A stretch of DNA of 64,000 nucleotides. Origin: a virus (Duplodnaviria; Caudoviricetes). The translations under genes were made by a program, and so were the position numbers. Of this stretch, positions 1 through 64,000 are shown piece after piece. Location of the stretch: IMG/VR virus record IMGVR_UViG_3300025679_000005; one strand, given 5' to 3'. The notes beneath the pieces are model-generated. The model did not search any database. It was not told the DNA's origin and saw only the letters and a program-made list of their open reading frames with translations. Numbering within the stretch: position 1 is the stretch's first letter; each line of letters opens with the position of its first letter.

Positions 1-23
1 CGGCTCAAGCCGTCCCTGGAAAG

Positions 24-563
24 GTGTGCTGGTGTGGTAGGCTCATTGATCAGGGAACTTCTAGTACTTGCGCGACTTGTCGAAGTATCGGCCGCAAAGC
101 CGATAAGATTAGGTATGCCAAGTCTTTAGAGCGTCATGCCAAGGAAGGGATTTGCGTCAAACGCTGTGATAACCTGGCAATGCCTGATCGGACAGAATGC
201 GAGGAGTGCTGGTGGAAGGTAATGGCACAGCACCATCTTCTGTCGGCCTCAAGGGCGACAGACCTTCAGAGCCTGTTGAAATCTCAGGAGGGCCGCTGTG
301 CCCTAACAGGGTTTCCTTTGGAGCCCCCATTCATAGAGTTGGATCACATCGTGCCCTTGGGTCAAGGAGGGAGCACGGAGCTGGAAAACATGCAGCTAAT
401 GTTACCCATAGTGAATCGAATAAAAGCGCATTTGCGTCAAGACGAGCTGTTTGCTTTTTGCCGATTGGTGGTAGCTCACAACGAGGGCAAAGTGAGTGAA
501 GAGGCTGCTCTCAGAGGGGCCGCTAAACAACCTAATGTAGGTTGTAAGACAGGTCGAAAATGA
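24..563 (+). CDS. HNH endonuclease with N-terminal CxxC motifs
   Basis: RCALTG...ELDHIVPLGQGGSTELENMQ HNH-type motif; several CxxC pairs. Confidence 0.8.
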   Translation: MCWCGRLIDQGTSSTCATCRSIGRKADKIRYAKSLERHAKEGICVKRCDNLAMPDRTECEECWWKVMAQHHLLSASRATDLQSLLKSQEGRCALTGFPLEPPFIELDHIVPLGQGGSTELENMQLMLPIVNRIKAHLRQDELFAFCRLVVAHNEGKVSEEAALRGAAKQPNVGCKTGRK

Positions 564-1045
564 GATGCGATCGATGCCCTAACGAGGCCGCCCCTGAACG
601 CTCTATGTGCATACTCTGCCTAGCGAGGACTAACGAGAGAGTGAAGGAAAGGTACAGGCTGAATCGAGAGGCCAGAGCCGCTAACCCTGATGCTGAACAT
701 CCCTGTGCGAGATGCTTCAAACAGATGGCCGTACAGGGTCGGATTGAGTGTCTTGATTGTTGGTGGAAAGCAACTGCCAACAGGTACTTCCAATCAGTCA
801 AGTTTGCGCCTGGCCTACGAGAAATATGGGAATCTCAAGACTGTCGCTGTGCCCTTACTGGAGTGTCAATTGAGCCACCGAACATGGAACTGGATCACAT
901 CGTTGCCCTAGCCATTGGTGGCTCCAACACCCTCGATAATATGCAGTGGGTGCTGCCTGTGATCAACTCGATGAAGCACACCCTCATGACAGACGAGTTC
1001 GTATCGCTGTGTGCTGTCATCTTGAAGCACAGCCAGAAGTGTTAG
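560..1045 (+). CDS. HNH endonuclease, paralog of upstream gene
   Basis: RCALTG...ELDHIVALAIGGSNTLDNMQ; ATGA overlap with upstream ORF. Confidence 0.8.
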   Translation: MRCDRCPNEAAPERSMCILCLARTNERVKERYRLNREARAANPDAEHPCARCFKQMAVQGRIECLDCWWKATANRYFQSVKFAPGLREIWESQDCRCALTGVSIEPPNMELDHIVALAIGGSNTLDNMQWVLPVINSMKHTLMTDEFVSLCAVILKHSQKC

Positions 1046-1059
1046 GCTCATGGACGGTG

Positions 1060-1653
1060 TTACGCAAGAGTGTGCCTAGAGGTGTTGAACGTGGCTTCTC
1101 GTGAACAGCCCCGGCTCTTCAGGCACGTAAAGGCTAGATCCGAACCCTGTGCGGTTATGTAGTCCGAGAATCTCTCTACCCTATGCCAGAGGAAGTGTCT
1201 GAGGCGGACCTCCTCTGCGGGCATGTCGTGAGGTAGGTCCGTCACCACGAGTACCGGCACATTGTGATGTATTGCAAGGAATTTCGCCTCCATGTAGACG
1301 ACTGGAAATTGGTGCAAGTTACTGAAACGTAGCTCAAGAACCACCAGCTTGAAATCCGGCTGTACTTCGAGTCCTCGAATATTTTCCGCAGCCTGCAATT
1401 CCGACCCCGCATTCTCTGGGAAGTAGCGAAGGGTGGGGGTAAGTACCCCCACCCCGTAAGGCTTGCCCACCCCGTAAGGCTTGCGTAACCCCGGGGATGC
1501 GCCATGCACCCACAGGTCTCCAGGACGAATCCTCCTTCCGAGGACCTCGTCGAAGGACTTGGGACTCTTTGACGAGGCCAGTGCAACCTCGGGCATTACA
1601 GCCAAGGTCAGTGGGATTGAAGCGAGGGCGGTGACGAAGGTTCGACGATCCAT
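1060..1653 (-). CDS. Hypothetical protein, Tat-like N-terminus and degenerate DnaB C-terminal-like region
   Basis: MDRRTFV + hydrophobic stretch + ALA; FLAIHHNVPVLVV...FTCLKSR resembles the DnaB C-terminus. Confidence 0.5.
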   Translation of the reverse strand: MDRRTFVTALASIPLTLAVMPEVALASSKSPKSFDEVLGRRIRPGDLWVHGASPGLRKPYGVGKPYGVGVLTPTLRYFPENAGSELQAAENIRGLEVQPDFKLVVLELRFSNLHQFPVVYMEAKFLAIHHNVPVLVVTDLPHDMPAEEVRLRHFLWHRVERFSDYITAQGSDLAFTCLKSRGCSREATFNTSRHTLA

Positions 1654-1799
1654 GCGTGGTCCTTACACCAAAAGGAGGGCCTCGGAGGAGTTTACGCCGA
1701 AACCTACGATATCCCTTAACTTTGAGCAGGAAATGGACGTACCGATGGTGTATTCCATGACACGGCTTGCGAGAGGTTCGGTGCCAGCAAAAAGGCCGG

Positions 1800-1958
1800 G
1801 ACCGCTCGCAGTAACCGCAAGCTCTCTGAAAACCTAACGATTTTTACCGACACTGGCCCGAGGTGCGTTCTCTGTGTAGACTCTCACTGAGTTGAAACCG
1901 GAGGCTCTCGCAAAACCAGTGCCAGGTATTCGTATTCATACGACCAATCTGAATACGT
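1800..1958 (+). promoter_or_regulatory. Leader of type I array
   Basis: Non-coding; TGTG-TAGACT promoter-like motif ~1873-1882; CTCTCGCAAAA at 1905-1915 and CGCTCGCAG at 1803. Confidence 0.6.
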
Positions 1959-4900
1959 CCTCAGAGGCTATTGGCTTCTGAGGTGAATTGAAACGTCTGC
2001 GTAGGTGCTCGTGGCGAGCGTGACCGATTCCGCCTCAGAGGCTATTGGCTTCTGAGGTGAATTGAAACGGGTTGTTCGCAAAACACAGCTAGACCGGCTC
2101 CGCCCCTCAGAGGCTATTGGCTTCTGAGGTGAATTGAAACAAGGAAGTTGAGCGGGACGCGGCCGATACCATGAAGCCTCAGAGGCTATTGGCTTCTGAG
2201 GTGAATTGAAACGTGTCAATCGCATCCAATTGCAGTTGGGCCTTGCTCCCTCAGAGGCTATTGGCTTCTGAGGTGAATTGAAACCGGCTGGATATCGGCC
2301 AATGCCTCGATGTCTCCAATCCTCAGAGGCTATTGGCTTCTGAGGTGAATTGAAACCAGAGCGGGGACACTGTCGCCTCGATTGCTACGGGGCCTCAGAG
2401 GCTATTGGCTTCTGAGGTGAATTGAAACGCCAGCACTACCGATCCAACCGCTTTGACGGTTAGGGCCCTCAGAGGCTATTGGCTTCTGAGGTGAATTGAA
2501 ACTACTGGGTGCGCGATCTTGAGCGCCTCCTAATCCAGCCTCAGAGGCTATTGGCTTCTGAGGTGAATTGAAACCTGGACGGCTATCAGCTCGCTCAAGC
2601 AGACCGAGCCAACCTCAGAGGCTATTGGCTTCTGAGGTGAATTGAAACTCCATGGACACGGCAATGTGTACTTGCCAGCCGTTGCCCCTCAGAGGCTATT
2701 GGCTTCTGAGGTGAATTGAAACCAAACCTATAGCGAGATCACAGCCGCTGTCAGGGCCCCTCAGAGGCTATTGGCTTCTGAGGTGAATTGAAACATCATG
2801 ACCTCTACATCGGGGCCTACAAATCCGTTGCCCCTCAGAGGCTATTGGCTTCTGAGGTGAATTGAAACGTTAGCCGGGGCTTGATTTGGGACGCAATGTC
2901 GGAGCCTCAGAGGCTATTGGCTTCTGAGGTGAATTGAAACAGCGTGAGCTTGTCGGGATGATCTAAGGCCCAACGCCTCAGAGGCTATTGGCTTCTGAGG
3001 TGAATTGAAACGAGACGGAAAGCCGTTTAACGATTTGATCCCCGCTCAGCCTCAGAGGCTATTGGCTTCTGAGGTGAATTGAAACCTACAGTCAGGACTG
3101 ACGTATAGGCGGGCTACCTCGACCTCAGAGGCTATTGGCTTCTGAGGTGAATTGAAACACCATCGAGAGGTTGACCCAGCGGTTTGGCTTGAGCCTCAGA
3201 GGCTATTGGCTTCTGAGGTGAATTGAAACAGGGTGGGGCAGGCGCACACCAGCTGCGTGCGCAGCCTCAGAGGCTATTGGCTTCTGAGGTGAATTGAAAC
3301 CAAAGCCCAAGAAAGCCAAGAGGAAGTAGTGGATTAGCCTCAGAGGCTATTGGCTTCTGAGGTGAATTGAAACGTCTGCAGCTCCTCGATTTTCTCTGAT
3401 GCGATCGATCCTCAGAGGCTATTGGCTTCTGAGGTGAATTGAAACAGGCGGGGAATGCCAAGTTGATCGCGCGGATCCAACCCCCTCAGAGGCTATTGGC
3501 TTCTGAGGTGAATTGAAACCATGGTGGGTTGCTTCGCCGGCCGTATGCTGGGGAGCCTCAGAGGCTATTGGCTTCTGAGGTGAATTGAAACGGGGCGTCA
3601 ACAGGGGACGGAACGAGAGTGAACGATTCCTCAGAGGCTATTGGCTTCTGAGGTGAATTGAAACTTGGTAACGTCGGTCGGCAGCTAGGCCGAACACACG
3701 GAGCCTCAGAGGCTATTGGCTTCTGAGGTGAATTGAAACTTGGCCTTTGAGGTCTTGGCCCTGTGCCTATCTTTGCCTCAGAGGCTATTGGCTTCTGAGG
3801 TGAATTGAAACAGCTACTATTTCCCGCTCTACATCCCAGCGGGCTCGACAGCCTCAGAGGCTATTGGCTTCTGAGGTGAATTGAAACTGGGGGATGCGTT
3901 TGGTCTTGGGCTTGCCCTTGGCATCCTCAGAGGCTATTGGCTTCTGAGGTGAATTGAAACCAAGAAGCGTTTGAACTTGATCGGATCCGCACTGTGCCTC
4001 AGAGGCTATTGGCTTCTGAGGTGAATTGAAACACTTACAACACGTTGCCGGAGACCTGGGAGAGCACCCTCAGAGGCTATTGGCTTCTGAGGTGAATTGA
4101 AACGCGGGGTTTGCGGGGGGCATACCCTCAGCGGCTGACCTCAGAGGCTATTGGCTTCTGAGGTGAATTGAAACCAAGAGCGTCGGGTCATGAATCTGCT
4201 CAAGAAGACATCCTCAGAGGCTATTGGCTTCTGAGGTGAATTGAAACGGCCAGCTTCGGAGCCGCTCTTGGATGTCCTCCGACCAAGCCTCAGAGGCTAT
4301 TGGCTTCTGAGGTGAATTGAAACGCTACGAGGATCCAGGCTAGCTGGCGAATGAACCACCTCAGAGGCTATTGGCTTCTGAGGTGAATTGAAACTAGGGC
4401 AGCCCCTGAGGGGACGGAGCATCCCGTGAGGCCTCAGAGGCTATTGGCTTCTGAGGTGAATTGAAACGCGAACTGCTTGGCCAAGGGAGCGACAGCCTGA
4501 GCGACCCTCAGAGGCTATTGGCTTCTGAGGTGAATTGAAACGAGCTGCAACTGAGCTGCCTGGGATGGCCCAGTAGAGCCTCAGAGGCTATTGGCTTCTG
4601 AGGTGAATTGAAACGACCAACGACCCTCGCCGAAGTGTCGGGACTTCCCGGCCTCAGAGGCTATTGGCTTCTGAGGTGAATTGAAACAGTCCTTGGCGTT
4701 GCCATTCGAGGCAGCCATCGACCCCTCAGAGGCTATTGGCTTCTGAGGTGAATTGAAACATGTAATATAATACGGTATGGAACCTACACACTTAACCTCA
4801 GAGGCTATTTGGCTTCTGATGTGAATTGAAACAAAGACCTCGACACTGGTGGTCGTCGTCGACCCTCAGAGGTCTCTGATCTCTGAGGTGCGTTGAAACG

Positions 4901-7599
4901 ATCGAAAGCGTGAGGTGCTATCAGAGGGTCTATGATCTCTGATCTCTGAGGTGGATTGAAACACACGGATTCGGACCTCATGCTCCGTGTTGACTTCCCT
5001 CAGGGTCATTGATCTCTGAGGTGAATTGAAACCTCCGAATGCTCACGCCGGCAGAGCGTCGTCATGGGGAGCCTCAGAGGTCTCTGATCTCTGAGGTGAA
5101 TTGAAACGAGACGATCCAGGTCGTGGTCGCCACGTGCGGACAAGCCCTCAGAGGTCTCTGATCTCTGAGGTGAATTGAAACGCTCACCTAGTGACCGAGG
5201 AAAAGAAGGTCGATGGCCTCAGAGGTCTCTGATCTCTGAGGTGAATTGAAACGATTCTGCCGCTCCCCCTAAGCGCTCATGTCGAGCGCCTCAGAAGGCT
5301 CTGATCTCTGAGGTGAGTTGAAACGATTCCCGTGTGCCCCGCTACGTCCAATCACGGACGCACCTCAGAGGTCTATGATCTCTGAGGTGAATTGAAACTG
5401 GTAAGAGCCGGTGGCGTATACCTCGAAGTCCGCACTCCTCTGATCTCTGAGGTGAATTGAAACAGGCAGGGGTCACAGAGCTTGCGACCGACCTTGACCT
5501 CAGAGGTCTATGATCTCTGAGGTGAATTGAAACACTTGCTTCGTGGTCATGCCAGGTCGGGGGACACTCAACCTCAGAGGTCTAGGATCTATGATCTCTG
5601 AGGTGAATTGAAACGAATGGGCACGTTGGAATGCACTAAGATGGTTGGCGGCCTCAGAGGCCTATGATCTCTGAAGGTGTATTGAAACAAGGCACTGCGA
5701 GTCTTTGACGCTTCCGCGAAGGCTGTCTCAGAGGTCTATGATCTCTGAGGTGAATTGAAACCTCACGAGCAACAAGAGGCCACGGGCGCAGCCCCGGCCT
5801 CTTTGGTCACTGATCCCGGAGGTGAGTTGAAACTTCAGGAGAACTCAGAGGCTATTGGCTTCTGAGTTGAGTTGAAATTCCTGCTGAATCGTGATGCCTG
5901 TAGCCTAAGTGAGTTGAAACAGCCGTAGCGAATAGCCATGTGAGTAGAGAGGCTACCTGAGGTCAATGATCTCAGAGTGAGTTGAAACGTCGTGATGGAG
6001 CGTGTGCACTCGACGGTCAGAGCCATCCTCTGAGGTCTTTAATCCCCGGAGGTGAATTGAAACGCCAGCGCGACCGTTACGAACGATGCCCGGAGGTCCC
6101 TCTGGGGTCTTTGATCCCGGAGGTGAGTTGAAACACAGACACTCTTGGGCTTTAACATCGTTCCTCAGAGGTCTATGATCTCTGAGGTGAATTGAAACAC
6201 TTCGGAGGCGGCCTTTGGAGGTCACATGTCTACTACCCTCAGAGGTCTATGATCTCTGAGGTGAGTTGAAACAGGGCGGCGCTTCGACAGATGCTCCAAG
6301 ACAACGCACCTCAGAGGTCGTTGATCTCAGAGGTGAATTGAAACGGAGTCTGCTGAAGCAGATCGTCAATAGCGATCTTGGTGCCTCAGAGGTCTCTGAT
6401 CTCTGAGGTGAGTTGAAACACGTGGAGCGGCAGGCCAGCTAGGCTTCTCCGGATCCCTCAGAGGTCTCTGATCCCTGAGGTGAATTGAAACCAGGTACGG
6501 CCAACGTACCCCTTGGCGTGGGACTTCTGAGGTCTCTGATCTTAGAAGTGAATTGAAACATGAAGCCCAGCTCGTCCAGCGCCTTGATGTGCGGGGCCTC
6601 AGAGGTTCTGAGGTGAGTTGAAACGACTCCATCAGTGGACGCTGCGTCCACGCCGGATCCTCTGTGGTGTCATTGATCTCAGAGGTGGATTGAAACCAGG
6701 CCGCTCAGCGGTGTACCTATAGAGGTCTGAGGTCGGGGATCTCGTGAATTGAAACCTGAGCCAACCTCGTTGGACTGCTGGGTATCGAAGGCTTCTGAGA
6801 TCAATGATCTCAGAAGTGAGTTGAAACGCGAGCTGCTCTCACCGTGTCTGACAACCCCGCGGATCCTCTGGCTCACAGAGGTGAGTTGAAACATCAGAAC
6901 TGGCCTGCGAAGGTCGAAGGTCGTCTAGTCCTCTGGGGTCATTGATCCTGGAGGTGAGTTGAAACGTCTGGTCGGAACCCTATAGTGATCGTCAGAATTG
7001 GCCTCCAGGGTCTTTGGATCCTGGAGGTGAGTTGAAACATCGACGACGGCCCGGGAATGCTACCAGATGGCAACCTCAGAGGTCTCTGATCTCTGAGGTG
7101 AATTGAAACGCCGTGGTGGGCGCGTAGTCGCCAGCCTTGATCAAACCTCAGTGGTCTCTGATCTCTGAGGTGGATTGAAACGTTGGGGTGCGATGGGCTG
7201 CATCGGTCCTCAGAGGTCTATGATCTCTGAGGTGAATTGAAACCTCTGAGCTGAGCCGTACGGGTGCAAACCGATCCACTCCTCAGAGGTCTATGATCTC
7301 TGAGGTGAATTGAAACGCGGGTCAGGAATCCGTAGAACAAGCGCTCCAGGAGCGGCCTCAGAGGTCTCTGAGGTGAATTGAAACAACGGTCTGGTGTGGG
7401 ACTGCAAACCGCGGGTGGCTGCCTCAGAGGTCTCTGATCTCTGAGGTGAATTGAAACGTGAGCGAACACAAAGTGCTCTCAACCGCGACCGAACACCTCA
7501 GAGGTCTAGGATCTCTGAGGTGAATTGAAACAGAGGTAGTCGGCAGAGAAGATAGAATTCGGCTTCAGGGCCGACTTTCTTCCTGAAGTGTATTGAAAT
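1959..7599 (+). CRISPR. Type I-C-like CRISPR array, about 80 repeats of 36 nt in two repeat variants
   Basis: CCTCAGAGGCTATTGGCTTCTGAGGTGAATTGAAAC (about 40 copies, 1959-4833), then CCTCAGAGGTCT(C/A)TGATCTCTGAGGTGAATTGAAAC and degenerate variants to ~7599; ~33-40 nt spacers; ATTGAAAC end; adjacent to cas5. Confidence 0.98.
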
Positions 7600-7620
7600 A
7601 TTCTTGGAGTTTGACCAAAA

Positions 7621-7646
7621 GTACCGGGAGGGCCTCCTCCCGGTAC
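7621..7646 (+). terminator. GC-rich hairpin between array and cas5
   Basis: GTACCGGGAGG-GCCT-CCTCCCGGTAC, 11-bp stem; no strong U-tract. Confidence 0.45.
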
Positions 7647-7710
7647 TCCCAGAATGAACTTTCGGTGTATGGGGCCTTAAGCAGTTCGCGCCCCAGCCGT
7701 TAGGAAGAGC

Positions 7711-8352
7711 ATGGTCGAAATCAAAAGCAAAATGTACAACATCGAGATGCGAGGCCGCTTGGCCTGCTTCACAGCCGTCGAATCGAAGATCGAGCGGGTC
7801 TCGTACCCCATCCCCACCCCCTCAGCAGTAGAGGGCGCCTTGAGTGGCGTCATGGGGAAGCACGAGATCCAATGGCACTTGTCCCAGTGCCGCGTGCTCT
7901 CCAAGATCAGGCATACGCCCGTTCGTCGCAATGAGCTGAAGGAGTTCGGCAACAATCCTGTCTACATTGAGAACAACCGCGCCCAACGCACCACCCTGTA
8001 CCTGAAGGACGTGCACTACGTGTTCTCGGTCTTCATGACGATTCGGCCCGATGCCTTCACCAGGGACATCGTCAAGTACGAGTCCATGTTCGAACGTCGC
8101 ATGGAAGGCGGGCAGTTCGAATACTACCCGTATTTCGGCTTACGGGAACTCGCGGTCAGTCGTTACGCTTTGGTGGACGACCTGAGCCAGTTCACGCCTA
8201 TCCCGTTCTCACAGAACTTCGGTCGGATGTTCTACGGCCACCAGTATCGTGATCGTCGAGTCGTTTCCAGTAAGTTCTGGGAAGCCAAAATCGTCAGAGG
8301 CATCGTCAACTACCCATCGCGAGATGAGATCTTCGGAGAAATTGAAACATGA
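7711..8352 (+). CDS. cas5: Type I-C Cas5 (Cas5d)
   Basis: GRLACFT..ESKIERVSYPIPTPSAVEG, VRRNE, LYLKDVHY, PYFGLRE motifs typical of Cas5d. Confidence 0.93.
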   Translation: MVEIKSKMYNIEMRGRLACFTAVESKIERVSYPIPTPSAVEGALSGVMGKHEIQWHLSQCRVLSKIRHTPVRRNELKEFGNNPVYIENNRAQRTTLYLKDVHYVFSVFMTIRPDAFTRDIVKYESMFERRMEGGQFEYYPYFGLRELAVSRYALVDDLSQFTPIPFSQNFGRMFYGHQYRDRRVVSSKFWEAKIVRGIVNYPSRDEIFGEIET

Positions 8353-10154
8353 GCCAGTTACTCAGCAGCCTATACAGTTACGCGGTGGCCCACTCTCTAG
8401 AGGCTCCGTCAGAAGAGCGCGACTTCCCGCTCAAGTTGGTCTTGAACGAGAGCGGCTTCGTTGGCCTGGAGATCCTGAACCAGGCACTATGCGTTCCACC
8501 ACAAGTCATGATGAGAGGTAACAAGACGAAGCCAAATTTGGGCTACGACAATATCAGCTACGTTTTGGGCATTGGCCTCGTAGAACGAGCAGAGCGCTTC
8601 CCAGCGTTCTGGAAGCACACAATCGAGCAGTTGACCCGGGCCGGGGCACCGGAAGGAGTCCTCACCGCTGTCAAAGCTTTCCAAGACACGCGGGAATCGT
8701 GGAGGGAAGCGGCCCTGGCCTGCACCAGAGCATTTACCGAGGCGGACCCGAAGTTGGTGTTCGAGGGCGGGGAGTGGGTTGTCATTGAAGTTCAAGGCCA
8801 CGGCTATCTGCACAATACTCCAGGTCTTAGGCAAGACATCGAAAATATTGATGTCTTCGAGACAACGGGGATTTGTGCCGTATCGGGAGTTGCCTGTAAC
8901 CCCACACGATTGCATCCCGCCATCAAAGGGGTGCTAAAGGATGCAGTACCACTGGTCTCTTACAACGGCACTGCATACGAATTTGAAGGTCTCGAACAAG
9001 GGGCTAACTTTCCCACCAGTGCGACCGTAGCCCAAGGGTACACGAACGCCCTGAACGACTTGCTGTTCTATGTCCCCGATCGCCCGGGGCGTCGCAAGAA
9101 CGGGATCAATCTTCCCAGTGGTGCCGTTCTGGTGCTGTGGTCCAACGACCCAGAGGTGGATGTACAGCCTCTCATTGATGTCCTGTACGCCTCCAACAAC
9201 AAGGAGGACCGCGAGGTCGTGTCCAGGACTTGGGCCGCTTTTGAAGCCCTCAAGGAGTCTGAGGCAGAGGTCCACGTCTTGCTACTAGTCGGATACAGGG
9301 GTCGGATCTCCATCAATCGTTGGACGACTGTCTCCCTCACGGAGCTGCTGGTCAACCTGCGTAGCTATCGTCAAGCCTTCGCCAAGTTCTCGGAGTTCCC
9401 CAGCATGTACGAGCTGCTGGAGAACCTCAGCTCGGAAAAGCCTCAGATGGAGAATCCGAAGAAATACCTGCCGAAGCAAATTCTGTCGGAGACCCTTAAG
9501 AGTTCCCTCTACGAGGCCGTACTGTTCGGGGAACCCATTCCAAAGTCTGTCTACCAGTACGCTGTCAACCGCATGGTGCGGAGCAACCCCAACTCATACC
9601 CCTCCGAGCACGGATGGTTCCGCCAAATGGCGATCCTAAATGCTTGGATCAGCTTGAATCAACAACAAAAGGACACAATGACTGAGCCCACAAATTCTGA
9701 CGGCCCCCAGGGCCCGCAACGTTGCAACTACATTCCGAAGGACGCCTCCCCTGCTTTTCATGAGGGGCGCTTCCTGGCATGCGCCGAAGAGTATCAGTAC
9801 ATCTATGCCGGCCAAAAACCTGGCACCACAGCAAAAGTCGGCACGCCATTTGGCAGCAAGCTGAGTGAATTCTCGACAAATACTACCCGTTCAAAAGTGG
9901 CCATCCAAAGTGTACTCGTGATTTTCCAGAGAGGGTGCTCTGGACCCAGCGCCAATGTGGTCAGGGAAGAGCTGGATGATGTGACGTTTCACCTGGCTCT
10001 GCATCAGACCCCTGGCCGGGCCACCCCCAAACAACGCCAGGACATCTGTCAAGGCTACTTCAGCGAAAAACTCTACCTTAAGGATCGCAAGGGGTACCGT
10101 GCCCCGCTTCCCCCCACAACTGATGGAGACGAGAACACCTCGTCATCCGTTTGA
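8349..10154 (+). CDS. cas8c: Type I-C large subunit Cas8c (Csd1)
   Basis: GICAVSG...RLHPAIKG...LVSYN...QGANFPTS...YTNALNDLL Csd1 signature; position between cas5 and cas7. Confidence 0.9.
   Translation: MSQLLSSLYSYAVAHSLEAPSEERDFPLKLVLNESGFVGLEILNQALCVPPQVMMRGNKTKPNLGYDNISYVLGIGLVERAERFPAFWKHTIEQLTRAGAPEGVLTAVKAFQDTRESWREAALACTRAFTEADPKLVFEGGEWVVIEVQGHGYLHNTPGLRQDIENIDVFETTGICAVSGVACNPTRLHPAIKGVLKDAVPLVSYNGTAYEFEGLEQGANFPTSATVAQGYTNALNDLLFYVPDRPGRRKNGINLPSGAVLVLWSNDPEVDVQPLIDVLYASNNKEDREVVSRTWAAFEALKESEAEVHVLLLVGYRGRISINRWTTVSLTELLVNLRSYRQAFAKFSEFPSMYELLENLSSEKPQMENPKKYLPKQILSETLKSSLYEAVLFGEPIPKSVYQYAVNRMVRSNPNSYPSEHGWFRQMAILNAWISLNQQQKDTMTEPTNSDGPQGPQRCNYIPKDASPAFHEGRFLACAEEYQYIYAGQKPGTTAKVGTPFGSKLSEFSTNTTRSKVAIQSVLVIFQRGCSGPSANVVREELDDVTFHLALHQTPGRATPKQRQDICQGYFSEKLYLKDRKGYRAPLPPTTDGDENTSSSV
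9678..10154 (+). CDS. cas11: Probable Cas11 from an internal in-frame start in cas8c
   Basis: AAGGA-CACA-ATG at 9669-9680 followed by AFHEGRFLACAEEYQ; internal Cas11 translation is established for type I-C. Confidence 0.6.
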   Translation: MTEPTNSDGPQGPQRCNYIPKDASPAFHEGRFLACAEEYQYIYAGQKPGTTAKVGTPFGSKLSEFSTNTTRSKVAIQSVLVIFQRGCSGPSANVVREELDDVTFHLALHQTPGRATPKQRQDICQGYFSEKLYLKDRKGYRAPLPPTTDGDENTSSSV

Positions 10155-11131
10155 TCGACTCTCAAAACACAAATAGGAACAAAATGGCACCGAAAAAAGC
10201 TACTGCTGCTGCAATTCTCGAAACCCCGTCCAACACAGCTGTCGAGAAATCCCACTCCGACACCGTGGTCGATCGTCGCATCGACATCTTCATCGTGTGG
10301 GACATCACCGCAGGGTCTCCTCAAGGGGATCCTGCTCAACTCAACAACCGTCCTCGTGAGGACATCGACACCGGCAACGGCATGTTCACGGATGCTGGCT
10401 GGAAACGCCACATCCGTGACTACATCATGATGGCCTACGAGGGCAAGGAAGGTCTGGACATCCACATCCGTCAGAAAGCGATCTTGTCAGAGGGCGTTCT
10501 CGATGCCCAAACCAAGCTCGGGATCAAGCCCGCGGATGCCCAGAAAGACGCAAATCAAACTCGTGTCCGCGACGCCATGTGCAAAAGCTACTTCGATGTC
10601 CGAGCATTCGGCGAAGTTGTAGCCCACAGCACCGCCACCAACTCCGGCAAGATCACTGGCCCTGTCCAGTTCACGCACTTCTGGAGCCAAGATCCCTTGG
10701 ACACCATGGAGATCAAGGGGACCCGCGTGGCGGTCGCCAACCAAGAGCGCTCGGACAGCATGGCCGGGTTCAACCAGGACTTCAGCATCAAGTACGTGGT
10801 CCCGTACGCCCTGTTCCACGGAAACGGCTTCGTGTCCCCCTTCTGGGCCAAGAAGACGGGATTCACCTGGGGCGACTACGAAGTGCTGATCGAAGCCATG
10901 AAGAACCTGTTCGAGAATCGTCGAACATCTTCGAGCGGGCTTCGGACTACCCGAAAGATCATCGCTTTCGAGCACAGCACCCACTTGGGCTGCGCTCCGG
11001 CGGCCGATCTCTTCGATCTGGTCAAGATCGTCAAGAAGAACCCCGACAAGCCGGCTCGTGCCTACTCGGATTACGAGATCACGATCGACGAGGCGAATCT
11101 GCCTGCCGGTGTAACCGTCAAGGTGTACTGA
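10151..11131 (+). CDS. cas7: Type I-C Cas7 (Csd2); probable start ATG 10184
   Basis: GSPQGDP...NRPR..D...G.FTD..WKRHIRDY, FDVRAFG, ITGPVQF, KYVVPYALF motifs. Confidence 0.95.
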   Translation: MIDSQNTNRNKMAPKKATAAAILETPSNTAVEKSHSDTVVDRRIDIFIVWDITAGSPQGDPAQLNNRPREDIDTGNGMFTDAGWKRHIRDYIMMAYEGKEGLDIHIRQKAILSEGVLDAQTKLGIKPADAQKDANQTRVRDAMCKSYFDVRAFGEVVAHSTATNSGKITGPVQFTHFWSQDPLDTMEIKGTRVAVANQERSDSMAGFNQDFSIKYVVPYALFHGNGFVSPFWAKKTGFTWGDYEVLIEAMKNLFENRRTSSSGLRTTRKIIAFEHSTHLGCAPAADLFDLVKIVKKNPDKPARAYSDYEITIDEANLPAGVTVKVY

Positions 11132-11147
11132 TCCCCTGACGGCTCTT

Positions 11148-11191
11148 GCAGGGGGAGGGTATGACACCTTCCCCCTGCTTCCTTCTATTTT
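11148..11191 (+). terminator. Intrinsic terminator-like hairpin between cas7 and helicase
   Basis: GCAGGGGGAGGGT-ATGAC-ACCTTCCCCCTGC followed by a T-rich tract. Confidence 0.6.
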
Positions 11192-11209
11192 CACACACGA
11201 AAGATTTAA

Positions 11210-13588
11210 ATGACTCGCTGTCTACCGTCTCGACACCAGCCCTCCGTGGGTGCGGTGCCTTTTTGTCTGCATACTCGATACTATCAGCCAGATGTCTTCA
11301 AGGAGCTGACAGAGCTAGTGCCCTCAGAGCCACAGGTGGCATTGCTGTTGCCTACAGGCAGCGGTAAGACAACGCTGATTCTGTCTTTCATCGCCTGGGT
11401 GTTCGAGCAGCCAAAGCCACCTTTCTCCGAAGTCTACGTCATCGCCCCTCAGAAGACCGTCCGCGATGGCTTCAAAGGCAATAAGGGGGAGAACCGTCAA
11501 TTCCAAGTCAATCCAGGAGAGGCCTGCTATGAGCTTGTGTCCGCAGAGGATCTGGATTCGAGGACTTCTCTGGACGAAACGGGGGATCTCGATACCAAGC
11601 TTTTAGAAGTGCCCAAACCTGGAACAAAAGTGTGGTTCGCAGAGACTCATGCCAAATTCGCACTTGAGAAGCTGCTCTGCAACTTGCAGAACCACTGCTG
11701 TACTGCTGACTTCCACGGCAAGCTATTGGTGGTGGATGAGGGGCACCACGCCAAGCTGGGCAACAACATCCGAGCCTTCATCGACTATTGGGTGGCCAAT
11801 GGTGGGCACGTACTGTACGCCACTGCCACTCCGGGAGACGGTATCCCTGAGACCGCCAAACTGATCCAACGCACTCTCACTGAGCTAATGGCGCCGCCAT
11901 ACGACCTCCCGCCGTGTGCCCCCACAAGGATCCTATCTAATTTCATCGATACGGGGTTGGCGGAGGACTCCGAGCAAGACGCTGATGGGACTCATTGTGC
12001 TCCTATCGGGACTGAGGCCGAGTTGCGCAATGTCTTCGAGGACATGGCCACTCGCTGGAATGACGCTGGTCGTCCCAAGACTATTGTCCGGATCAAGCCT
12101 AAGCAAGACACTCAGCACAACATCAAAATGCTTCTTATGGCCAAAAAAGCCTTTGAGGACGTAGGTGCGAGAGCTTTTGCCGTCAGAGCTGATGTCAACT
12201 TGAAAACAGGATCCGAAATCAAACGCATTGACGGCTTGATTTCCTCCGAGGACCTCTCAGAAAAGCTGGCTAAGGAGCGCCGTCGGTCGTATTCAGAATC
12301 CGAGTGCGACGTGATCATCACGCTCAACACAATGATTGAAGGTGCCGATTGGCCCCTTTGCAGTCATGTCTACTTGTGGGGCGTGCCCGGCAACTGTCAG
12401 ACCACTGTTCAGGTACTGGGGCGAGCCACTCGTCTAAGGACCGGTATCTCAGACTACCCGCAGCAATGGTGCGAGACCACTCAGATCGTGTTCTTTGTGG
12501 GTGGTGTCTCTGATCTTCGTAATACCCACGGCACTACCATGCTTTTGGTAGGGTGCTCACTAGCTAACTACACTCTAGGTGCTCAATGGTCTACGTTCCG
12601 AGAGCATTTGAAGCTGGTCAAGGAACACCCACAGATCTTGGAACCAGCTCGTGAAGAGGCAACGGCGGTCCCCGCGGAACGTGAGAGAGAGATCAGACTG
12701 GGTATTTCGGGGCTGTCAAAAACCATTGAAAAGTTCCAAAATACCAAGGAAAGGGTGGAGAACTCCGAAGTTCACGAGAGGCGCAAACGGATAATCGAGA
12801 AGCATCTGTCCACTCTTCCAGACGGACCCGAGCGCCGATTTGGCATAAGCTTTGCCCTAGGGGAGTATCCTGGGTATCAAGAGAAATACCGCAAAGCATT
12901 GAGGGGACGCCTTCAAACGGAGAGCTTCAGCGAGGCCCATAAGGCTGTCCTGGATGAACTCCTGGAGCACTTCCTGAACTCAACTGAGGTGCTCCCTAGA
13001 GCGGGGTCCCTAATGGACCTGGAGGATATGGGACTACTCCAGTTGACTGCCCCTGTTCTTGAGGGATTGAAGGACAAGATGCTTAAGGAGTGTCCTCCTA
13101 GGTTGTACCGGAGTAAAGTCATTAACAACACTCAGAGCTTCGTTATCTCGAATCCACACCTGTCCATTTCAGAATTGCTGGATCAACCGGACCCCGCAAG
13201 CCCTGACGGGTACACCTTCAGGGCATACGACGAGGCCATTCGAGCTGGCTCACGTGGCCTGGAGAGGCACGATGACGGCCTAGGCGGTATGGTCTGTGAG
13301 CGAAGCTCGTGGTCCAAGGAATGGGTGACATCAGCTCATCTGGACCAGCTAAAGGGTGGGACTAGTCAAAAGAGGTTCGCTTCAGAGTTTAAGAAACACC
13401 CTTTGGGGTTCTTTTTCGGGCCTCCTATCACCAATCTCCTGAAGGGTCTACCCTTGGATGTCTGTGCCCGTCTGACTGTCGGCGAAGCGGTCCGCATTGG
13501 TCGTTCAGAATGGACTAAGGAGCAATACGCCTCCTTTAAGGGCCGTCTTCAGCACATGACTGTGCAGGAGGCGCTAGATGGCGTCTAA
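11210..13588 (+). CDS. SF2 helicase associated with type I Cascade genes; no HD nuclease domain
   Basis: Motifs I LPTGSGKT, Ia APQK, II DEGHH, III ATATP, V EGADWP, VI QVLGRATR; motif I at about residue 46 leaves no room for an N-terminal HD domain. Confidence 0.85.
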   Translation: MTRCLPSRHQPSVGAVPFCLHTRYYQPDVFKELTELVPSEPQVALLLPTGSGKTTLILSFIAWVFEQPKPPFSEVYVIAPQKTVRDGFKGNKGENRQFQVNPGEACYELVSAEDLDSRTSLDETGDLDTKLLEVPKPGTKVWFAETHAKFALEKLLCNLQNHCCTADFHGKLLVVDEGHHAKLGNNIRAFIDYWVANGGHVLYATATPGDGIPETAKLIQRTLTELMAPPYDLPPCAPTRILSNFIDTGLAEDSEQDADGTHCAPIGTEAELRNVFEDMATRWNDAGRPKTIVRIKPKQDTQHNIKMLLMAKKAFEDVGARAFAVRADVNLKTGSEIKRIDGLISSEDLSEKLAKERRRSYSESECDVIITLNTMIEGADWPLCSHVYLWGVPGNCQTTVQVLGRATRLRTGISDYPQQWCETTQIVFFVGGVSDLRNTHGTTMLLVGCSLANYTLGAQWSTFREHLKLVKEHPQILEPAREEATAVPAEREREIRLGISGLSKTIEKFQNTKERVENSEVHERRKRIIEKHLSTLPDGPERRFGISFALGEYPGYQEKYRKALRGRLQTESFSEAHKAVLDELLEHFLNSTEVLPRAGSLMDLEDMGLLQLTAPVLEGLKDKMLKECPPRLYRSKVINNTQSFVISNPHLSISELLDQPDPASPDGYTFRAYDEAIRAGSRGLERHDDGLGGMVCERSSWSKEWVTSAHLDQLKGGTSQKRFASEFKKHPLGFFFGPPITNLLKGLPLDVCARLTVGEAVRIGRSEWTKEQYASFKGRLQHMTVQEALDGV

Positions 13589-14360
13589 CAATAGGGCTTC
13601 CAAGACAACTGCAAAGAGGCAGGATGACATCTCGGAGCACGACAACCCTGAGAAGCAGAAGTCCAGACAACGGAATTTGGATTTCTTGATCAAGTACGGT
13701 CAGGCTATCTGGGAAGACCACCCAGGCGGTATCCTCAAGCCCCATGTCATTGAATTGATCGGCAAATCCGGTCATCTGTCCTACGAAACCTTCAAGGGAC
13801 ATCTAGCGAATCCTGACCTCGATTTCATTGGTGTTGAGTGGGCTCGCGAGGTTTTCTATCATGCGTGGGACAAACTCGACACATCAGGCCAACCATACAA
13901 ATTTCCATTGGAGCGCGGTGAGATCAGTAAGTACCTTGTGTCCAATTGGAGCAAGAAACCGGCCAGCGTGATCATATGGGACTCTACAAATTCTATGGGC
14001 AACCGTAGATGGTGGTCCAGTCAGGGACGCCGGCTCCAAGAAGCTCTTAAGGGGCACTCCAAAGCTTTTGGGGAAGTCGCTCTCCTACTGACAATGAGCT
14101 TGAGAGGCCGCCTAGACACTCATCAAAAGCACGTTGAAAACCTAAAGATATTTCGGCAGAAGCTGATGGACATTTTCAGAGTGCCCGAAGGGGCCATCAT
14201 CAAAGACCACACAGTAGTAGAGGCCTCCAACCCACTGGGCGAATTCGAGAGTCTCGAATTCTACAAGGCCAAAAGTACCTCAATGGTGACTTTCAGAGCT
14301 ATCTACAGCGCAGACGGGCACCACCGTATGCGAGGCCTACCTTCAACGGAGATCAAATGA
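13578..14360 (+). CDS. Hypothetical protein, possible degenerate SAM-methyltransferase fold
   Basis: HVIELIGKSG, DFIGVEW, RGEISKYL, VIIWDS follow the Rossmann MTase motif order; overlaps helicase stop. Confidence 0.5.
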   Translation: MASNNRASKTTAKRQDDISEHDNPEKQKSRQRNLDFLIKYGQAIWEDHPGGILKPHVIELIGKSGHLSYETFKGHLANPDLDFIGVEWAREVFYHAWDKLDTSGQPYKFPLERGEISKYLVSNWSKKPASVIIWDSTNSMGNRRWWSSQGRRLQEALKGHSKAFGEVALLLTMSLRGRLDTHQKHVENLKIFRQKLMDIFRVPEGAIIKDHTVVEASNPLGEFESLEFYKAKSTSMVTFRAIYSADGHHRMRGLPSTEIK

Positions 14361-14776
14361 GCACAATCCAAACAAAAATGGCTCGTGAAGCCATCAAAGC
14401 CTGCGTCTACAGTCAGGCCACCACCTCAGAGACCATTCGAACTCTCATCGAGGTGATCCGTCACGAGTATCCTGGTAAGACCGACACCGAGATCTTGACG
14501 ATTCTCGCTGAGGAGACCGACTCTGCTCCCATCGTCACGGCTTCGATCAAAGTCGAGAAACACCTGAAGAAGTCAGGGGGCTCCACTCCCGAGGCGGTCC
14601 TTGCTTTCGCCAAGGCCAAGACGACCTTCAGCTCGAAAGAGGCCCAGAACTACTTCAAGGTGACTGCCCAGAAGTTGGCGGGCTCCTTGGCCGTCCTGAC
14701 CAAACGAGGGGTGATCCGTAAAGCTCCCAAGATGAGCGAAGATGAAACTTCACTCTACAACCTAACGCACCCTTAA
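14357..14776 (+). CDS. Small protein with probable C-terminal winged HTH
   Basis: FSSKEAQNYFKVTAQKLAGSLAVLTKRGVI; ATGA-coupled; paralog of next gene. Confidence 0.6.
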   Translation: MSTIQTKMAREAIKACVYSQATTSETIRTLIEVIRHEYPGKTDTEILTILAEETDSAPIVTASIKVEKHLKKSGGSTPEAVLAFAKAKTTFSSKEAQNYFKVTAQKLAGSLAVLTKRGVIRKAPKMSEDETSLYNLTHP

Positions 14777-14844
14777 CTCCCCAGCTACCTAGGCCGTAAC
14801 AACACCCACATCCGGAACACTTCCCTCCGGTGTATAAGGAACCA

Positions 14845-15249
14845 ATGCCCACTCTCAATAGCTCGATTCTCAAGTCCGAGGCCGCTCGCATCAAGCGGTC
14901 CATCATCAACCTCCAACCCTTGTTTCCCGGCAAGAACGAAATCGAGATCCTATCGAACGTACTCGCTGAGATCAAGATGAGCCCCATCGATGCGTCCCTT
15001 TCCAAGATCAGCCGTGCCGTCAAAGGCTGGGCAGGTAAGAACGGTGAGTCCACCCCCGAGGACGTTCTCGCCTACGCCAAGGAAGAGAAGACCTTCAGCT
15101 CGAAGGAAGCTCAAGATCGCTTCAAGGTGAGTCCCCAGAAGATGGCCGGCTCATTGGCCGTTCTAACTCGCCAAGGACTTCTACGCAAGCTAGACGATGC
15201 TGCTGAGGACGGGACATCCGCCTGGCGCTACGGCAAGCGCAAGAACTGA
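14845..15249 (+). CDS. Paralog of upstream winged-HTH protein
   Basis: FSSKEAQDRFKVSPQKMAGSLAVLTRQGLL; GGTGTA promoter motif 10 nt before ATG 14845. Confidence 0.6.
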   Translation: MPTLNSSILKSEAARIKRSIINLQPLFPGKNEIEILSNVLAEIKMSPIDASLSKISRAVKGWAGKNGESTPEDVLAYAKEEKTFSSKEAQDRFKVSPQKMAGSLAVLTRQGLLRKLDDAAEDGTSAWRYGKRKN

Positions 15250-15268
15250 CCTCACAGACAGGCACCAC

Positions 15269-15319
15269 GGAAAAAGAAAAGGCCGGATCCTCAAAAGGGA
15301 TCCGGCCTTTTCTTTTTCC
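15269..15319. terminator. Bidirectional intrinsic terminator
   Basis: Perfect 22-bp inverted repeat GGAAAAAGAAAAGGCCGGATCC with 7-nt loop. Confidence 0.85.
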
Positions 15320-15336
15320 GGTGTAATTGTAGACCA

Positions 15337-15600
15337 ATGAAGATCACGCACCTCATAGCGGACGCATTCGCTCTAGTAGAAGCCGGAGGTTTCATGGTCG
15401 GCACCATTCGAGTGAACCCCTCAGATTTGGCTTTGATTCAAGGCTCGGACCAGTTCTCACAGGAAAATGGCCGCCTCTGGACGGCTGCTGTGATCGCTGA
15501 CCAAACCGTCGAAGCAGGTACGTTCGTGACCGGCGAGATGAACCCGAAAACTCTGAAAGTGGAGAAGGAATCCACCCATTCTCTGTGTCTTCCAAATTGA
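15337..15600 (+). CDS. Hypothetical protein
   Basis: 87-aa ORF preceded by GGTGTA motif at 15320. Confidence 0.65.
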   Translation: MKITHLIADAFALVEAGGFMVGTIRVNPSDLALIQGSDQFSQENGRLWTAAVIADQTVEAGTFVTGEMNPKTLKVEKESTHSLCLPN

Positions 15601-15842
15601 TTCTTTTTCCGGTGTATGATCAGGGCAGAGGCCGAACCCTAGTCAAGTGCACTTGACTGAACCCGGTTATCTCCCTGGGCGCCCTGCTTCGAAACTGGGG
15701 GCCCAGGACTTTTTTGATCTTCGCCCTTATGTCCCACCGTCGGTCGACCGTATAGATAGGTGTTCGGCTTCTGTTGGCTGGGCCCCTTGGTGGTTCTTGG
15801 GTGATTTCGGTTGCTTGTTTCTTGGTGTTTCTGGTTAGGTTA

Positions 15843-15885
15843 GAAAGCCCCGTAGGTTGAAAGACTTACGGGGCTTTCGCCTTTT
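15843..15885 (+). terminator. Intrinsic terminator
   Basis: GAAAGCCCCGTA(G)G...CTTACGGGGCTTTC stem followed by CTTTT. Confidence 0.75.
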
Positions 15886-15925
15886 GTGCTTAACTTCCGC
15901 CCCGGAGTGGGCGTAGATAGGCTGC

Positions 15926-16513
15926 ATGACCCAAAATTTGTTTGAGATGCTGCAAGAAGTCCCCGACGACAACTGGCGTGACCCGAATTTCTTCGACACT
16001 TTCGTCGGGCACCTTGAAAGTGATTACTTCAAATTCGAAACGACCACTGAAGTGCTCAGTGAAGACATAGCTGAGGTAACAGACATCCCGAGCCTTCCAC
16101 GCGAGTATGATTTAAGTTTTGAGGCGTTGGACGAACTCCTATTCGTTGCTTTTCTTCATCGGAAGGTTCCTGATTCTTTGTGGATGAGCTACGATCGTTA
16201 CAACGAGCTGACTGACGCACCTCCCTTGGATGCAGACGGCAAGCCTACCTTGATTGTCCTCGAAGATGCCCAAGTTAAGCCTGGGTCCAACGCAGTCCTT
16301 GCAAGGTATAGGGGCTTAGATGTGTTCGTGTGCAGCGTCAATACAGACGATTATCCAGAAGGGGCGGACATTCTTGTAGCCGATAGCAGAGGGAATCTGG
16401 TGGCCTTCACCGAGAAAATCGATCCTACACCACCACAAGAAAAGCCGGTGATTCGACGTTCCCAATGGGACATCCTCAAGACAGAGGACATCCTCAAGGC
16501 CAGCCAAGAGTAA
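15926..16513 (+). CDS. Hypothetical protein
   Basis: 195-aa ORF, promoter-like GGCGTAGAT upstream. Confidence 0.7.
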   Translation: MTQNLFEMLQEVPDDNWRDPNFFDTFVGHLESDYFKFETTTEVLSEDIAEVTDIPSLPREYDLSFEALDELLFVAFLHRKVPDSLWMSYDRYNELTDAPPLDADGKPTLIVLEDAQVKPGSNAVLARYRGLDVFVCSVNTDDYPEGADILVADSRGNLVAFTEKIDPTPPQEKPVIRRSQWDILKTEDILKASQE

Positions 16514-16660
16514 CCCTGGGACCAAGAGGACAAAATTGCGGCTCTGAGCCCTATGGGCCTCACCCTCTCGCTATGGGCGGGGAGCGATGAACTGTCCCAC
16601 CTCAAGAGACGGATTGGCTTGAAGCTGGGTAAAGAAGACTAGCCTTCCCACACTTTGCAG

Positions 16661-16703
16661 GCGAAAGCCCCTCCGAGGAAACACTCCTTCGAGGGGCTTT
16701 CGC
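16661..16703. terminator. Terminator-like hairpin
   Basis: GCGAAAGCCCCTC...GAGGGGCTTTCGC inverted repeat, similar to the 15843 hairpin. Confidence 0.65.
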
Positions 16704-16801
16704 CTTCCATCGGTGTAGTAGAGGCATACGTGCGGGCCCCTCGCCTGCGGTCACACCCTACGCGGTCTGCCTAAATCCTGGGGCCTGCACGTCCTCCACC
16801 C

Positions 16802-17080
16802 TCAAGGGCGCACTAGCAAAGCTTCGAGGTCGCTTAGCGTCAGCGTCGTGGCTCTGAGATACTGTTCTGTGTCCGTGTGTGGCTCCCCTCTGTTCCAGCC
16901 CTCAAAGTAATGGCTGATGTGCACGGCCTGGAGAATCTTGCGAGCGGTCTCCTCATCACGAACAAGGAGGACGGTCTCATGCTTCTGGGTTGGTTCGTTG
17001 AAGTCCGGCATCTGGAAGAACAATGTGTAGAGTGTGCCCTCTGATTTGCCCCACTCTCTCACCGCCCACCTATTGTTCAC
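16802..17080 (-). CDS. Hypothetical protein
   Basis: 92-aa ORF, no competing ORF. Confidence 0.55.
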   Translation of the reverse strand: MNNRWAVREWGKSEGTLYTLFFQMPDFNEPTQKHETVLLVRDEETARKILQAVHISHYFEGWNRGEPHTDTEQYLRATTLTLSDLEALLVRP

Positions 17081-17112
17081 CCTTCGATTAGCCCAGAAAG
17101 CAATGCGTTCCT

Positions 17113-17685
17113 TTGCCTCAAGGACAGTCAGGCCAATGTCTTGATCGACCCAATAAAGCGCAGAATCCCGATAAATCCACAGACTTTCGCTATGAAACTG
17201 CGGGACAAGAACCTAGGAGCCACCGCATGCTAGAAGTATCGCAAACTGACAAAGACGGCTTCACTATCACGATAAAGGCTCCCGATCAGGCAACGGAAAA
17301 AACGGGAGGGGTACTGGGCCGTCGAGGTCGAATATACCTCACCTCTCCGTCTGGAGAAACTGTGGAAGGGGGTTACTGGATGGACTTCCCGGAAGAAGGC
17401 TGGACCTTCGAGGGAGTGGACCTCTATGCTGACTACACTCGCAACGGAAGATCTAGAAAGACAGTCTACTACGGCATCCCGCAAGAACAGCGAATGATGA
17501 TGGAGGCTGTAGAGCAAGCGACCACATACCAGCTGAGAGAGACGTTCGAATTTCATAAGTTGCACCCAGAAGAGCCCGAGGACAGGCGTCTAGCACGGGT
17601 ATTACAGGCCAAACTCATGGATAGCGCTGCTATCGCTGTCGGCCTCACGGCTCGCCAACGGTTCGTTCTAGGGACGTTAGTCTAG
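17113..17685 (+). CDS. Hypothetical protein (start possibly ATG 17228)
   Basis: ORF track; AGGAG upstream of ATG 17228. Confidence 0.6.
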   Translation: MPQGQSGQCLDRPNKAQNPDKSTDFRYETAGQEPRSHRMLEVSQTDKDGFTITIKAPDQATEKTGGVLGRRGRIYLTSPSGETVEGGYWMDFPEEGWTFEGVDLYADYTRNGRSRKTVYYGIPQEQRMMMEAVEQATTYQLRETFEFHKLHPEEPEDRRLARVLQAKLMDSAAIAVGLTARQRFVLGTLV

Positions 17686-17811
17686 TGCCCTCATCAGGTA
17701 GCGGACATTGCTGGGATCCTAGCTGAGGAATACCCCTCAGAACCCGACGGCTTAACAGAGGCTTACTTCGAAAAATTCCTGCGCCCGTCATCGGTGTAGG
17801 ATCCGGCCTCG

Positions 17812-18417
17812 ATGAGTAAGCTTCCGAAAGAAGTCCGCGCCTTCTGTAAGCATCCGAAGCGTCTGGTGGGGACCTATTGGGCCCACAGTACCGTGGTGAA
17901 GGTCCTTCACGTCACCAAAGGGAAAGTGATTTGCGTGACGATCCCGGCATTACAATCGTTCCTAACGGACACCCATACCCTTACCCATCAGTTCTCGTAT
18001 GTGGGTACGAAAGTACCAACCAGAACAGATTATGTCGTGGACAAGATGAGCGGCACTGTGGCGGAGGTCACTAACATTGACGAAGCCCAGGTAAGCCTGT
18101 CAATAGTCAAGGGAGACATGTCCGGGTGGGACACGACAGATCTGTGGCGTCCTATCATATCTTGTGCAGTGGTCGATTTCTTTAAGACGTATCGTCCCGC
18201 TACCCCAGACGAAGCAGAAGAGGCGGCGGGCATTTACGCTAGATGGACAGCATGGTCAAGACTGTGCCTATTAGAGTCGGAAGCCACTGTCCGCCAGATC
18301 TGTGACACCTCTTGGGTAGAACCCGCTTCCGAGGGTCCCAAGCTACCTCCAGCTCCCACATCTGCTCCAGAGCCCATCCGAATCTCCTCCTGGGAACGCC
18401 TTGACGGTAACCTATGA
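17812..18417 (+). CDS. Hypothetical protein with C-terminal SSWERL tag
   Basis: GGTG-TAGGAT promoter motif upstream; related N-terminus to next gene (F.K.PKRL...YW). Confidence 0.7.
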   Translation: MSKLPKEVRAFCKHPKRLVGTYWAHSTVVKVLHVTKGKVICVTIPALQSFLTDTHTLTHQFSYVGTKVPTRTDYVVDKMSGTVAEVTNIDEAQVSLSIVKGDMSGWDTTDLWRPIISCAVVDFFKTYRPATPDEAEEAAGIYARWTAWSRLCLLESEATVRQICDTSWVEPASEGPKLPPAPTSAPEPIRISSWERLDGNL

Positions 18418-19106
18418 GGGTCCGGCCCAACAACTCGATGGAGGCCAAGCTTTACAAGAGGTTCACCAAGAACCCGAAGCGCTTGATCAACAGCTATTGG
18501 CTCATTGACACGGCCAAAGACGGGGCCAAAGACGGGCGATTGAAGTATCCAAAAAGGATGGGCTACGCTATCTCCGGGAAAGCCCTCTGTCGAGTCTCCC
18601 ATGTAACCAAAAAGTTCGCCATTTTCAACGATGCTGACTGGGAGACCTACCGAATCCCTCTGGAGTTCCTGCTCCTTGGAGACTCCTGCACATACTTGGG
18701 GGACGAATTCCTGCACTCCACCTACGTAGAGGACACGCGCAATGGATGGCTGTACTCGATAGAACGCATCAGCTCACAGCACATCTACCTAGAGCTGATC
18801 AGAGCCAACCTCACGCAGCCCCTTGGGGAATGGATCGAGTACCCCGATTTTAACGCAGTTCTGCTAAATGACTACATTCGGTACTTCAGAGCCGCTCCCA
18901 TGAGCAATGCCGATAGCCTTCAAGGGAACCTCCGGAGTCGCATCCGAGACATCGTCGGCCAGGAAGCGCTGCATCGACTGCTTCTAGGCACCTACGACGC
19001 CCCTAATCCAGAGCCCATTCAGCTAGGGGAGGTTGCCGTGAATCGAGTGGCGGAGCCGGAGCCCGTTCGTACATCCTCCTGGGAGCGCCTGACCGCCGAT
19101 GACTGA
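18414..19106 (+). CDS. Hypothetical protein with C-terminal SSWERL tag
   Basis: ATGA-coupled; paralogous N-terminus. Confidence 0.7.
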   Translation: MRVRPNNSMEAKLYKRFTKNPKRLINSYWLIDTAKDGAKDGRLKYPKRMGYAISGKALCRVSHVTKKFAIFNDADWETYRIPLEFLLLGDSCTYLGDEFLHSTYVEDTRNGWLYSIERISSQHIYLELIRANLTQPLGEWIEYPDFNAVLLNDYIRYFRAAPMSNADSLQGNLRSRIRDIVGQEALHRLLLGTYDAPNPEPIQLGEVAVNRVAEPEPVRTSSWERLTADD

Positions 19107-19689
19107 ACAATACGTACCCACCTACATCAAGCGTCTGGACGAATTCCTAGGAGGCGGGTTCCCACGTAAGGCGATCTCTCTTGTCAGTGGCAATCTCGAC
19201 ATTGTCAAGCAATGCGTGGACATCTCCGGACGAGCCGGCAAAGTCGTCGTCTGGCTCAAGTCCAGTGCGGGAGTCCCCAATCTCATGACCCTCCTGGAAC
19301 AGGCGGACCTCGTACTCATCTCAGACATCGGCAGGTTCTTACCCCCGCCTCCCCCTGACAGCGGCCCCGCTGCTGGGACACTTGCTGTGTCCCGTCTAGG
19401 CAGGGAGATTCAGCGCAATCTGTACGACTCTCCCGAAGGTCCGGCGGTCATCCTCGTGAACCCTCCTCAGACCTTGGAGCTGAGCTACCTGTCTTCCCTG
19501 ACCTTGGACATCCTCCCCAATAGATCGGCCCCAAGCGTGCTCGATGTCGTAGTCAAAAAGAACCGTGACGGGAACCAAGGCGCTATCATCCTCGGGCCCG
19601 ACGAATACAAGCTGAACATCGCCTTCCCACCGGATCCCACGCCGTTGAAGTCCGCCTGGGAACGGCTCGTTGATGGAATTGGGCTATAA
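19099..19689 (+). CDS. Degenerate RecA/DnaB-like protein lacking Walker A, with SAWERL tag
   Basis: LDEFLGGGFPRKAISLVSG and VVKKNRDG resemble DnaB/RadA motifs; no GxGKT. Confidence 0.55.
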   Translation: MTEQYVPTYIKRLDEFLGGGFPRKAISLVSGNLDIVKQCVDISGRAGKVVVWLKSSAGVPNLMTLLEQADLVLISDIGRFLPPPPPDSGPAAGTLAVSRLGREIQRNLYDSPEGPAVILVNPPQTLELSYLSSLTLDILPNRSAPSVLDVVVKKNRDGNQGAIILGPDEYKLNIAFPPDPTPLKSAWERLVDGIGL

Positions 19690-19726
19690 GTCCGGTCGAA
19701 GGCATCGGGCTACGGCCTGATACAAC

Positions 19727-21148
19727 TCAGGGAGTCGTATCTTCGGCGTTTGAGGCTGTGCCAGTACTCTTTGCAGAGATTGCCCTGGTAGTAAGCCTAC
19801 GGCTAGAAGCTGCTAGCTCGGTAGTAGACCTTCCTGAGGAACTGTCCCCGGCCCGAAGGGCTAGGTATCGCTGACTCAGGAGGGTTTTCACTTCGGAGGG
19901 ATGATCATAGATCCCAATCTCTTTGTCCTCGGAACGTCCGAGCAGATTGCGACCTCCTACCACATCCGCATGAGAAATCCTGCCGCACCCACGGCATTGA
20001 AACTTGATCCCACTTCTGTTGGATCGTGAAACGTAGCCACAGGATGGGCACATCTGAGAAGTGTATGCCGGATTCACAACAATGACCGGAGCCTTGGTGG
20101 CTAACGACTTGTGCAGAGCCTTATAAGCGAATCGCTTTTGCCCCTTACAACCCCTGAGATCCAAGTCCTCGATGACGAACGCATGTCCTGGGTAGTCTCT
20201 AACGAGCGAGTTGGCAACGAACCCTGTGCTTGTTTTGATGAGACCGCTGAGGTGCTCTTCCAAGCGATCTAGGCGAGGAGAATTGATCCTCAATCCCTGA
20301 CGTTGCCTATTGGCTCTGAGGGTTTTGACCTTGGCATAAAGGGTATCGAACTTGGGCTTCAGATCAGCTCCGTAGATTCGACCGGCCGACGTAGCCGCGA
20401 TCACGTTGAGGCCGACATCCACTCCTACGCGAGGTGCTGACAGGTCAAGCTTAGGCTCCTCAATTAGCTTCTTCTCAAGGACTTCGACTCGCCATCGGCC
20501 CCGGCGGTCTTTGCGGATCATACAGCCATTGACGATCTCGTCAGGGGATTTGACGTGAGGGTTGGCGACGATCGGGACTTGGATCCTACGACCCTTCTTG
20601 AGATTGGAGAAGCCCAGCCACCAGGCACTGATTTTGGTATCATCGATCTTGCGGATGGCACTAGTATGCACCGAAAGGCGTATTCCAATTCGATCAGAGA
20701 TCGTGGGGGTCTTACCTACTAGGTCCTTGTCAAGAAGGAACGACCAGTACTGATCGAGAACTTCCTGAGAGATCAGGTCAGTGGCATGGTCGTAACTGTA
20801 TTTTCCGATAGTGAGAAGGGCGATTTTGGTCGATTCGGTGATCAAGCCCTCCTTAGCCAATCCCTTGATGTGTCGCTTGAGCTTCCTGACGTAGGTGGTT
20901 GTAACCCAAGCTGAAACAATCTCGATGGCATGCTGCTGGCAAGCCATTACAATGTTAGTGGAAAGAACCCTCTCCCTGGGAAAGAACCTGAGAAGTTCTC
21001 CTCTAGGAATCCCCATCCTCATGGACGAGATCATAGCTTCGACGCAAGCCTGGAGATACAGAAGGTATTCTACGTGAAGGGCTTCGAGCGCACGGATCTT
21101 CCCTGGGTTTGCTTGGGGGTGAAAGAAAAGGACTCGTGAGCGTTTCAC
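19727..21148 (-). mobile_element. tnpB: TnpB (RNA-guided RuvC nuclease), no tnpA
   Basis: VGVDVG (RuvC I), FVIEDL (II), VNPAYTSQMCPSCG...CRGCG...ADVVGGRNL (Zn finger + III); right-end hairpin GATACGACTC/GAGTTGTATC at the 3' end. Confidence 0.9.
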
Positions 21149-21218
21149 ACTTAAGTGTAGACAATAAAGGAATTATTGGACTGCACCAGGAAACCTCTGT
21201 TCGGTGTATGAACACTAG

Positions 21219-21905
21219 GTGATCAACTGGTCTGACCTCTCTCCCAAAGAGCTGGCCTCTGCCATGAGGGCACTCAAGCAGAAGATCCTGTACGCTTGGA
21301 GCCAGAACGAGAACGGTTCCTGGTGTCGCCGTTCTGCCTGGGAGTATGACACCGACCGCTACCCTATCCTCACCGTCAATGACGCTGGCTTGTTCAGAGG
21401 GAAGACAGCCAAAGGTGTCGATGAGCCGTACCCTACCTTAGAAGAAGCTAAGGCCTCTTGGGACAAGTACTACCTAGCCGCCGGCTGGCTGCTACTAGCC
21501 GCCGACGATGGCTCAGGAACGCCTCTGCCCCCGCCCCACACTGACTGGCCTTCCTTGACCGGAAGCGAGTTTGCAGGGGCCATTAGGACGATTCCCAAGC
21601 TGATAGCCTACGCCTGGACGATCGAGTACTACCCCTACTCTGATTCACCTGAAACGCCGTCGTGGGTTCGCCATGACTGCGAAGAATACGGCTATGCTCA
21701 AGCCGCCCACATCAATCTCAATGAAGATGGTCTCTACCGTGGGCCTAGCTACGATCCCGCCACGGGATCCGCACATCCGAATTTCGCTGACTTGGATGAC
21801 TGCAAAGCCGCCCACGATCGCTATTTGATCCAAAACGGCTGGATTTTGAACGACGCTGAAGTAAGGCCCGCGTTAGCCCGCCTCATAGAAGGGATCGGTA
21901 TCTGA
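21219..21905 (+). CDS. Hypothetical protein with internal duplication
   Basis: Two copies of W..L...E.A.A.R.....I.YAW...A...D.Y....GW.L; GGTGTA motif upstream. Confidence 0.7.
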   Translation: MINWSDLSPKELASAMRALKQKILYAWSQNENGSWCRRSAWEYDTDRYPILTVNDAGLFRGKTAKGVDEPYPTLEEAKASWDKYYLAAGWLLLAADDGSGTPLPPPHTDWPSLTGSEFAGAIRTIPKLIAYAWTIEYYPYSDSPETPSWVRHDCEEYGYAQAAHINLNEDGLYRGPSYDPATGSAHPNFADLDDCKAAHDRYLIQNGWILNDAEVRPALARLIEGIGI

Positions 21906-22216
21906 TGAACATTGACTGGAATAGCATCGCCGGGCTCATCAAAATAGCCAGGATCTCGCAAATACCTAAGGCCGCTGTCTTCAGTCGCATGAAGGAAGTG
22001 GCCGACCGACGAAAAGGCCTCGACGAAGACCCCGAGGACGCCGATACCAGGCTCCACGGCATCATCGAAGAAGTCTACGCCATCCCCGTGGCGGAACTAT
22101 CCGCGGTCAAGGAGTGGTTCCTCAGGGAGGCCCAGAAGCTGGACCCCGAAAGTGATGACGAAGACGAGGAAGCTGAGACGCTTCTGAATGAACTAGGACG
22201 CCGAGGGGCGAACTAA
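21905..22216 (+). CDS. Hypothetical acidic protein
   Basis: TGATG-coupled ORF. Confidence 0.65.
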   Translation: MNIDWNSIAGLIKIARISQIPKAAVFSRMKEVADRRKGLDEDPEDADTRLHGIIEEVYAIPVAELSAVKEWFLREAQKLDPESDDEDEEAETLLNELGRRGAN

Positions 22217-22240
22217 ATTCTCCGGCCTGGTGTATATGAC

Positions 22241-22276
22241 CCAGCAACACCCGCTCAGGGGTTCCAATACTGTGAC
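22241..22276 (+). CRISPR. Solitary copy of the array-3 repeat behind a phage promoter
   Basis: CCAGCAACACCCGCTCAGGGGTTCCAATACTGTGAC, 33/36 identical to the array-3 repeat; GGTGTATATG at 22229. Confidence 0.85.
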
Positions 22277-22307
22277 CAGATCCCAGAGCTATTGCTCTGC
22301 AAGTTCC

Positions 22308-25300
22308 TCAGTCATCATCATTGATCAGAGCCCACAGCTGCCGACCAATGCTCATCCCCGACAGATGTTGGCTCCCCACACCCGCCGAGGCCAGCATGCT
22401 CTCATTGTCGAGCCCGTCAGTCGATATCGAGATCTCGACTTTACGCATGAGCAACTCGTACATCTGCTCTTGTAGGGTGTCCTTGAAGACAGCGAAGTGG
22501 ATGCGGGTGTCCTTCTTCTGACCAATACGGTCTACTCGACCGACTGCCTGCCGGAACATGATCGGGCTACACATCGGGTTCTCCATCCACAATTCTGTGG
22601 AGAAGTGGACCAACGAATTCAAACCCGTGCTCACGGAGGCGGGGTTGACAATCAATACCCGGGAATTCTTCTTGACTACGTGCTGCTCTATCCACGTTTG
22701 GCGCTTACTCGTGGGGACGCGGTCAGCATAAAGGATCGGGGCCTTCACCCCTAGGCGCTCCTCAATGAGGCGGGCAATCCTAGGAAGCAACGTCGTGTGC
22801 CAAGCAAAGACCATGGCATTGCGACCCTCGGCCAGTTCCGCCTTGAGGGTGTCGAGCATCCACTGCTCCTTGGCAGAGACCTCGGAAGCTGAGAACTGCT
22901 TACCAGTCGCCACGATCCCAGCGCCCACGGACTCGGGATACCGGATCTCGTAGGTCCCGTCATCGTTATTGCCAGTGTCCGCCGTTGATCGATCCAAGTA
23001 GCTGGGCAGCTCTGACAGCTGGCCGAACAGCTTCCCCGACAGGTCCGGATCGAAGCGATCCTTCTTGATCTGATCCCTCAATGAGGCCAGAAGGGATTTG
23101 TAGCTGCCCAGTAGCTCGGAATCAGCTTCCACCACATGCTTCGTGACAGTGCAGGGCGGGATGTCAATGGCTAGGTCTGCCTTGTGCAAGGTCACAGACA
23201 CGGGCAGGAGGTGCCGGAACAAGAACAGGGGGAGAATGCCAGGGGCATCTCCGGCTGTGCGTTCGCTTCGCTGCACACGATCGGACATGGCCCCGAAGGC
23301 TACGACCTCCCCAGACTCCTTATCCTTGTCAGAAATGATTCGCTTCCGGTAGCCGTAGCGGTCAATGAACCGTTGGGCATCTTCCCTGGCGAACTCATGC
23401 CGGAAGTCCGGAGACAGCGCCCACATGTTCGTGTACAAGGACTTCGCGTAGCCGTTCATGACAGAGCCGGTCATGAACAGGGTGGGGATACCAAGGCCGG
23501 TTAGAGAATGGTAGGCTTGCGATTGAGCTGAGTCCGCATTAGCTGCCTCATGGCTTTCGTCTAAGCATATGAAGTCAAACAGATTCGGAGAGTATTTGGC
23601 GATGTGCTTCGCCAACGCCACTCGACGGGGTTCGGGTACCGCCTGGAACAAAGCCTCTCCGCATTCTGGGGTCAAGTAGATCTTACCACAAGCAATAAGC
23701 CCCGTAAGGATGGCCTCAGCAAGGTCTAGACTGTTGGCCTCCTTGGCATCTAGGGTCAAAACCCCGTCAGTCCACTTGAGCATCCCCAAATGGGTGTTGT
23801 GACCGTAGGACCTGGCCGCCTTGTAGTACATGTCCCAGCTCTGCCAATTGCTGGTCTCAAATAGTCCGGTCAGCTCCTTTTGGAGTTCCGTTCCCTCTTC
23901 AAGCAGGTAAACCAGGTTCTTCGCCATGTCCTTGATGTAGTATTCCTGGTGTTGGGACAGGATCCGAACATAGCGAGCAATTCGAGCAGGGTCGTAGGCG
24001 GCCATCAACAGCTTGGCGAACAGCTTGGGCAGCTCACCTTCGTTGGTCGAGTTGAGCATCATCTTGGCGAACACGAGATCGGTCATGTGCTCGACGTTGG
24101 CTGGCTGGAACACCCACTCGGGGCGTTCGTCTTTCGGAACCAGTGCGTTCTTGTCGAGGATCCTGTTCAAGTGCACCGTCCTCAGAATGCCCCGAAGGCG
24201 ATGACTCTCAGGGAGGTGCTCTAGAAGCTGCAAGCCGAACGAGTAGGCGGCTAGGCCCAGATCATCCTTGATCGAAATGTCTCTGTTCTCGCAACGAAGG
24301 CGCTTCTTGACGGCATCTTCCTTGGGCAGCTCACCGCCACACTTCGGGCAGCTCTTGGTAACGGCTTCCCAGCCATGGCCTAGCTTGGCCGTTTCCCGGG
24401 ACAGAATCGCCACCAGAAAGCGTTCCGCTGGAATGTCAGCCAATGCCTCGATGTCTCCAATGTCCTTCAAGACCCGCACCTCAGCGTCAGGAAACGTGGC
24501 CGAGGTCTCATTGGTCCAAGAGGTCAGAAGATGAGGCGGGCAAAGGACAAGCATTCTCTTGGCGATTGTCCTAGCGACCGTTAGTGCCAGGCAGCTCTTA
24601 CCACTGCCGATTTCGCCCAAAAGCTGGGCAGATCGATACTTTCTGTCCTTGGCCTTGTTCCCACCCAAAAGCATCACCAACGCCTTGGCTGAGTGCTCCT
24701 GAGCTTTGAAGAGTTTTCTCGCCGTTGGGGCCAAGGTCACCGAGTCCGCATCCCGCTTGGGATCGTACATGACAGGGCACTGTTGCTGCATAACCCCCAT
24801 GAGGCTAGGCCCGTAGTGCTTGAGCAAGTCCTCAATGGTCATTTTCTCGACATCGAGGACTTTCGACTCCCCACCGGATCCCAGGGTCGTGTACTTTTTG
24901 GTACTCAAGTCCAAGATCGTCGTAATCAGCTTCGGCTGCTGAACCTGAACAACCGAGGTCACATCCCCGTCCTTGTTTTTCTTCTCCTCGACGGTGACGA
25001 ACTCCCGATCGAACACTCCCTTGACCAAGAGGTCGGGGAGGCCTTCGGTTTCTGAAGATACCCGGCGACCATTGAACAGCCCTGAGGCGATCCCCGCGGC
25101 AATGTGGGCGGGCCTAGGGGGCGTAGCCAACTTGTACGTCCGGAACATCAGCTCTTCTACGGGAAGCTCAGGGATGATGTGAGGCACCGGGACGTAAGAG
25201 CCCAGGCGATTGCTTTGGGTCCAAGGACGAACCTTCTTCAATAGCCCAATGCGGTCGAAGGCCCGCATGCCCCAATCGGTCGTGTAGACGTTGCTCTGCG

Positions 25301-25988
25301 GCGGTGTGAAGACGATCTCAGTGGGTTCCCCCAAGATCGGCATGTCCTCAACCGACTCCGCCCAGGCTTCTACTTGGGCGATGATAGCGGGGTCTGGACT
25401 CAGCTGGTCAGTGGTTTTGACCGCGAAGAGAACCACCTGCTTGTAGGCGCCAAAATCCGGATCCGGGAATCGAAAGCAGGCAAGGTCGGTAAAGCCCATG
25501 GCAAGGGCCCTGGCTGACGCCCTGAGAGCGTAGTGAGGCACTACGAAGGCCAGAACCCCTCCGTCGGTCAAAGCTCCTTGGAAGCGGTCTAGGAAGCGTT
25601 GTTCGAGACGGCCGTGGACGTGGTCTAGGTCGTAGGGTGGGTTCAAATACAGGAAGTCGATCCCTGGCTTGTTCCAGACGACCTGGAAGGCGTCCCCTCT
25701 CAGGGCTGACTCGTGACTACGCCAGTGTACTTTCGAGGCCTGGATGTTGACCTTCAACGTGGCGTGACGGGTCTTCTCTAGCTCGCAAGTGTAGAGGGTG
25801 AGAAGGCCCAAGGAGGTGCCGAAAGCGGCATTGACAATCCCTAGGACGGCTTCGCCCTCACCCGCACAGGGATCGGCGACCGTGTAGTTGGTGTGCTCGG
25901 CCGTATCCAGTAACGCGGCAATGGCCGGTATCAGGTGCGGAGGAGTTGGGTAAAATCCGGCTAACGCCTGTGCCTCATTTCTCGCCAT
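22308..25988 (-). CDS. N6-adenine methyltransferase-SNF2-type helicase fusion (1226 aa)
   Basis: DPCAGEG and LYLNPPY MTase motifs; GEIGSGKS, LDESHE, MTGS, QAVGRVDRIGQ helicase motifs. Confidence 0.85.
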   Translation of the reverse strand: MARNEAQALAGFYPTPPHLIPAIAALLDTAEHTNYTVADPCAGEGEAVLGIVNAAFGTSLGLLTLYTCELEKTRHATLKVNIQASKVHWRSHESALRGDAFQVVWNKPGIDFLYLNPPYDLDHVHGRLEQRFLDRFQGALTDGGVLAFVVPHYALRASARALAMGFTDLACFRFPDPDFGAYKQVVLFAVKTTDQLSPDPAIIAQVEAWAESVEDMPILGEPTEIVFTPPQSNVYTTDWGMRAFDRIGLLKKVRPWTQSNRLGSYVPVPHIIPELPVEELMFRTYKLATPPRPAHIAAGIASGLFNGRRVSSETEGLPDLLVKGVFDREFVTVEEKKNKDGDVTSVVQVQQPKLITTILDLSTKKYTTLGSGGESKVLDVEKMTIEDLLKHYGPSLMGVMQQQCPVMYDPKRDADSVTLAPTARKLFKAQEHSAKALVMLLGGNKAKDRKYRSAQLLGEIGSGKSCLALTVARTIAKRMLVLCPPHLLTSWTNETSATFPDAEVRVLKDIGDIEALADIPAERFLVAILSRETAKLGHGWEAVTKSCPKCGGELPKEDAVKKRLRCENRDISIKDDLGLAAYSFGLQLLEHLPESHRLRGILRTVHLNRILDKNALVPKDERPEWVFQPANVEHMTDLVFAKMMLNSTNEGELPKLFAKLLMAAYDPARIARYVRILSQHQEYYIKDMAKNLVYLLEEGTELQKELTGLFETSNWQSWDMYYKAARSYGHNTHLGMLKWTDGVLTLDAKEANSLDLAEAILTGLIACGKIYLTPECGEALFQAVPEPRRVALAKHIAKYSPNLFDFICLDESHEAANADSAQSQAYHSLTGLGIPTLFMTGSVMNGYAKSLYTNMWALSPDFRHEFAREDAQRFIDRYGYRKRIISDKDKESGEVVAFGAMSDRVQRSERTAGDAPGILPLFLFRHLLPVSVTLHKADLAIDIPPCTVTKHVVEADSELLGSYKSLLASLRDQIKKDRFDPDLSGKLFGQLSELPSYLDRSTADTGNNDDGTYEIRYPESVGAGIVATGKQFSASEVSAKEQWMLDTLKAELAEGRNAMVFAWHTTLLPRIARLIEERLGVKAPILYADRVPTSKRQTWIEQHVVKKNSRVLIVNPASVSTGLNSLVHFSTELWMENPMCSPIMFRQAVGRVDRIGQKKDTRIHFAVFKDTLQEQMYELLMRKVEISISTDGLDNESMLASAGVGSQHLSGMSIGRQLWALINDDD

Positions 25989-26006
25989 TTGATGTACCTA
26001 ACGGAT

Positions 26007-26843
26007 TCAGGCCGCGAAAGTTAAGCCCTTACGAACGAGCTTGGGTTTTGCCTCAGTGACTTCGAAGAACAACGCCACTTGTTCGGCCAGGAATGCCTCG
26101 AAGTCCGTGTGGTCTGCCCGAAAGGACAGTGCTGTGTGGATCCCGGCATCCTTCAAGCCAACCGCATGGAATCCGTGGCCGGGGTTGTAGCCGAACTTCC
26201 GGTCCCGCTCAGGGTAGCTCATCCTCTCATCGGCGATACTCGCCATGTGCATTTGCAATGCCGCCACCAAAAGCTGCATGTAAAATCGGCCATCGGCTGG
26301 GAGAGGGCAGCGGGTTCGGCGATCAATGTAGGCTGCAAAGAGGCAGGAAACCGCTACTAAATCGGCCAAGCCCTCATCCGTAAGCGGTTGATCAAAGCGC
26401 TTCATGTGGCGAACAGCCGATTCTACGTCGACCTCTTGCTTGGCCACCCAGTGGTTGGGGACGAGCATGACGAACTTGATACCCTCGGGGTCCACCATCC
26501 CCGGATCCAATCGGAACAGCTCAGGATGGTAGATAGTGGCGAAGCTGCCTTCAGCTTCCCGTTGCCAGGAAACGTAGGAGCCAGCCGACTTCAGGAACTC
26601 TAGGCGTTCACCCGCATTCGAGCGACGGTAGCCGCCCTTTGCCGGTTCGGCTTTGCGGCCTAGGCGAAGGTTCATGATGAATGGGCGAAGTTCGTTGTCG
26701 GAGCCGCAGAACATTGCCCAGACGGGCCGGATCTCGGTAGAGCCGCTGGACTCCCAAAGGCCATCGGCCACTACCAAGGCCACGTTGGAGGCCTGGAAGC
26801 TGCGGCCCTTTTTGCCCTTCTGGGGTTCGATTATGTAATCCAC
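26007..26843 (-). CDS. Hypothetical protein co-oriented with the MTase-helicase
   Basis: 278-aa ORF, 18 bp upstream of the fusion gene. Confidence 0.75.
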   Translation of the reverse strand: MDYIIEPQKGKKGRSFQASNVALVVADGLWESSGSTEIRPVWAMFCGSDNELRPFIMNLRLGRKAEPAKGGYRRSNAGERLEFLKSAGSYVSWQREAEGSFATIYHPELFRLDPGMVDPEGIKFVMLVPNHWVAKQEVDVESAVRHMKRFDQPLTDEGLADLVAVSCLFAAYIDRRTRCPLPADGRFYMQLLVAALQMHMASIADERMSYPERDRKFGYNPGHGFHAVGLKDAGIHTALSFRADHTDFEAFLAEQVALFFEVTEAKPKLVRKGLTFAA

Positions 26844-26874
26844 TGAGCACCATAACGGCTAGAGAATCGAAGAC

Positions 26875-27063
26875 TTAAGGGATGTAGGCAGGATCTTTCG
26901 GGTCGTCCGCAGCGATTTTGCCCGTTAGAGGGTTCTTGCGATAGGGGTTGCCGTTGGCGGCTTCGTCTAGACTGCACCCTCCACGAAGGGCTGCCCCTGC
27001 AAAGTCAAGACCATCGTCCCAAGCTCGTTCAAGTAGGCGTATTTTCTCTTCTCGACTCTCCAT
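26875..27063 (-). CDS. Small hypothetical protein
   Basis: GGTGTA motif 9 nt before ATG 27063. Confidence 0.55.
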   Translation of the reverse strand: MESREEKIRLLERAWDDGLDFAGAALRGGCSLDEAANGNPYRKNPLTGKIAADDPKDPAYIP

Positions 27064-27114
27064 GATTTTACTTACACCGGTCCCGGCTACGAATGGTGTA
27101 GAGCCAAGAGCAAA

Positions 27115-27585
27115 ATGAGACAAGCAATCGCGACGCTCCGTGAAGAAGCTAGGCTAATTTACAAGGCCCTGCCCGCTGACGGCTGGGCGGATACTGCGGA
27201 AATGCGGGCGAAGATGATCGCCTCTATCAGCGAGCACTATGAGGCGATTGAGATCCTGGAGCGTCATGCTAGCACACACGAACTAAAGCAAAGAATTCTA
27301 GCCAATGCTCCCGTAGAAGCTCAGAAAGCTAGGGCTATCCGCCTACAGGCTCAGATCGACCGTGTGACAGGGGCGGAACCGGTCGAACCTACAAGTTTTC
27401 GAGGTCTTACTGACCAAGCCGCTGCCGCTCAACGGGCCTCAACCTTCAGGCCGACTTTCAACGAGAGGTTCGAGCGCACTCCTGAAGGGACCATCAACAA
27501 TTGCGCCCTAGTTGTGTGGGAGTCCATAGATTCATGCCAAATCTGCAACGGCAACTGTCCTGACAAGGAAAAGTTCGGAAAATGA
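27115..27585 (+). CDS. Hypothetical protein with C-terminal CxxC..CP
   Basis: ORF with GGTGTA motif at 27095. Confidence 0.65.
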   Translation: MRQAIATLREEARLIYKALPADGWADTAEMRAKMIASISEHYEAIEILERHASTHELKQRILANAPVEAQKARAIRLQAQIDRVTGAEPVEPTSFRGLTDQAAAAQRASTFRPTFNERFERTPEGTINNCALVVWESIDSCQICNGNCPDKEKFGK

Positions 27586-27611
27586 ATTGGAAGGCGTGAG
27601 GTCTTAATTTT

Positions 27612-28088
27612 TTGAACCGAAGGACCGTTAGGAATCACATGAAATCAGTGACTCTACTCAAAAGCTTGACAAATTCCTCTGAGACGTTAGATTCAGGCCA
27701 AAGTGCTCGGTTTGAGCGTGGTCAGGCAAAGTGCCCGGCCGAAGTCCAAAGAGGCTGTCTAAAAACAGACTCAATGAGCAAAACCCTCAAAGAGATGTCT
27801 GCGGACATCAAAAACCTGCGCTTCGCCTTCCCAGTAGAGACTCAGGTCTCGACCTTCGAGGGCGGAATGCTTAAGGCCAATTTCCGAATGGCCCATAAGA
27901 CCGTGGCCGAAGTCACTGTTCGACAGGGTCAAAAGAACGGGCTCCGCCTCTTCGTCGAGATCAACAGCCATGCCAAAGTCATGTCTGTGATCGAAGCTCG
28001 CATCCAGCATCACATCATGGGGGAAGTACTGGCTCTGGCCGGCTTCTTCGAGGTTCAACTCCACGACCGCACCTTCGAAGAGCCCTAG
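27612..28088 (+). CDS. Hypothetical protein
   Basis: 158-aa ORF; start uncertain. Confidence 0.55.
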   Translation: MNRRTVRNHMKSVTLLKSLTNSSETLDSGQSARFERGQAKCPAEVQRGCLKTDSMSKTLKEMSADIKNLRFAFPVETQVSTFEGGMLKANFRMAHKTVAEVTVRQGQKNGLRLFVEINSHAKVMSVIEARIQHHIMGEVLALAGFFEVQLHDRTFEEP

Positions 28089-28480
28089 GCTTCGGGGTCA
28101 AAGACCTCGATGTGGTCGATCCAATGGGAGCCAGCCCCCTTAAGAGCTGCGACGAAGAGGGTTGATGGCCCCGACGTTCCCAAGGCCAAAGCCGGAACCT
28201 TCGTCAGATACGTCAGCACCAGCGGAGCCGATCGCAGGATCGAGATCTCAATCAGTGGTGAGCGTCGCCAAGCCTATGAATCCTACATCGTCCCGGACAT
28301 GGAGTTCTGAGTCAGGGATCCAGCTCAATCTTCTTGAGGCGTCTGCGAGCTAGCTTCGACCGCTCACGCTTGCTAGGCGGGTCCGTAGTGACGACGACCT
28401 CACAGCTCCTCTGTCCGTGAACATGGCAGAATCCGGCCCCGTGGAGTTTCCTCGAAGCTTTGCGGTAGATGTCAGCCATT

Positions 28481-29014
28481 TCAAGTATGAATGATGTGGA
28501 AGGGCTTACGGACGATGCTGGTGTGGTGCTCAGCCGCTTTGAGGGCTCGCAGGAGCCGCTTCCCCGGGGCATCGACCTTCTTCTGAAGGCTGCTCTCGTA
28601 AAGAGACCCTCTGGCTGGAGGCGCTCCCGTGCCGATCGCGTAGTACTTGTTCCGGACTCGCCAAGGGCAGCCATCCCCTTCGACGGAGTAGAGGTTCCCC
28701 TTGATCCCGATGATGCTTTCGCAGTCAGCGAGGAAGCCGTCCTTGGTTAGCTCCTTGAGCGCCTTCCTCAGGGCATCGGTCAGGTGGGTGCTGACCCATT
28801 GGGTGATGTCAGTCTCTGGCACGTCCCCTATTTTCACCCGCTGCCAGATGGACTCCCACTGAGCATCGCCGCAGCAGCCGACGATGATCTGACCTATGCG
28901 AAAGACCTTGGGATCAGCCTGGAGGTCTATGCTGTCATCGGTATTGTCATTGACAGCACTGTCCCCGCCCATCCAGACCCGACCTGATTCAACGATGGCG
29001 GCAATGCATGTCAT
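28481..29014 (-). CDS. HslV/proteasome-like Ntn protease
   Basis: MTCIAAI (catalytic Thr after Met removal), MGGDSA, KVF, GCCGD, AIGTG, ALKAAE motifs. Confidence 0.8.
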   Translation of the reverse strand: MTCIAAIVESGRVWMGGDSAVNDNTDDSIDLQADPKVFRIGQIIVGCCGDAQWESIWQRVKIGDVPETDITQWVSTHLTDALRKALKELTKDGFLADCESIIGIKGNLYSVEGDGCPWRVRNKYYAIGTGAPPARGSLYESSLQKKVDAPGKRLLRALKAAEHHTSIVRKPFHIIHT

Positions 29015-29079
29015 GGGACCTCCACTTTGGCACGTCACAAGAGCAATAGCATTCCCTGTTTTTCCGGTGTATTAGCCTG

Positions 29080-29550
29080 ATGATGGATAGGCCGACCCGA
29101 AATTGCTACCGAGTCTGCATTCAAGTGGCAGTGGAACTTTTAGAGCCACTGAAAGAATGCTTCGACAAAGACGAGGAAATGGATTTCCTCGATAATCTGG
29201 CCGAGGGTTTAGCCAAGTCTGACGACGCCTTCGAAATTGGTGTGGTCATGCATAATTGTGGCTCCTACATCAGTGAGTTCTTCGTAATCGACCTCGTAAA
29301 GGCCGATGTCTACAAAGTCAGGAAGCGGGTTCACGAGGAGCTGCTCCAATGGTGGCTCTTAACCCAAAAGCCGTGCCATAAGATCGGAGACATCTTCCAA
29401 AAGCCCTTCTTTGGAAGCTACAATCGCTACAATGTACTGACCAATCGCCACGTCGTTCGAGAGATCAACTACCAACAGGGCAAGTACGTGTTCGAAGACA
29501 AGACCCAAGTTGATTGGGAGTTAGCGAATACCTGGACGATGGTGCTCTAA
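29080..29550 (+). CDS. Hypothetical protein
   Basis: ORF with GGTGTA motif at 29066. Confidence 0.65.
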   Translation: MMDRPTRNCYRVCIQVAVELLEPLKECFDKDEEMDFLDNLAEGLAKSDDAFEIGVVMHNCGSYISEFFVIDLVKADVYKVRKRVHEELLQWWLLTQKPCHKIGDIFQKPFFGSYNRYNVLTNRHVVREINYQQGKYVFEDKTQVDWELANTWTMVL

Positions 29551-29663
29551 TAGCCTCTTCCTCACCAAGCGATCCAGAGGAGCGCGGACCAGTTCGACAG
29601 TGTCCGCACAGACATCGAGGACGAGCAATACCCCTAAGAGGCCGAAGCTCAAGGCTAAGGACT

Positions 29664-30005
29664 TCACAGTATTTGGTCCTCCATCAGCCGGTCCCAGACG
29701 GAGCGGCCTTCTTCGAGGATGGTCACTACTGGGGTCGAAGGCAGTTGGAAGCTAGGAGGAGGTGCGTAGGGGTACCATGTATTGGCTGTTGCAAAACCCA
29801 AAGGATCCATCGTCGCATTCCTGCGCTGCAACACCGGCACTAATCGATTCAGACCGCTCCAAACAGCGGTATCCACCGCTGTTTGAGCAGCGTAGGATCC
29901 ATCACTAGCAAGTAGCATCAACCCCGCGGTCAACTGGGTGACGCTATTGGTTAGTTCAGAGACCTGAGCCTCCAGCTCTCGTATGCGCTCGTTTTCGTAG
30001 GCCAT
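29664..30005 (-). CDS. Hypothetical protein with RSVWDRL tag
   Basis: Promoter motif 11 nt before ATG; coiled-coil N-terminus. Confidence 0.65.
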   Translation of the reverse strand: MAYENERIRELEAQVSELTNSVTQLTAGLMLLASDGSYAAQTAVDTAVWSGLNRLVPVLQRRNATMDPLGFATANTWYPYAPPPSFQLPSTPVVTILEEGRSVWDRLMEDQIL

Positions 30006-30462
30006 ATCACTGGCTTTACACCGGGAAGTCAGTCCTCAGGAAGGAATCCTGACAAGACTCTTTCGAGAAGACTTGGCCGACGTTCGTGACGCCGCCGCTC
30101 GTTCTTCTCTTTCTTTTCGGCTTTGGCTTCAGCCCGCTTGGCTATCTCTGGGTCCTTGTTCTCCAAGACTCTGTACAGGACCCACTTGCCCTCAACTAGG
30201 GCAATCACAACGGACTTCGCCGGAAACCGCCCCAGCTTCTGAGCGTGCTTTGGACCTTACACCAAAGGCTCTGAGACTCACTCGCCCTATTTCCAAGCCA
30301 ATGGCGATTGTTGCCATCACGAAGAAGGCCGTGGCTTTGATCCAGTTGGGCGGATTGCTCAGATCCATGCTAACATCGGCGCACAATGTCGAGCAAATCC
30401 AGGTGCCGTATTCGGTCTGGGCGTGGAAGAAGGTGCGGTTTTGCCCAAAAAGTCTTGGCGGC

Positions 30463-31677
30463 TCATAAAGACACCCATTCTTCTCTGGACTTCGGCTGAG
30501 AACCTACCTGCCGTAAGGCCTGTAGGTTCTCGTTGACCGCGCTCAAACCGAGCGCTTTAATGTTACACCCCGCATTCTGGTCACGATCCATGACGAGACC
30601 ACACTCGGGGCAATTGTGGATGCGGAACCGTAGTCCCTTGGGGACGACGGTTCCGCACGCATGACACCTCTGTGTAGTTCCTCGTGGATCAACTCCTACC
30701 GCTAACTTACCAGCTTCTTCCGCTTTGCATTTTAGGCAGTGGATTGTAATTGACCAGGACGCATCCGAGATTGATTTCGCTAGATTGATCTTCGGCTTCC
30801 CATCTCTGGAAGGACCTCTGGAAGGACCTGAGATCATCTCCTGAATCGAGAGGTCCTCGTAACAGACGATGTCATTCGTTTCAAAGAGGGACTTAGCCAG
30901 CTTCCTAGCGTGATCTAGCCTCTGATTCTTGATGTGAGCGTGAGCCCGCTGGACTAGGGTCTTGGCCCGTCTCCTAGAGGAGCTGCCACGGCGCTTGCGT
31001 TGCATAGCGCGTTGGCGTTGGGCCAAAAGGTCTTGCCCCGCCTTGAAATAACGAGGATTCTCGATCGTTGTTCCGTCATCAAGGGTACCGAAGTGGGTGA
31101 GTCCTAGGTCAATGCCGACGGACTTCGTGGGGTCGATCACGACCTCAGGGGCTACTCCCAAATCGCACTGGAAGATCACAAACCATTTACCGGCTTCTCT
31201 TCTAACTGAGACATCAAGGATCTCTCCTTTATGGGGCCGATATTGGTTGAATTTGACTAGGCCTAGCTTGGGGATCTTGACTCTGGCAGAGGAAACCCTC
31301 TTGATCTTAGGCTCAATTTTCGTAGTAGTCTGAAGAGCAAACGAGTCGTAGCGCTTGTAGCTACGGAACCGCGGGAAGCCAGGGGCTTCGCCCGTCTTCA
31401 CGCGGCGGAAGAATGCCTTGAAGGCATCGTCTAATCGCTTGAGCGGAGATCGAAGGATCGTGGCTGGGATCGCTTCGAAGTCAGGGTCTTGAGATCGAAT
31501 GATGGTCAGGGACTTCTGTTGATCATAGAGAGTCAGACTCTTTTTGAACTTTAGGTAGTGACTTTTCCGCTCTTCCAGGGCGCCGTTGTAGAGGCTATTG
31601 CACATGAAGAGCCAGTTGGCCATTCTGGCCTCCTGGTCCTTCGTGGGATACAGCGGATAACGAAAAGAGCGAATCAT
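30463..31677 (-). mobile_element. tnpB: IS200/IS605-family TnpB, no tnpA
   Basis: N-terminal FRYPLYPTKDQ HTH, SVGIDLGL, CYEDLSI, VDPRGTTQRCHACG...CPECG...DRDQNAG; hairpin TTTCATGGGC/GCCCATGAAA (31703-31735) upstream. Confidence 0.93.
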
Positions 31678-31788
31678 TCGGTTATTCTAACACAAAAAAT
31701 GGTTTCATGGGCAAAGCCGAGGCTGGCCCATGAAATTCGGTGAGGGTCATGCCTAAACCTCTACACCAAAGTGGTGTAGACTAAGCCG

Positions 31789-32085
31789 ATGAACTTACGC
31801 CTGGCCACTGAATTGCAGCTGTATAAGGCCGGCCTCATAAGCTTGGCCGTCTTGTACGACGTTGCCCACAAGGTCATGGCTGACGATGCTGAAACTGACT
31901 CATTTCAGTGTGATCCCGCGGCCGTCCGCATCTGTTACCTGGCGAGCGACCACTACAGGGGTCTGATCACCGAAGCCCAGCTGATCATGCAGCTTCCTGC
32001 AACCCCTGAGATTGAGGTCGAAAGGGACACCGAGGTCAGCAACAGGAAACCTACACCGCCACCGTCAAAGCCACCTGAGGCGTAG
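31789..32085 (+). CDS. Hypothetical protein
   Basis: GGTG-TAGACT motif 10 nt before ATG. Confidence 0.6.
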   Translation: MNLRLATELQLYKAGLISLAVLYDVAHKVMADDAETDSFQCDPAAVRICYLASDHYRGLITEAQLIMQLPATPEIEVERDTEVSNRKPTPPPSKPPEA

Positions 32086-32420
32086 TGCCACATGCGGCTT
32101 CTTGGCCGGTTTCAGTAAGTACCTCTGAGCCGACCCTTATTGTAGCCAGACGTTTCACCCTGAGGAGGCCGCCCATGTCCGATAACGCCGATGCCAAAGC
32201 CTTGAAGAACCTCGACATTGCCCTGGAACTACTGACCGCGGAACTCGCCTACAACAAAGAACGCCTAGCTGACAAGCGCATCTCCGAGGCCAAGGCCAAG
32301 TTCATCACCTTGAGCCTGGCCCGAATCGAGCGTGAAATAGAGGGCATCTCGAAGATGCGTGCTGAGGTCCTCTCCCGGCTTGACTGGGAGACACGCATCG
32401 CCGATAACATGGCGCATTGA
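32085..32420 (+). CDS. Hypothetical coiled-coil protein (start may be downstream ATG)
   Basis: ORF track. Confidence 0.55.
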   Translation: MPHAASWPVSVSTSEPTLIVARRFTLRRPPMSDNADAKALKNLDIALELLTAELAYNKERLADKRISEAKAKFITLSLARIEREIEGISKMRAEVLSRLDWETRIADNMAH

Positions 32421-32423
32421 CCC

Positions 32424-32618
32424 ATGGACCACTCACACTGCCCATTCGGTTGTGATCACCCACAGCCGATCGTAGCCGAGGACAATCCCCATTTACCCCC
32501 GGGAGCGATTGGGGGTCACTCCTACTGTGGGAAGTGTTGGGTACAAGACGACACCTTATCGGAGATGGTAGTCTGCACACCCGAAACATGTCCTGGGGAT
32601 TTCCCAGACGGTGTATAA
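32424..32618 (+). CDS. Small Cys/His-rich protein
   Basis: CPFGCDHP...YCGKCW...C...C. Confidence 0.6.
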   Translation: MDHSHCPFGCDHPQPIVAEDNPHLPPGAIGGHSYCGKCWVQDDTLSEMVVCTPETCPGDFPDGV

Positions 32619-32624
32619 TCGGAC

Positions 32625-32870
32625 ATGGCATTCGTACGTGAGTTCAAAGACACTTTCACCTGTGACAACCCACAGTGAGGCGGTGACAACGGCCGTTTCT
32701 CTGAGGTGGTCGTTCAAAAGACTGAGGACATACTTGACGCCAACGAATCCGTAGGGATTCAAGGACCTCAGCTGCCTAAAGATTGGGGCATCTTCCACTA
32801 TGCCAATGTTCAAGTATATTGGTGCCCCAGCTGTTCTAGGACTCTCGTAGGCAAAGGGAAAACCCCTTGA
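32625..32870 (+). pseudogene. Small Zn-ribbon gene with in-frame TGA at an expected Cys
   Basis: GGTG-TATAAT 9 nt before ATG; MAFVREFKDTFTCDNPQ*GG...LPKDWG...WCPSC; TGA at 32676-32678; true stop overlaps next start. Confidence 0.65.
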
Positions 32871-33289
32871 AAAAACGTAAGCGTCGATTCTATCCGGGGA
32901 TGCTCGTTCGCATTGCCAAGGACTGCCGCCCAGTCTCAGTATTGGAGCCCCTGAGCGGGCATCCCCTGTCTATACACCGTCCAGAAGGGGCTGCTACAGG
33001 GGCTGAAGCCGTTTACGAAGGGCGGTTCAATTCCAAGACCGGACGACGCTACAAGGGGCCTAGAGGCCTTGGAATGCCCAGACTACGCCTGGAGGATGGT
33101 TCGCACATTTGGGGGTATGAGTGCTACTGGCTGCCCCTGAAAGAAGCCCAGGCCGTCGAAGCCAGTTTGGGCATACACATACCCTCCAGAGAGGCGAAAG
33201 AGTGGGATCGCCTGGTCGACGACCTCCAACGTAGGACTCAGATAGGGGAAACTCCTGAGGCATCCCCTACGGCCACCCTTACGGAGTAG
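32867..33289 (+). CDS. Hypothetical protein containing a degenerate array-3 repeat
   Basis: TTGA-coupled ORF. Confidence 0.6.
   Translation: MKKRKRRFYPGMLVRIAKDCRPVSVLEPLSGHPLSIHRPEGAATGAEAVYEGRFNSKTGRRYKGPRGLGMPRLRLEDGSHIWGYECYWLPLKEAQAVEASLGIHIPSREAKEWDRLVDDLQRRTQIGETPEASPTATLTE
32933..32959 (-). CRISPR. Degenerate solitary array-3 repeat inside a CDS
   Basis: GTCTCAGTATTGGAGCCCCTGAGCGGG, 25/27 identical to array-3 repeat. Confidence 0.7.
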
Positions 33290-33533
33290 GGGACGGTCCC
33301 AACACAGGCGATGAGTTGGTATTGCCAATGGGCGTAGCAGCAGTCCTTGCCGGCCTGCTTGTGAGCACCCCAGGACTTGCCGAATCGCTTCCAGGCCCAT
33401 CCCTCAGCCAAGGGCGTAGTCGGAGGCGGGTCCTCAACGGGCTTTACAGGCTCGGGGGCGATGTCAGCCGCTACCCAGGCAGGAAGCCCCAGGCGTTGAT
33501 CACAGAGAGAGCAATGGCCTGCTTGGCCTTCGG

Positions 33534-33862
33534 GTCTCAGTACTGGAACCCCTGAGCGGGTGTTGTTGGAAGGGCTATGGACCAAGTACGTGCTCACAAA
33601 GGTCTCGTCTCAGTACTGGAACCCCTGAGCGGGTGTTGTTGGGGGTTCGCGTGCGGTAAATCCCCTAATGTCCGAGAAGTCTCAGTACTGGAACCCCTGA
33701 GCGGGTGTTGTTGGCCCTGTTACGTCGAGCAGCTCCACCTCGTCGAACAGCAGTCTCAGTACTGGAACCCCTGAGCGGGTGTTGTTGGCAAGGACCGACA
33801 CGCAAACGAGATCGATTCCGTACCCAGTCTCAGTACTGGAACCCCTGAGCGGGTGTTGTTGG
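33534..33862 (-). CRISPR. CRISPR array 3, 5 repeats and 4 spacers, type V-like
   Basis: Repeat CCAACAACACCCGCTCAGGGGTTCCAGTACTGAGAC (minus), CTCAG/CTGAG stem, GAGAC 3' end; spacers 36-38 nt. Confidence 0.97.
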
Positions 33863-33865
33863 AGG

Positions 33866-34423
33866 TCATTGAGCGGCCTCATCACATCCAGTAGTTACAC
33901 CGGACTTTGCGAGCGCCTCGCCAGTCCGTCGACAAATCTCCTTCGAGGCTCCAAAATCCCGATCGTAAGTGCGCCCACAATTAGGACAAGCAAGGATCAG
34001 ACCGTCAAGCTTTCCAGTGGGTTTTATGCAATGGGGGCACACCTGCGACGTTTTGCGAGCGGATACCGCAAAAACCTTGGCACCCGACCGCTCGCAGATC
34101 TGTTTGAGCAGGTAGGGGGCAGAAACATCTCGGTTCTGACGTTTACGCCTAGAACTCTCCGAGGCCGTATCAAGAGCACGCATCTGTGTGCTCTTGAGGT
34201 CCTCTAGGCCGATAGCCACATACATGGCCGCCAGTTTTTTGGCGGCCTTACTGAGAATGTCCAAACGAATATTCTCAATCCGTCGGCGAGCCTTGGCGAT
34301 TTGTTTTTCGGTCAGGTGCTCGTAAGCCACCCAAGAGGCTTCCTCTGTAGTGAGTACTCCCAGTTCGGCCAGATGCCTTCGGTATTGATGCCGATTTCTC
34401 ACAGGAAGGTTGGCGTTTTTCTT
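33866..34423 (-). pseudogene. 5'-truncated TnpB/Cas12-like effector
   Basis: Retains AIGLEDL (RuvC II), SARKTSQVCPHC...CPNCG...DRDFGAS (Zn + RuvC III); no RuvC I or recognition lobe; frame runs into a repeat. Confidence 0.8.
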
Positions 34424-34453
34424 GTCACAGTATTGGAACCCCTGAGCGGGTGT
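34424..34453 (-). CRISPR. Partial array-3 repeat at the truncation point
   Basis: GTCACAGTATTGGAACCCCTGAGCGGGTGT, same variant as the 22241 copy. Confidence 0.85.
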
Positions 34454-34498
34454 AGATCACATAATGTACGTTATCAAGCGTCCAGTCAACCCCATTGA

Positions 34499-34951
34499 TC
34501 ATGCCACGGCGCCACGTTTTTTATTGCGATTGCGCTCGGTCTTGCCAGTGACCTTGGTCACGGTCTTGCCGAAGTTGGCGTTCTTCTGCTCCTTCTCGAT
34601 GCGATTGTCGATGTCCGTGTCATGGCGCTGGGCCATGTCCGTGACGATCCACTCCTCGGCGTTCTCCAGGAGAGTGGAGATGATCAAGGCGAACGGGGTC
34701 TCCAGACCCACATGTACCATCGAGGTGCGGTCCTTGTTGGCCCGAATATGGGGAATGAACTTCTCGATCGGCGTCGGGGAGTTGCGGTCCGTGATGATGC
34801 GGCCGATGCGGAACGAGTACAGGACTTCGGAGCCGCGGGCGGGAGCCGTGCTGATTTCGACTGCGTAGCCCGACTTCTGCTCCTTACAGGTGTGGGTGAC
34901 ATTCCAGACTGGTTTGGCGTGGGTATTGGCTTGGTACGTGTTGTTGGTCAT
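34499..34951 (-). CDS. Hypothetical protein with basic C-terminus
   Basis: 150-aa ORF. Confidence 0.7.
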   Translation of the reverse strand: MTNNTYQANTHAKPVWNVTHTCKEQKSGYAVEISTAPARGSEVLYSFRIGRIITDRNSPTPIEKFIPHIRANKDRTSMVHVGLETPFALIISTLLENAEEWIVTDMAQRHDTDIDNRIEKEQKNANFGKTVTKVTGKTERNRNKKRGAVA

Positions 34952-35051
34952 GCATTCCTCTAACGGCTGGGTTTCGGATAGCTTTAGGGCTATGGGACAA
35001 ATACACCAAAGCGACGGTCCTTGCCCAGGTTATGTTGGTGTAGACCCTTAG

Positions 35052-35333
35052 ATGACCGACAGAGAGATTCACCAAACCATAATGAAGGTAGTCGCCCCGA
35101 ACGCCATCGATTGCAGTGACTTCAATAAGGTCTATGACGAGGCAACCGCCCTAAGGGACTCCGGAGCGGAAGAAGCCGCGATCCTGGCTTTCATCTCGGA
35201 ACAGCTCCCCTCCGCCATCATCAGCCCGCTCGAAATCGAGAGAATGAAGGGGCGGGGGAGGCTTCATGTGATAAGCGCAGGCCCCATGTCGAATAACGAC
35301 GGGGATGTCAGCCCGTCCAGGAAGCCGAACTGA
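35052..35333 (+). CDS. Hypothetical protein
   Basis: GGTGTA motif 9 nt before ATG. Confidence 0.6.
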   Translation: MTDREIHQTIMKVVAPNAIDCSDFNKVYDEATALRDSGAEEAAILAFISEQLPSAIISPLEIERMKGRGRLHVISAGPMSNNDGDVSPSRKPN

Positions 35334-35382
35334 CCAGTAAAGTTGCCCGACAATTCTTCTGTCCGGTGTATAGGCCGTGACC

Positions 35383-35673
35383 ATGTCGAAAACTGCTTTG
35401 ATCAACGACCTGACCACAAAAACCGGCCTCTCCAAGGGCCAAGTCTCCGAAGTGCTGGACGCACTCGCTGCTGTTGGAATCGACGCCCTCAAGGCTGGAG
35501 ACGAGTTTACTATCCCCGGGCTCGTCAAGATCTCAACCAAAGCCAAGCCCGCTACGGAAGAGCGTATGGGGATCAACCCGTTCACAAAGGCAACCATCAC
35601 CATCGCCGCCAAGCCCGCCTCCAAGACCATCAAGGCCAAGCCCCTTCCGGCCCTCAAGAAGGCTGTCGGCTGA
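35383..35673 (+). CDS. hup: HU-like histone-like DNA-binding protein
   Basis: MSKTALINDL...GDEFTIPGLVKI...ERMGINPFTKATITIAAK HU signature. Confidence 0.93.
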   Translation: MSKTALINDLTTKTGLSKGQVSEVLDALAAVGIDALKAGDEFTIPGLVKISTKAKPATEERMGINPFTKATITIAAKPASKTIKAKPLPALKKAVG

Positions 35674-35676
35674 GCC

Positions 35677-35958
35677 ATGCCTGAGAAGGTTCCGGCCAAT
35701 CGTCCAGAGACAGGGGCGATGCGTTTCGGCAACGATTGGCGCGGAGCCTTCATTCGTGGCGATGACGCCTTTGGGTACGCCCAGGCTCTTGAGATTCTCC
35801 TCAAGGGGAAGCCTGACGACTTCTCACTGACCATCTCCCGAGCGGTTTTGGAAGGTCTTTTGGGGGTCCTCAAGTCCTCCAACGAGCACGAGAAGCTTGC
35901 AGAGGACCCTCAACAGCTCAAACCGTTTCCGGAGTGCTTGCCTGATGGACCGCAATAA
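35677..35958 (+). CDS. Hypothetical protein
   Basis: ORF following HU. Confidence 0.6.
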   Translation: MPEKVPANRPETGAMRFGNDWRGAFIRGDDAFGYAQALEILLKGKPDDFSLTISRAVLEGLLGVLKSSNEHEKLAEDPQQLKPFPECLPDGPQ

Positions 35959-36250
35959 ACGCCCCATTGATCACTGTCATTGGACGAAGGACTGTCCTGG
36001 CGAACTAGATTACCGATCCGGTGGTAGTTACTGCCATACCTGCAAGATCGGTGGGGATTTCGACACCACGTTGGAAGACCGCATCACCTGCCCATTCTGC
36101 GGCGATCAAGACGTGGACTTCACAGACTATCCTCGGGAACTAGAACACGACGGAGACAGCACCACCTACGAATGTGGATCCTGTGAGAAGAACTTCACAG
36201 TGACCCTGAGTGTCTCCTACTCCTATAGTTCAAAGAAAATCCCCGAATGA
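35897..36250 (+). CDS. Zn-finger hypothetical protein
   Basis: YCHTC, ITCPFCG, YECGSCE motifs. Confidence 0.6.
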   Translation: MQRTLNSSNRFRSACLMDRNKRPIDHCHWTKDCPGELDYRSGGSYCHTCKIGGDFDTTLEDRITCPFCGDQDVDFTDYPRELEHDGDSTTYECGSCEKNFTVTLSVSYSYSSKKIPE

Positions 36251-36933
36251 CCGACACTCATAAGTACAAGCCTTGCTATCGTTGTACCGAATACCGTGCC
36301 AACGGAGACTGGGATTCTGCCCTCAAGTGTAGCAACTGTGACGGCAAAGGTGTCGTCCGAACGGCTGCCTCATACGCCTGCAACAACTGTGGCGGGACCA
36401 TGAGCGACGGGGAGGGCGAACAAGGATGGCCGATGGGACTCGTTGAAGAGACTGTAGGTGGAGGCTACAACTCCTTTCATCTCCTCGACTGCACCACGTA
36501 CACGTTCTCCATCTGTGAGAAGTGCCTCAGGGCCATGTTCACAGCCTTCAAGATCCCGCCGACCACGTATAGCCGCCTAGGGGATTCTGGCGGGGGCTAT
36601 GAAGAAGACTTGGACTACTTCCATCAACGCCTCTGGGAGGCGGCTGGCGGAGACGTGGAGCGGCTACTAGCCGGCGGCTGCAACTGGCGAGAGCGTTGTC
36701 AGGAACCGGCGGTCTGGCGATGTCTTTCTTTCGGCAAACTGAGAAGCGAGTGTCGCTGTGATACCCACAAGTGGCATGGAGTCGGCTACGGCGGGGAACG
36801 CCTGGCCAGATTCTCAGATGTTCCCTTTCTCAAGGCTGAAACAGAGGATCAGATAGCTCGCGTAGATTTTGCCTGGAAGACAGGCGCTGAACACCCAATC
36901 GAAGAGGTCGTAAATGAAAACCCAGGCCGATAG
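36247..36933 (+). CDS. Cys-rich protein with DnaJ-like Zn motifs
   Basis: CYRC, CSNCDGKG, CNNCGG, ICEKC. Confidence 0.65.
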   Translation: MTDTHKYKPCYRCTEYRANGDWDSALKCSNCDGKGVVRTAASYACNNCGGTMSDGEGEQGWPMGLVEETVGGGYNSFHLLDCTTYTFSICEKCLRAMFTAFKIPPTTYSRLGDSGGGYEEDLDYFHQRLWEAAGGDVERLLAGGCNWRERCQEPAVWRCLSFGKLRSECRCDTHKWHGVGYGGERLARFSDVPFLKAETEDQIARVDFAWKTGAEHPIEEVVNENPGR

Positions 36934-37216
36934 CATCCTTTCTGAAATAGAGTACCTGAAGCCCCAAGAGGGAGTTTCAGTGATCACCAACTACGGGACG
37001 GAAGAGCTTCGGAAGTTCGCCCGTGGCCTTATTGCCTGCCGTTGTCCCGAGTGTGAGTCCACTGAGGCTATGACAGTGGACAGCAACATCGAGCGCCGGC
37101 TCTGCGGTGGCTGTGGTGCTTGGTACCGCCCTGAGGACATGCTAGTGGTGGCCCTCATCCGAGCTTTCCAAGTGGGGGAAAGCGCCTCAGATGTGGTCCC
37201 AATCGCAAGCCACTAG
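36914..37216 (+). CDS. Small Zn-ribbon protein
   Basis: CPECES...LCGGCG. Confidence 0.6.
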   Translation: MKTQADSILSEIEYLKPQEGVSVITNYGTEELRKFARGLIACRCPECESTEAMTVDSNIERRLCGGCGAWYRPEDMLVVALIRAFQVGESASDVVPIASH

Positions 37217-37843
37217 GATTTCACTGGTAGCTTCAGTGAATAGAACCACATGTGCAAAAGTTTCTTGTGTGGTATTGTCGTACATGTGCAGTCCCAAATG
37301 GATTGCGGTTTTTGAGCAAACCGGGCAGGATACCAATGGCATGTCCTCGTAAGTGCTCCCGGGCTCTAGTTCTCGCAGGTCCATGCTCCGACCCTAGCAC
37401 ATTCCAATGAAGTATCGTATTCGAATCAGTTGAAAGACTTACGACACTACTTCACGTATAGACGCTACCTGAGCTTTCTGGGCTATCCCCGTCCGTTTTT
37501 ACGTTTACAGCCTCAGACAATCACATCAATGATAGAAAAGGGCTTCATGTCCAAGGACTGCAAGGGCTTGGGCTCGGCCGACATCTTCGAGATGACCTGC
37601 TACATGAGCCAGCAACTGGGCTGGGACAAGGTCTCTGCGGCTATTTTCCCCAAGGACAGCCCGTGCCAAATCGCCTAAGGTATCTCCAAACCGATCAGCG
37701 ACACCTCACCCGTAACTTCCTCGGGTTCGGATTCTTCCTAGCCGGCCTAAGTTTATGGGTCCCTCAGCTATCGGCAATGCTGGCCTACGTCGTCGGGCTA
37801 TGGGCTTACTTCTGGACGGGAAACCGCTCAGAAATGCAGCGCC

Positions 37844-38137
37844 TCAAATCCTGAGGTCAATCCCCGTCTTAGCGATCTTGGACGTGTACGTCTCGATCGT
37901 GGAAGTTGTCCAGATCCAGTCGACTACTCCTGCCAACGGGACCAGTAAGGCTAGCAACGGGGGTATGGCGGTCTTGGCCCAAGGCAAGTTCGCTGCCACG
38001 CTGGCTACGAAAAACAGGAATGCAAAAACCAAAGTAGCTATTCCGTAGTGCTTGGGCAAGTTCTTGCGACGAATCGTGTAGGCCGCCCGTTGCGTGTGCA
38101 TTTCAGAGATCTCAAGCCATTCGGGGAGTTTGGTCAT
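37844..38137 (-). CDS. Small membrane protein (two TM segments), start 4 nt after a CasPhi repeat
   Basis: MTKLPEW...; hydrophobic ATLVFAFLFFVASV and PPLLALLVPLAGVV. Confidence 0.65.
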   Translation of the reverse strand: MTKLPEWLEISEMHTQRAAYTIRRKNLPKHYGIATLVFAFLFFVASVAANLPWAKTAIPPLLALLVPLAGVVDWIWTTSTIETYTSKIAKTGIDLRI

Positions 38138-38141
38138 TTCA

Positions 38142-38161
38142 GTCTCAGCGTACTGAGCAAT
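38142..38161 (-). CRISPR. Minimal CasPhi repeat (20-nt hairpin core)
   Basis: ATTGCTCAGTACGCTGAGAC, identical to the 3' 20 nt of the CasPhi repeat. Confidence 0.85.
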
Positions 38162-38184
38162 AAAAAAGCTTTGTGGGCTCGCGG

Positions 38185-39024
38185 TCATTTCACGAGCCTG
38201 AGGAAGCGGCTGCTCCCGTCATTAGGCCTAGCGTGCAAATATCTGGAAGTTGTGGCGATGTTCCGGTGGCCAAGCGAATTTGAAATTAGGGTCAGCGGGC
38301 AACCTGCGTCAAGTGAATGGGACGCATGAGCGTGCCTCAAGAGATGGGGCCAAAGCTTCAACCCAGCCTTTTTGCCAGTGTCCGTGACAATCCGTCGGGC
38401 ATCCCTGGCCGTGAGCTGCTTCCCACGGTAGGATTTGAAGACAGGTGCCTCATCGACTTCGTTATTGCGACGAAGTGTCCTCAGCTCGTCAGCGATCGTG
38501 CTCGGAAGCATGAGGGTTCGAGTTCGGGTGCCCTTCCCCTGTAGGGTGACACGGAAGTCATTGAGGTCTTTGAACCTGATTCTGACGGCCTCGGCGATTC
38601 GTGCCCCGGAGGCGTATAGGAACCGGATGAGGATCTTGTCTCGACCTAGGTCGGCGATTCCAATGAGGCCTCCCACAGCATCTTCCTCCAAGATCTTCTC
38701 ATTCAAGTTATCCGGGATTTTCGGAGTCCTGAGGATTCGGCCGACGTTGAAGACGAGGTACCCCGTCCGGTATCCAAAACTGAGGAGGCTTTTGATCGTG
38801 CTGATCTTCCTAGCGATCGTGGCCGGCTTCCCGTTGAGGGTCTCTGCCCAGGCCATTACCTGGGCCACAGTCGCCCCCTGGAGGCCGTCGGGCAGCTCCA
38901 TGAGGAAAGCCATGGCCACTGGCTTGTAAGCGATTACGGACGATAGGGGACGGCCGCTGAGCCACAGCTTCATCAGCTGTTCATCGGAGGTGGCTCCGGA
39001 GTGGTTTTCCGGTAGATGGTTCAT
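38185..39024 (-). CDS. XerC/D-like tyrosine recombinase
   Basis: Catalytic R (GARIAE), K (GKG), HxxR (HLLRH), H (LGH), Y (TSRY); SAM-like N-domain. Confidence 0.93.
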   Translation of the reverse strand: MNHLPENHSGATSDEQLMKLWLSGRPLSSVIAYKPVAMAFLMELPDGLQGATVAQVMAWAETLNGKPATIARKISTIKSLLSFGYRTGYLVFNVGRILRTPKIPDNLNEKILEEDAVGGLIGIADLGRDKILIRFLYASGARIAEAVRIRFKDLNDFRVTLQGKGTRTRTLMLPSTIADELRTLRRNNEVDEAPVFKSYRGKQLTARDARRIVTDTGKKAGLKLWPHLLRHAHASHSLDAGCPLTLISNSLGHRNIATTSRYLHARPNDGSSRFLRLVK

Positions 39025-39030
39025 TGGACT

Positions 39031-39057
39031 GTCTCAGCGTACTGAGCAATCAAAAGG
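39031..39057 (-). CRISPR. Solitary CasPhi repeat (27 nt) 6 nt upstream of the recombinase ATG
   Basis: CCTTTTGATTGCTCAGTACGCTGAGAC then AGTCCA-ATG. Confidence 0.9.
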
Positions 39058-39327
39058 CTTAGGCTGGTTTACCCCCGGAACGGTGACTTCGATGGGGGTG
39101 ATGCCGTTGTGTGGGACAACGAGGCAGCTCCACGGGTAGGTCTCTTTGTCGACACCTAAGGCCGTAGTGACTTTCACGATCCACATGTCGAGAAGGTGGC
39201 GGGAAGCCAGACCGCAGATGACGCCTGTCCCAGAGACCGGACCCATGGTGAACATCACTGGTTGGCCGTCTACGTAACAGGGTTTGACTTTGCCTTGGAG
39301 GTCGGTTTGCAGTTCGAAGTTGTACAT
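39034..39327 (-). CDS. Hypothetical protein lying between two CasPhi repeats
   Basis: 97-aa ORF with SH3-like composition; stop codon lies inside the repeat. Confidence 0.6.
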   Translation of the reverse strand: MYNFELQTDLQGKVKPCYVDGQPVMFTMGPVSGTGVICGLASRHLLDMWIVKVTTALGVDKETYPWSCLVVPHNGITPIEVTVPGVNQPKPFDCSVR

Positions 39328-39377
39328 GATGAACCTAACGGCAGGGGGCGGCGGGACTTAAGCCCCTGAGGTGGAGG

Positions 39378-40148
39378 GTCTCAGCGTACTGAGCAATCAA
39401 AAGGCTTCGCAGGCTGGGTCTGTCGCGAGCTGGACCAATACGGTGACGTGCTTGTCTCAGCGAACTGAGCAATCAAAAGGTTTCGCAGGATCCAGAGCTA
39501 CCAGGCGCTACAACGGAAGTGGCATCAGTCTCAGCGTACTGAGCAATCAAAAGGTTTCGCAGGAGGCGGTAGTCCTTGATGCTATCGTCGGCAAAGTCTC
39601 GTCTCAGCGTACTGAGCAATCAAAAGGTTTCGCAGGGTCGGGGCGGCGGGGGCAGATTCATCAGACCAAGTACGTCTCAGCGTACTGAGCAATCAAAAGG
39701 TTTCGCAGGAGTGGCCCATAGACCTGGTTCCCTTGGGCGTCCCTCTTGTCTCAGCGTACTGAGCAATCAAAAGGTTTCGCAGGGCCAGGGGCCGGCGGGC
39801 CGTTGTACTGGCCCGGACGAGTCTCAGCGTACTGAGCAATCAAAAGGTTTCGCAGGTTCCTTAGTGGGACTCTTAGAGGATCCTATAAGTAAGAGTCTCA
39901 GCGTACTGAGCAATCAAAAGGTTTCGCAGGGTCGGGTGTTGGAGTCGATGAGGTTGGCTTAGCGTACGTCTCAGCGTACTGAGCAATCAAAAGGTTTCGC
40001 AGGCCCCGACTCCACGGGATCATGTTGGGGATCGATCCTGTCTCAGCGTACTGAGCAATCAAAAGGTTTCGCAGGGCGTCGTGTTCATCGATCACAACTA
40101 CAGGGATCCCCTGTCTCAGCGTACTGAGCAATCAAAAGGTTTCGCAGG
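39378..40148 (-). CRISPR. CasPhi array, 11 repeats and 10 spacers
   Basis: Repeat CCTGCGAAACCTTTTGATTGCTCAGTACGCTGAGAC; 3' end matches the CasPhi repeat family; directly downstream of casPhi. Confidence 0.98.
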
Positions 40149-40239
40149 TCGCACGTCAGAAACAGTGAATTTTCAAAGACCTACCGAATGCTTTGCGAGC
40201 GGTTCGGTAAATTAGAGATCAGCAGGGGGTATTACACCG

Positions 40240-42570
40240 TCATTCAGCGGCTTCAGCATCTTCTTCTGGCTTAAAAGCAGCTTTGCGAGCGCCTACGCTC
40301 TTTTTGGCATCACCGGACCGCTCGCTTTCTGGCTTAGGCATAGGCTTGCCGGTCAGAGCGACTCGTTCAATGTTGTCCGTCGCGATCTCAAGGTCAGCAT
40401 GAGCTACAAAGCCGCACTTCTGGCATGCGAACCGTTCTCCGTCCCGATTGGCCTTGTCACAGTGCCCACATTTGGTACAGGTGATGCTGGTCCGGTGGGG
40501 GGTTACTTCAATGGTTGGGACCCCCTTGTGGGCCCCCAATTCGGTCAAGGACTTGTGGAAGGCTTGCATGAACCAACGATTCTCCCTCTTCTTGATGAAG
40601 AAAGCGTCCCATCCGCCATCAGCCCATTTTCCGTTCCCATGCATCATCTTGATATTGAGGTCTTCGAAGGCCATAACGACGACCTCACATTGAGAGGATT
40701 TTGCTGCCTTGTGTCGCAATTGATTGAGAATGCGCTTCGTCAGTTCTTGTTTCCAGGTTGAGAGTCGGAGGTACTCGGGAGAAGTCCTCTGAAGGTCCCA
40801 TTGTGCCTCCCGATATGCTTCGGCAGCCTCCGGACTCACTTCTATTCGAACACCCTCAGTTCCCTTGAATTTGATGTCTCGTCGCAACATCTCGGGCCTA
40901 TTTTTGGGTTTGAGGGTAGCTACTTTCCGGTCGCCGCCCTTCTCAAGATAGGCCGTAGCAAGGAATTCTGTGTATGGAGTCATCTTGTCCCAAGCGATCA
41001 TCTCCGGATTGAGCCCTAGTGCGGCGCACACCCTAGCCTTACAGAGAGCTGGGGTGTCGTTTTTAGCCCTTAGGATCTCTGACTTATGCTCTGGAGATAG
41101 TCGCTCAACAGCCAAATTGGCCAACTTGTCCCGTAGACGATCACTGGCCACTCGATATCTAGCGATCTCTTTCCCATCGCTGCTGTCATTCGACAGTAGC
41201 TCTCGCAATAATGTCTCGTGGGATAGCTGGCCGTCGCTCAATTGGGTTACCCTAGAGACTTTGGCGGCAATAGGATTGGTTTGACCCAGGTCAATTGATA
41301 CTAGAACCACAGGCCCCGATTTTGTCAACTCGGACAGGATTTCAGGAGCGTTCTTTGTCTTCACCATTTTGGCAGAGCAAGCTTGACCCGCCTTGTAGAT
41401 AAAAGTGCAGACGCCCTGCCGCATGTCGATAGAGGGGTCCCCCGTGAACAGGCTTAGCAAGTCAGGGATCGTGGACTTTTCCTTCAGCAATTTCCGATAG
41501 CGAGCATTTCGCAGCAACCCTCGAATATCGATGATGACCCATTCGTCTTGGAAGCGCATCAATACAGGGATCGCACCTTTGAAGCGCCCCGATTGGATCT
41601 GATCTGTTCTCGAATTCTTCCGGTTTGGTGTTCCGGACCGTTTGGAGCACGTAGCCTTAGGCTTGTTAAGACTTGCCGAGTACCAATCTCGACGGCGCCT
41701 GTTCTTGCGACGATTGAGCAGAGGATGCTGCCACTCGGGCACATACCCCGGCTGTCCCTTTGGAATGGTCATGCGATCGTGAGGCAAGTAGTCCGTGAGG
41801 GCCTCAGCGGACTCTTTGGCAAGGCATCCGCTAGGTAACCCAATAAAGTCACTAGGGCAGGATTTGATCACTACTGCCTGATAGCCTGGAATCGTTTGGT
41901 TCACTCCCGGAGGATGAATCAAGTATCCTCGTTCATCATGGGCTTTCTCCTCCACGAAGGTAGCCTCTTCTCCTGCTTCCTTCCGGCGCTTCGTCTTCGA
42001 CAGATTCTTCTCGTTGCGGTTCTCAACCTTTTTGAGTACGCCCTCTCGAATGCTGATAGCCGATTTGATGAGGGCGTTCTGTGCCTGAGCGTGGAGGCTA
42101 GGGGCGTCCAGTCCCAACACTTCATAGAAGGCAGCTCGGGTTTCCTCATTGAGCTTGGATTTGCCATCAACTTCTAGGGAGGCTACCGCTTCGTTGAAGG
42201 CCGTCTCTGACAGACCATCTTGTTTGGGACGACCCTTGGTAGCGGGGATCCCGAAGATCTTCTCCTGGATTTGACGAGAAACTCGAACGAGGTCCCATTC
42301 GATAAAGGGCCTGCTTTGAGCAATTACGAAGGCTTTGGCGGGCGGTTTAACGTCCTTGAGCTTTGCCTGACCCTTGCCAGTCAGGTAGCTGATGACGGCT
42401 TCGGGTCCGCCATCTCTCAGCTTCTTGCCAGCAATCTTGTAATCCTGGGACTCAAATTTCAAGCCTGGGAAATGCGCCCGCAAAAGCAAAGACAATGGAG
42501 AAGGGGGTGTGGTTTTATTGCTCATGTGCTCTCTGGTCGAAACGGCCGTATTTGACATTTCTATTTGCAA
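40240..42570 (-). CDS. cas12j: CasPhi (Cas12j) type V effector; start probably ATG 42558 or the next Met
   Basis: HFPG, IDIRGLLRNARYR, FTGDP, VSIDLGQTNPI (RuvC I), AFEDLN (II), KKRENRWF, HRTSITCTKCGHC...CQKCG...ADLEIA (III): recognisable CasPhi signatures. Confidence 0.96.
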   Translation of the reverse strand: MQIEMSNTAVSTREHMSNKTTPPSPLSLLLRAHFPGLKFESQDYKIAGKKLRDGGPEAVISYLTGKGQAKLKDVKPPAKAFVIAQSRPFIEWDLVRVSRQIQEKIFGIPATKGRPKQDGLSETAFNEAVASLEVDGKSKLNEETRAAFYEVLGLDAPSLHAQAQNALIKSAISIREGVLKKVENRNEKNLSKTKRRKEAGEEATFVEEKAHDERGYLIHPPGVNQTIPGYQAVVIKSCPSDFIGLPSGCLAKESAEALTDYLPHDRMTIPKGQPGYVPEWQHPLLNRRKNRRRRDWYSASLNKPKATCSKRSGTPNRKNSRTDQIQSGRFKGAIPVLMRFQDEWVIIDIRGLLRNARYRKLLKEKSTIPDLLSLFTGDPSIDMRQGVCTFIYKAGQACSAKMVKTKNAPEILSELTKSGPVVLVSIDLGQTNPIAAKVSRVTQLSDGQLSHETLLRELLSNDSSDGKEIARYRVASDRLRDKLANLAVERLSPEHKSEILRAKNDTPALCKARVCAALGLNPEMIAWDKMTPYTEFLATAYLEKGGDRKVATLKPKNRPEMLRRDIKFKGTEGVRIEVSPEAAEAYREAQWDLQRTSPEYLRLSTWKQELTKRILNQLRHKAAKSSQCEVVVMAFEDLNIKMMHGNGKWADGGWDAFFIKKRENRWFMQAFHKSLTELGAHKGVPTIEVTPHRTSITCTKCGHCDKANRDGERFACQKCGFVAHADLEIATDNIERVALTGKPMPKPESERSGDAKKSVGARKAAFKPEEDAEAAE

Positions 42571-42604
42571 GTGGCTTAAATCGGTGTATCTACTTACACC
42601 GATT

Positions 42605-42666
42605 TCTCGATTGCTCAGTACGCTGAGACTGTGAGCCGCCCTTTTGATTGCTCAGTACGCTGAGAC
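42605..42666 (+). CRISPR. Two-repeat CasPhi mini-array divergent from casPhi, ~12-nt spacer
   Basis: TCTCG-ATTGCTCAGTACGCTGAGAC, TGTGAGCCGCCC, TTTTG-ATTGCTCAGTACGCTGAGAC. Confidence 0.88.
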
Positions 42667-42840
42667 AGCATTGGCAATGGCCTGAGCAACTCTGCGGATG
42701 TCTTCCCTGAGCTTGTCGGTAGGAGTTTCGTCGTAGACTCCTTCCCTGACCCATTTCACCTTTTCAGGCGGGATGTCGTCGAATTCAGGGAAGCAACGAA
42801 AGGTAGCTAGGCGGTGACGATAGCAGACAACAGCGTTCAT
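42652..42840 (-). CDS. Small hypothetical protein ending inside the mini-array repeat
   Basis: 62-aa ORF, ATGA-coupled to the upstream gene. Confidence 0.5.
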   Translation of the reverse strand: MNAVVCYRHRLATFRCFPEFDDIPPEKVKWVREGVYDETPTDKLREDIRRVAQAIANAVSAY

Positions 42841-43715
42841 TGTGCCGGCTGATAGACTGAGAAGTTTCCGCCGACGTACGACTCTTTCTTGTCGTCCAAA
42901 ATATCTGACAAGGACATGATGAAGTCGCCGTTCTTGGTCCGGGCGCCGTCATTGACGAAACCGCCTCGAATTCCTGAGGTGAACATCCACTGGTGTTCCT
43001 TTGGCACACTGTAGTTGATGTCATTGCGAATACCCCCACCCTGGCGAATACCCTCCGCTCGCTTCGAGCCGAAAATCAGGGTGTGGTCTCGCCGAACAAG
43101 CTGATCCATCCTCGGCGGGCTCCCATCGTGAGCGTCAACAGCGGGGGCGAACAAGGTGTTTTCGAAACCAGCTCGGGGCTTGTACCACCAGAAGATGGGC
43201 TCAGCCTCCCTGAGAGTGCTCATATCGAAGCAGCAGATGGCGATCGGCCATTCAGGGTAGAGCTTGGCCATTACCGTCAGGAACGGCATCCGGATGTTTG
43301 GGCGTTTACTCTCCGGCACCTCCTTGAGGGCCGAGTTCAACCCCGCGGCTGAAGATGCCAGGGCGATCGTGTAGGACCCCGACTCGATGATCTGATAACT
43401 CAAAGAATCAGAGTCATTCAGCATAACGCCCTTGATCATCCCAAGGGATCTTCTTGTTCTGGGCTTCAGCGCCTTCACAGCCTTGTGGTAATCCTTGAGG
43501 ATGCCTTTGAAGGCCGTGGCGTCGATCACGTTCTCAGGACCTAGCGGACCCAATGCCGGAATCGGCAGAATCATGGCGTTGGGTCCGTGGCCGAAGGAGG
43601 TCACGCTGTTCTGGTAGCCTAGAACGTGAACGAGGCCGTCCCCAGGTTTCTCGACCTCAGCCGAGTAGATGATTGTATCAGAGAGACTGACTCCGGCTTC
43701 GATGGTACAGCACAT
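42837..43715 (-). CDS. Hypothetical protein
   Basis: 292-aa ORF; promoter motif 11 nt before ATG. Confidence 0.75.
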   Translation of the reverse strand: MCCTIEAGVSLSDTIIYSAEVEKPGDGLVHVLGYQNSVTSFGHGPNAMILPIPALGPLGPENVIDATAFKGILKDYHKAVKALKPRTRRSLGMIKGVMLNDSDSLSYQIIESGSYTIALASSAAGLNSALKEVPESKRPNIRMPFLTVMAKLYPEWPIAICCFDMSTLREAEPIFWWYKPRAGFENTLFAPAVDAHDGSPPRMDQLVRRDHTLIFGSKRAEGIRQGGGIRNDINYSVPKEHQWMFTSGIRGGFVNDGARTKNGDFIMSLSDILDDKKESYVGGNFSVYQPAQ

Positions 43716-43736
43716 GGTGGAGCCTATACACCAGTT

Positions 43737-44513
43737 CTAAGCAATGTGCGAATGCGGATGGGCCTCGCATCGTTCACAAAGTACTATCGAGTCGGGCCAG
43801 CCTTCGAGCATGTATTCTCCAGCGGGTGTGCGTCCGCATCTGCCCTGCTCAGCGAGAAAGCACTCACATGTGAGATTCGGTGACTTGAAAGCACGGATGG
43901 ATACTACTCCCTGCTTGGCAACGGGAAAACAAATCTCACACGAAGCGTTTGGCCCGATCCCACCGTGGTCCGTGCAACGAATGGACATAGCCGTAATGTG
44001 ATCCTTGTGGGACACAGAGTCCTGCGCAAGGGACAGGGGGACCTTGGTGAGCATAATGTCCGCCCAGATAGAGGGCCAGTGATCCAACATCCCCTTGAGG
44101 CAGCGATCCATGTGCTCGATGATCGCTAACGGAGCCCCGTGGGTGTTCCTGGCATAGCTTAGCGACACGGGGCACTCAAGGTACACAAGCTCTGGGACGT
44201 GCCCAAATGCTCTGGCCACATTGATGTACGGGGCCAGGTCGTAGACCATGGCATTGGTGTTGTCGACGATGACCGTGACTTCTTTACCTAGTGGCCGTGG
44301 GTCTCCCATGTAAGGCGAAGCCGTCACCAACTTCACGAACTTGCGAAGACAAGCATGGTGGGCATTCGGGCGCTCTTCGATCTTGAACTCGTACCCGTTC
44401 GGACCTTCATGCCAGTGATCCGCAGAGCAGATCGAGACATCGCCCCAGGTGTTCTCCTTGATCCAGGTGCTTTTGCCGGCGCCCGGGAGGCCTATGAGGA
44501 TGATGACTCGCAT
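43737..44513 (-). CDS. P-loop kinase (AAA_33/polynucleotide kinase-like)
   Basis: GLPGAGKST Walker A, ICSADH, VIVDNTN, SYARNTHG. Confidence 0.85.
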   Translation of the reverse strand: MRVIILIGLPGAGKSTWIKENTWGDVSICSADHWHEGPNGYEFKIEERPNAHHACLRKFVKLVTASPYMGDPRPLGKEVTVIVDNTNAMVYDLAPYINVARAFGHVPELVYLECPVSLSYARNTHGAPLAIIEHMDRCLKGMLDHWPSIWADIMLTKVPLSLAQDSVSHKDHITAMSIRCTDHGGIGPNASCEICFPVAKQGVVSIRAFKSPNLTCECFLAEQGRCGRTPAGEYMLEGWPDSIVLCERCEAHPHSHIA

Positions 44514-44516
44514 GGA

Positions 44517-45116
44517 TCAGCTCTCCCAGGTGGGGGTCGACCAGTGTTCTTGCCAAACATGGACGACAGCAGGCTTTGCCTTCGGCTCGGGTCGGAAATA
44601 AGGCTTCCTGTGATTGGGGTGAGCGCCCATCTTCATCGCGATCTCAGAATCCAGCTCTAGGTTGGAGCCGTTGTACACAGGCTCAGCCGGCCTCTCAGCA
44701 TTGACTTGGGGCTCTGCTGGCTTCTCATAAATCTGCTCTGGCCACATGTCGGTCCATAAAATCTGCTCGGCCCACATATACCCAGGGGCGTTGGCCCTAC
44801 CTTCGCACTTCCACTTACCGGAGTAGGCGTTACAGGCACCTTTACGGACAAGCTCAGACATCGCGACGAAGATGCCCCCTAAGAAAGCCGCTCTTGTACC
44901 AACAGGGAGAGTTTCTGGAAGGATCTTGGGCAACCTGCGAGCCCTGATGCGTTTCCCCATTTCAATGATATCCACAGGGAGAACCGAGGCATGTGGAAAG
45001 CACTCATAGGAGATCACGGCTTCTTTCAGGTCAGACACCCCATATATTGGATCATCAGCCCACTCCAAGATAGCAGCCGTCGCTTCTTTAGCACCGCAGC
45101 ATTCGCACTTTGCCAT
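44517..45116 (-). CDS. Hypothetical protein with N-terminal CxxC
   Basis: GGTG-TAGGAT 10 nt before ATG. Confidence 0.65.
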   Translation of the reverse strand: MAKCECCGAKEATAAILEWADDPIYGVSDLKEAVISYECFPHASVLPVDIIEMGKRIRARRLPKILPETLPVGTRAAFLGGIFVAMSELVRKGACNAYSGKWKCEGRANAPGYMWAEQILWTDMWPEQIYEKPAEPQVNAERPAEPVYNGSNLELDSEIAMKMGAHPNHRKPYFRPEPKAKPAVVHVWQEHWSTPTWES

Positions 45117-45136
45117 GGATCGATCCTACACCGATT

Positions 45137-45397
45137 TCAATGGGGAAGCCCTGAGCCCAAAGTGACAACTCGGTCAATGCTCACGAACATCACCGAACGA
45201 TTGGCGGGGTAGGAGAAGTCGAAGCTATGACAACGCCCGCACTTTGGACAGGTATGCTGATAGATGTCGGCTATTACGTAGACCGAGTCCTGACCCTCGT
45301 CATTGAGGACTTCGCCGCAACCACATAGGAGAACGCACCTTCGCCTGGCCATAGCGGCCCTGGCTTTGAGCCAGTTACGTATTTTATAGATCATCAT
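45137..45397 (-). CDS. Small Zn-ribbon protein
   Basis: LCGCGE...TCPKCG; ATGA-coupled. Confidence 0.55.
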   Translation of the reverse strand: MMIYKIRNWLKARAAMARRRCVLLCGCGEVLNDEGQDSVYVIADIYQHTCPKCGRCHSFDFSYPANRSVMFVSIDRVVTLGSGLPH

Positions 45398-45765
45398 GGG
45401 ATTTCCTCTGTCGAGCTGAGGCGTTCCCACGAGGTGGGCACGACCTCGGCGGTAGTCCGGGGGATGTTCCCCAGAGCCCAATCACAAGCCACGCCAAGCA
45501 CTACCATTACTGAAAAGTAGCTGATTTTATGTTCTTCGAGGACGCTCATCACAGCCTTTTTGACCGCATTGACGTTGGTGTCTCCACCAACGGACTCGAC
45601 CAGGAAGCATACGCCCTCCCCCAAAGTGCCGTTGGTCTCGATCGTAAGCAGGCCGTCATTAGCCATGACCACTGGAGATACCCTGTAACCTTTGTGGACC
45701 ATACTCGCAATAATGGCGTCCGCAAAGGCAGAGGTGAGAATGGTGATGACGACGGTACAGACCAT
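45394..45765 (-). CDS. Hypothetical protein, paralog family with PTSWERL tag
   Basis: Similar to 45770 and 47931 ORFs. Confidence 0.7.
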   Translation of the reverse strand: MVCTVVITILTSAFADAIIASMVHKGYRVSPVVMANDGLLTIETNGTLGEGVCFLVESVGGDTNVNAVKKAVMSVLEEHKISYFSVMVVLGVACDWALGNIPRTTAEVVPTSWERLSSTEEIP

Positions 45766-45769
45766 GACC

Positions 45770-46135
45770 CTATTCCGACTGAGCTAGGCGTTGCCAAGCG
45801 GTGGGTCTGTCCCCTGTTTGGTCGACTACATGGCTCCCACAATGCCAGACACAATCCTTGTCGTCTAGGGACTCACAGACAAGTATCGAGTAGTATACCG
45901 TATGTAATTCCTGTAGTAACCCTCGAAGCTCCTCAGAAACAGCTTCTATGTCTAACTCTTCGTCGCCGTTGTCCATATGAACTGCTAGCGTTGCGCCTAC
46001 TCGGCCCTCCTCTACTTCAACGGCTCGATTGCTTATTGAGATAGGGGATACCGTCCAACCCGTGTTTAGGAATGCGGCGAGGAGGGCATCCGATTGCTGG
46101 GTGGACGGCAGAGTGATTAGTACGAAGTATCTCAC
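45770..46135 (-). CDS. Hypothetical protein, paralog family with PTAWQRL tag
   Basis: As above. Confidence 0.7.
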   Translation of the reverse strand: MRYFVLITLPSTQQSDALLAAFLNTGWTVSPISISNRAVEVEEGRVGATLAVHMDNGDEELDIEAVSEELRGLLQELHTVYYSILVCESLDDKDCVWHCGSHVVDQTGDRPTAWQRLAQSE

Positions 46136-46392
46136 GGAACGTTCTCGAAGGCCTCATTGACCATGGCCGCGTGGCGCTCGTCCTTGAGCGCTTGCTTGGC
46201 GTTCTCTCGGACCTTGGCCTGCTCAGCGACGATAGCATCAAATTCAGCCATCTCATCCTGAGCCTTCGTCCAAGCCTCTTGGGCAGCCTCCCAACGCTTC
46301 AACGTGTCCGCTGGGACATCGTACGAACCCTTTGGATCTACGGAGAAGTTGTAGTCGTAGGCAGTGTCTCGGTCCAGTTTGATCTTGGGCAT
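46132..46392 (-). CDS. Hypothetical protein
   Basis: GGTG-TAGGAT 10 nt before ATG. Confidence 0.65.
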   Translation of the reverse strand: MPKIKLDRDTAYDYNFSVDPKGSYDVPADTLKRWEAAQEAWTKAQDEMAEFDAIVAEQAKVRENAKQALKDERHAAMVNEAFENVP

Positions 46393-46434
46393 GGCCCGAT
46401 CCTACACCGGTTCGCTAGGCTCCAGCTTCTCCTC

Positions 46435-46499
46435 GTCTCAGCGTACTGAGCAATCGAGAGCCTCACTCTACACCGTCTCAGCGTACTGAGCAATCAGCA
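46435..46499 (-). CRISPR. Two-repeat CasPhi mini-array with a 15-nt spacer and own promoter
   Basis: TGCTG-ATTGCTCAGTACGCTGAGAC, GGTGTAGAGTGAGGC, TCTCG-ATTGCTCAGTACGCTGAGAC; TCGGTG-TACTAT immediately upstream. Confidence 0.9.
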
Positions 46500-46533
46500 A
46501 TCACCCATAGTACACCGATAATTTATCTCTTGG

Positions 46534-47088
46534 GTGACATCTCGACGTGATGCAGATATTCGTCCTAGATTGAAGGAATTGCTCAAAGCCACGTCGTTTT
46601 TGATTGACGAACTGGGGATAGGCCATGGCCGAGTCAGGATTGACGTAGCCGCCATCGACACCGACTTCCATGGGTTCGAGATCAAGGCCGAAGCCGATAC
46701 CTTGAAGAGGCTTCCCCGGCAAGTCAGGTACTACAGCAAGGTCTGCGACTTCGCCTCCCTAGTGGTGCCGGCCAAACACTTGGAGAAGGCCACCCCGTTG
46801 ATTCCGGCCTGGTGGGGACTGTACGACGCTGAGACCTTGGCTGTCTTGAGAATGCCACAGAGGAACCCTACGTTGACCCCTAGAGCGATTGCCGAGGTCT
46901 TGTGGAAGGATGAGTCCTTGGCCTTCCTCGCCTCAGCTAAAGCCGGTAAGGGGATGTCCTCTCAGAGAGTGGCCAAGGTCTGGGACCGTGTGGCGAGAAC
47001 CTTTCCCTTGGACGAGATCAGAGCCGAGGTTCGGAGACGGTTAGTAGCCCGTCGGAATGAAGACGGAACCTACAAGCTGAGAGCCTAG
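46534..47088 (+). CDS. sce7726-family PD-(D/E)xK-like protein
   Basis: RVRIDVAAI...FHGFEIKAEADTLKRLPRQVRYYSKVCD family pattern. Confidence 0.8.
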   Translation: MTSRRDADIRPRLKELLKATSFLIDELGIGHGRVRIDVAAIDTDFHGFEIKAEADTLKRLPRQVRYYSKVCDFASLVVPAKHLEKATPLIPAWWGLYDAETLAVLRMPQRNPTLTPRAIAEVLWKDESLAFLASAKAGKGMSSQRVAKVWDRVARTFPLDEIRAEVRRRLVARRNEDGTYKLRA

Positions 47089-47591
47089 ACCTTCTTGGGG
47101 AAGGTCGCCCTTAAAGAGGCAGCCAAGTCATCATAATTGTAGTTGGTTGCTACCTGCTCTGAAGGTTCAGGCCAAGGCTCGACCTCCCACCCACCTAGCT
47201 CACTATACTTCGCGGAGTCGTACTTCACGGCTTCGTCGAAGGCAGCCCTATCAGCGATGTTGACACTCCTGTGACCTGGAGGGTTCAGCACACGGCCGAC
47301 AATGTAGCCGTACTCCGGCTCGACTTCAACATCGACTGGCACGGCCATCATCGGGTTGCTCAGGTCCCAACGCTTGATTGTCGTGGGGCCTAGGGCAACT
47401 TTCTCGAACTCTTCTACGGGAGTGATTACTCGCTCCGCATACCTGGTCTCAACGAAATACCGCTGAACCTTCTTCGGGACTTCGAGGATCTGCTTGGGGA
47501 GGGCGATGACCCTCTCTATTTTGGGTGCACCCCAAGTGAGGAGTCCGGCGAAGGTCGCTGTGAGTGCTTGGAGGAAGGTACGGCGTCGCAT
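47085..47591 (-). CDS. Hypothetical protein with Tat-like signal
   Basis: MRRRTFLQALTATFAGLL. Confidence 0.6.
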   Translation of the reverse strand: MRRRTFLQALTATFAGLLTWGAPKIERVIALPKQILEVPKKVQRYFVETRYAERVITPVEEFEKVALGPTTIKRWDLSNPMMAVPVDVEVEPEYGYIVGRVLNPPGHRSVNIADRAAFDEAVKYDSAKYSELGGWEVEPWPEPSEQVATNYNYDDLAASLRATFPKKV

Positions 47592-47613
47592 AGTCGCCGA
47601 TGTTAGCACACTT

Positions 47614-47934
47614 TCAGGAGCCGAAGCCATCGATCTCGCACTTCCTACAGCCTGCGTTCGTCCAGTTGAAGTGCAGAAATCCTAGTGAGAAGCCGCAGTG
47701 GGAACCGTCATAGTAGATGTGGTAGGATCCCCATCCCCAATCGGTGCTGAGGTATACGGATCGGTAGTCGTAGCCTAGATGCCATTCCGAGGCCTCGTCC
47801 TTGACTTGCACGTTCAGCTCAAAGCCGAAGCCCGTCCAGTGTATACGGTTGACCACGGCTTCTAGCACCCAACGGTACTTGGTGACCTGAGGAACTCTTG
47901 CCAGGATACTCTCTCTGAACTTGAAAATGATCAC
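47614..47934 (-). CDS. Trp/Gly-rich hypothetical protein
   Basis: GTG start overlapping upstream TGA. Confidence 0.55.
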   Translation of the reverse strand: MIIFKFRESILARVPQVTKYRWVLEAVVNRIHWTGFGFELNVQVKDEASEWHLGYDYRSVYLSTDWGWGSYHIYYDGSHCGFSLGFLHFNWTNAGCRKCEIDGFGS

Positions 47935-48341
47935 AGCTCTGGATTCTCCAGGCGTTGCCAAGCGGTGGGTCTGTCCCCTTCCTTTTCTGGGAGAGCCTTG
48001 GACAGAGGGACATTGCCGCAGACCCAACCAGCCCCACCAGCGGGGCCTATGAACAAGGAGAAGTAACCGATTTCAGCCTCATTAAGCAGAATCCTGACTC
48101 TGTCTCGTATCGGACCCGTCTCGGTGATGTCCTTGGCCTCGACTTCAAATACTGAAATCCCTCCAATGAACTCCTCGTTAGCTTCTACAAGATGGGAACC
48201 GCATCTTCGAACAGCCCACCCTTCGGATATCAGCAGAGAAGGCAGCTTTGAAGCCGATTCCGGGATCAAGAACGTGATGACGACGTAGGCTTTCACTTGT
48301 GATGCTCGATCCATTTGAAGGACACTTGAAAGTTGTCCCAA
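47931..48341 (-). CDS. Hypothetical protein, paralog family with PTAWQRL tag
   Basis: 28 nt identical to the 45770 gene 3' end. Confidence 0.65.
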   Translation of the reverse strand: MGQLSSVLQMDRASQVKAYVVITFLIPESASKLPSLLISEGWAVRRCGSHLVEANEEFIGGISVFEVEAKDITETGPIRDRVRILLNEAEIGYFSLFIGPAGGAGWVCGNVPLSKALPEKEGDRPTAWQRLENPEL

Positions 48342-48706
48342 TAGCCCACGGAAGCGACCCTCCAGCCAGGCGAGTTGGAACCGTCATGGTCCGGCTGCTC
48401 AGGACGTTGTTGAACCGGCAATTGCCGTAGCCAGTTCTCGGTCAGTTGGATAACCCCGATCACGTCCAAGGGAAATGGCAATAGCGTGAAGGTGTTCAGG
48501 CTGTCTTCGTAACCTTGGGAGAAGGTCAGGACCGACCCCTCTGTTTTGACGTGAGAAACGTGAATGCACCTGGCCATGAGCATGGCGATAGCTGCCTGGA
48601 GATGAGCGATACTTCGACCGCAGACCACGAACTCCAAGCCACCGTGGATGGGGTTGTTGTCTCGATGGGCCAGAATCTCCAGAGCTTCTTGGGGTAGAGT
48701 CTTCAT
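48293..48706 (-). CDS. Hypothetical protein
   Basis: Promoter motif 12 nt before ATG. Confidence 0.65.
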   Translation of the reverse strand: MKTLPQEALEILAHRDNNPIHGGLEFVVCGRSIAHLQAAIAMLMARCIHVSHVKTEGSVLTFSQGYEDSLNTFTLLPFPLDVIGVIQLTENWLRQLPVQQRPEQPDHDGSNSPGWRVASVGYWDNFQVSFKWIEHHK

Positions 48707-48744
48707 GCTCTAGGGCTTTACACCGGATCGGTGTACCTACCAAG

Positions 48745-49008
48745 GTGGAATTAAAATCCGTCGAAGACCGGGGAGATTCTAGGTACCGTCTTACCATCGA
48801 CGATATCGTGTTTGACGTGGTTTATACGTTGAATGGGGTGATTGAAGGGATTTCCGGATCCTCGGAGTTCTTCACCAAGCTGGACTCCGAGGACTTGGCT
48901 GAGGCCCCAAAGTCGAGTGGGAGACTACGTACCAGACCAACGGCACTCGCCATTGGCGGGGCATCCACGAGTGCTGCAAGGCTAAGGTCCTTCAACGGAA
49001 CTCTGTGA
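48745..49008 (+). CDS. Hypothetical protein
   Basis: Divergent GGTGTA motif 9 nt before GTG. Confidence 0.55.
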   Translation: MELKSVEDRGDSRYRLTIDDIVFDVVYTLNGVIEGISGSSEFFTKLDSEDLAEAPKSSGRLRTRPTALAIGGASTSAARLRSFNGTL

Positions 49009-49319
49009 AGCCGGTGAATGAGCTGGAAGAGATGGTCACAGAATTAGAAGTCCGGGTCAACGAGCAGAACTTAGTAATTCAGGCGTTTCAAGCCAAGGTA
49101 GCTAAGGCTGAGAGCATCCTCAAACTGGCCTTGGATTCGTACTACGAATCCGATTGGACCGACCTAGCCTACGATGTACTGGGTCAAAAGCGTCGGAAGT
49201 CAGTAGCCGAGATAGAGATCGAGAACGTTGCCTTGAAGGCTGAGGTCACACGCCTAAAAGGACTCGATGGCTTGCCTGATCTAGCCTACGTCCTCACCGA
49301 TGACGAGTGCACCCTCTGA
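49005..49319 (+). CDS. Coiled-coil hypothetical protein
   Basis: GTGA-coupled ORF. Confidence 0.55.
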   Translation: MKPVNELEEMVTELEVRVNEQNLVIQAFQAKVAKAESILKLALDSYYESDWTDLAYDVLGQKRRKSVAEIEIENVALKAEVTRLKGLDGLPDLAYVLTDDECTL

Positions 49320-50054
49320 GAGGTCCATCCCGCCGGCTGCAATGATTGCCCGCCTGGAGGGACGGAGGGCGTCATCAAAGGGCTTCTCTGGCTTGATCTT
49401 GGAAAAGCCAGCCAGCTCTCTCTGAAAAAATGACCCTGGTTCTTCGATGGTTCGGCCAGTTTCGCTCCGAATGTAATCAAGTGTCATCCTGTATTCATCA
49501 GGAAGTCTCTCAGAGAACCCCTGAAGCATCGCAGCTGCACTGGCCATGGTCATTCCACCACGGCGGCCGACACGGTAGCCCACACGACGGTCCTCAGTGG
49601 GTTCGTGTGTATCCCCGTGCATGAAGTCTCCGCCAAGGTGGAATTCACCCATAATTTGTTGCTCGTAAAGGGATCTAGGCTCAGCAGGCCTCTCTGGCAT
49701 GTACACAGTAGCCCAAGAATCCAGCCCTGGGTCTATGCCCACGTTTATCGTCCCTACAGAGGCCGCATCGGGGTCAGGCGGAGTCGTCGTCACCAAGCCA
49801 CTGGGAAACTGCCAGACAACCTGAGAAGTGTGCCTGAGGATGTCCTGAACAGCGTCGACACTGATCCGTCTCTCGTCGTGAACGAGGTAGGGCTCTATGC
49901 GGATCGGTACCTCGATAGCTCTCTGGATAGCCGTGTGTGCAGCGGTCCCTACTGCTAAATTGGCCCTGGCCCTGGCCTCGATCCCACTGAAGTCAGTGTT
50001 GAGAAAGATTGGGCGATCAGGGGGTGGCAACGAATCGCTTTCGGTAAGCCTCAC
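49281..50054 (-). CDS. Hypothetical protein
   Basis: 257-aa ORF. Confidence 0.55.
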   Translation of the reverse strand: MRLTESDSLPPPDRPIFLNTDFSGIEARARANLAVGTAAHTAIQRAIEVPIRIEPYLVHDERRISVDAVQDILRHTSQVVWQFPSGLVTTTPPDPDAASVGTINVGIDPGLDSWATVYMPERPAEPRSLYEQQIMGEFHLGGDFMHGDTHEPTEDRRVGYRVGRRGGMTMASAAAMLQGFSERLPDEYRMTLDYIRSETGRTIEEPGSFFQRELAGFSKIKPEKPFDDALRPSRRAIIAAGGMDLSEGALVIGEDVG

Positions 50055-50400
50055 CTAGGGCGACCCATTTGGGAAAGCGGCCCCTTGCTTGAAAGACGGA
50101 CAATTCGTCGAATTTGTACACGCCTTCGAAGCCGATGATGAAGGCACAGGCTTCAGCTTCTTCGCAGTTTAGGAGGTCTGCCGCCTCTGGGGGCGTTGGA
50201 TAGTAGTTGGCCGTTCGACCTGAGAGCATGCTTTCAACTGCCCCAAGGGGACAGCACGTGTGCCCCTTCTTTTTGAAGATAGCGCCGATGGCGTCCTGGA
50301 CCCCCATCTTCTGGACGTTGATTGCGTAAGTCACCGAATCCGCGATCTTGGAGGCCGCTCGGCGGTAGCGTTGTTCAGGGGTCTCAATTGTCATGTTCAT
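50017..50400 (-). CDS. Hypothetical protein, paralog of 53650-53967
   Basis: CCPLGAV...EAEACAFIIGFEG...LGEAYRKRF. Confidence 0.7.
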   Translation of the reverse strand: MNMTIETPEQRYRRAASKIADSVTYAINVQKMGVQDAIGAIFKKKGHTCCPLGAVESMLSGRTANYYPTPPEAADLLNCEEAEACAFIIGFEGVYKFDELSVFQARGRFPKWVALGEAYRKRFVATP

Positions 50401-50825
50401 TGTCCAGGGTTAGAGGCCACTGGCTTCGACTTGTAGGGGTTTGCGATACCGGACGTGTCTTCCTCTAGTTCGATGTGATCAGGCGTCACAGCGTGGCTAG
50501 TGGGGGTAACCACTGGTTTTACACCAGCGACAGGTCGTTGCTGAACCACCACCGGCTTGACGCCCGCGTCAAGGAGAGTCTCGACGGCTACGACCTTAGG
50601 GGCGTCATTGACTTGAGCCGCCTGCCAGCGCTTCACCACTGCCATCGCCTCGGCATCAACCGTCGGTACCGGCATTACAATGACAGTGGACGAGGCCGTT
50701 GGCGCCGTTACGGCTACAGGTTTCGGCTGGCTAGAGCTGCCGAACATGTAGCCACCCACGAAAATGGCGATGGCGAACACGAAGGTGAGAACGATATAGG
50801 GGGCGTCTTGGCGAGTCATGATCAA
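50397..50825 (-). CDS. Membrane-anchored Pro/Thr/Val-rich protein (target of a self spacer)
   Basis: N-terminal TM helix IVLTFVFAIAIFVGG; low-complexity stalk. Confidence 0.7.
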   Translation of the reverse strand: MIMTRQDAPYIVLTFVFAIAIFVGGYMFGSSSQPKPVAVTAPTASSTVIVMPVPTVDAEAMAVVKRWQAAQVNDAPKVVAVETLLDAGVKPVVVQQRPVAGVKPVVTPTSHAVTPDHIELEEDTSGIANPYKSKPVASNPGQ

Positions 50826-50874
50826 TAGAACGGATCCATAACCCAGAAGTTAAGGGCTACCTGGTTTCCGGCCC

Positions 50875-51351
50875 GTGACCACTTGAAAGGGTTTCGTCTC
50901 CCTCTCTGACCTCAGCGCCCTCCCACGAGTCACGTTCCGCGTGGAGTGACCACTTGAAAGGGTTTCGTCTCCCTCTCTGACCAAAGCTAAGTCCACCAAG
51001 GACCCCAAGAACATGTTCGTGACCACTTGAAAGGGTTTCGTCTCCCTCTCTGACGAGCGAATGCGTCCCCCTGCCTCTCGTGAGCAATTCACGTGACCAC
51101 TTGAAAGGGTTTCGTCTCCCTCTCTGACTCTCTTAGGGATTTGATCCCTGATTCGCGATTTTGCGTGACCACTTGAAAGGGTTTCGTCTCCCTCTCTGAC
51201 CTCGGCATCAACCGTCGGTACCGGCATTACAATGACAGTAGTGACCACTTGAAAGGGTTTCGTCTCCCTCTCTGACACCAAGGTTTCGGTTCTCAGCTAC
51301 CCACCTGGAGCCCTCGTGACCACTTGAAAGGGTTTCGTCTCCCTCTCTGAC
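50875..51351 (-). CRISPR. Orphan CRISPR array 4, 7 repeats and 6 spacers
   Basis: Repeat GTCAGAGAGGGAGACGAAACCCTTTCAAGTGGTCAC (minus); spacers 35-40 nt; GAGAGGG/CCCUUUC stem (G-U wobble) and promoter at 51467 favour minus orientation; no adjacent cas. Confidence 0.95.
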
Positions 51352-51460
51352 GCGGTCCGTCAGGTTAGCGGCAATGAGGGTGTGGGAGGCTACGTAGTAT
51401 ACAGCCCCGTTGGTGGCTTTGACTTCGAAGGCTCTGAGGGCGGGGACGGTCGGCATGGTC

Positions 51461-52267
51461 TCAGTCTACACCAAAAACCTGGTAGTTCAGGTAGAACCCC
51501 TCGTAGGTGTAGAACTTCAGCAACCGCTCGACACGGATCGTCCGGTCATTGTCCGTGAGTACGTAGCAATCGTCTTCGTGGACTGCCACGATGACTACGG
51601 CACTGCTCCGACGCCTGTCCTTGGTCCGCCAGCGCTGGCCCTTCGCTGGCCCTGGGATCTGACCGCCAATAGGAGCGGATATGAAAATGATCTCGGGATC
51701 ACAATCGACTTTTGGTTCAGGCGGCTTGGGGTCCGGAACGATCCTTGATCCCGAGGTCGGTTCAGATCCCCCAGCACTCTTAGGGTATGCCTCATGGTAC
51801 AGTTCACCTAGGCCGATCGTCAAACGATCCATCAGGTGAGAAGCTTTGAGTTTCGCGCTATCTACGAGGATTTGCAGTATCGCGCTATCTACGAGGATTT
51901 GCAGTATCATACGTGCTCCAACGGTCAATTTCTGATGGGTCTTAAGGGTCGGCCAACGTCTTTCGACGCAGTACCGGCAGAGGCAGCAGCTGCCGTCGCA
52001 TTCGACCTTCCCACAAGTCTCACAGGGGTCAGGCGGGATCGGACAGTCTTCGCAAAAGACAATGCAGCCAGCCAATGTCGAGGCTGTTCTTGATGCCCAA
52101 GCATTCGGGACAGGATTCGTTTTCGTTGTCGAAGGTGTATAGGCCGCCGTCACAGCGATAAACGCCGTCTGGGAGGGGCACAGGCTCGGTGTAACCCCAT
52201 CCGACGTAGTGAGCAGCCCCAGTGCACCGAAGGGTAACGTAGGGCTGGGAGCTGTAGTCACAGCCAT
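51461..52267 (-). CDS. Hypothetical protein (frame and start uncertain)
   Basis: ORF track; overlapped by an alternative ORF 52029-52289; contains a 27-nt tandem duplication. Confidence 0.45.
   Translation of the reverse strand: MAVTTAPSPTLPFGALGLLTTSDGVTPSLCPSQTAFIAVTAAYTPSTTKTNPVPNAWASRTASTLAGCIVFCEDCPIPPDPCETCGKVECDGSCCLCRYCVERRWPTLKTHQKLTVGARMILQILVDSAILQILVDSAKLKASHLMDRLTIGLGELYHEAYPKSAGGSEPTSGSRIVPDPKPPEPKVDCDPEIIFISAPIGGQIPGPAKGQRWRTKDRRRSSAVVIVAVHEDDCYVLTDNDRTIRVERLLKFYTYEGFYLNYQVFGVD
51854..51907. repeat. 27-nt tandem duplication
   Basis: CGCGCTATCTACGAGGATTTGCAGTAT x2, in frame. Confidence 0.9.
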
Positions 52268-52290
52268 GAACGGGGTCGAGTTCGGCCATG

Positions 52291-52530
52291 TCAGTTCATG
52301 CTCTCTGGAGTGAGGATCTCAGTGACGTAGGAAGTAACCGTGCATTCGGCTCCGAACCATATGATGAGAACGGGCATACCCACCCTAATCTCCGTCAAGG
52401 ATTCGTAGGTCTTCCAGATGCCATCAGACCCTGTCCTAGATGTAGGTTCCAGGGCGCCGTGAAGCCGGCGAACACACTTACCCCCGGGGTCCACTTCGTA
52501 GGCTGACCCAGACTCAGTTTTGAAAACCAT
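52291..52530 (-). CDS. Hypothetical protein
   Basis: FKTESGSAYEVD...TSYVTEI. Confidence 0.6.
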   Translation of the reverse strand: MVFKTESGSAYEVDPGGKCVRRLHGALEPTSRTGSDGIWKTYESLTEIRVGMPVLIIWFGAECTVTSYVTEILTPESMN

Positions 52531-52671
52531 TAGACGATGGGCTCCGATAGATAATCCAAACGAGACTTTGACTCAAACGTATACCAAGTTGGAGGGATTG
52601 CGTCGAAGCCCCTCAGGGCTCAGGATACTGGGTGGGGTCGATGACAGTGCCAGTAGAAGTGTTGATGAACA

Positions 52672-53079
52672 TCAGAGCTGGCTAGGTTTCATGACCACAT
52701 CTACACCCTTGATGTTACTGGGCATTGCCTTGGCGGCAGAGAGCAGACCTTCTGTCGGCTTTCCCATAACTTTGATGAGGACGTAGTAACTACCAGCTTC
52801 GTTTCTCTCAATGAGGACCGGGCCCCAAATTGAGGGTTCCCACAACTTTACAACCTCGATCTTGGCATCGTTCGCTTGCTGCCAAGAAGCCGGTTGGCCC
52901 TGGGCCATGAACTTCTCGAACTTCTCGATATCGAAGAAGAACTTGGGCCATCGGAGGATGTACTTCCAGGAGACATTAGACTTCTGGAAGGCTAGGACGA
53001 GAACGCCTAGGAGGTATCCGGCAATCACCAGGTACAGGGCGTGGTGCCAAAGAGCTGTGTACAGAGGGGAAGAGTGCAT
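52672..53079 (-). CDS. Hypothetical membrane protein
   Basis: TM segment LYLVIAGYLLGVLVLAF. Confidence 0.55.
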   Translation of the reverse strand: MHSSPLYTALWHHALYLVIAGYLLGVLVLAFQKSNVSWKYILRWPKFFFDIEKFEKFMAQGQPASWQQANDAKIEVVKLWEPSIWGPVLIERNEAGSYYVLIKVMGKPTEGLLSAAKAMPSNIKGVDVVMKPSQL

Positions 53080-53083
53080 GGGT

Positions 53084-53359
53084 CTAGAAGGATACCGCAG
53101 TGAGGGCCGCTACCACCTTATTCAGGAAATACCGGAACACTGCCGGCTGAATGGCTGGATGTGGGGCGCTTCGACCGCCGATCCAACGTTCGAAGCTGGG
53201 GCGGGACAAGCAGAAGTACTCGCACACTTCTGCCACGTCGAGACCTAGGAGGATGATGGACCTGGGGACCAACGCCTCGAAACGACCTTCACAGGCGTCG
53301 TCCTCCTCAAGGGCCGAGGCCAAGTCGTCCTTGAGCTTGGTCAGTGCTTCACGGTTCAT
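53084..53359 (-). CDS. Possible HTH DNA-binding protein
   Basis: LDVAEVCEYFCLSRPSFERWIGGRSAP. Confidence 0.6.
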   Translation of the reverse strand: MNREALTKLKDDLASALEEDDACEGRFEALVPRSIILLGLDVAEVCEYFCLSRPSFERWIGGRSAPHPAIQPAVFRYFLNKVVAALTAVSF

Positions 53360-53392
53360 GGTCGATCCTGTTCTGGAATTCTGGGCTGATCA

Positions 53393-53653
53393 TTAGTTCT
53401 GAACGACCTTGCTGATGTCCACCACGAACGGATGGGACACTCGACGGCCATCCCTGTATTCGGTCACGATTACCGGTAAGAACCCCTGTGTCCATTTCTT
53501 CTGGAAGACTAACTGTGAGACACAGAAGTTGGCAGCCTCTTGAGGTGAAGCAATACCCCCCAGCTCTTCTTTCGGGACCCTAATGGATACAGGATCACCA
53601 CTTTGAGAATCCTTCATGGTGATCTCTACGTTATCTATGCCTGGTGTGTTCAC
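53393..53653 (-). CDS. Hypothetical protein
   Basis: GTGA-coupled ORF. Confidence 0.55.
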   Translation of the reverse strand: MNTPGIDNVEITMKDSQSGDPVSIRVPKEELGGIASPQEAANFCVSQLVFQKKWTQGFLPVIVTEYRDGRRVSHPFVVDISKVVQN

Positions 53654-53967
53654 GGGAAGCGCTTTCGGTATGCCAGGCCTAGACGATAATAGGCGGACAA
53701 GCCTCGTATATTGAATGTGACGGGTTTGCCGTCAAAGCCTAAGATGAACGCATCCGCCTCGTGCCAGCTCATCAAGCCTCTGACCTCAACGGCAAGGGGT
53801 GTGGGGCGAAAGGAGGCTACGGCACAGCCTAATGGGCAATGACATCCAGAGTCCTTGGCGCTGACTTGAACTCCCTTGAAGAGGCCAAGAGTGGTCTTGT
53901 CAGCGATCTTTGAGGCAATCTTGCGAAAGCGCTCGTTCTTTGGCCAGGCCATCACATACTGAGACAT
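53650..53967 (-). CDS. Hypothetical protein, paralog of 50017-50400
   Basis: HCPLGCAV...EADAFILGFDG...LGLAYRKRF; promoter motif 9 nt before ATG. Confidence 0.7.
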   Translation of the reverse strand: MSQYVMAWPKNERFRKIASKIADKTTLGLFKGVQVSAKDSGCHCPLGCAVASFRPTPLAVEVRGLMSWHEADAFILGFDGKPVTFNIRGLSAYYRLGLAYRKRFP

Positions 53968-53986
53968 GGTCGATCCTACACCGAAA

Positions 53987-54232
53987 CTAGATCGTCACGA
54001 GGCGGGCCAGCAGCTGCATCCACGTTGGGTAGCCGGATCGGTTACGCCCGTCTCCGTACACAGCCCAGGTCATCTCGTCAAGTAGGGTCTTGCCCAGGAT
54101 CAGACGAAGCAGGAACAGCTTCAGTACCTTGAAGCGTATCTCGCCAGGGTCCCGTCGAAGCCGGTTAGCTTCGCTGATGGGAATGGCTACTTTGGGCTCG
54201 TCCCAGTTAGGGTCAATGCTCATGTGAACCAC
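53987..54232 (-). CDS. Hypothetical protein
   Basis: ORF in coupled minus-strand run. Confidence 0.5.
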   Translation of the reverse strand: MVHMSIDPNWDEPKVAIPISEANRLRRDPGEIRFKVLKLFLLRLILGKTLLDEMTWAVYGDGRNRSGYPTWMQLLARLVTI

Positions 54233-54465
54233 TCCCGTAGACGCTGTCCGATGTCAGTCATCTCACTGAGGACGTTGCTGACCACAGAGACCACAATATT
54301 GTAAGCGGCCCCTACCGGCCAGAACACTGTGACCACGAAAACAGCGAAGTTGTCGAGGCCGTCACTGACATCGGGCATCATACAGAAAGAGGGCTGTACG
54401 AACCCTATGACAATGGGAGTGATCACAAGCCCGATCACATAGAGGATTACCAGGAAGATTATCAT
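54220..54465 (-). CDS. Small membrane protein
   Basis: Two hydrophobic segments. Confidence 0.6.
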   Translation of the reverse strand: MIIFLVILYVIGLVITPIVIGFVQPSFCMMPDVSDGLDNFAVFVVTVFWPVGAAYNIVVSVVSNVLSEMTDIGQRLREWFT

Positions 54466-54797
54466 GGGTCGACTTTCTTCGCGAACTTCTCAGTCAGATC
54501 AAAGCTGAGGAGCCGGCCAGTGTCATCATCAAAGCAACCAACGATGTAGCCCCAGCCGTCCTCACGAATGCCAACAATGCCATTGACAACGCCTAATAGC
54601 CCTAGCTCGTAGTGCCCGCTGGGAGTTGGAATCACCTGAGCTGTAGGGTGATTAGTCAAATCCTCATTGACGACGACACGAGACTCCACTAACGTGTGCA
54701 TAGCCTCGGGGTCAGCGGCTACCAGCTCGTTCAGATAGGCAATCACATCGACTGCCAATGCCTTCTTCTCGTCTTCAGTGCGGGTCATGTGCTTCAT
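54462..54797 (-). CDS. Hypothetical protein
   Basis: ATGA-coupled ORF. Confidence 0.65.
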   Translation of the reverse strand: MKHMTRTEDEKKALAVDVIAYLNELVAADPEAMHTLVESRVVVNEDLTNHPTAQVIPTPSGHYELGLLGVVNGIVGIREDGWGYIVGCFDDDTGRLLSFDLTEKFAKKVDP

Positions 54798-55372
54798 GAT
54801 GCCTGCTCGTTCTTGTCTTCCGAGGAAGAGCCCACGTTGTCATTCTTGAGTATCCGCCCCTTGTGGCAGTAGTCTGCACTGTAGTCCTCGGAGCGAGTGG
54901 CAGCGTTGATGAGCATTTCTCCGATGGCTTTCATCGATTCACGATCTGTGAGTAGTTTGAAGCTAGTTTGGAGATTACCGAAGCTAGCAGACGTTACCAG
55001 GATCGTCGGGCCAAAGCCGTCGTCAATCACTGAGAACGTCGCGCCGCTGTTTCCTACGTGACAGTACACTTCGCCTATTTTCTTCACGGTACTTTCCTCT
55101 TTGGTCATATGAGACCTTGATCTCGACACATCTTCCGATAGGCAATAGAAGGCTTCGCACTTGGCTCGCAGCTCTCTGCCAACCGCCACCAAACCCCATA
55201 GGCCTCTGTCCGCTATGACTGCGAAGATGTACCAAACTACCAACGCTGGCCAAAACAGCGTCTTCACGGACAAGCCAAAGGTATCCGGAACGTTCTCAGG
55301 CGGGACCAAGATCCCATACGCTATCGGAAAACAGACAAGGCCTAGCCCGTAGAGGAACCCTAGAAGGAGCAT
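54794..55372 (-). CDS. Hypothetical membrane protein
   Basis: GGTG-TAAGAT 11 nt before ATG 55372; TM segments similar to the 54220 gene. Confidence 0.55.
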   Translation of the reverse strand: MLLLGFLYGLGLVCFPIAYGILVPPENVPDTFGLSVKTLFWPALVVWYIFAVIADRGLWGLVAVGRELRAKCEAFYCLSEDVSRSRSHMTKEESTVKKIGEVYCHVGNSGATFSVIDDGFGPTILVTSASFGNLQTSFKLLTDRESMKAIGEMLINAATRSEDYSADYCHKGRILKNDNVGSSSEDKNEQAS

Positions 55373-55382
55373 AGCCCCGATC

Positions 55383-56651
55383 TTACACCGATCGACGACA
55401 GAATACGTCCACATGCTTGGCGGCTGTGATCGCCCAGCTGTTTTCGTCGATGTAGACATTCTGGAGGTCGACTTGCTTCTTCGCTTCCACTCGGTCAAAG
55501 AGCTTGGCTATCTCGATTGCCATCGCCTCTGGGCCATCGGCTTTGACTGTAGGCAGGTCCGAGAAGTGATTGACAGTCGAGGTCACTACAGGGATCTCAC
55601 GACTCATAGCCAGCCTCGCTGCCCCGCTAGCACCAAAGACCTCGTGCTCTGGATGCGAGATATACGGGAACAAGGCCACTCTGTTGATTCGCAGGAAGGT
55701 GTCAATAACCGTATCGGTCTGAAATCCTCGGATTAAACCCACATGGTTCTCAATCCCAAGCTCCTCAATGAGAGCTATCAGCTCAGCGTAGTACCGATGG
55801 TGCTCAAGCTTGTTCTGAGGACTCTCCGAGAACAACCCTGTGAAGAACACATCGGGGTAGGTCTGCTTCAAAATTGAAACGGTTCTCAAAGCCGCCTCCC
55901 AATTTTTGTAGCGGAAACCGAATCCTTGCATGAGGATCGTATGCTCTGAGCCGTAGCGATTCCAATACTTGGTTCCAGAGCGGGCGTAGCAGCCATGGGG
56001 GATCATGTGGACTTTGCCTAGTACGCCTTTAGTCTCTTTGAGGCACTGTCGTGCCCCTTCAAGATGCACGATCATCTCAGGACCCACTTCGCACAGGGTT
56101 TTATCCTTGTGGTGCGGGAATACGCTATGATGTGAGCTGATGACTCTGTACCCAGATAGCTGAGTCATCATTGAAAGCCAATGCCTTGCGTTGGGCCAAA
56201 GCCCGAATTCGTGTTGAATCCACACAATGTCTGGGGCGTAGGCCTTAATTGCCCTCACAAGCTCGTCTGTAGGCTTCCCGCGCTTCCAACAGGTGACTAC
56301 CTGGTGAGGTTCCAGGGTCGTGTCCCCTAGCTGTAGGGGGTTTCCTGTGGGCTCGGCGTTCTCTTCAGCGAAGATACGAACGTCCCCTACCAGCTTGGCC
56401 ACTTCTGGCCAAAGGTTCTCGGAATAGGTAGAGATCCCACAAGGGCTCTTCCAGTTACCTACAAGTGCGATGCGAAGACTTTTGGGATCCTGGGTGTCGA
56501 CAATCGCCCCATCCCGTATCTTCAGGTCACTAAGTATTTCAGCGTAGGAGAGTGCGTCATCTTCAACCTTGAGCATTGTCATCCCCTCGTTGATGAACGG
56601 GGTGTCGGATACAACAGCTATCTTCCCGTCTGTCAGACCAATGTAGCGCAT
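55383..56651 (-). CDS. GT-B (GT4-like) glycosyltransferase
   Basis: SPCGISTYSENL, VWIQHEFG, GFGFRYKN, LFPY...ASGAARLAMSREIPVVTS. Confidence 0.85.
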   Translation of the reverse strand: MRYIGLTDGKIAVVSDTPFINEGMTMLKVEDDALSYAEILSDLKIRDGAIVDTQDPKSLRIALVGNWKSPCGISTYSENLWPEVAKLVGDVRIFAEENAEPTGNPLQLGDTTLEPHQVVTCWKRGKPTDELVRAIKAYAPDIVWIQHEFGLWPNARHWLSMMTQLSGYRVISSHHSVFPHHKDKTLCEVGPEMIVHLEGARQCLKETKGVLGKVHMIPHGCYARSGTKYWNRYGSEHTILMQGFGFRYKNWEAALRTVSILKQTYPDVFFTGLFSESPQNKLEHHRYYAELIALIEELGIENHVGLIRGFQTDTVIDTFLRINRVALFPYISHPEHEVFGASGAARLAMSREIPVVTSTVNHFSDLPTVKADGPEAMAIEIAKLFDRVEAKKQVDLQNVYIDENSWAITAAKHVDVFCRRSV

Positions 56652-57562
56652 GCTCTCTCGACCGCCGCTTTGAATTTTGTGAAATCTGAGTCCACAGGGT
56701 TGGCTCTCGCCGCATCCAATTGTACCAGCAAATCGTGCTTTGTCGCACCGTAGTAGGGGACTAGGCTAGAATTTGCTTTGAGCTTGTCGTGATGCCAGAC
56801 GGACACCACAGGTCGGTTAGCCAGATTGCTGAGAACGATACCGTGATACCTCTGTGTTACCACGTGCGAAAACTGTCCAAAGAAGTGGATTGCTTGGCCA
56901 AAGGAGCGTGCCTGATACGTGGAGACACTGACGGCGGGCTTCGCCACCACCATGTTGTGGATCTCGGCCGCAGCATGTAGGTCATTCGTGGATTCGTTAC
57001 GACACATAGCATACAAGGTAACCTGATAGCCTAAGTCATTTACAGCCAGGTCGAGGAATTGGCTAACTTCTGATTTGAAGAATTCCCAAGCCTTGTGCTT
57101 CCAGTGAGGATCATTGTGACTAGGCACCACATGAGCATTTGGCAAGAACAGAAGCTTCTTGGTCGGCGGAGGGCCGACGTTGGCCTTCAGCGCGTACACT
57201 AGGTCCGGACAGTGGATTAGCTTGGGGTGTGTGAACGTCGTGCCCTTCGTCCTAGTAGCCACCAGCAAAGCCTTACCCAGCATGTGTTGGTGATCGGGGT
57301 GGACTGCCGTCTCTGTGCCGACACCAAGATACAGCACAGGTAGGGGGCGGTATTGGGACCCTGCCTCGGATTCGATGGCCCCGTCCAAAAGGGAGCCGCC
57401 CCCAACGAACAGCACATCTGCATTCGCCGCCTGCTCGACAGTGATGTAGTCCGTGAACGTGAACTGGTACTGGGGGAACAAGACCTGAAAAGCTGTCTCA
57501 AATAAGTCATCCCCAATATTGGACTTTCCAACGAATCCGAATACAAGAACCCTGAGTGTCAT
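56633..57562 (-). CDS. Polysaccharide pyruvyltransferase-like protein
   Basis: NIGDDL, FVGGGSLL, PDLVYAL, VVTQRYHGIVLS. Confidence 0.85.
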   Translation of the reverse strand: MTLRVLVFGFVGKSNIGDDLFETAFQVLFPQYQFTFTDYITVEQAANADVLFVGGGSLLDGAIESEAGSQYRPLPVLYLGVGTETAVHPDHQHMLGKALLVATRTKGTTFTHPKLIHCPDLVYALKANVGPPPTKKLLFLPNAHVVPSHNDPHWKHKAWEFFKSEVSQFLDLAVNDLGYQVTLYAMCRNESTNDLHAAAEIHNMVVAKPAVSVSTYQARSFGQAIHFFGQFSHVVTQRYHGIVLSNLANRPVVSVWHHDKLKANSSLVPYYGATKHDLLVQLDAARANPVDSDFTKFKAAVERACATLV

Positions 57563-58992
57563 GTCGCTTCGAAGTCCGATTCCCAGATGGTAACCAAGTT
57601 ATACCCGGCGTCCTTGATACGGCCCTCGCGCTGCATCGTACGATCATAGAGTTCTCCAAAGGAACACCCTGTCGACTTATTCAGATCTTCTCTAGGCCTG
57701 TGTGTAGGATGCCCGTGCCAATAATCGCCATAGAACTCATATACAGTACTCGTGACTGGGTCAAACCCGTCAACACGAACCCGTCGACCATTGCCCAGAT
57801 AGAGCTTGACCTGTCTATTCTCCTCGGAGATCCTTAGACTGTCTAACCATTGTATTTCTGGCTTAGATACTTGGCTTCGGATGCACCCCTGACAGCCGAA
57901 GCCACTGAGGTGTCTATGTGCGATTGTCTCAAATACACCATGCGTAGGGCACCCTATTTTGACTGGCTCCAGAATATGGGTATATTCGACCAAAGAATAG
58001 TCATAATCGACTCTGTGGATGGCTTTTGATCTGGTGATGAATTCTTCAGTCGTTATCCGGGTGTCATCCCTGCCACACCAATAACAGCCCTTACCTTCTG
58101 AGGTATGCGAACGAGGCCTCTGTTTGAATGGCCCGTGTTTACGACATACAATTGTGACTCGCGTGTCGTTGTTCATATATGTTACCTTTGAGTAATCATA
58201 TTTGTCACCGTGAACCGCTCTGGCGTCCGCAATGAACTCCTCTAACGGTTTGAATGCTTTGACAGCAGAGCAGGCAGGGCAACCAATTCCCAACCTGACA
58301 TGGCTATTAGCATTTTGACTGAACGTACCGTGTTCAGGGCATACTATCAAAACGTGGTTGTTGCTCCCTGTGTACACCACCTTTGAGTAGTCATATCTAC
58401 TACCGTGAGACTTACGAGCCTGAGTAAGGAACTGCTCCAGCGGCTTAGTTCGATCTGCGACAGCACAAGAGGGGCAGCCAACGGGTCTTATATGGCTCGC
58501 GGGCGTTTGCCGAAATGGGCCGTGCTCTCGGCACACAAGGGTCACATGGACAGCGTTGTCTACGAACTCTACTCTTGAGTAGTCGTACCTGTCGCCATGG
58601 ACAGCTCTAGCTTTTGACAGGAATCGATCAATCGAGGGCGCACGGCGTTCTTTAGAGCACTTCCCACAACCGTAACCCTTTACATGGCTCGCAGGAAGCT
58701 GCCGAAATGGGCCGTGCGTAGGACAGACTATATCGACGTGAGACTTTGCATTAACCCAAGATAGGTCTGAGTAGTCGTACGATCTGCCGTGGACTGCCTT
58801 GGCTTGAGCAATGAATTGGTCAACCGTTTTAGAGCGGTTGACGTTCAGCGATATATCGCTCGCCACGATACAACCCTGGTTTCCGATGAAGAAATGTCCC
58901 AGCAGATCAGGAGTCGATATTGTCCACCATGAACCACTAGCTTCCAGAGGAGGGTGTCCTCTTCCAGACTGTGGTGATGGTGAGGGTCGCAC
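57559..58992 (-). CDS. Homing-endonuclease-like protein: five Zn-binding repeats plus C-terminal PD-(D/E)xK-like domain
   Basis: Five F...A..VHG..YDYS......V.I.C..HG.F.Q....H....GC..C units; SKPEIQWL...VDGFDP...YEFYGDYWHG. Confidence 0.8.
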   Translation of the reverse strand: MRPSPSPQSGRGHPPLEASGSWWTISTPDLLGHFFIGNQGCIVASDISLNVNRSKTVDQFIAQAKAVHGRSYDYSDLSWVNAKSHVDIVCPTHGPFRQLPASHVKGYGCGKCSKERRAPSIDRFLSKARAVHGDRYDYSRVEFVDNAVHVTLVCREHGPFRQTPASHIRPVGCPSCAVADRTKPLEQFLTQARKSHGSRYDYSKVVYTGSNNHVLIVCPEHGTFSQNANSHVRLGIGCPACSAVKAFKPLEEFIADARAVHGDKYDYSKVTYMNNDTRVTIVCRKHGPFKQRPRSHTSEGKGCYWCGRDDTRITTEEFITRSKAIHRVDYDYSLVEYTHILEPVKIGCPTHGVFETIAHRHLSGFGCQGCIRSQVSKPEIQWLDSLRISEENRQVKLYLGNGRRVRVDGFDPVTSTVYEFYGDYWHGHPTHRPREDLNKSTGCSFGELYDRTMQREGRIKDAGYNLVTIWESDFEAT

Positions 58993-59262
58993 GGGGGAGG
59001 ACCTAGGTGCAGGAATTTGACATCTGCTTCTGAAGGTTGGCCTTCCTCGATCGGCAAAACTATGGTTAGCTCGTTCCGGCCACGGACAACCGTGAATTCA
59101 CCCTCGGCAACTTCGTATCGGGGGTGCAGGGGGTGGCGGTGTGGGTAGTGCTTGGGCATTTCGGGCTCCTATGGGGGAGCCCGAATAAGAAGAAACCCTA
59201 TTCGTTGCTAGGGCAGGTTCAGGGGTGGGCGACTGCCACCAAGATCCACCCTAGAACCTGCC

Positions 59263-62200
59263 TCATAAGTCACGCACCCAATTGGTTGGCACGCCACCGG
59301 CTCCAGCACTAGCCCCAGCAGGGCCACCAGCATTATATGTGCCTGGTCCTAATTCCATTGCCAAATTAGAGCCCATGTCTACCAAAATAACTCTACCTCC
59401 ACCACCGGCAGACCCACCACCACCACTCTGACTGATTAGTCCGTTGCCGCCCGCGCCGGCCGCGCCACCAGTGACATCGAAGGCCCCCGTAATGGTAGCA
59501 CCAGACTTGACAAAATAACTAAAGAACCACCAGCCGCCACCACCCCCAGAGCCGCCACCACCCCCACCAACAAAAGTTGAAAGTTGGCCATTTGGTGCAA
59601 AACCGCCAACTCCACCAGCGCCACCTTTAGCTTGGAAAATAGCTGATGTACGTGCAGTTCCGGTAACTACCCGATAACAAGAGATGTAACCAAAGCCGCC
59701 ACCGGCTCCACCACCACCGGCAGCACCAGCTGTTGACGTATTACCCGTGTCATTACCACCGGTCCCACCAGAAGAACCGGGAGCGCCGGCTGTTAGAAAG
59801 CCGTATCCGCTAGCGTTAGAGGGTGCAACACGTATTGCACCAAAAAAGTCACAAGCCCATCTATGATAGCTTACTGTGAGGTCTGTAGTTGTCCCAATAC
59901 CGCCACTGCCACCTACATTATCACCAGCTCCGCCATCCCCACCCGGGCCACTAGGACCACCTTGACAAACTTTGATAGCAACTATTGAAGTTCCTGGCTC
60001 ACCACCCAGTGCTGGGAACCCTCCAAAAGCATTTGGACCATCATAACCTACTAGAGATCCAGCTATTGTTCCGTCGCTGCTTCCAGCTCCACCCCCACCA
60101 CCTACAGAACCGGATGCGTTGGCGCCTGCATTAGCAACAACAAAGAAGGCTTCTGGTTCAGCATTCGATATGTCAAGAGTGCCTTGAACGAAGATGCGAT
60201 AACCGTTTGGTTTTATGTAACCGTTAACGCCCATCGTAAGATTACGATAATACATATCACTAGTTAGCGTCACTATGGTATTCGTAACGGTTAGATCCCC
60301 ATCAAAGCCATAACCGCAACACATTGAACGCAATGGATTTACGTGTTCAGCGTCGTTATCCACAATTCGCCAAACATCAGTTACTATCTGTTCTATCACC
60401 AATTTTGAATTAGTACCAGCTAAGCCAACAGTGCTAGCACTAGTGGTAATACCAGCGCTGGTGATCAACGTTACGGTCGACAATGGCTGAATAAGTACTG
60501 GATGGTCGTCGTCCGTCTGAACGATCTCAATTCGAGCAGGTACAGGAAAATTCACAGCAGAGTTAAGTGGAATCTGAATGACAGTGTCTGGACTCCAAGT
60601 ACACAGTATGATTCCGTTAGCATCACTTAGCTGTAGTGTGTAGTTAGGGCTACCCGTGGGGACAGTCCTAATGCCACTTACGCCACCTGCTGGGCCTGGG
60701 GGGCCGGCAGGACCCGTTCCGCCAGCAGCATCAAGCACCGTGACGAGACCGGATTGCTCTCGGATCTTGGCCTTGTGATCAGCTGGGTCCACATAGAGGA
60801 TCGTTCCGCCACTAGGGTTAGCGCTCGGAATAGTCCCCGCTTCGGCGATGTAGATGACGCCGTTGCCGGTGTTTGGCGGCATCTGAGTGGTCGAGAGAGA
60901 GGCGTTGTAACAGAGGGCAAGAACTGCTGCAGGAGAGGCAGAGGTGTTGAGGTTCGCTAGCTCGACTAGGCGTGCTGGCGTTCCGGAAACGATACCAGTA
61001 CTGAGACCACCCATCTGGAGATAGACGCGCCCTTGAGGCCCCGTAGTCCCACTGTTGCCGCTCACTACCCCGACATCACCACCAGTGACATTGGCGTTTT
61101 GACCGTTCAGAAAAAGGGGCGCCCCAGTACTGTTTCCGGTAGCTCCAATCCAAAATGACATCGACCGAAGATTCGATGTTCCTAGTGCACCGATCACAGT
61201 TCGTTGGTTTGCGACCACTTCGTTGAATACCAGATTCCCAATCGTTCCTGAGATGTTACAGGTAATAATATCAGAGGCACCCCCGCCGAGGGCAAAACCA
61301 CCAACTATGGTTTCCCCACGCAGCTGAATCCCCCCTGTTCCATTTATAGCCACACCCGTAAAATCACCAGTGTTGGCCGCGTTTCTAAAATTGATCGTCG
61401 ATGCATTTCCAAGGCGGAGTGTTCCCGTTGCCGATGGGTTGGTTCCTAGAGACAGCGAACCGGTCGTCACCAAGTTCTGAGCAGCGAAATTGTCCCCTGG
61501 TGCGTACGTTGTCCCGTTCCAGATCAGCGCTTGCCCAAGAGTGCCCGCTGCGTAGGGCGCACCTGCGAGGTCTAGGATCGTAACCAGACCCGATTGCTCT
61601 CGGATCTTGGCCTTGTGATCCGCGGGGTCTACGTAGAGGATAGTGCCACCACTTGGGTTAGCGCTAGGGATCGTTCCAGCTTCACGGAGGTAGATGACGC
61701 CGTCGCCCGTGTTCGTGGGCATCTGCGTGGTAGAGAGCACACCGTTGAAGCAGAGAGACAACACGCCAGCCGGTGACGCAGTTGTGTTCAGATTCGCCAG
61801 CTCGATCATCTGGTAACCGACACCAGACACCTGGCCGTTGACGAACCCACCCATTTGGATGGCGACCCGCCCTTGCGTCAACCCAAGCCCTGAGGCGAGA
61901 TAAAGGGCGCCACCCGTCGTGATTGCGCCCTGGGCGACGATACTCAGCGCTCTGCCCGTCGCTGACGACGTTGCGTGAATCTGCAATGTGCAATTACCTG
62001 CGCTGGAAGCGTCTGCGAATTGCATGATGCTCTGCGCACCAGTTGCCGACACCAACGCCATCACAACCTGTGTTCCGCTATTTCCAACGCTGAAAACTGG
62101 TGCACCCCCACCCCACAGTTGGACACCGTTGTTCGCAACTTCGGAGTTGAGGATGACGCTTCCTCCACCCACAAATAGCGTCGGAACATCCCCAGTGTTG

Positions 62201-63957
62201 GCTACGTTCCGGAAGACGACCGTCGCAGCGTTCCCAAGGCGGAGCGAACCGACTCTGGCTGGCGTTGCTCCTAGCGACAACGCTCCTGTAGTTACTAGAT
62301 TCTGAGGAGAGAAGTTGTCGCCCGGCTGCCACGACGTGCCGTCCCAGATGAGCGCTTGTCCTAGTGTGGCTCCGTCCTGAAGTAGGCCTCCTAGTGGAAT
62401 TTGACCATAGACCAGAGAGGACGTGTCAGAGAGGAGGACGAAAGAACAGTTGGAATTAGGATACGAGATAGGTACTTGGGAATAGTTTACGTTATTCCCT
62501 GCCATCACAATCTGCTGAGTCGCAGGGATCGCTAGATGGGCTTCCGTATCGGTAACGGCGTTCGCTCCACCGCTGAGGGCGAAGCCTACTGCATAGCTGG
62601 TGCCGAAGCCATATTGCTGGCCAGAGACCTTTATATAACAATCGGGAGCTACAGATACAGCGGTTCCAGACCCGTTGGTCCATTCACAGGCCGCAAAGTC
62701 TATACTCCCCGCAAATTCACTGCCACCGCCCGCGGCTCCCCCACTAAGAGCGTTTCCACCATTGGCAAAGCAATTGCCAATGAACATCTGTATTGGTATA
62801 CCTGCGATCAGGGAAGCCCCGTCAACGAGGCAGCCCATGATCACGGACTCAATCGATCCTAGAAACGCCGTGGTTCCGGCGCCAATGATCCTGCAATTTC
62901 GGAGCTGGGTGCTGCCAGCGAAGCGAGAGACGTTGACGCCTCCCACCAAACATCCTGTTATGTAGTTGCTGTCGGATCCGGCAACGGTATTTAAGAACTC
63001 GGCCCCGTTTGGTAAAATCGCATCCCGAAGAACGAAGTTATCTCCAGACGGACCGCCGTTGGGATGGCCCGGCAGCCTTATTTGGACTCGTGCAATCGTC
63101 ACTCCCAAGGTGTCGACCACTACGGTAGTCCCTGAGGCTATGTTGACGACGTTGACCGTGGCCCCCGAGTCCAAAAACCAGGTCTTAACGTAAGCGTCCG
63201 TTGACCCGCCATTGAGGGCAGTGACGTAGGTGATCGCCCCGACGTTGGCACCGGAGGTAGACCTAATACGGTTACCGGCTGCAAAAGTTCCGGAAACCGT
63301 CGTGATCTCACCCCTCGTAGGAGTCGCCGACTCAACGGTGTTGACCACCGTTGCCAAAGGGATCGGGCTCGAACTCGTGAAGGCGCAAAAGATGTCAAAC
63401 CCCAAGTTACTGCCCACCGGAGCGGATATGCTTAGTTCAATGGCGCCATAGGACCCAGCCGCAATGTGGACGGCTGTGCTCTGATGGATAGTGAGGGTTG
63501 TCCCCAGCGGGCAAAGAGTTTGAGATAGCTTCTCAGTCGTCGCAAACGCTGTCCCCGAAGTATGGCCATCGTTGGCATCGGAACCGGTCGAAGCATTAAC
63601 ATACCAGTTGGGGACCTTTGCTACGGCCTCGCTGAACATCAGCGTATAGGGATCGATATTGTAGAAGCCAGGGGTGTTATCGAGAGCAAAGGAAGTCCCG
63701 GAATTCGGAAGATTGAACGGGATCGCTGAGTACGGAAACCTATGTCCGTCGGCAACAATTTGAACGGTTGCCGGTATGTTTTGGAGGGACGAGACTAGTC
63801 CGTACATCGTGGCATTGCTGCCGGCCTCAAGCTCGATTCCAATCCCGTACGGAGTCGACAACCCCCAGATATTAGAGAGCAGGTACAGAGCACAGGTTGG
63901 GGCGACTTCAATAGCAGTTAGTCCTGAACTGCCATTCTCGATCTCAAGGACCCCCAA
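59263..63957 (-). CDS. Large Gly-rich virion fibre/structural-like protein (1564 aa)
   Basis: G/S/T/A-rich; duplicated module (LANLNT...GTILYVDPADHKAKIREQSGLVT); short collagen-like GPAGPPGPAG; Gly-rich C-terminus. Confidence 0.7.
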   Translation of the reverse strand: MGVLEIENGSSGLTAIEVAPTCALYLLSNIWGLSTPYGIGIELEAGSNATMYGLVSSLQNIPATVQIVADGHRFPYSAIPFNLPNSGTSFALDNTPGFYNIDPYTLMFSEAVAKVPNWYVNASTGSDANDGHTSGTAFATTEKLSQTLCPLGTTLTIHQSTAVHIAAGSYGAIELSISAPVGSNLGFDIFCAFTSSSPIPLATVVNTVESATPTRGEITTVSGTFAAGNRIRSTSGANVGAITYVTALNGGSTDAYVKTWFLDSGATVNVVNIASGTTVVVDTLGVTIARVQIRLPGHPNGGPSGDNFVLRDAILPNGAEFLNTVAGSDSNYITGCLVGGVNVSRFAGSTQLRNCRIIGAGTTAFLGSIESVIMGCLVDGASLIAGIPIQMFIGNCFANGGNALSGGAAGGGSEFAGSIDFAACEWTNGSGTAVSVAPDCYIKVSGQQYGFGTSYAVGFALSGGANAVTDTEAHLAIPATQQIVMAGNNVNYSQVPISYPNSNCSFVLLSDTSSLVYGQIPLGGLLQDGATLGQALIWDGTSWQPGDNFSPQNLVTTGALSLGATPARVGSLRLGNAATVVFRNVANTGDVPTLFVGGGSVILNSEVANNGVQLWGGGAPVFSVGNSGTQVVMALVSATGAQSIMQFADASSAGNCTLQIHATSSATGRALSIVAQGAITTGGALYLASGLGLTQGRVAIQMGGFVNGQVSGVGYQMIELANLNTTASPAGVLSLCFNGVLSTTQMPTNTGDGVIYLREAGTIPSANPSGGTILYVDPADHKAKIREQSGLVTILDLAGAPYAAGTLGQALIWNGTTYAPGDNFAAQNLVTTGSLSLGTNPSATGTLRLGNASTINFRNAANTGDFTGVAINGTGGIQLRGETIVGGFALGGGASDIITCNISGTIGNLVFNEVVANQRTVIGALGTSNLRSMSFWIGATGNSTGAPLFLNGQNANVTGGDVGVVSGNSGTTGPQGRVYLQMGGLSTGIVSGTPARLVELANLNTSASPAAVLALCYNASLSTTQMPPNTGNGVIYIAEAGTIPSANPSGGTILYVDPADHKAKIREQSGLVTVLDAAGGTGPAGPPGPAGGVSGIRTVPTGSPNYTLQLSDANGIILCTWSPDTVIQIPLNSAVNFPVPARIEIVQTDDDHPVLIQPLSTVTLITSAGITTSASTVGLAGTNSKLVIEQIVTDVWRIVDNDAEHVNPLRSMCCGYGFDGDLTVTNTIVTLTSDMYYRNLTMGVNGYIKPNGYRIFVQGTLDISNAEPEAFFVVANAGANASGSVGGGGGAGSSDGTIAGSLVGYDGPNAFGGFPALGGEPGTSIVAIKVCQGGPSGPGGDGGAGDNVGGSGGIGTTTDLTVSYHRWACDFFGAIRVAPSNASGYGFLTAGAPGSSGGTGGNDTGNTSTAGAAGGGGAGGGFGYISCYRVVTGTARTSAIFQAKGGAGGVGGFAPNGQLSTFVGGGGGGSGGGGGWWFFSYFVKSGATITGAFDVTGGAAGAGGNGLISQSGGGGSAGGGGRVILVDMGSNLAMELGPGTYNAGGPAGASAGAGGVPTNWVRDL

Positions 63958-64000
63958 TTCAGCAGTCGTGTCTAGAGCTAGTACAATATTGCCACCATCT

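Follow-up and report, generated by a model that had tools for sequence, protein, structure and literature searches.

A type I-C CRISPR locus of a huge phage with a conserved helicase and methyltransferase-fold cassette in the place of cas3

We analyzed a 64-kb stretch of DNA (hereafter, the window) out of a phage genome of ~465 kb. As presented in Table 1, a long CRISPR array, the genes cas5c-cas8c-cas7c, a hairpin, a helicase gene and a series of overlapping ORFs follow each other in the same direction. The ORF coordinates given in an earlier note on this DNA were confirmed in the window sequence.

Table 1. Features of the CRISPR locus and their positions in the window
Feature	Position	Strand	Evidence or description
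CRISPR array, ~70 or more repeats	1959..7531	+	Directly upstream of cas5
cas5c (Cas5d-type)	7711..8352	+	Pfam Cas_Cas5d 1.7e-14; TIGR01876 6e-28, above cut-off; PADLOC Cas5c 1.7e-35
cas8c (Csd1), large subunit, 601 aa	8349..10154	+	Pfam Cas_Csd1 7.8e-46
cas7c (Csd2), backbone subunit	10151..11131	+	Pfam Cas_Cas7 5.6e-62; TIGR02589 7.7e-67, above cut-off
GC-rich hairpin with T-rich tail, between cas7 and helicase gene	11148..11178	+	13-bp stem, 9 GC pairs
ResIII-type SF2 DExH ATPase/helicase, 792 aa	11210..13588	+	ResIII and Helicase_C matches
Class I SAM-dependent methyltransferase-fold protein, 260 aa	13578..14360	+	Predicted fold, SAM-binding motifs
139-aa protein with C-terminal winged-helix domain	14357..14776	+	Likeness to the ~70-aa gene of relatives
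Tandem paralogue of the 139-aa gene	14830..15249	+	50% identity, E 1e-30; weak FeoC-like wHTH match
Two small unassigned ORFs before terminator-like hairpin	15337-15600; 15647-15838
Strong 16-bp terminator-like hairpin, then T-run	15843..15878	+

The Cascade genes, which the earlier note had read as type I-C, were recovered as Cas5c, Cas8c and Cas7c by Pfam, NCBIfam and PADLOC. The Csd1 match spans residues 48-485 of Cas8c, and with NCBIfam TIGR01863 this protein reaches 139 bits where the equivalog cut-off is 218, which points to a divergent Cas8c. By analogy with canonical type I-C, its C-terminal ~115 aa may serve as the source of Cas11c. In public gene calls, cas7c starts at 10184. Cas5c is presumably the pre-crRNA endoribonuclease, and the reported PADLOC families of the window ORFs include no Cas6 model. 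Nor do those of its other 61 ORFs include a model for Cas1, Cas2, Cas3 or Cas4, in agreement with the earlier note. These negatives hold for the 64 kb covered, and a cas3 may lie in another part of the ~465-kb genome or be supplied by the host.

The array, which the earlier note did not list, consists of a 5′ part with 39 identical 36-nt repeats (1959-4759) and a 3′ part with ~30 detected repeats of a second loop variant, whose degeneracy rises toward cas5. Gaps of ~100 nt or more between some repeats of this second variant suggest that further copies were missed. Spacers are 35-40 nt long. The repeat is a stem-loop with a 3′ ...GAATTGAAAC tail, and we found in it the stem-loop with a 3′ ATTGAAAC handle that is a feature of type I-C repeats. 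Spacer 5 matches one of the phage's own genes at 30 of 36 positions (mismatches at 3, 4, 5, 7, 10 and 13), and this self-like protospacer is flanked on its 5′ side by TTC, an apparent PAM drawn from one single protospacer.

Canonical type I-C loci, such as those of Desulfovibrio vulgaris, Bacillus halodurans and Pseudomonas aeruginosa, are ordered cas3-cas5c-cas8c-cas7c-cas4-cas1-cas2. The window shares with them the families of its Cas5c, Cas8c and Cas7c and a stem-loop repeat with ATTGAAAC at its end, as well as, judging from the one protospacer, an apparent TTC PAM. However, it lacks both the Cas3 HD-helicase and the Cas4-Cas1-Cas2 module, and its Cas8c lies under the equivalog cut-off. Its effector slot, occupied by a ResIII helicase and a methyltransferase-fold protein, follows cas7, whereas canonical cas3 precedes cas5.

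The earlier note had mentioned a helicase-substituted type I variant from CasPhi-bearing huge phages, and the publication of Al-Shayeb et al. (2020; Nature 578:425, PMC7162821; text and Extended Data Fig. 9) bears this out: in the CasPhi-bearing phages described there, a type I-C variant is without Cas1 and Cas2 and carries "a helicase instead of Cas3". Features common to the window and this variant are a phage genome with CasPhi, Cas5d-like Cas5, Cas8c and Cas7, the lack of Cas1, Cas2 and Cas6, and a non-Cas3 helicase in the place of Cas3; its CasPhi homologue matches PDB 7LYS at E 2e-135 (CasPhi-2 homologue, E 2.1e-135). The window very probably belongs to one of the CasPhi phages of that study or to a close relative, and the Cas3-less, helicase-bearing I-C layout is the published core and not new. 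The additions to this core are the methyltransferase-fold partner, the wHTH genes, the conserved hairpin and a stand-alone helicase-methyltransferase pair, all seen here and none part of the 2020 account. The term methyltransferase has 0 occurrences in the main text of PMC7162821, and we found no description in the literature of a methyltransferase partner of the huge-phage I-C Cascade.

The helicase matched only ResIII (residues 21-208) and Helicase_C (332-409), within a motor spanning residues ~20-470, and no Cas3, HD or nuclease model was matched in Pfam, NCBIfam or PADLOC. The earlier description of a non-Cas3 helicase with all motor motifs and no HD domain was thus upheld. The Q-motif (Q26), Walker A (G52/K53), DExH box (D176/E177/H180), motif III (T207) and motif VI (Q401/R405/R408) are intact, and all these residues are invariant among 12 homologues. 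The C-terminal ~330 aa, unassigned in the earlier note, again gave no Pfam match and no PDB sequence match. Of the HMM search and structure prediction that had been suggested for this region, the former matched no HMM, and the latter, a low-confidence model (pLDDT 56), predicts residues 470-792 to be all-alpha. In the wider helicase family, the only invariants of this region are L536, F588, P662, F670, Y673 and W705; neither a His nor any other residue of catalytic type is among them. A cryptic nuclease in the helicase, which the earlier note held incompatible with its reading, was not detected, as far as the model, structure and residue checks reach.

Weak structural neighbours of the helicase include EcoP15I Res (Z 10.2), the type ISP enzyme LlaBIII (Z 9.7) and an HsdR fragment (Z 9.2), and these restriction-modification (R-M) motors match no better than SNF2, XPB, RecQ or DinG. 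The comparison with the CRISPR-associated DinG 8e2w gave a Z of 9.1 and an rmsd of 8.4, no better than the matches to generic SF1/SF2 motors. DinG is the helicase of type IV-A, described in PMC11519345 as a nuclease-independent and helicase-dependent Cascade-like system. The window shares with type IV-A a Cascade-like complex borne on a mobile element, the lack of adaptation genes and a helicase that replaces the nuclease. However, the type IV-A subunits are Csf proteins whereas those of the window are I-C Cas5, Cas8 and Cas7, its helicase DinG is XPD-like and bears no relation to the ResIII-type motor, and type IV-A has no methyltransferase partner. Nuclease-independent interference is described for type IV-A, whereas for the window system we only infer it. 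Membership of the window in type IV-A was rejected, given its I-C subunit families and a helicase that matches no DinG model in PADLOC.

The two ORFs that follow the helicase had been described as translationally coupled accessory genes. The coupling was confirmed, with overlaps of 11 nt (13578 vs 13588) and 4 nt (14357 vs 14360). The first encodes a methyltransferase-fold protein that is the obligate partner of the helicase, and the second a wHTH protein whose gene is tandemly duplicated here. The 260-aa product of the first ORF had no match in Pfam, NCBIfam, PHROG or PADLOC; ten relatives gave no Pfam match except one, weak and unrelated, and the family profile gave no PDB sequence match. 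Its AF2 model (pLDDT 90.4, pTM 0.88) agrees with the Rossmann-like alpha/beta fold and seven-stranded sheet that define class I SAM-dependent methyltransferases, and it returned 242 PDB matches at E<=1e-3 (E to 1.2e-5), and all 50 listed of these 242 are methyltransferases or methyltransferase-fold proteins. Matches in PDB, AFDB and Atlas were overwhelmingly methyltransferases, the best AFDB cluster reached a TM of 0.69/0.75, and the VIA structural comparison gave a Z of 12.6 and an rmsd of 3.5 over 179 aligned residues. From this model, we confidently predict a class I SAM-dependent methyltransferase fold.

In an alignment of 52 family sequences with ~23% mean column identity, we observed conservation of motif I (E59 90%, G62 94%, G65 92%), motif II (D/E87 98%) and motif III (D115 81%, E in the window copy), while K26 and D135, the latter at the motif IV position, are invariant (D135 100%). 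The family motif IV is N-x-D and not the (D/N/S)PP(Y/F/W) of DNA amino-methyltransferases, and the invariant Cys that m5C enzymes have is missing from the alignment. At two near-invariant sites, the window copy alone is changed (W29 to S, N172 to T), and it also departs from the consensus at N133 (I) and D115 (E); judging from these residues, it may be catalytically impaired.

One explanation is that an active methyltransferase is brought to the target by Cascade and the helicase, so that crRNA-programmed methylation, for instance on the displaced R-loop strand or on motor-reeled DNA, would mark or silence the target without destroying it. The confident class I fold, the SAM-binding motifs and the invariant Asp would fit such an enzyme, as would its strict pairing with the helicase, the presence of Cascade in 8/9 partner-gene loci with assessable gene context, and closest characterised structural neighbours that include rRNA/tRNA methyltransferases such as RlmI, TrmN and Trm14. 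Since the ~245-aa protein has no target-recognition domain, targeting must come from a partner. However, its motif IV is not of the DNA amino-methyltransferase type and the m5C-type Cys is missing, the window copy carries the two substitutions, the fold likeness is generic (Z 11-12.6 over many subfamilies), and no evident route leads from methylated DNA to harm for a competitor. We consider this explanation unlikely.

A ResIII-family SF2 motor beside a SAM-methyltransferase-fold gene, the two probably working together, is also the arrangement of type I and III R-M systems, and R-M motors share a helical C-terminal region with the helicase. Motor and methyltransferase could then act as Res/Mod or HsdR/HsdM, with Cascade as specificity subunit and cleavage by a nuclease in trans, and the neighbours EcoP15I Res, LlaBIII and HsdR agree with this. 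However, R-M motors carry a PD-(D/E)xK nuclease domain, whereas neither this nor another nuclease domain was detected in the window motor; the methyltransferase-fold protein is small, without target-recognition domain or DPPY-type motif; its specificity would come from crRNA; and the structural matches do not single out R-M motors. We regard this logic as very improbable. As a type I/III R-M motor, the helicase itself was rejected (no nuclease model, a predicted all-alpha C-terminus, no conserved catalytic-type residues).

In close relatives, the gene after that of the methyltransferase encodes ~70 aa with a winged-helix domain, and this domain makes up the C-terminal ~60 aa of the 139-aa protein, a probable regulator. 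Its paralogue, a third small ORF, was absent from the earlier note. The terminator-like hairpin further downstream is probably the operon end. The cas7-helicase hairpin, which the earlier note had found unexpected, is real (-29.4 kcal/mol, z = -3.5; 0/200 shuffles as stable) but is not an oddity of this genome, as it is kept in position, although not in sequence, in six of seven distinct architectures. It is probably an attenuator or an mRNA-stabilising stem. Since it is terminator-like and lies between cas7 and the cassette, the Cascade and cassette halves could be separately expressed units.

The earlier note had suggested a check on the co-occurrence of the accessory genes. We examined eight independent Cascade loci, and in each of them the methyltransferase-fold gene comes after that of the helicase. 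Each of five helicase homologues (39-44% identity) is encoded in the order cas5-cas8c-cas7-hairpin-helicase-~245-aa ORF-~70-aa ORF, with I-C-type arrays downstream in 3/5 of these loci. In three loci with a much more distant methyltransferase-fold homologue (21-24% identity), its gene is once more preceded by that of a ResIII helicase (733-766 aa), which in the two comparable cases is 23-26% identical to that of the window; these loci, on contigs of 18-197 kb, read cas5-cas8c-(~165-aa ORF)-cas7 and then helicase, and arrays lie downstream in both of those with readable DNA. By contrast with these loci, L010 has no Cascade; it encodes a 980-aa helicase and an overlapping 308-aa methyltransferase-fold homologue (hhalign 99.7%, E 2.6e-26), and the neighbours of this pair are a serine recombinase and an Xre-type HTH gene. 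The existence of the pair without Cascade suggests that Cascade probably captured a pre-existing two-gene module.

The stand-alone pair would also suit a Cas3 supplied in trans, either by the I-C system of the host or by another part of the phage genome, with the helicase-methyltransferase-wHTH cassette as an independent module, for example for DNA modification or anti-defence. The hairpin that parts the cassette from cas7, the I-C-like repeats and the one TTC PAM are in line with this, and spacers must have been taken up recently, to judge from the 39 identical repeats. Such uptake needs Cas1, Cas2 and Cas4 from another source, so that a compatible host system may exist. Against it, gene order and strand are the same in the eight loci despite helicase divergence to 23-26% identity, none of the eight has a cas3, and the repeat occurs in no species-representative genome, a collection that is far from complete. 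A Cas3 in trans appears improbable.

Overall, we moderately favor the reading of the locus as a huge-phage, adaptation-less derivative of type I-C in which a conserved cassette (ResIII-type ATPase, coupled methyltransferase-fold protein and wHTH gene or genes) takes the place of Cas3 and is recruited by Cascade for nuclease-free interference. Cas5c would cut the array transcript into crRNAs with an 11-nt ...AUUGAAAC handle, and Cascade would locate TTC-flanked protospacers, mainly of competing related phages, and form an R-loop; the TTC and the phage targets are suggested by the match of spacer 5. The helicase-methyltransferase pair would then be recruited in Cas3's stead; this recruitment and the binding of the two proteins to each other are suggested by synteny and gene overlap. 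The ATP-driven motor would keep the target from being replicated or transcribed normally, with no dedicated nuclease involved, and silencing or unwinding in the manner of type IV-A DinG, as the earlier note proposed, is plausible by analogy. The methyltransferase-fold partner might modify nucleic acid at the target or act as a SAM-binding adaptor, the wHTH proteins might autoregulate the operon, and the hairpin after cas7 might set a high Cascade-to-effector ratio.

In a simpler form, the helicase alone would be the effector, as in type IV-A, and the methyltransferase-fold protein a non-catalytic adaptor or SAM-sensing subunit. Fully intact motor motifs, a helicase in which model searches found no nuclease, the type IV-A precedent and a window methyltransferase copy that deviates at near-invariant positions in a still intact ORF all agree with this. 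However, motifs I-III, D135 and K26 are kept in the divergent family, a pattern that fits an active enzyme better than a scaffold, and we hold this form to be rather unlikely, though less so than the other alternatives above.

The recruited cassette resembles CRISPR-associated transposons (CASTs; type I-F3, I-B and V-K), in which a nuclease-free Cascade has likewise lost Cas3 and adaptation and joined a pre-existing non-CRISPR machine. CASTs, however, recruit a Tn7-like transposase, whereas here it would be the helicase-methyltransferase pair, and no transposon ends were seen. The methyltransferase partner widens the mechanistic options past DinG-like silencing. As a speculation to which we give a low probability, the huge-phage Cascade may be an RNA-guided delivery platform, from whose crRNA-programmed R-loop a loaded translocase carries the SAM-dependent methyltransferase along the target and chemically marks DNA or RNA of the competitor or host uncut. 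If true, CRISPR effectors would have an output of a new class, and nature an epigenetic writer that can be programmed.

The layout described in the earlier note, cas5-cas8c-cas7 followed by a helicase gene and two coupled ORFs, agrees with the ORF map and the profile searches, as presented in the table. The first coupled ORF encodes a protein with a methyltransferase fold and the second a wHTH-type protein, followed by a tandem paralogue and two small ORFs, for which no match to Pfam or PHROG (87-aa ORF) or to Pfam (63-aa ORF) was obtained; the 16-bp terminator is probably the end of the operon. The reported lack of cas3, cas1, cas2 and cas4 was also borne out, since PADLOC listed no Cas1, Cas2, Cas3 or Cas4 family among the other 61 ORFs of the 64-kb window of this genome of about 465 kb. 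On balance, we lean towards a reading in which the helicase and the methyltransferase together form the effector of the type I-C Cascade and replace Cas3.

Features of the type I-C locus in the window and conserved residues of the methyltransferase family
Feature	Position	Strand	Evidence or remark
I-C CRISPR array	1959-7531	+	directly upstream of cas5, same strand
cas5c	7711-8352	+	ORF map and profile searches
cas8c	8349-10154	+	ORF map and profile searches
cas7c	10151-11131	+	ORF map and profile searches
Helicase, 792 aa	11210-13588	+	matches ResIII and Helicase_C only
Methyltransferase-fold ORF	13578-14360	+	start overlaps helicase stop by 11 nt
Second accessory ORF (wHTH)	14357-14776	+	4-nt overlap with methyltransferase ORF
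Tandem wHTH paralogue	14830-15249	+	50% identity to 14357-14776 ORF, E 1e-30
Two small ORFs, 87 and 63 aa	15337-15838		between second wHTH gene and operon terminator
16-bp terminator	15843-15878	+	hairpin fold
E59-x-x-G62-x-S-G65	motif I, after beta1		90-94% of 52 sequences
D/E87	motif II, end of beta2		98% of 52 sequences
D115	motif III		81% of 52 sequences
D135	end of beta4, motif IV position		100% of 52 sequences
K26	N-terminal helix		100% of 52 sequences
N172	after beta5		98% of 52 sequences

The helicase had been described as an SF2 protein with intact motor motifs, no HD domain and an unassigned C-terminus of about 330 aa, and all three points held. The Q-motif, Walker A, DExH, motif III and motif VI residues were invariant in 12 helicase sequences, and among the Pfam, NCBIfam and PADLOC models neither Cas3 nor HD nor any other nuclease matched the protein. 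Members of this family are rare: among 5.8 billion proteins searched, five were homologous over the full length (39-44% identity) and four matched in part, over the motor only. With the helicase or the methyltransferase alignment as a query, IMG/VR and the species-representative genomes yielded no relatives; in a metagenome scan, the helicase profile picked up nothing but distant SF2 helicases unaccompanied by the partner gene, and neither the operon nor the array had a DNA match in a phage GenBank collection. The AF2 model of the helicase was poor (pLDDT 56), with residues 470-792 predicted to be all-alpha. This C-terminal region had no Pfam family and no sequence relative in the PDB, its Atlas scores did not rise above noise (maximum 0.82), and structurally nothing matched it in hit lists that the motor fills, so that the C-terminus was barely probed. 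A single C-terminal motif gave a weak hhalign match to a stand-alone helicase of another contig (probability 26%, E 7e-4), which we take as a lead only. No His of the region was invariant across six close homologues, and the residues invariant in an eight-member alignment were hydrophobic or aromatic only (L536, F588, P662, F670, Y673 and W705). The lack of nuclease-type invariant residues, the all-alpha prediction and the absence of relatives argue against a cryptic HD, HNH or PD-(D/E)xK nuclease and favour a protein- or DNA-binding role for this region; the hidden nuclease that would have told against the earlier note was thus not detected within the reach of these tools. If the pair is the effector, cleavage in the style of restriction-modification, by a nuclease recruited in trans, appears very unlikely to us. 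EcoP15I Res and HsdR are among the structural neighbours of the helicase, together with XPB, RecQ, MDA5, SNF2 and DinG; these are generic SF1/SF2 motors (Z at most 11.2), with none of the subfamilies clearly ahead of the others.

The product of the first accessory gene is, as judged from its model, a class I SAM-methyltransferase-fold protein. It has four close orthologues (44-48% identical), and 51 family members of 207-273 aa were recovered when 1.84 billion representatives were searched with a profile; no curated family matched the protein, and ten relatives had no meaningful Pfam match. The AF2 model from a 52-sequence alignment reached a pLDDT of 90.4 and a pTM of 0.88, and its fold matches were overwhelmingly class I SAM-dependent methyltransferases, with 242 PDB matches at E<=1e-3, a TM of 0.69/0.75 to an AFDB cluster and a best VIA Z of 12.6 (rmsd 3.5 A over 179 residues). 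Many methyltransferase subfamilies were tied at Z 11-12.6, and the Atlas and Swiss-Prot neighbours include RlmI-type rRNA methyltransferases. In addition to the residues of the table, W146, Y229, M236, T238 and R240 are near-invariant in the family; across the 52 sequences motif IV reads N-x-D, not DPPY, and an invariant Cys is absent. The window protein is the single outlier of the 52 in having S for W29 and T for N172, and it also departs from the consensus with I at N133 and E at D115, suggesting that its function may be relaxed or altered in this phage. Two further outcomes of the effector reading meet at this protein. Modification of the target by an active methyltransferase, to which the conserved motifs of the family would lend themselves, seems rather unlikely; the substitutions in the window protein are among the points against it. 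Interference driven by the motor without a nuclease, the partner being non-catalytic or regulatory, is a possible outcome, albeit a doubtful one; the invariant motor motifs fit it, and the conservation of motifs I to III, D135 and K26 is to be weighed against it. When helicase residues 20-792 and methyltransferase residues 24-250 were predicted as a complex, the score was 0.00 without controls, which counts neither for nor against these readings.

The earlier note had proposed examining the co-occurrence of the accessory genes, and the methyltransferase gene was found behind the helicase gene in close and distant Cascade loci alike, as well as in one locus devoid of Cascade. An operon of cas5, cas8c, cas7, helicase, methyltransferase and an ORF of about 70 aa was common to 5/5 close helicase homologues, with I-C-type arrays downstream in 3/5 of these loci. 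Three distant methyltransferase homologues (21-24% identity) each lie behind a ResIII helicase of 733-766 aa; the two such helicases compared are 23-26% identical to that of the window, and the one from distant locus L009 aligns with it over residues 25-698, C-terminal motifs included. In these three loci, on contigs of 18-197 kb, the order is cas5, cas8c (about 440 aa), an ORF of about 165 aa, cas7 and helicase, and arrays lie downstream in L008 and L009, the two with readable DNA. Cas8c has 601 aa in the window and only about 440 aa in the distant loci. In L008 (4818-6630) and L009 (4954-6752), the shorter Cas8c precedes a separate ORF of about 160-165 aa and then cas7; by BLAST, this ORF had no similarity to the C-terminus of the window Cas8c, and our guess is that it is a stand-alone Cas11. 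L008 also encodes tRNA-synthetase-type and Ro60-type domains, which are typical of huge phages. The rival explanation, that Cas3 is supplied in trans and the cassette is an unrelated neighbour of Cascade, could appeal to the genome being larger than the window; beside this recurrent association we judge it unlikely.

In the locus without Cascade nearby (L010, 8001-11866 of an 84-kb contig), the gene of a 980-aa helicase, P0009, overlaps by 4 nt with the next one, whose 308-aa product is homologous to the methyltransferase (hhalign 99.7%, E 2.6e-26); genes for an Xre-type HTH protein and a serine recombinase lie beside the pair. Since the pair occurs there without Cascade, the helicase and the methyltransferase form a unit in its own right, and the L010 pair may represent the effector module in its ancestral state. 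Most likely, Cascade captured a pre-existing pair, much as other class 1 effectors took over DinG or Tn7 proteins.

Regarding the remaining accessory genes, the C-terminal 60 or so residues of the 14357-14776 product align with the proteins of about 70 aa of the close relatives and, by sequence, look like a winged-helix DNA-binding domain, and its paralogue had a weak FeoC-like wHTH match. We infer that both are operon regulators. The terminator-like hairpin that the earlier note placed between cas7 and the helicase gene was recovered at 11148-11178, as a GC-rich stem of 13 bp with a T-rich tail (-29.4 kcal/mol, z = -3.5, none of 200 shuffles folding as well). A strong GC hairpin follows the cas7 stop directly in the window, L001, L003, L004/5, L006 and L008; in L009, whose genes adjoin without a gap, there is none. 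Its sequence differs by locus, with z from -0.6 to -5.8 and 4/6 loci beating every shuffle; a position kept while the sequence diverged suggests a function. The U-run is non-canonical in most copies, which makes full termination unlikely, and the hairpin likely serves attenuation or 3' stabilisation, keeping Cascade subunits in excess over the effector.

The I-C array begins with 39 identical 36-nt repeats. About 30 more were detected, with a second loop variant and increasing degeneracy, and their wider spacing in places suggests additional, undetected copies. The repeats carry the I-C-type 3' tail GAATTGAAAC; stem and TTGAAAC tail are mostly kept in the degenerate half. This trailer half (4760-7531), highly degenerate, irregularly spaced (gaps of 95-220 nt) and with a different loop sequence, adjoins cas5 and represents the older repeats. 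On the leader side, the 39 identical repeats point to recent spacer uptake, for which the adaptation machinery is not encoded in the window. Spacer 5 (2285-2320), the only one with an informative match, is identical at 30/36 positions to the phage's own gene for a 1226-aa DUF6094 methyltransferase-helicase (24426-24461). TTC lies immediately 5' of this site, which would fit the canonical I-C PAM, a reading that rests on one site. The mismatches (positions 3, 4, 5, 7, 10 and 13) cluster in the PAM-proximal 13 nt, and the match fits acquisition from a sister phage, with the seed mismatches letting the phage escape self-targeting. None of the three leader-proximal spacers matched metagenome or viral contigs exactly, and the repeat was not found in representative genomes or IMG/VR, so that it identified no host. 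Three other assemblies of the same phage were 100% identical over the compared stretches, which in two include the array, and spacer turnover therefore cannot be read from their comparison. Under the preferred effector reading, Cas5c would process the crRNA, which loads Cascade; the loaded complex would form R-loops at TTC-flanked targets in competing phages, and there recruit the helicase-methyltransferase pair in place of Cas3.

The window comes from a huge phage and also encodes a 776-aa CasPhi/Cas12j homologue (40240-42570, minus strand; E 2.1e-135 to CasPhi-2, PDB 7LYS), adjoining its own array (39378-40148) with a 36-nt repeat unlike that of the I-C array. A tyrosine integrase gene (38185-39024) lies beside this array, and a short array with yet another repeat (33607-33862) about 6 kb from it. 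PADLOC listed four Cas12f-like ORFs in all; two smaller TnpB/Cas12f-like genes lie at 19727-21148 and 30463-31677, both on the minus strand, one with a full IS605 OrfB domain set.

The helicase-substituted type I variant that the earlier note assigned to CasPhi-bearing huge phages matches a published record: an I-C variant with "a helicase instead of Cas3", in phages that also carry CasPhi, was recorded in 2020, with the locus and a helicase tree in Extended Data Fig. 9, as an observation only, without functional work (Al-Shayeb et al., 2020; PMC7162821). The word "methyltransferase" does not occur in the main text of that paper, and the window phage very probably belongs to these CasPhi phages or is closely related to one of them. 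In the available literature, which did not include the 2022 Cell virus-CRISPR survey, we found neither a later characterisation of this variant nor a report of a Cascade-linked methyltransferase. Nor did that literature yield an account of a methyltransferase-fold partner that is obligate and conserved over deep divergence, of the pair outside CRISPR, of the wHTH genes or of the conserved hairpin.

Class 1 systems that traded Cas3 for another machine, such as type IV-A with DinG, CASTs with Tn7 proteins or the HNH fusions, each revealed a new RNA-guided output. Here, the place of Cas3 is taken by a two-protein module, a motor and a methyltransferase-fold enzyme, conserved over deep divergence and also found as a stand-alone pair. 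If this module acts on targets, it would be either a compact silencer that needs no nuclease or a programmable modifier of natural origin, and either output, if true, would matter for the biology of phage-phage conflict and as a tool.

Follow-up and report, generated by a model that had tools for sequence, protein, structure and literature searches.

Solitary repeat units of viruses were reportedly treated by Faure et al. in 2019. Lone CRISPR repeats with a promoter immediately upstream have been described in viruses, and several of them act as RNA anti-CRISPRs (Racrs), with the Racrs tested belonging to types I-C, I-E, I-F and V-A and type V-M, the Cas12m type, going unmentioned in the main text (Camara-Wilpert et al. 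2023, PMC10651486). The SRUFinder criteria set out in the same paper ask for coverage of at least 90% of a known CRISPR repeat, an intergenic position, no repeat of more than 70% identity within 100 bp and no association with cas genes, the units often lying directly downstream of a promoter. A second group, CreR/CreA and the crlRNAs, comprises repeat-derived RNAs encoded outside the main array behind a promoter of their own, in mini-arrays that carry a second, degenerate repeat and a guide partly matching a promoter (10.1101/2023.03.03.530964, 10.1101/2024.10.29.618823). Because it binds DNA and blocks transcription without cutting the DNA (PMC10442227), Cas12m would suit regulation in the crlRNA style. 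The Cas12m2 structure is that of a crRNA-only complex, described with no mention of a tracrRNA, in which the scaffold is ordered from position -29 to -1 and the heteroduplex measures 17 bp (PMC10442227). The V-M locus of a myxophage, encoding MvCas12m, is without recognisable tracrRNA (bioRxiv 10.64898/2026.09.14.751636), and it was this preprint, dated September 2026, that first claimed a phage-borne Cas12m.

The window, by which we mean the whole 64,000-nt stretch of phage DNA analysed here, contains a lone 36-mer, u1, that reads CCAGCAACACCCGCTCAGGGGTTCCAATACTGTGAC (Table 1). It differs at three positions from each of the five repeats of an array read on the minus strand (33/36, with 36/36 nt covered), and dinucleotide shuffles are expected to yield 0 matches as good, in agreement with the original prediction of a nearly full lone repeat. 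With its filters switched off, a covariance model built for this family of repeats retrieves only eight copies in the 64-kb window, namely the five array repeats, u1 and two partial copies, u2 and u4 (model extents 32933-32968 and 34424-34459), and the next match scores just 12.9 bits. The leader of the array carries the word GGTGTA on the minus strand, on which the repeat ends in ...CUGAGAC, so that the crRNA sense of u1 lies on the plus strand.

Table 1. Coordinates of the solitary repeat unit and of the related features in the 64-kb window
Feature	Position	Strand	Remarks
GGTGTA phage promoter word	22229..22234	+	6 nt upstream of u1; no start codon 7-12 nt downstream
Solitary Cas12m-type repeat u1	22241..22276	+	crRNA sense; A(-4)->U breaks one stem pair
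7-nt linker CAGATCC at guide position	22277..22283	+	no match elsewhere in window or in compared loci
Perfect 6-bp hairpin CAGAGC-TATT-GCTCTG	22284..22299	+	no U-run; resembles type I-C repeat hairpin
u2, second promoter-plus-scaffold unit	32933..32978	-	GGTGTA 32978-32973; 27-nt 3' repeat part 32959-32933; stem intact
Five-repeat Cas12m-type CRISPR array	33534..33862	-	identical 36-nt repeats, four spacers
C-terminal cas12m stump	33866..34420	-	ORF 33866-34402, 178 aa; RuvC-I, WED, REC absent
GGTGTA word in array leader	33896..33901	-	33 nt upstream of first repeat; sets transcribed strand
u4, partial repeat copy	34424..34453	-	30-nt 3' part, abuts cas12m truncation point; no GGTGTA upstream on its strand

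The u1 unit fills the 91-nt gap between the stops of two convergent ORFs, 21905-22216 (+) and 22308-25988 (-), with the first stop 24 nt upstream and the second 31 nt downstream of the repeat. The minus-strand gene encodes 1226 aa with helicase and methyltransferase matches and has no relatives in IMG/VR; an overlapping 81-aa plus-strand ORF is antisense to it. u1 is counted as intergenic. Two neighbouring small ORFs (228 and 103 aa), of interest since Racrs can lie beside acr genes, are without Pfam match and without meaningful PHROG match, a search of Rfam returns no family for the u1 unit or for the array, and megablast of positions 21000-26000 against GenBank phages gives no match. Local alignment on both strands detects no second repeat, even degenerate, within 150 nt on either side of u1, the alignments being no better than those of shuffles. 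The closest cognate cas remnant lies 11.6 kb away, and a non-cognate 473-aa TnpB-like gene 1.1 kb away.

With the phage's own array repeat, not the published repeat database, serving as reference for coverage, the claim of a solitary unit agrees with the published sequence criteria: the match is full-length and intergenic, no repeat neighbours it, and a promoter-like signal stands directly upstream. On these sequence features u1 is a genuine viral solitary repeat unit of a type V-M repeat. It resembles the viral units and Racrs described earlier (PMC10651486) in this layout and in having no intact cas gene beside it, and by analogy its RNA would be expected to occupy a Cas protein without guiding it. 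Unlike the Racrs, it is of type V-M, its repeat duplicates that of the array in the phage itself rather than one known from a host, and its own effector is reduced to a stump.

Upstream of u1, the original prediction had read a promoter made of two elements, GGTG and TATATG. A promoter-like word does stand directly upstream, but word statistics identify it as the single word GGTGTA and not a pair, with TATATG (22233-22238) overlapping its end. GGTGTA occurs at 52 sites in the window, compared with ~32 for permuted hexamers, and 20 of the 52 are followed at a distance of 7-12 nt by the start codon of an ORF of 50 aa or more (7.6% for permuted hexamers); judged by these counts, it behaves as a promoter word in this phage. 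The flank score of the u1 site, -0.87, falls within the gene-linked range of 1.15 ± 3.1, the promoter-flank context being average at u1 and good at u2, and a scan for sigma-70 promoters and intrinsic terminators gives nothing at the u1 unit. Since no start codon occurs in the leaderless window behind the GGTGTA of u1, we argue for an RNA product. A further GGTGTA at 15611 (+) has the best flank score in the window (9.06). It likewise lacks a start codon in the 7-12 nt range and may be the promoter of another non-coding RNA.

The same word precedes u1 (22229), u2 (32978, minus strand), the array, in its leader, and three CasPhi handle units of this phage (42583, 46474 and 46516). From GGTGTA to the stem CTCAG the distance is 17-25 nt in all five RNA units (u1, u2 and the three CasPhi handle units), which bears out the proposal that u1 is built to the design of the CasPhi mini-units; because this design recurs five times and with two effector families, chance placement of repeat units behind GGTGTA is unlikely. 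The CasPhi units (42583-42666 and 46410-46518) have in common with u1 the GGTGTA, a stem CUCAG that begins 17-25 nt behind it, a GAC tail and a guide that is very short or absent. They differ in occurring in pairs with an intact effector 0-4 kb away, whereas u1 stands alone and belongs to a dead system.

Behind u1, only the 7 nt CAGATCC separate the repeat from a perfect hairpin of about -9 kcal/mol (centroid fold), as the expectation of a very short guide had it. As to the further suggestion that this hairpin could end the RNA, the hairpin is real and perfect but not recognisable as a terminator: there is no U-run on either strand, and it is not called as one. The guide position is occupied by the local 3' end sequence of the neighbouring gene, and no guide-region match of at least 13 nt beyond chance occurs in the 64-kb window or the compared loci. 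With 7 nt only, where the heteroduplex of Cas12m2 spans 17 bp, u1 would have no usable guide unless the hairpin melts. As a repeat-derived RNA unit outside the main array with a promoter-like word of its own, u1 is comparable to CreR/CreA and the crlRNAs; it departs from their mini-arrays in having no second repeat within 150 nt, just 7 nt before the hairpin and no target in the window.

The hairpin also aligns with that of the phage's newest type I-C repeats (CAGAGC-TATT-GCTCTG in u1, CAGAGGC-TATT-GGCTTCTG in the repeats), with a local score of 20 against 9.9 ± 1.9 for shuffles and 0/2000 shuffles as high, a test that overstates the likeness because the arms of a hairpin are not independent. 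A G.U pair and a bulged G of the I-C hairpin are removed, leaving the stem preserved. In the window it is the sole I-C-like hairpin outside the I-C array and the sole perfect hairpin with a TATT loop, and the 11-nt type I-C handle, GTGAATTGAAAC, is absent behind it. That one arm and the loop match by chance is unlikely; the likeness may stem from a common origin or role of the two hairpins, or they may have converged on a stable tetraloop form.

Assignment of the repeat, family 3 of this phage, draws on an intact locus. A gapped pattern on the conserved core retrieved an 80-kb complete phage from IMG/VR, G006, which encodes an intact 605-aa Cas12m (PDB 23vw, E 1.7e-70; Cas12m2, E 2.5e-23) with an array directly behind the gene and a repeat reading GTTGCAATGCCTGCTCAGGGGGCTGTGCCTTGAGAC. 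This repeat and many variants align ungapped with family 3 over all 36 columns. Helix columns 14-20/28-34 are paired in 95.6% of cells, and one helix pair alternates between GU, GC and AU with no mismatch, 6 of 500 shuffles reaching its covariation score. The layout comprises a G:A pair, a stem closing on -3, A(-2), C(-1) and a dispensable 5' end, as for Cas12m2 (PMC10442227). By this repeat-level comparison with an intact phage Cas12m locus, which is new, the family of u1 and the array is type V-M (Cas12m).

With the V-M loci of Cas12m2, MvCas12m and G006, the phage locus has in common a 36-nt repeat ending A-C, a G:A pair with a 5-7-bp stem closing on -3, and an array that follows the effector gene directly and shares its strand; in G006 there is a remote mini-array as well. 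The differences are that the effector of this phage is beheaded and that u1 has one repeat, not two, with a stem mismatch. G006 itself carries three Cas12m-type arrays in addition to the remote two-repeat mini-array, which sits in an intergenic gap (L014 2026-3016; L017 3307-4326; L018 1925-2033; L019), and one of its arrays has heterogeneous repeats, in which spacers of only 2, 12 and 15 nt are interspersed with others of normal length (33-39 nt).

Two further viral contigs carry related-looking hairpins. An 87-kb IMG/VR contig (L015, about 250-960, minus strand) has approximately nine hairpin units upstream of a terminase gene, with a common 11-nt loop AGGCYTCRTAT and covarying arms (CTGCAG, CTCAG, CCACAG/CTGCGG); one of these units comes near the variant seen in u2 (23/28). 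Because its intervening segments resemble each other, this run is not a normal CRISPR array. A 43-kb partial IMG/VR contig (L013, 1725-1751), with no TnpB/Cas12 zinc-finger domain, holds a single intergenic hairpin of Cas12m-type appearance, GCCCGCTCAGGGGCGTAGTGCCTGAGAC, to which the repeat model gives 18 bits (E 0.009) and which may be another solitary unit or a chance match.

Superposition of the copies within the window shows that u1 and u4 are identical over the whole 30 nt of u4 and inverted relative to each other. The prediction that u1 carries the variant of the copy at 34424 in inverted orientation is thereby confirmed, 30/30 bases being common, both variant positions (CCAATACTGTGAC) included. 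Both copies have U instead of A at position -4, so that pair 15:33, second in the stem, becomes U.U where A otherwise stands in 23 of 26 family members. One of the five stem pairs of u1 is thus U.U, and all 36 nt of the repeat are kept. u2 and u4 keep just the 27-30-nt scaffold part, a trimming that fits the dispensable 5' 7 nt of the repeat. For a pseudoknot stem S1 (ACCC/GGGU), the single compensatory change among the copies, found in u2, falls short of significance (122/500 shuffles), and the repeat folded on its own does no better than shuffles.

Two peculiarities of the partial copies concern neighbouring frames. At the edge of u4 (window 34424-34464), the repeat end ...GCGGGTGT plus an A makes a GGTGTA on the plus strand, 9 nt upstream of an ATG. 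As promoter of the plus-strand ORF at 34464 this word was rejected, that ORF looking in translation like an antisense artefact and the real gene lying on the minus strand at 34499-34951; the GGTGTA there is probably a coincidence. u2 lies antisense within the first 40 codons of ORF 32867-33289 (+) as called from TTG; the convincing part of this protein, which carries a KEWDRLVDDL motif, begins later, and the true start may lie downstream of u2.

The array lies 3 nt downstream of the cas12m stump on the same strand. The stump ORF, 33866-34402, encodes the C-terminal third of a TnpB/Cas12-type protein, and the homology of the region to protein P0121 covers residues 388-572, beginning at window position 34420, where it abuts u4; the N-terminal two thirds of cas12m are nowhere in the window. 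Full-length relatives in a 5.8-billion-protein collection are only P0121 (572 aa, 69-71% identical) and P0122 (567 aa). The P0121-family profile best matches Cas12m structures (UnCas12m4a, E 5e-21; Cas12m 23vw, E 5e-15) and matches the N-terminal part of Cas12m2 with an E of 4e-7. A speculative idea is that cas12m lost its head when a self-targeting solitary-repeat guide lying upstream recombined with the target inside the gene, which would explain a truncation exactly at a repeat.

Two other genes of the window were considered as cognate effector and rejected. The closest viral relative of the classic 404-aa TnpB (30463-31677) is without an array. The 473-aa TnpB-like gene (19727-21148) has no arrays in four loci and resembles CasPhi/Cas12f, not Cas12m. 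Encoded on the minus strand, the 473-aa protein has a zinc-finger part 39% identical to this phage's CasPhi, and its family numbers over 500 proteins, many of them encoded by huge phages with contigs of 350-620 kb; the four loci have no conserved neighbours, and the downstream gap of 37 nt leaves almost no space for a guide RNA.

A cognate effector in phage or host had been named as the point on which the prediction would turn. In the phage window there is the 178-aa stump, with no intact copy and no other Cas12m, so that within this stretch the result is the one named as refuting the prediction. A scan of one genome per GTDB species, able to detect close matches only, returned no close relative of P0121, no exact copy of the repeat core and no host with a system matching u1. 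No relative of P0121 from the phage's 464-kb contig was found in the 5.8-billion-protein collection by a word-based search that would miss distant Cas12m, and none occurs in four related phage records; against GenBank phages, P0121 gives only distant TnpB matches. The repeat core has no exact match in IMG/VR, and repeats of the Cas12m type are lacking in three complete huge phages related to this one. Two JGI metagenome matches to the repeat core were discarded as chance, lying inside coding sequence.

Our preferred, though tentative, reading is that u1 is a functional or recently functional unit for a Cas12m scaffold RNA, acting on Cas12m in trans or recently orphaned. Judged from start-codon spacing, GGTGTA would start transcription ~9-12 nt downstream, which is 3-6 nt into the u1 repeat, and u2 RNA would by the same spacing begin 2-5 nt upstream of its 27-nt scaffold. 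The u1 RNA would then start with a complete ~30-nt Cas12m scaffold, with no 5' processing needed. Carrying 7 nt and a stable hairpin at the guide position, it could not offer the ~17-nt guide of Cas12m and would load into the protein and occupy it with no direction to a target, as a crRNA mimic akin to RNA anti-CRISPRs or to non-targeting regulatory crRNA-like RNAs. We infer the transcription of u1, its RNA ends, protein binding and inhibitory effect and, with no partner found, any anti-CRISPR or regulatory activity.

Since cas12m is a 178-aa stump, a scaffold RNA from u1 could today act only on the Cas12m of a host or co-infecting element in trans, or else has recently been orphaned. A recent truncation is favoured by the five identical array repeats, the still open frame of the stump and the 30-nt identity of u1 and u4, and decay by the stem mismatch of these two copies at a near-invariant position. 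Pure inhibition of the Cas12m system is hard to reconcile with the array of this family that the phage retains.

A less probable account makes u1 a non-functional relic, one of the repeat copies scattered by the rearrangements that beheaded cas12m, transcribed at most incidentally as part of the 3' end of the 21219-22216 operon. It would fit the truncation of cas12m exactly at the sister copy u4, the common stem-breaking substitution of u1 and u4, the guide region of u1, which is local sequence with no other match, and the absence of Cas12m-type repeats from the three related complete huge phages, which means that the group does not carry the system stably. Mere scattering fits less well with two of the three solitary copies lying equally close behind GGTGTA, the chance being about 10 allowed offsets in 4096 per copy, and with a layout of u1 equal to that of the CasPhi handle units. 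The array, moreover, still has identical repeats and a leader that retains its GGTGTA, and the identity of u1 and u4 leaves little neutral time elapsed.

We consider it improbable that u1 RNA serves the phage's other systems, bound by its CasPhi or, through the hairpin, by I-C Cas5/Cascade, as a regulator of or decoy for them. The CasPhi repeat does agree with that of u1 in its stem CUCAG/CUGAG and its AC tail; CAGTA(CG)CTGAGAC is common to the Cas12m-type and CasPhi repeats, a likeness reached by 15 of 2000 shuffles; and the Cas12m-repeat model weakly matches every CasPhi repeat on the crRNA strand, at 6.9 bits. These matches are, however, far below significance (E about 6), and the loops differ, with 11 nt against 4. 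On the I-C side, the alignment of the hairpin and its uniqueness outside the I-C array speak for such use and the missing handle speaks against it. An even more doubtful variant would make the product a chimeric decoy RNA, with a 5' Cas12m scaffold followed 7 nt later by a trimmed I-C repeat hairpin, at the place where a mature I-C crRNA has its Cas5-bound hairpin; if true, a single small RNA could bind, link or block effectors of two unrelated CRISPR types at once.

Comparably doubtful is a role for u1 in an inverted-repeat pair that spans 12.2 kb, with its arms at 22247-22280 and 34420-34453, and that marks or permits inversion of the intervening segment, which holds the helicase-methyltransferase gene, a TnpB element, the array and the cas12m stump. 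The 34-nt arms are 97% complementary, forming the best-matched inverted pair that involves u1, and both have the same private variant; yet arms of 30-34 nt are short for homologous recombination, the segment is without an associated recombinase, and flipping the segment would not yield an intact cas12m in either orientation, the window being without the N-terminal part. Very improbable is that u1, transcribed from the minus strand as 3' UTR of the 1226-aa gene, just past its stop, acts as an anti-repeat (tracrRNA-like) or by antisense pairing with pre-crRNA, for which its 33/36 complementarity to the crRNA-sense repeats would allow, since Cas12m works with crRNA alone and the Cas12m papers cited here describe no tracrRNA (PMC10442227; 10.64898/2026.09.14.751636), the promoter word is on the plus strand, and near-perfect identity and a distance of 11 kb are untypical of tracrRNA genes.

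A solitary repeat for Cas12m, a silencing effector that does not cut, is not described in the SRU/Racr and Cas12m literature cited here. In this huge peat phage the Cas12m protein is gone, while guide-RNA parts, apparently promoter-driven, remain. If u1 is a mere leftover, it would date the decay of a phage CRISPR system and show repeat copies spreading next to phage promoters. If its RNA is made and binds the Cas12m of a host or rival phage, RNA-based interference with CRISPR would extend to type V-M, and a phage could go on using the RNA half of a system that it has lost.

Follow-up and report, generated by a model that had tools for sequence, protein, structure and literature searches.

Organization of the locus

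The window, by which we mean the whole 64-kb stretch of DNA analysed here, contains on its minus strand the 3′ part of a type V effector gene that runs directly into a short CRISPR array. Start motifs, a leader box and a repeat copy surround the pair, and two further solitary repeat units (SRUs) lie elsewhere in the window. The features are as follows.

33534-33862, minus strand: CRISPR array of Cas12m (type V-M) repeat type, 5 repeats and 4 spacers
33534-33569, 33607-33642, 33679-33714, 33753-33788 and 33827-33862: the array repeats, 36 nt each
33866-34402, minus strand: 5′-truncated cas12m, 178 codons with a GTG start, corresponding to about residues 395-572 of the 572-aa homologue P0005
33895-33901, minus strand: phage gene-start motif GGTGTAA, 32 nt before repeat 1 and within the 3′ end of the gene
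33905-33915, minus strand: leader box CGCTCGCAAAG, with exactly 42 nt between box and repeat 1
34424-34453, minus strand: SRU2, repeat positions 7-36, 45 bits, abutting the first homologous codon of the fragment
34461-34489, minus strand: sigma-70-like promoter match (TTGACT, 17 nt, CATTAT) ending 7 nt before SRU2, a consensus match only
22241-22276, plus strand: SRU1, full length, 48.8 bits, between convergent genes
32933-32960, minus strand: SRU3, repeat positions 9-36, 23 bits, E 6e-4

All five array repeats are identical, whereas shuffled sequence yields none, and the four spacers, each unique, measure 38, 38, 36 and 37 nt in transcription order (minus strand). The stop codon of the gene fragment (33866-33868) is separated by 3 nt from repeat 1, which starts at 33862; these coordinates bear out an earlier sequence-only reading of the region, which had described a clean five-repeat array 3 nt past the gene. 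The array spacers had no match in the 64-kb window, none in IMG/VR as exact 24-mers, and a single, chance-level match by blastn against the INPHARED phages.

The gene fragment retains two helices, the RuvC-II glutamate, the TNB zinc ribbon (CxxC...CxxC) and the RuvC-III DRD motif, with nothing N-terminal of RuvC-II, so that the same reading's account of a gene that keeps RuvC II, zinc finger and RuvC III and lacks RuvC I and the N-terminal lobe is confirmed on the open reading frame. Because the WED and REC lobes and RuvC-I are missing, the fragment cannot be an effector. Gene callers run on the source contig start instead at an internal GTG (34330), preceded by a Shine-Dalgarno-like GAGGAA stretch, and predict a product of 154 aa.

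The fragment belongs to the Cas12m family

The closest intact relative, P0005 (572 aa), is 71% identical over the whole fragment; the intact relatives also include P0006, and the same search returned a protein of 567 aa at 43% identity. An exhaustive HMMER search returned 19 clusters at E<1e-30, mostly of 500-580 aa, and the full-length relatives of the fragment measure 510-580 aa. A family profile (A1) built from 17 full-length members matched Cas12m structures in the PDB nearly end to end (23vw_A, 9e-32, covering chain residues 46-569; UnCas12m4a, 2e-31; Cas12m2, 4e-25; GoCas12m, 2.5e-20), whereas TnpB, Cas12f and CasPhi aligned with it in the RuvC tail only. The AlphaFold model of P0005 (mean pLDDT 80.6) likewise found its best Foldseek matches in Cas12m2 and GoCas12m (1e-17 to 3e-16; top entries 8hhl, 8hio and 8pm4). 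By homology, the fragment is the C-terminal third (about 31%) of a Cas12m (type V-M) effector and not an insertion-sequence TnpB, and the ‘distinct small Cas12’ that had been suspected from the sequence is identified, by profile and by fold, as Cas12m. The fragment lies nearer to TnpB and Cas12m than to the CasPhi of the window, with which it shares 26% identity in the RuvC tail only.

Seen through Pfam, which reports on the fragment a Cas12f1-like TNB zinc ribbon, a weak OrfB_IS605 tail and nothing else, and with a genuine TnpB 2 kb away (P0004, a standard protein of 404 aa at 30463-31677), the locus might be taken for the remnant of an IS200/IS605-type TnpB element lying by accident beside an unrelated array. 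We find this hardly credible: both profile and fold place the nearest full-length proteins in Cas12m, the same repeat family occurs in every locus that can be read past the gene, and the 3-nt gap recurs in the nearest relative. An IS200/IS605 TnpB element itself, with a TnpB of about 400 aa, an omega RNA at its end and no CRISPR array, was ruled out, the homologues being proteins of 510-580 aa with a Cas12m N-terminal half and a linked array.

In the family alignment the clade of the fragment has a D-E-D RuvC triad, which is the configuration of Cas12m clades 3 and 4 (PMC10442227); Cas12m orthologues with D-E-D, H-D-D and N-D-D triads bind DNA in a PAM-dependent manner without cleaving it and silence transcription (PMC11013384). 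As a compact D-E-D clade of 510-580 aa, the family may also be of interest to tool builders.

All ten invariant columns of the family alignment, in which the fragment was included, fall inside the fragment and are retained. This conservation, the open frame, a dN of 0.25 with saturated dS relative to P0005, and the Shine-Dalgarno-like stretch before the GTG at 34330 from which gene callers predict a product would be expected if the 154-178-aa tail were a functional small protein, for example a cas-derived protein anti-CRISPR that serves as a decoy for Cas12m crRNA loops or poisons the Cas12m of a rival. We think such a function improbable. Judged on the P0005 model, the fragment has lost three of the five strands of the RuvC sheet (strands 1-3) together with all that precedes them; the low dN/dS is mostly a record of the time before truncation, the values implying that most divergence is older than the truncation or that constraint continues; and the short homologues P0028 and P0033 are genes cut by contig ends, so that the short form is not recurrent.

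Full-length homologues precede the same type of array

A degenerate repeat pattern retrieved 22 metagenome loci. Wherever the sequence runs far enough past a family gene to be read, an array with a repeat of the same family comes next (L001, L004, L014, L015, L026, L027, L030 and the window; 8/8), with gene and array in the same orientation at all eight. L004, L014, L015, L026, L027 and L030, the last obtained through protein P0028, each hold a full-length or contig-cut family gene with an array within about 60 nt. The gap between stop codon and repeat 1 is 3 nt in the window and in L001 and about 28-60 nt in the six other loci, and the contig of P0005 stops inside a repeat that begins 3 nt past the stop codon, as in the window. 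Full-length homologues beside this repeat, which the sequence-only reading had proposed to look for, therefore exist, and its view of a decapitated type V system stands, the fragment grouping with array-linked Cas12m genes and not with ordinary insertion-sequence TnpB.

Other searches returned nothing within their reach: the strict repeat pattern in JGI metagenomes, the loose pattern in IMG/VR and a related-locus search of viral contigs with P0005 alone gave no match; the spacers of the type I-C and CasPhi arrays did not match the Cas12m-family loci; positions 25-49 kb of the window had no near match among the INPHARED phages; and CasPhi had none there by tblastn.

The array past the intact Cas12m gene of L004 (5740-6990) decays at its far end, with irregular spacers, some shorter than 20 nt, and with degenerate 5′ parts of the repeats beside a conserved 3′ stretch of about 28 nt, a pattern suggestive of an array that grew or decayed in the absence of a normal adaptation module. 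Five further loci (L011, L016, L022, L023 and L024, on contigs of up to 236 kb) gave lone matches to the repeat pattern with no family gene in the fetched stretch; these may be solitary units in other large elements, and a few of them may be chance matches.

The array repeat as a Cas12m scaffold

The array repeat aligns without gaps with repeats downstream of intact Cas12m genes elsewhere, and the gap-free alignment comprises 29 distinct repeats. It supports a fold with two helices, pairing positions 9-12 with 19-22 and 14-18 with 30-34: across the 29 repeats, 98% of the cells of these nine pairs are paired, compared with at most 45% when the partners are slid, and pairs 10-21 and 15-33 show changes on both sides. 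G13 and A35 are invariant, and a G:A pair adjoins the 3′ end in the Cas12m scaffold, whose 5′ end is dispensable. Such a pseudoknot cannot be shown by folding a single sequence; a covariance model (R1) made from the repeat alignment gave 48 bits for each array repeat, and Rfam had no match over 33300-34700. The Cas12m2 crRNA is laid out as a pseudoknot plus a stem, and the 5′-most 7 nt of its 36-nt scaffold are disordered, according to the structural report (PMC10442227); these 7 nt correspond to the part of the repeat that lacks conservation here. On this comparative evidence, the array repeat is a Cas12m-type pseudoknot scaffold and not a CasPhi-type hairpin.

Both the minus-strand repeat and the repeat of the CasPhi array (39378-40148) end in CTGAGAC. 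The CasPhi-like GAGAC end reported earlier is thus real, but the scaffold is of Cas12m type and shares with the CasPhi repeat only a 5-bp stem and the 3′ tail. Copies of the CasPhi repeat handle also lie outside the CasPhi array (38139-38171, 39029-39060, 42609-42668 and 46432-46496) and include an inverted pair at the start of casPhi.

A leader box at a fixed distance from the array

An 11-nt leader box with the consensus GCGCTCGCAAA occupies the same columns, 42 nt before repeat 1, in 8/8 Cas12m-family loci. Its position is fixed while the stop codon shifts from 57 nt (before the box) to about 3-4 nt before the array, and in most members the box overlaps codons of a conserved C-terminal E-A-L-A-K/N motif. 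A box identical to that of the Cas12m-type array in the window is found, again at 42 nt, ahead of the first CasPhi repeat (40191-40201), and the 3′ end of casPhi contains a third copy in a different reading frame (40281-40291). A box kept at 42 nt offers a handle on how type V arrays that lack adaptation are transcribed or extended.

The GGTGTAA that precedes the array belongs to a motif, GGTGTAW, of which the window has 30 copies where 8.0 ± 2.6 are expected, an about 3.7-fold over-representation. A start codon follows about 14 of the 30 at a distance of 5-11 nt, and two others stand just before solitary repeats. Example sites are 1663-1669, 7664-7670, 21203-21209, 29066-29072, 35365-35371 and 43726-43732. 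The motif may serve as a promoter of transcripts with a short leader or none, or else as an unusual signal for ribosome binding.

Both start motif and leader box do lie inside the 3′ end of the gene, as had been noticed, which supports only in part the suggestion that they would explain why the fragment is retained: because they are confined to its last ~55 nt, these signals do not account for 537 nt of open frame.

The shared box bears on the possibility that, once cas12m was lost, the phage's own CasPhi adopted the orphan array by recognizing the common stem and 3′ tail. The 5-bp stem and tail (GCTCAG...CTGAGAC) are identical in both arrays, the CasPhi array carries the leader box of the Cas12m clade at the same 42-nt distance, and CasPhi is intact and only 6 kb away. 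Such a takeover nevertheless seems improbable to us. The first helix (9-12 with 19-22), which is specific to Cas12m, has been kept, with covariation; the loop has 11 nt where that of the CasPhi repeat has 4; and the stem frame C-N-C-A-G / C-U-G-N-G is fixed clade-wide, which leaves an agreement in one pair that would arise by chance about once in 4-6 cases. A further argument, that both array-specific substitutions shift the repeat toward that of CasPhi, was dropped, only the stem change being structurally comparable and a G at loop position 27 being frequent among the repeats of the Cas12m clade.

The gene breaks at a copy of its own repeat

The frame of the fragment opens at 34456, just after a TGA (34457-34459) and 3 nt ahead of the repeat copy at 34424-34453, which differs from the array repeat at two places within its 30 nt. 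Homology to P0005 begins at the codon after the repeat, where K-K-N-A in the window faces K-Y-N-A in P0005 (codons 384-387), and the tblastn alignment starts at 34426. That the gene is truncated right at a copy of its own repeat, as first claimed from the sequence, is hence borne out by the homology to intact P0005, which resumes at the codon directly after it. The ‘partial copy’ then seen at the start of the open frame is indeed a repeat of 30 nt, but since every structured position of the scaffold is kept, including the whole of pseudoknot and stem, SRU2 is a complete solitary repeat unit and not a fragment. The GAC that ends the repeat may coincide with a native Asp codon, in which case it would represent a 3-nt microhomology.

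No N-terminal cas12m remnant was found anywhere in the 64-kb window; for this reason, and because the frame encodes only 178 aa, we regard the locus as a remnant and not as a working member of the family. At eight loci with intact family genes, no solitary repeat was found within 260 nt upstream, which leaves a pre-existing autoregulatory unit without support in the Cas12m clade.

Repeats are typical places for mis-joins, and a false join at the repeat, or at a cas12m-matching spacer, could have made the truncation merely apparent. A second assembler produced the same junction, a 5,228-nt Logan contig from a 2016 peat run spanning 33833-35100 with zero differences, an evenly distributed depth of 92 (flanks, 94) and no other way of joining the sequence, even if both assemblies probably derive from the same 2016 peat sample. 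There is also no loose end or other joint at 34424 except one leading to SRU1, and the solitary repeat has only 30 nt in common with any other locus. An assembly artefact is, in our judgement, very improbable.

Three solitary repeat units

A search of the window with the covariance model returned the five array repeats and three solitary units. Two of the latter stand just past the phage gene-start motif, GGTGTAT lying 5 nt upstream of SRU1 (22229-22235) and 11 nt upstream of SRU3 (32972-32978); SRU2 instead has the sigma-70-like match, one of three in the region against 0.7 expected. In SRU3, pair 9-22 has changed on both sides from A-U to G-C. SRU1 and SRU2 have the same 30-nt core, in which pair 15-33 is a U.U mismatch; this pair is U-A in the array repeats and A-U in the nearest relative. 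Compared with that relative, the solitary units look like an intermediate state and the array repeats like a compensated, homogenized one. This pattern of substitution suggests selection on the scaffold in the phage lineage, which would place a Cas12m there at least until recently, and the promoter linkage of SRU1 and SRU3, together with the pairing kept, implies that the scaffold was, or still is, used. SRU3 lies in a stretch of about 650 nt without a called gene on the source contig (32421-33073), on the minus strand and with its own start motif; its RNA would run antisense toward a T-run near 32870.

These observations lend weight to a reading in which array and solitary units together form a working guide set that is loaded by a full-length Cas12m whose gene lies elsewhere, whether in the other ~400 kb of the phage, in its host or in a second phage infecting the same cell; the truncated gene would then be a by-product. 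The five identical repeats, all with the substitution that restores pair 15-33, the compensatory change in SRU3, the position of two units 5-11 nt past the gene-start motif and the retained array leader would all be expected of a working set. On the other side, there is no intact Cas12m in the 64-kb window, where P0007 (473 aa) is TnpB/Cas12f-like and P0004 an ordinary TnpB; word-based searches, which are of low reach, of the protein collection that includes the proteins of this contig found no close paralogue or N-terminal piece; and the spacers are unmatched in the window, in INPHARED (blastn) and in IMG/VR (exact 24-mers). We hold a working guide set to be a plausible minority reading.

A more specialized arrangement, a guide-only Cas12m module whose effector was discarded and whose promoter-driven scaffolds would be loaded by a host or rival-phage Cas12m or by the phage's own CasPhi, we consider unlikely. 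If it were true, the first bases of the guide of SRU2 (34424-34453) would be cas12m coding sequence, and a rival's Cas12m would be turned on the rival's own cas12m, while the phage would be safe, the repeat occupying the PAM side of its own copy.

Two other observations concern RNA-guided systems elsewhere in the window. The TnpB/Cas12f-like P0007 (19727-21148, minus strand) has an intact-looking RuvC domain and no adjacent array, its closest PDB matches being the TNB region of CasPhi-3 and Cas12f, and it is a candidate for a further RNA-guided nuclease of the phage. Copies of the type I-C repeat also occur at 1958-2000 and 5497-7531, past the array reported by TRF (2032-4759 and 5217-5398), and reach within 180 nt of the start of cas5 (7711), some of them with 1-3 mismatches.

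A decayed type V-M locus

Taken together, the locus is a decayed type V-M system, consisting of a dead effector stub, an intact orphan array and dispersed scaffold units. We judge it highly probable that it represents the 3′ remnant of a phage-borne type V-M locus, made up of a repeat-to-gene join, a 178-codon tail and an array with its own start signals. A single DNA rearrangement would have fused a solitary Cas12m repeat, at its last base, with cas12m at about codon 384, removing the WED and REC lobes and RuvC-I and leaving behind the 178-codon tail, the native gene-to-array junction and the five-repeat array. In this clade the array leader lies within the last ~55 nt of the gene, as the 11-nt box at 42 nt, and the gene end in the window carries the phage gene-start motif in addition. 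Since the array kept its own start signals, we infer that it is probably still transcribed. Its crRNAs would act only with a Cas12m supplied in trans and would then, as with other Cas12m, direct DNA binding and block transcription.

The join itself could have arisen by recombination between the guide of a solitary unit and its matching site in cas12m, by strand transfer or repair at the repeat-guide boundary, or by a microhomology deletion. Recombination between phages and CRISPR spacers reportedly has a precedent in the work of Varble et al. in 2019.

Some features run counter to simple decay. The frame is open over 178 codons, every invariant residue of the family is kept and GAGGAA precedes the internal GTG; these features agree with a very recent truncation and also with a function that was retained. 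The three solitary repeats, with their pairing kept and one compensatory change, argue from sequence comparison that the scaffold is not simply decaying.

As a remnant, the locus adds type V-M as a third CRISPR type to a 464-kb huge phage that carries CasPhi and a type I-C system, and deletion is evidently a route by which phage-borne Cas12m loci turn over. The break at the repeat-guide boundary raises solitary repeats, or recombination between spacer and protospacer, as possible agents of rearrangement in phage genomes. What is new here is this break, the fact that no effector is visible, and the leader box, which keeps a fixed distance and also occurs before the CasPhi array; side results such as the leader box may outweigh the remnant itself in importance.

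Relation to known systems

With type V-M the locus shares full-length relatives that match Cas12m by profile and fold (MmCas12m2, GoCas12m, MsCas12m and UnCas12m4a; PMC10442227 and PMC11013384), a 36-nt pseudoknot-plus-stem repeat, an array directly past the gene in the same orientation, and no adaptation genes seen near the locus. It differs in that the copy in the window lacks about 68% of the protein, a complete effector of about 500-620 aa being absent, and in its setting in a 464-kb phage beside CasPhi and a type I-C system. Neither a leader box at a fixed distance nor solitary repeats are found in the available text passages on Cas12m.

The MvCas12m of myxophage MV-1, an intact protein of 610 aa, has been presented as the first phage Cas12m (bioRxiv 10.64898/2026.09.14.751636). 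Likened by its description, the gene studied here agrees with it in being a phage-encoded Cas12m with an adjacent array, no cas1, cas2 or cas4 and a D-E-D triad; unlike MvCas12m, it is a truncated remnant, and in an unrelated huge phage.

The solitary units resemble Racrs (PMC10651486), RNA anti-CRISPRs that copy the repeat of a target system under their own promoter and interfere with its effector, and crRNA-like regulatory mini-arrays (PMC10120712) in being single, promoter-linked repeats outside an array in a viral genome, one of which (SRU2) lies 21 nt before the first start codon of a cas gene remnant. In contrast to these, they are candidate units with a type V-M repeat, a type not reported in those surveys, neither the phage nor its host is known to have a cognate intact effector, and one unit forms the exact deletion junction of a cas gene.

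Compared with CasPhi (Cas12j) of huge phages, the locus has a 36-nt repeat with the same 5-bp stem plus AC and no adaptation genes, and it shares with the CasPhi array of its own genome the leader box 42 nt before repeat 1; whereas CasPhi has a single 3′ hairpin and an effector of 700-800 aa, the repeat here has a second helix and an 11-nt loop. Finally, like orphan arrays and cas pseudogenes, the locus pairs an array with an inactivated effector gene, but unlike them it broke at the repeat-guide boundary and has kept a uniform array and an intact leader.

Follow-up and report, generated by a model that had tools for sequence, protein, structure and literature searches.

The messenger RNAs of a giant phage probably carry putative docking sites for the phage's own CRISPR effector, CasPhi, in the form of solitary repeat units that stand outside the array. 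In the 64,000-nucleotide stretch of viral DNA analysed here (the window), the 19-nt handle core of the CasPhi repeat occurs 17 times versus 0.03 copies expected by chance, and six of these cores, all with 0 mismatches, are copies of the cognate repeat that lie outside the array in numbers beyond chance. The cognate casPhi gene and array are found on the same phage contig as the solitary units, and our leading, if tentative, reading is that the units are putative CasPhi binding or processing sites that link phage mRNAs to the effector. The locus and the three-gene block behind it comprise the following features:

40240 to 42525, minus strand: casPhi (cas12j) gene, 761 aa, with a full-length CasPhi-2 match and a Pfam domain
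40149 to 40239, minus strand: array leader, with the phage promoter motif CGGTGTA at 40233-40239
39378 to 40148, minus strand: CRISPR array of 11 repeats of 36 nt each, with spacers of 36-40 nt
39034 to 39327, minus strand: 97-aa open reading frame, its TGA stop (39036-39034) lying within unit C
39031 to 39066, minus strand: solitary repeat unit C, matching the consensus at 31/36 positions, with the recombinase ATG 6 nt on
38185 to 39024, minus strand: XerD-like tyrosine recombinase, 279 aa, intact; Pfam PF00589 (Phage_integrase), E 7.8e-28
38142 to 38177, minus strand: solitary repeat unit D, matching the consensus at 30/36 positions, its 3' 20 nt identical
38132 to 38192, minus strand: junction with a 51-nt in-frame insertion, made up of duplicated TGAAATGACC, GCGAG and unit D
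37844 to 38137, minus strand: small membrane protein, 97 aa from its conserved start

The encoded CasPhi aligns at full length with CasPhi-2 (7LYS; residues 8-751, E 2e-135) and also matches Cas12j-SF05 and CasPhi3, its Pfam domain being the Cas12f1-like TNB. The 36-nt array repeat is CCTGCGAAACCTTTTGATTGCTCAGTACGCTGAGAC, and all 11 copies end in ...GATTGCTCAGTACGCTGAGAC, immediately 5' of the spacer. With a full-length effector and an adjoining array whose repeats place a predicted hairpin handle on the spacer side, the locus can be assigned by sequence to type V-J CRISPR-CasPhi. No Rfam family was detected between 36000 and 48000.

What recurs outside the array is the handle half of the repeat only. 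The repeat's 5' 17 nt are not found elsewhere in the window, even with 3 mismatches allowed, and the 11 mismatches that units C and D carry between them all fall in positions 2-16, with none in the last 20 nt; in unit C the 3' 27 nt equal the consensus and mismatches are confined to the first 9 nt, and in unit D G-21 is replaced by U. In the Cas12j3 structure the handle is contacted at C-1, A-2, G-17 and U-18, and the window's core covers the -1, -2, -17 and -18 positions as in that description (PMC8298400). The handle hairpin is weak alone (5 bp, z-score near 0).

Units C and D occupy two consecutive junctions of the block. The preliminary description had read this region as a 97-aa gene, a recombinase and a membrane protein separated by repeats, and its coordinates all hold on the minus strand. 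Equally borne out are its observations that the 97-aa gene stops inside a repeat, that the repeats lie 6 nt (AGTCCA, before the ATG at 39024) and 4 nt (TGAA, before the ATG at 38137) ahead of the start codons of an intact recombinase and a membrane protein, and that the 27-nt and 20-nt 3' parts of the two units are intact. The insertion of unit C gives the 97-aa frame its last 17 residues as well as its stop codon; its product has no full-length homologue in a word-based search and belongs to no Pfam or PHROG family. The recombinase, also assigned to the PHROG integrase family, has homologues of 50-86% identity on many contigs of huge-phage size. At unit D, the two copies of the 10-bp duplication TGAAATGACC (38192-38183 and 38141-38132) are accompanied by GCGAG at 38182-38178, and the 51-nt insertion restores both a stop and a start codon; by eye, no such duplication is seen at unit C or at the units of three other phage loci described below (L006, L008 and L010). 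A further ATG lies upstream at 38188, in an ATGA overlap with the recombinase stop; its frame continues through unit D and gives the 114-aa form of the membrane protein chosen by gene callers, while alignment with relatives identifies the ATG at 38137, the start given in the preliminary description, as the conserved one.

Two relatives without CasPhi at the locus, L032 and L031 (recombinase identity 86% and 72%, respectively), contain the same 97-aa, recombinase and membrane protein genes in the same order and without repeats at either junction. Their recombinase/membrane protein junction is a plain ATGA or TGATG overlap, and their 97-aa homologues do not have the tail found in the window. Since these repeat-free relatives keep the same block, the repeats appear to have been inserted between pre-existing genes, and units C and D are best read as derived insertions at consecutive junctions of an older three-gene block. 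The earlier proposal that the genes had been captured into the array thus does not stand, and the comparison of gene content with relatives that it called for returns the same three genes rather than varying cassettes. It is important to note that the alignment of junction C with L032 is ambiguous: a possible deleted remnant (CAGCC-AAG...GCTGAG) could instead indicate loss in L032. A peat DNA metagenome is the one sequencing run found to contain the window's DNA, and no RNA run does; a contig across the junction has both units unchanged. No variants without the units are seen in that run, in which contig breaks fall at repeats. Two more repeat copies are present on other contigs of similar depth in the same run.

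On the minus strand, the stretch separating the array from the three genes holds no site resembling a promoter or terminator, so a single transcript is likely; L031 has a TGGTGTA promoter motif ahead of the 97-aa homologue, where the window has none. We propose that the block, directly behind the array and with its own promoter apparently lost, is probably reached by transcription that runs on from the pre-crRNA. Units C and D, each retaining the intact ~20-nt hairpin handle that CasPhi would grip, may be bound and cut like array repeats, so that the long RNA would be divided into individual messages, every one starting with a CasPhi-bound handle and with its start codon 4-6 nt downstream, in the normal guide stretch. 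In that case CasPhi occupancy would set the expression of the block genes, most likely through repression by start codon blocking, with stabilisation of the 5' end as a further possible effect. A synthetic precedent exists in yeast, where CasPhi-2 lowers expression of an mRNA bearing its repeat (PMC9943656). Among the possibilities raised in the preliminary description, CasPhi processing or translation control appears the best supported, on indirect grounds: because only the handle recurs, because other CasPhi phages carry comparable units, because no promoter or terminator intervenes and because of this precedent.

Four further units, each with a perfect 21-nt handle, form two pairs in the window (42609-42666 and 46435-46495):

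42582 to 42666, plus strand: pair B, a CGGTGTA motif followed by two truncated units (42609-42629 and 42646-42666)
46403 to 46517, minus strand: pair A, two promoter-plus-handle units (handles at 46475-46495 and 46435-46455)

The window has 29 copies of the CGGTGTA motif versus 3.6 expected, usually 9-12 nt 5' of an ATG. Pairs A and B follow this enriched motif, a predicted promoter, whereas units C and D have no such motif; the four paired units possess a promoter motif of their own, with the predicted transcription start at or just 5' of the handle. Pair B points away from casPhi, and its promoter forms a palindromic overlap with the CGGTGTA copy at 42595-42601, which precedes that gene on the minus strand. 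In pair A the 19-nt 'spacer' itself includes the motif, and a third motif nearby lies 10 nt ahead of an ATG at 46392.

Solitary units outside the array are present in 8 of the 11 CasPhi phage loci or records examined, just 5' of start codons, inside a Dam methylase reading frame and beside tRNA genes. In L006 one unit lies 5 nt and another 20 nt ahead of an ATG; L008 has a unit 2 nt ahead of an ATG, with two genes separating it from the array; and in L010 a full repeat follows a response-regulator gene and lies, in frame, within a Dam-like methylase reading frame. G003 holds nine units genome-wide, and G002 has a mini-array of five units 5' of casPhi. At 5 of 11 sites a start codon on the same strand is no more than 20 nt away (P ~2e-5 under random placement, a rough estimate), a proximity that could also reflect a survival filter, in that insertions into packed operons would persist nowhere but at junctions and in loops that tolerate them. 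The handle identity of 97% among the other units is partly built in, because the units were found by a search with the core. The solitary-unit pattern arose independently in lineages whose repeat sequences differ. Three sites (pair B, L004 16251 and L010 9449) are antisense to neighbouring genes and are not explained by a model of sites in mRNA. The exact 21-nt handle also occurs, as a solitary unit or pair, on three metagenome contigs (L001-L003), fragments in which no casPhi is visible and of which L002 has its unit 42 nt ahead of a tRNA. The exact 21-mer has no match in IMG/VR or GTDB genomes, and INPHARED phages gave none either at the DNA level or with the CasPhi protein; with one protein as query, IMG/VR yielded no CasPhi relative, and an alignment query was required.

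The units could instead be neutral debris, functionless repeat copies spread from the array by illegitimate or microhomology recombination and retained solely where harmless, whether at a junction whose start codon has been restored, as in-frame loops or in intergenic gaps, with handles that seem conserved owing to recent copying or to gene conversion that keeps them uniform with the array. Unit D, with its in-frame 51-nt insertion, 10-bp duplication and restored stop and start, is what such a process would leave, as are the in-frame repeat in the L010 methylase gene and a relic in L004 (14306-14322) that consists of the repeat's 5' half alone; moreover, the CasPhi phages G004, G005 and L012 have no solitary units. 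We nonetheless consider debris rather unlikely, given that all six extra copies in the window have a perfect handle and no 5'-half relic accompanies them, that the 11 mismatches of units C and D spare the last 20 nt entirely, that four units have a promoter motif of their own from which transcription would start at or just before the handle, and that the pattern arose independently in lineages with different repeats. Quite unlikely, in our assessment, is that the units are guide-RNA genes, in which a unit and the ~20 nt after it would direct CasPhi to partly or fully complementary DNA, either to silence promoters of phage or host with no cleavage, as for CreR, crlRNA and mini-array guides, or to attack rival phages. 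Pairs A and B do resemble promoter-driven mini-arrays, to which the five-unit mini-array of G002 is similar, regulatory solitary repeats are described beside cas12a (PMC10120712) and in type I systems (bioRxiv 10.1101/2024.12.27.630466), and RNase P could set the 3' end of the L002 unit before its tRNA. The guide of unit D even has a 10-nt PAM-side match, preceded by TCG, 51 nt upstream in the duplicated junction, but this match is a by-product of the duplication, and none of seven guides has a target above chance in the 64-kb window, which represents 14% of the 464-kb genome. The 'spacer' of pair A, as a copy of the promoter motif, may merely drive the second unit, and the C and D guides match the genes of the closest relative too poorly for attack.

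Two further explanations concern decoys and recombination. As buffers or decoys the units would soak up CasPhi, tuning the phage's own enzyme or, on L001-L003, disarming that of a rival in the manner of RNA anti-CRISPRs, solitary-repeat forms of which have been reported across nearly every CRISPR type (PMC10651486). The exact handle on three contigs with no visible casPhi is in keeping with this role; self-inhibition would nevertheless be costly for a phage that encodes the cognate CasPhi and a working-looking array, and decoys need no placement at gene junctions or within reading frames, which makes such a function very unlikely. The preliminary description had further suggested that the recombinase uses the repeats as integron-like attachment sites, and a related view would see them as portable homology that moves genes. 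The recombinase indeed sits between two units, and the window, L008 and L010 represent three lineages in which another repeat follows the array's last one with genes in between. We judge cassette exchange highly improbable, since the XerD-like gene and both of its neighbours keep their order and syntenic position in relatives that have no repeats, units are also found far from any recombinase in this genome and others, none of the called genes beside the L008 and L010 units is a recombinase, the retained homology amounts to only 20-27 nt, and, in the sole metagenome with the window's DNA, the contig spanning the junction has both units unchanged. An integron proper would have an IntI-type integrase and attI/attC sites around promoterless cassettes whose content differs between relatives; here the recombinase is XerD-like, the bounding sequences are CRISPR repeats and the block is unchanged in the relatives that lack them.

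Returning to CasPhi sites in phage mRNA, we advance as a doubtful extension that in huge phages CasPhi might have a second role, processing RNA and controlling translation, with handle units acting as spreadable operators that make recombinase, methylase, tRNA clusters and casPhi itself responsive to how much free CasPhi is present and so couple expression to interference. CasPhi has been studied almost solely as a genome editor, and its biology in huge phages is poorly known. If the units in phage mRNAs are true binding or cutting sites, CasPhi would be a natural example of a DNA-targeting Cas12 reused for post-transcriptional control of its carrier's own genes, and would supply synthetic circuits with an existing RNA operator of only 21 nt. 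The repeat-free relatives also offer a rare view of how CRISPR repeats come to lie outside arrays, here by a clean insertion, with a 10-bp duplication, at a stop-start overlap.

In phage MS2, a coat-protein hairpin operator at a start codon controls translation. A protein-bound hairpin likewise decides the fate of the message when CasPhi-2 or Cas12a repeats are placed in UTRs, but that control is engineered (PMC9943656) and MS2-type control employs dedicated RNA-binding proteins, whereas the window's units are natural repeats paired with the phage's own CasPhi; the literature searched contains no report of natural CasPhi use in mRNA control. CreR/CreTA, crlRNAs (bioRxiv 10.1101/2024.12.27.630466) and Cas12a-adjacent repeats (PMC10120712) are alike in that a repeat-derived RNA couples Cas to the expression of a neighbouring gene. 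These RNAs, however, act through a partly matching promoter target with a PAM, whereas units C and D lie in mRNA; a regulatory mini-array of this kind has no above-chance match in the 64 kb save for the 10-nt insertion duplicate. Racr RNA anti-CRISPRs (Camara-Wilpert et al. 2023, PMC10651486) are phage repeat mimics that bind Cas proteins, yet they mimic host repeats and inhibit host immunity, whereas the units here mimic the repeat of a phage-encoded Cas protein, casPhi and its array being on their own contig, and so fall outside the Racr class. Closest are the solitary repeat units and standalone repeat-like elements of viruses (Faure et al. 2019, cited in PMC10651486; Shmakov et al. 2023, PMC10120712), single repeats or two-repeat mini-arrays outside arrays, often following a promoter and in some cases beside an effector gene, much like pairs A and B. 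Neither PMC10120712 nor PMC10651486 mentions V-J or Cas12j. The units described here are cognate to a type V-J effector that the phage itself encodes, and several are embedded in operons, at stop-start junctions, inside reading frames and in tRNA clusters. Solitary repeats are a known kind of element, and what is new is the presence of units for the phage's own CasPhi in gene junctions and operons.

The window is a piece of a ~464-kb huge-phage contig from a peat metagenome, and past its CasPhi array the minus strand continues into a block of three genes whose junctions carry solitary copies of the array repeat. These copies, referred to here as units, share with two further two-unit groups (pairs A and B) the 3' hairpin part of the repeat, or handle:

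40240-42525, minus strand: casPhi, full-length match to CasPhi-2 (PDB 7LYS, E 2e-135)
91 nt between casPhi and the array, minus strand: array leader
39378-40148, minus strand: CRISPR array, 11 repeats of 36 nt
past the array, minus strand, in this order: 97-aa ORF, 279-aa tyrosine recombinase, small membrane protein
39031-39066, minus strand: unit C, 31 of 36 positions as in the repeat, final 27 nt identical
38142-38177, minus strand: unit D, 30 of 36 positions as in the repeat, final 20 nt identical
42609-42666, plus strand: pair B, directly upstream of casPhi and oriented away from it
46435-46495, minus strand: pair A, two handles

The 97-aa ORF has its TGA inside unit C, and 6 nt separate this unit from the recombinase ATG, while the 3' end of unit D lies 4 nt ahead of the membrane-protein ATG; the preliminary description of repeats bracketing the recombinase thus proved exact upon re-checking of coordinates, in-repeat stop and ATG spacings. 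Two TnpB/OrfB_IS605-like genes are also found near the locus, ~6-10 kb beyond the membrane gene (18196-18660 and 20903-22063 in L005, the same genome).

The recombinase has many homologues (50-86% identity) on huge-phage-size contigs, and two relatives without CasPhi at this locus, L032 (86%) and L031 (72%), feature the same block of 97-aa homologue, recombinase and membrane protein, in L031 with one additional gene. A search allowing up to 5 mismatches found no repeat at either block junction in these relatives, where the stop codon of the recombinase and the start codon of the membrane protein share nucleotides (ATGA or TGATG). At the overlap site the window carries a 51-nt in-frame insertion: GCGAG, then the 36-nt unit D, then the 10-bp junction sequence TGAAATGACC for a second time. 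It provides a possible 17-residue N-terminal extension of the membrane protein that both relatives lack; unit C likewise lengthens the 97-aa protein by a 17-residue tail that ends at a new stop codon, the tail again missing in L031 and L032. The repeat-free blocks and the junction insertions together indicate that the repeats went in between already neighbouring genes, and the earlier suggestion that genes were captured into the array is not borne out: the comparison of repeat-bounded gene content proposed with it finds the same block, in the same order, with the repeats absent. The synteny of flanking genes (an AAA_33 gene, a 292-aa gene and a DNA-binding protein) shows that casPhi and its array take up a slot of variable content immediately upstream of the conserved block.

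What persists outside the array is the 3' part of the repeat. The window contains 17 copies of its 19-nt core, where chance predicts 0.03, and the core as a query retrieves six copies beyond the array, all perfect: units C and D, plus four more handles in pairs A and B, where every unit retains just the 21-25-nt 3' part. The 5' 17 nt, searched across the window with up to 3 mismatches, retrieve the 11 array repeats and nothing outside them, and units C and D together have 11 mismatches to the repeat, every one within positions 2-16. The conserved part covers the protein-contacting nucleotides of the Cas12j3 structure (C-1, A-2, G-17 and U-18; PMC8298400). The hairpin by itself is weak (5 bp, UACG loop, z-score ~0), and any function should therefore depend on protein. 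Two extra repeat copies lie on other, similarly deep contigs of the one DNA run containing this phage and are probably located elsewhere in the same genome.

The heptamer CGGTGTA is present at 29 sites in the window against 3.6 expected (~8-fold enriched; e.g., 14828, 15319, 27079, 32609, 45133 and 53983), usually 9-12 nt ahead of an ATG and often behind a terminator-like hairpin. Predicted from position only, it is probably an extended -10-type phage promoter, a placement that would imply many leaderless or nearly leaderless phage mRNAs. It stands ahead of the array leader (40233-40239), pair A and pair B and, on the opposite strand, ahead of casPhi. At 42582-42601 two opposite-strand motifs form the palindrome ATCGGTGTA-tctac-TTACACCGAT, one directed toward casPhi and the other toward pair B, and use of these overlapping predicted promoters could be mutually exclusive. 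Because its 19-nt 'spacer' contains the motif, pair A may represent two promoter-handle units and not a targeting mini-array. We found no CGGTGTA, no sigma-70-like promoter and no terminator separating the array from the three genes, and L031 carries a TGGTGTA motif 13 nt ahead of the ATG of its 97-aa homologue; together these suggest that in the window phage the three genes probably no longer have a promoter of their own and share the array transcript as a pre-crRNA tail.

Of ten other CasPhi loci or records (effectors 31-58% identical), 7 likewise have units outside the array (8 of 11 including the window):

L004: one unit, 2.4 kb past the array
L006: two units, 5 nt and 20 nt ahead of an ATG
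L008: one unit 2 nt ahead of an ATG, two genes separating it from the array
L010: three units, one a full repeat
G001: 1-2 units (whole-record search)
G002: one unit and a five-unit mini-array upstream of casPhi (whole-record search)
G003: nine units (whole-record search)

None were found in whole-record searches of G004 and G005, or within the ~22 kb of L012. Four units recur unchanged in assemblies made independently from other samples and are therefore not assembly artefacts. Many units are preceded by (C/T)GGTGTA or a TTGACN-17-TAnnnT promoter. Given the upstream piece ttggcttgGTGTAGTCA.GCACTCA common to three solitary units (G003 242052 and 243439, or L024 and L025, which share ~80 nt, and L019 11450), a promoter-plus-handle module seems to have been duplicated as one piece. 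The G002 mini-array (82333-82553) has closely and irregularly spaced units (46-59 nt) behind a TTGACT-17-TACAAT promoter, immediately upstream of casPhi and distinct from the main array downstream of it. The full repeat of L010 (37 nt; region 13193-13330) lies behind a response-regulator gene, in frame within the N-terminal part of a Dam-like D12 methyltransferase ORF, between its KWAGGKY and EPFxGGG (EPFLGGG) motifs. Three other metagenome contigs carry the exact 21-nt handle of the window phage as well, with two of these copies in or beside tRNA genes, and one G003 unit abuts tRNA-like sequence; at L001 1163-1250, L002 1624-1760 and G003 228545 solitary handles immediately precede tRNA genes or short tRNA-like acceptor/T-arm minihelices, the latter not called by ARAGORN. 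Among the arrays themselves, the 27-repeat array of L006 loses its regular spacing at the trailer end, where units are partly degenerate, ahead of the next gene (14339-14727), and the 21-repeat array of L004 (12368-13894) has the loop variant GTGCGC versus GTACGC in its first six repeats and two 5'-part variants alternating in blocks, which suggests array fusion or recombination. L008 further encodes Cas3-like and Cse2-like proteins ~7 kb from casPhi (19305-22358).

We favour, tentatively and at somewhat below even odds, units C and D as CasPhi binding or cutting sites within a long array-plus-genes transcript, because Cas12j1 and 2 (ref. 7 as cited in PMC8298400) and CasPhi1-3 are reported to cut pre-crRNA with their RuvC site, and in yeast CasPhi-2 reduces expression of mRNA bearing its repeat (both PMC9943656). 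Cutting at the two units would split the transcript into separate messages, with CasPhi remaining bound at each new 5' end and the start codon falling within its guide-holding stretch; without CasPhi, ribosome coupling across the junctions would still be possible given the unit C stop 9 nt ahead of the ATG and the ATGA overlap before unit D. Of 11 sites, five have a start codon on the same strand no more than 20 nt away (P ~2e-5 under random placement, a rough figure).

That closeness could in part arise because packed phage operons tolerate insertions only in some places, and it is conceivable, if rather unlikely, that the units are harmless debris persisting only at tolerant sites. The CasPhi-site model does not explain pair B, L004 16251 and L010 9449, all of them oriented antisense to neighbouring genes. 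Slightly less probable than debris is a role as guide-RNA genes directed at partly matching DNA, for which no target was found in the window (14% of the genome), and we give little weight to the units as CasPhi buffers or decoys. Cassette exchange is highly improbable: the integron-like use of the repeats by the recombinase, raised in the preliminary description, is argued against by its presence in the same place without them.

Solitary repeat units and mini-arrays of viruses and cas loci are established, some regulating cas or defence genes and others acting as RNA anti-CRISPRs (PMC10120712, PMC10651486, bioRxiv 10.1101/2024.12.27.630466). Type V-J or Cas12j is not mentioned in PMC10120712 or PMC10651486, and our literature search turned up no description of cognate solitary repeats within a CasPhi phage's own operons. 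Unlike those established examples, the solitary repeats described here are cognate to the phage's own CasPhi, and several lie inside phage operons.
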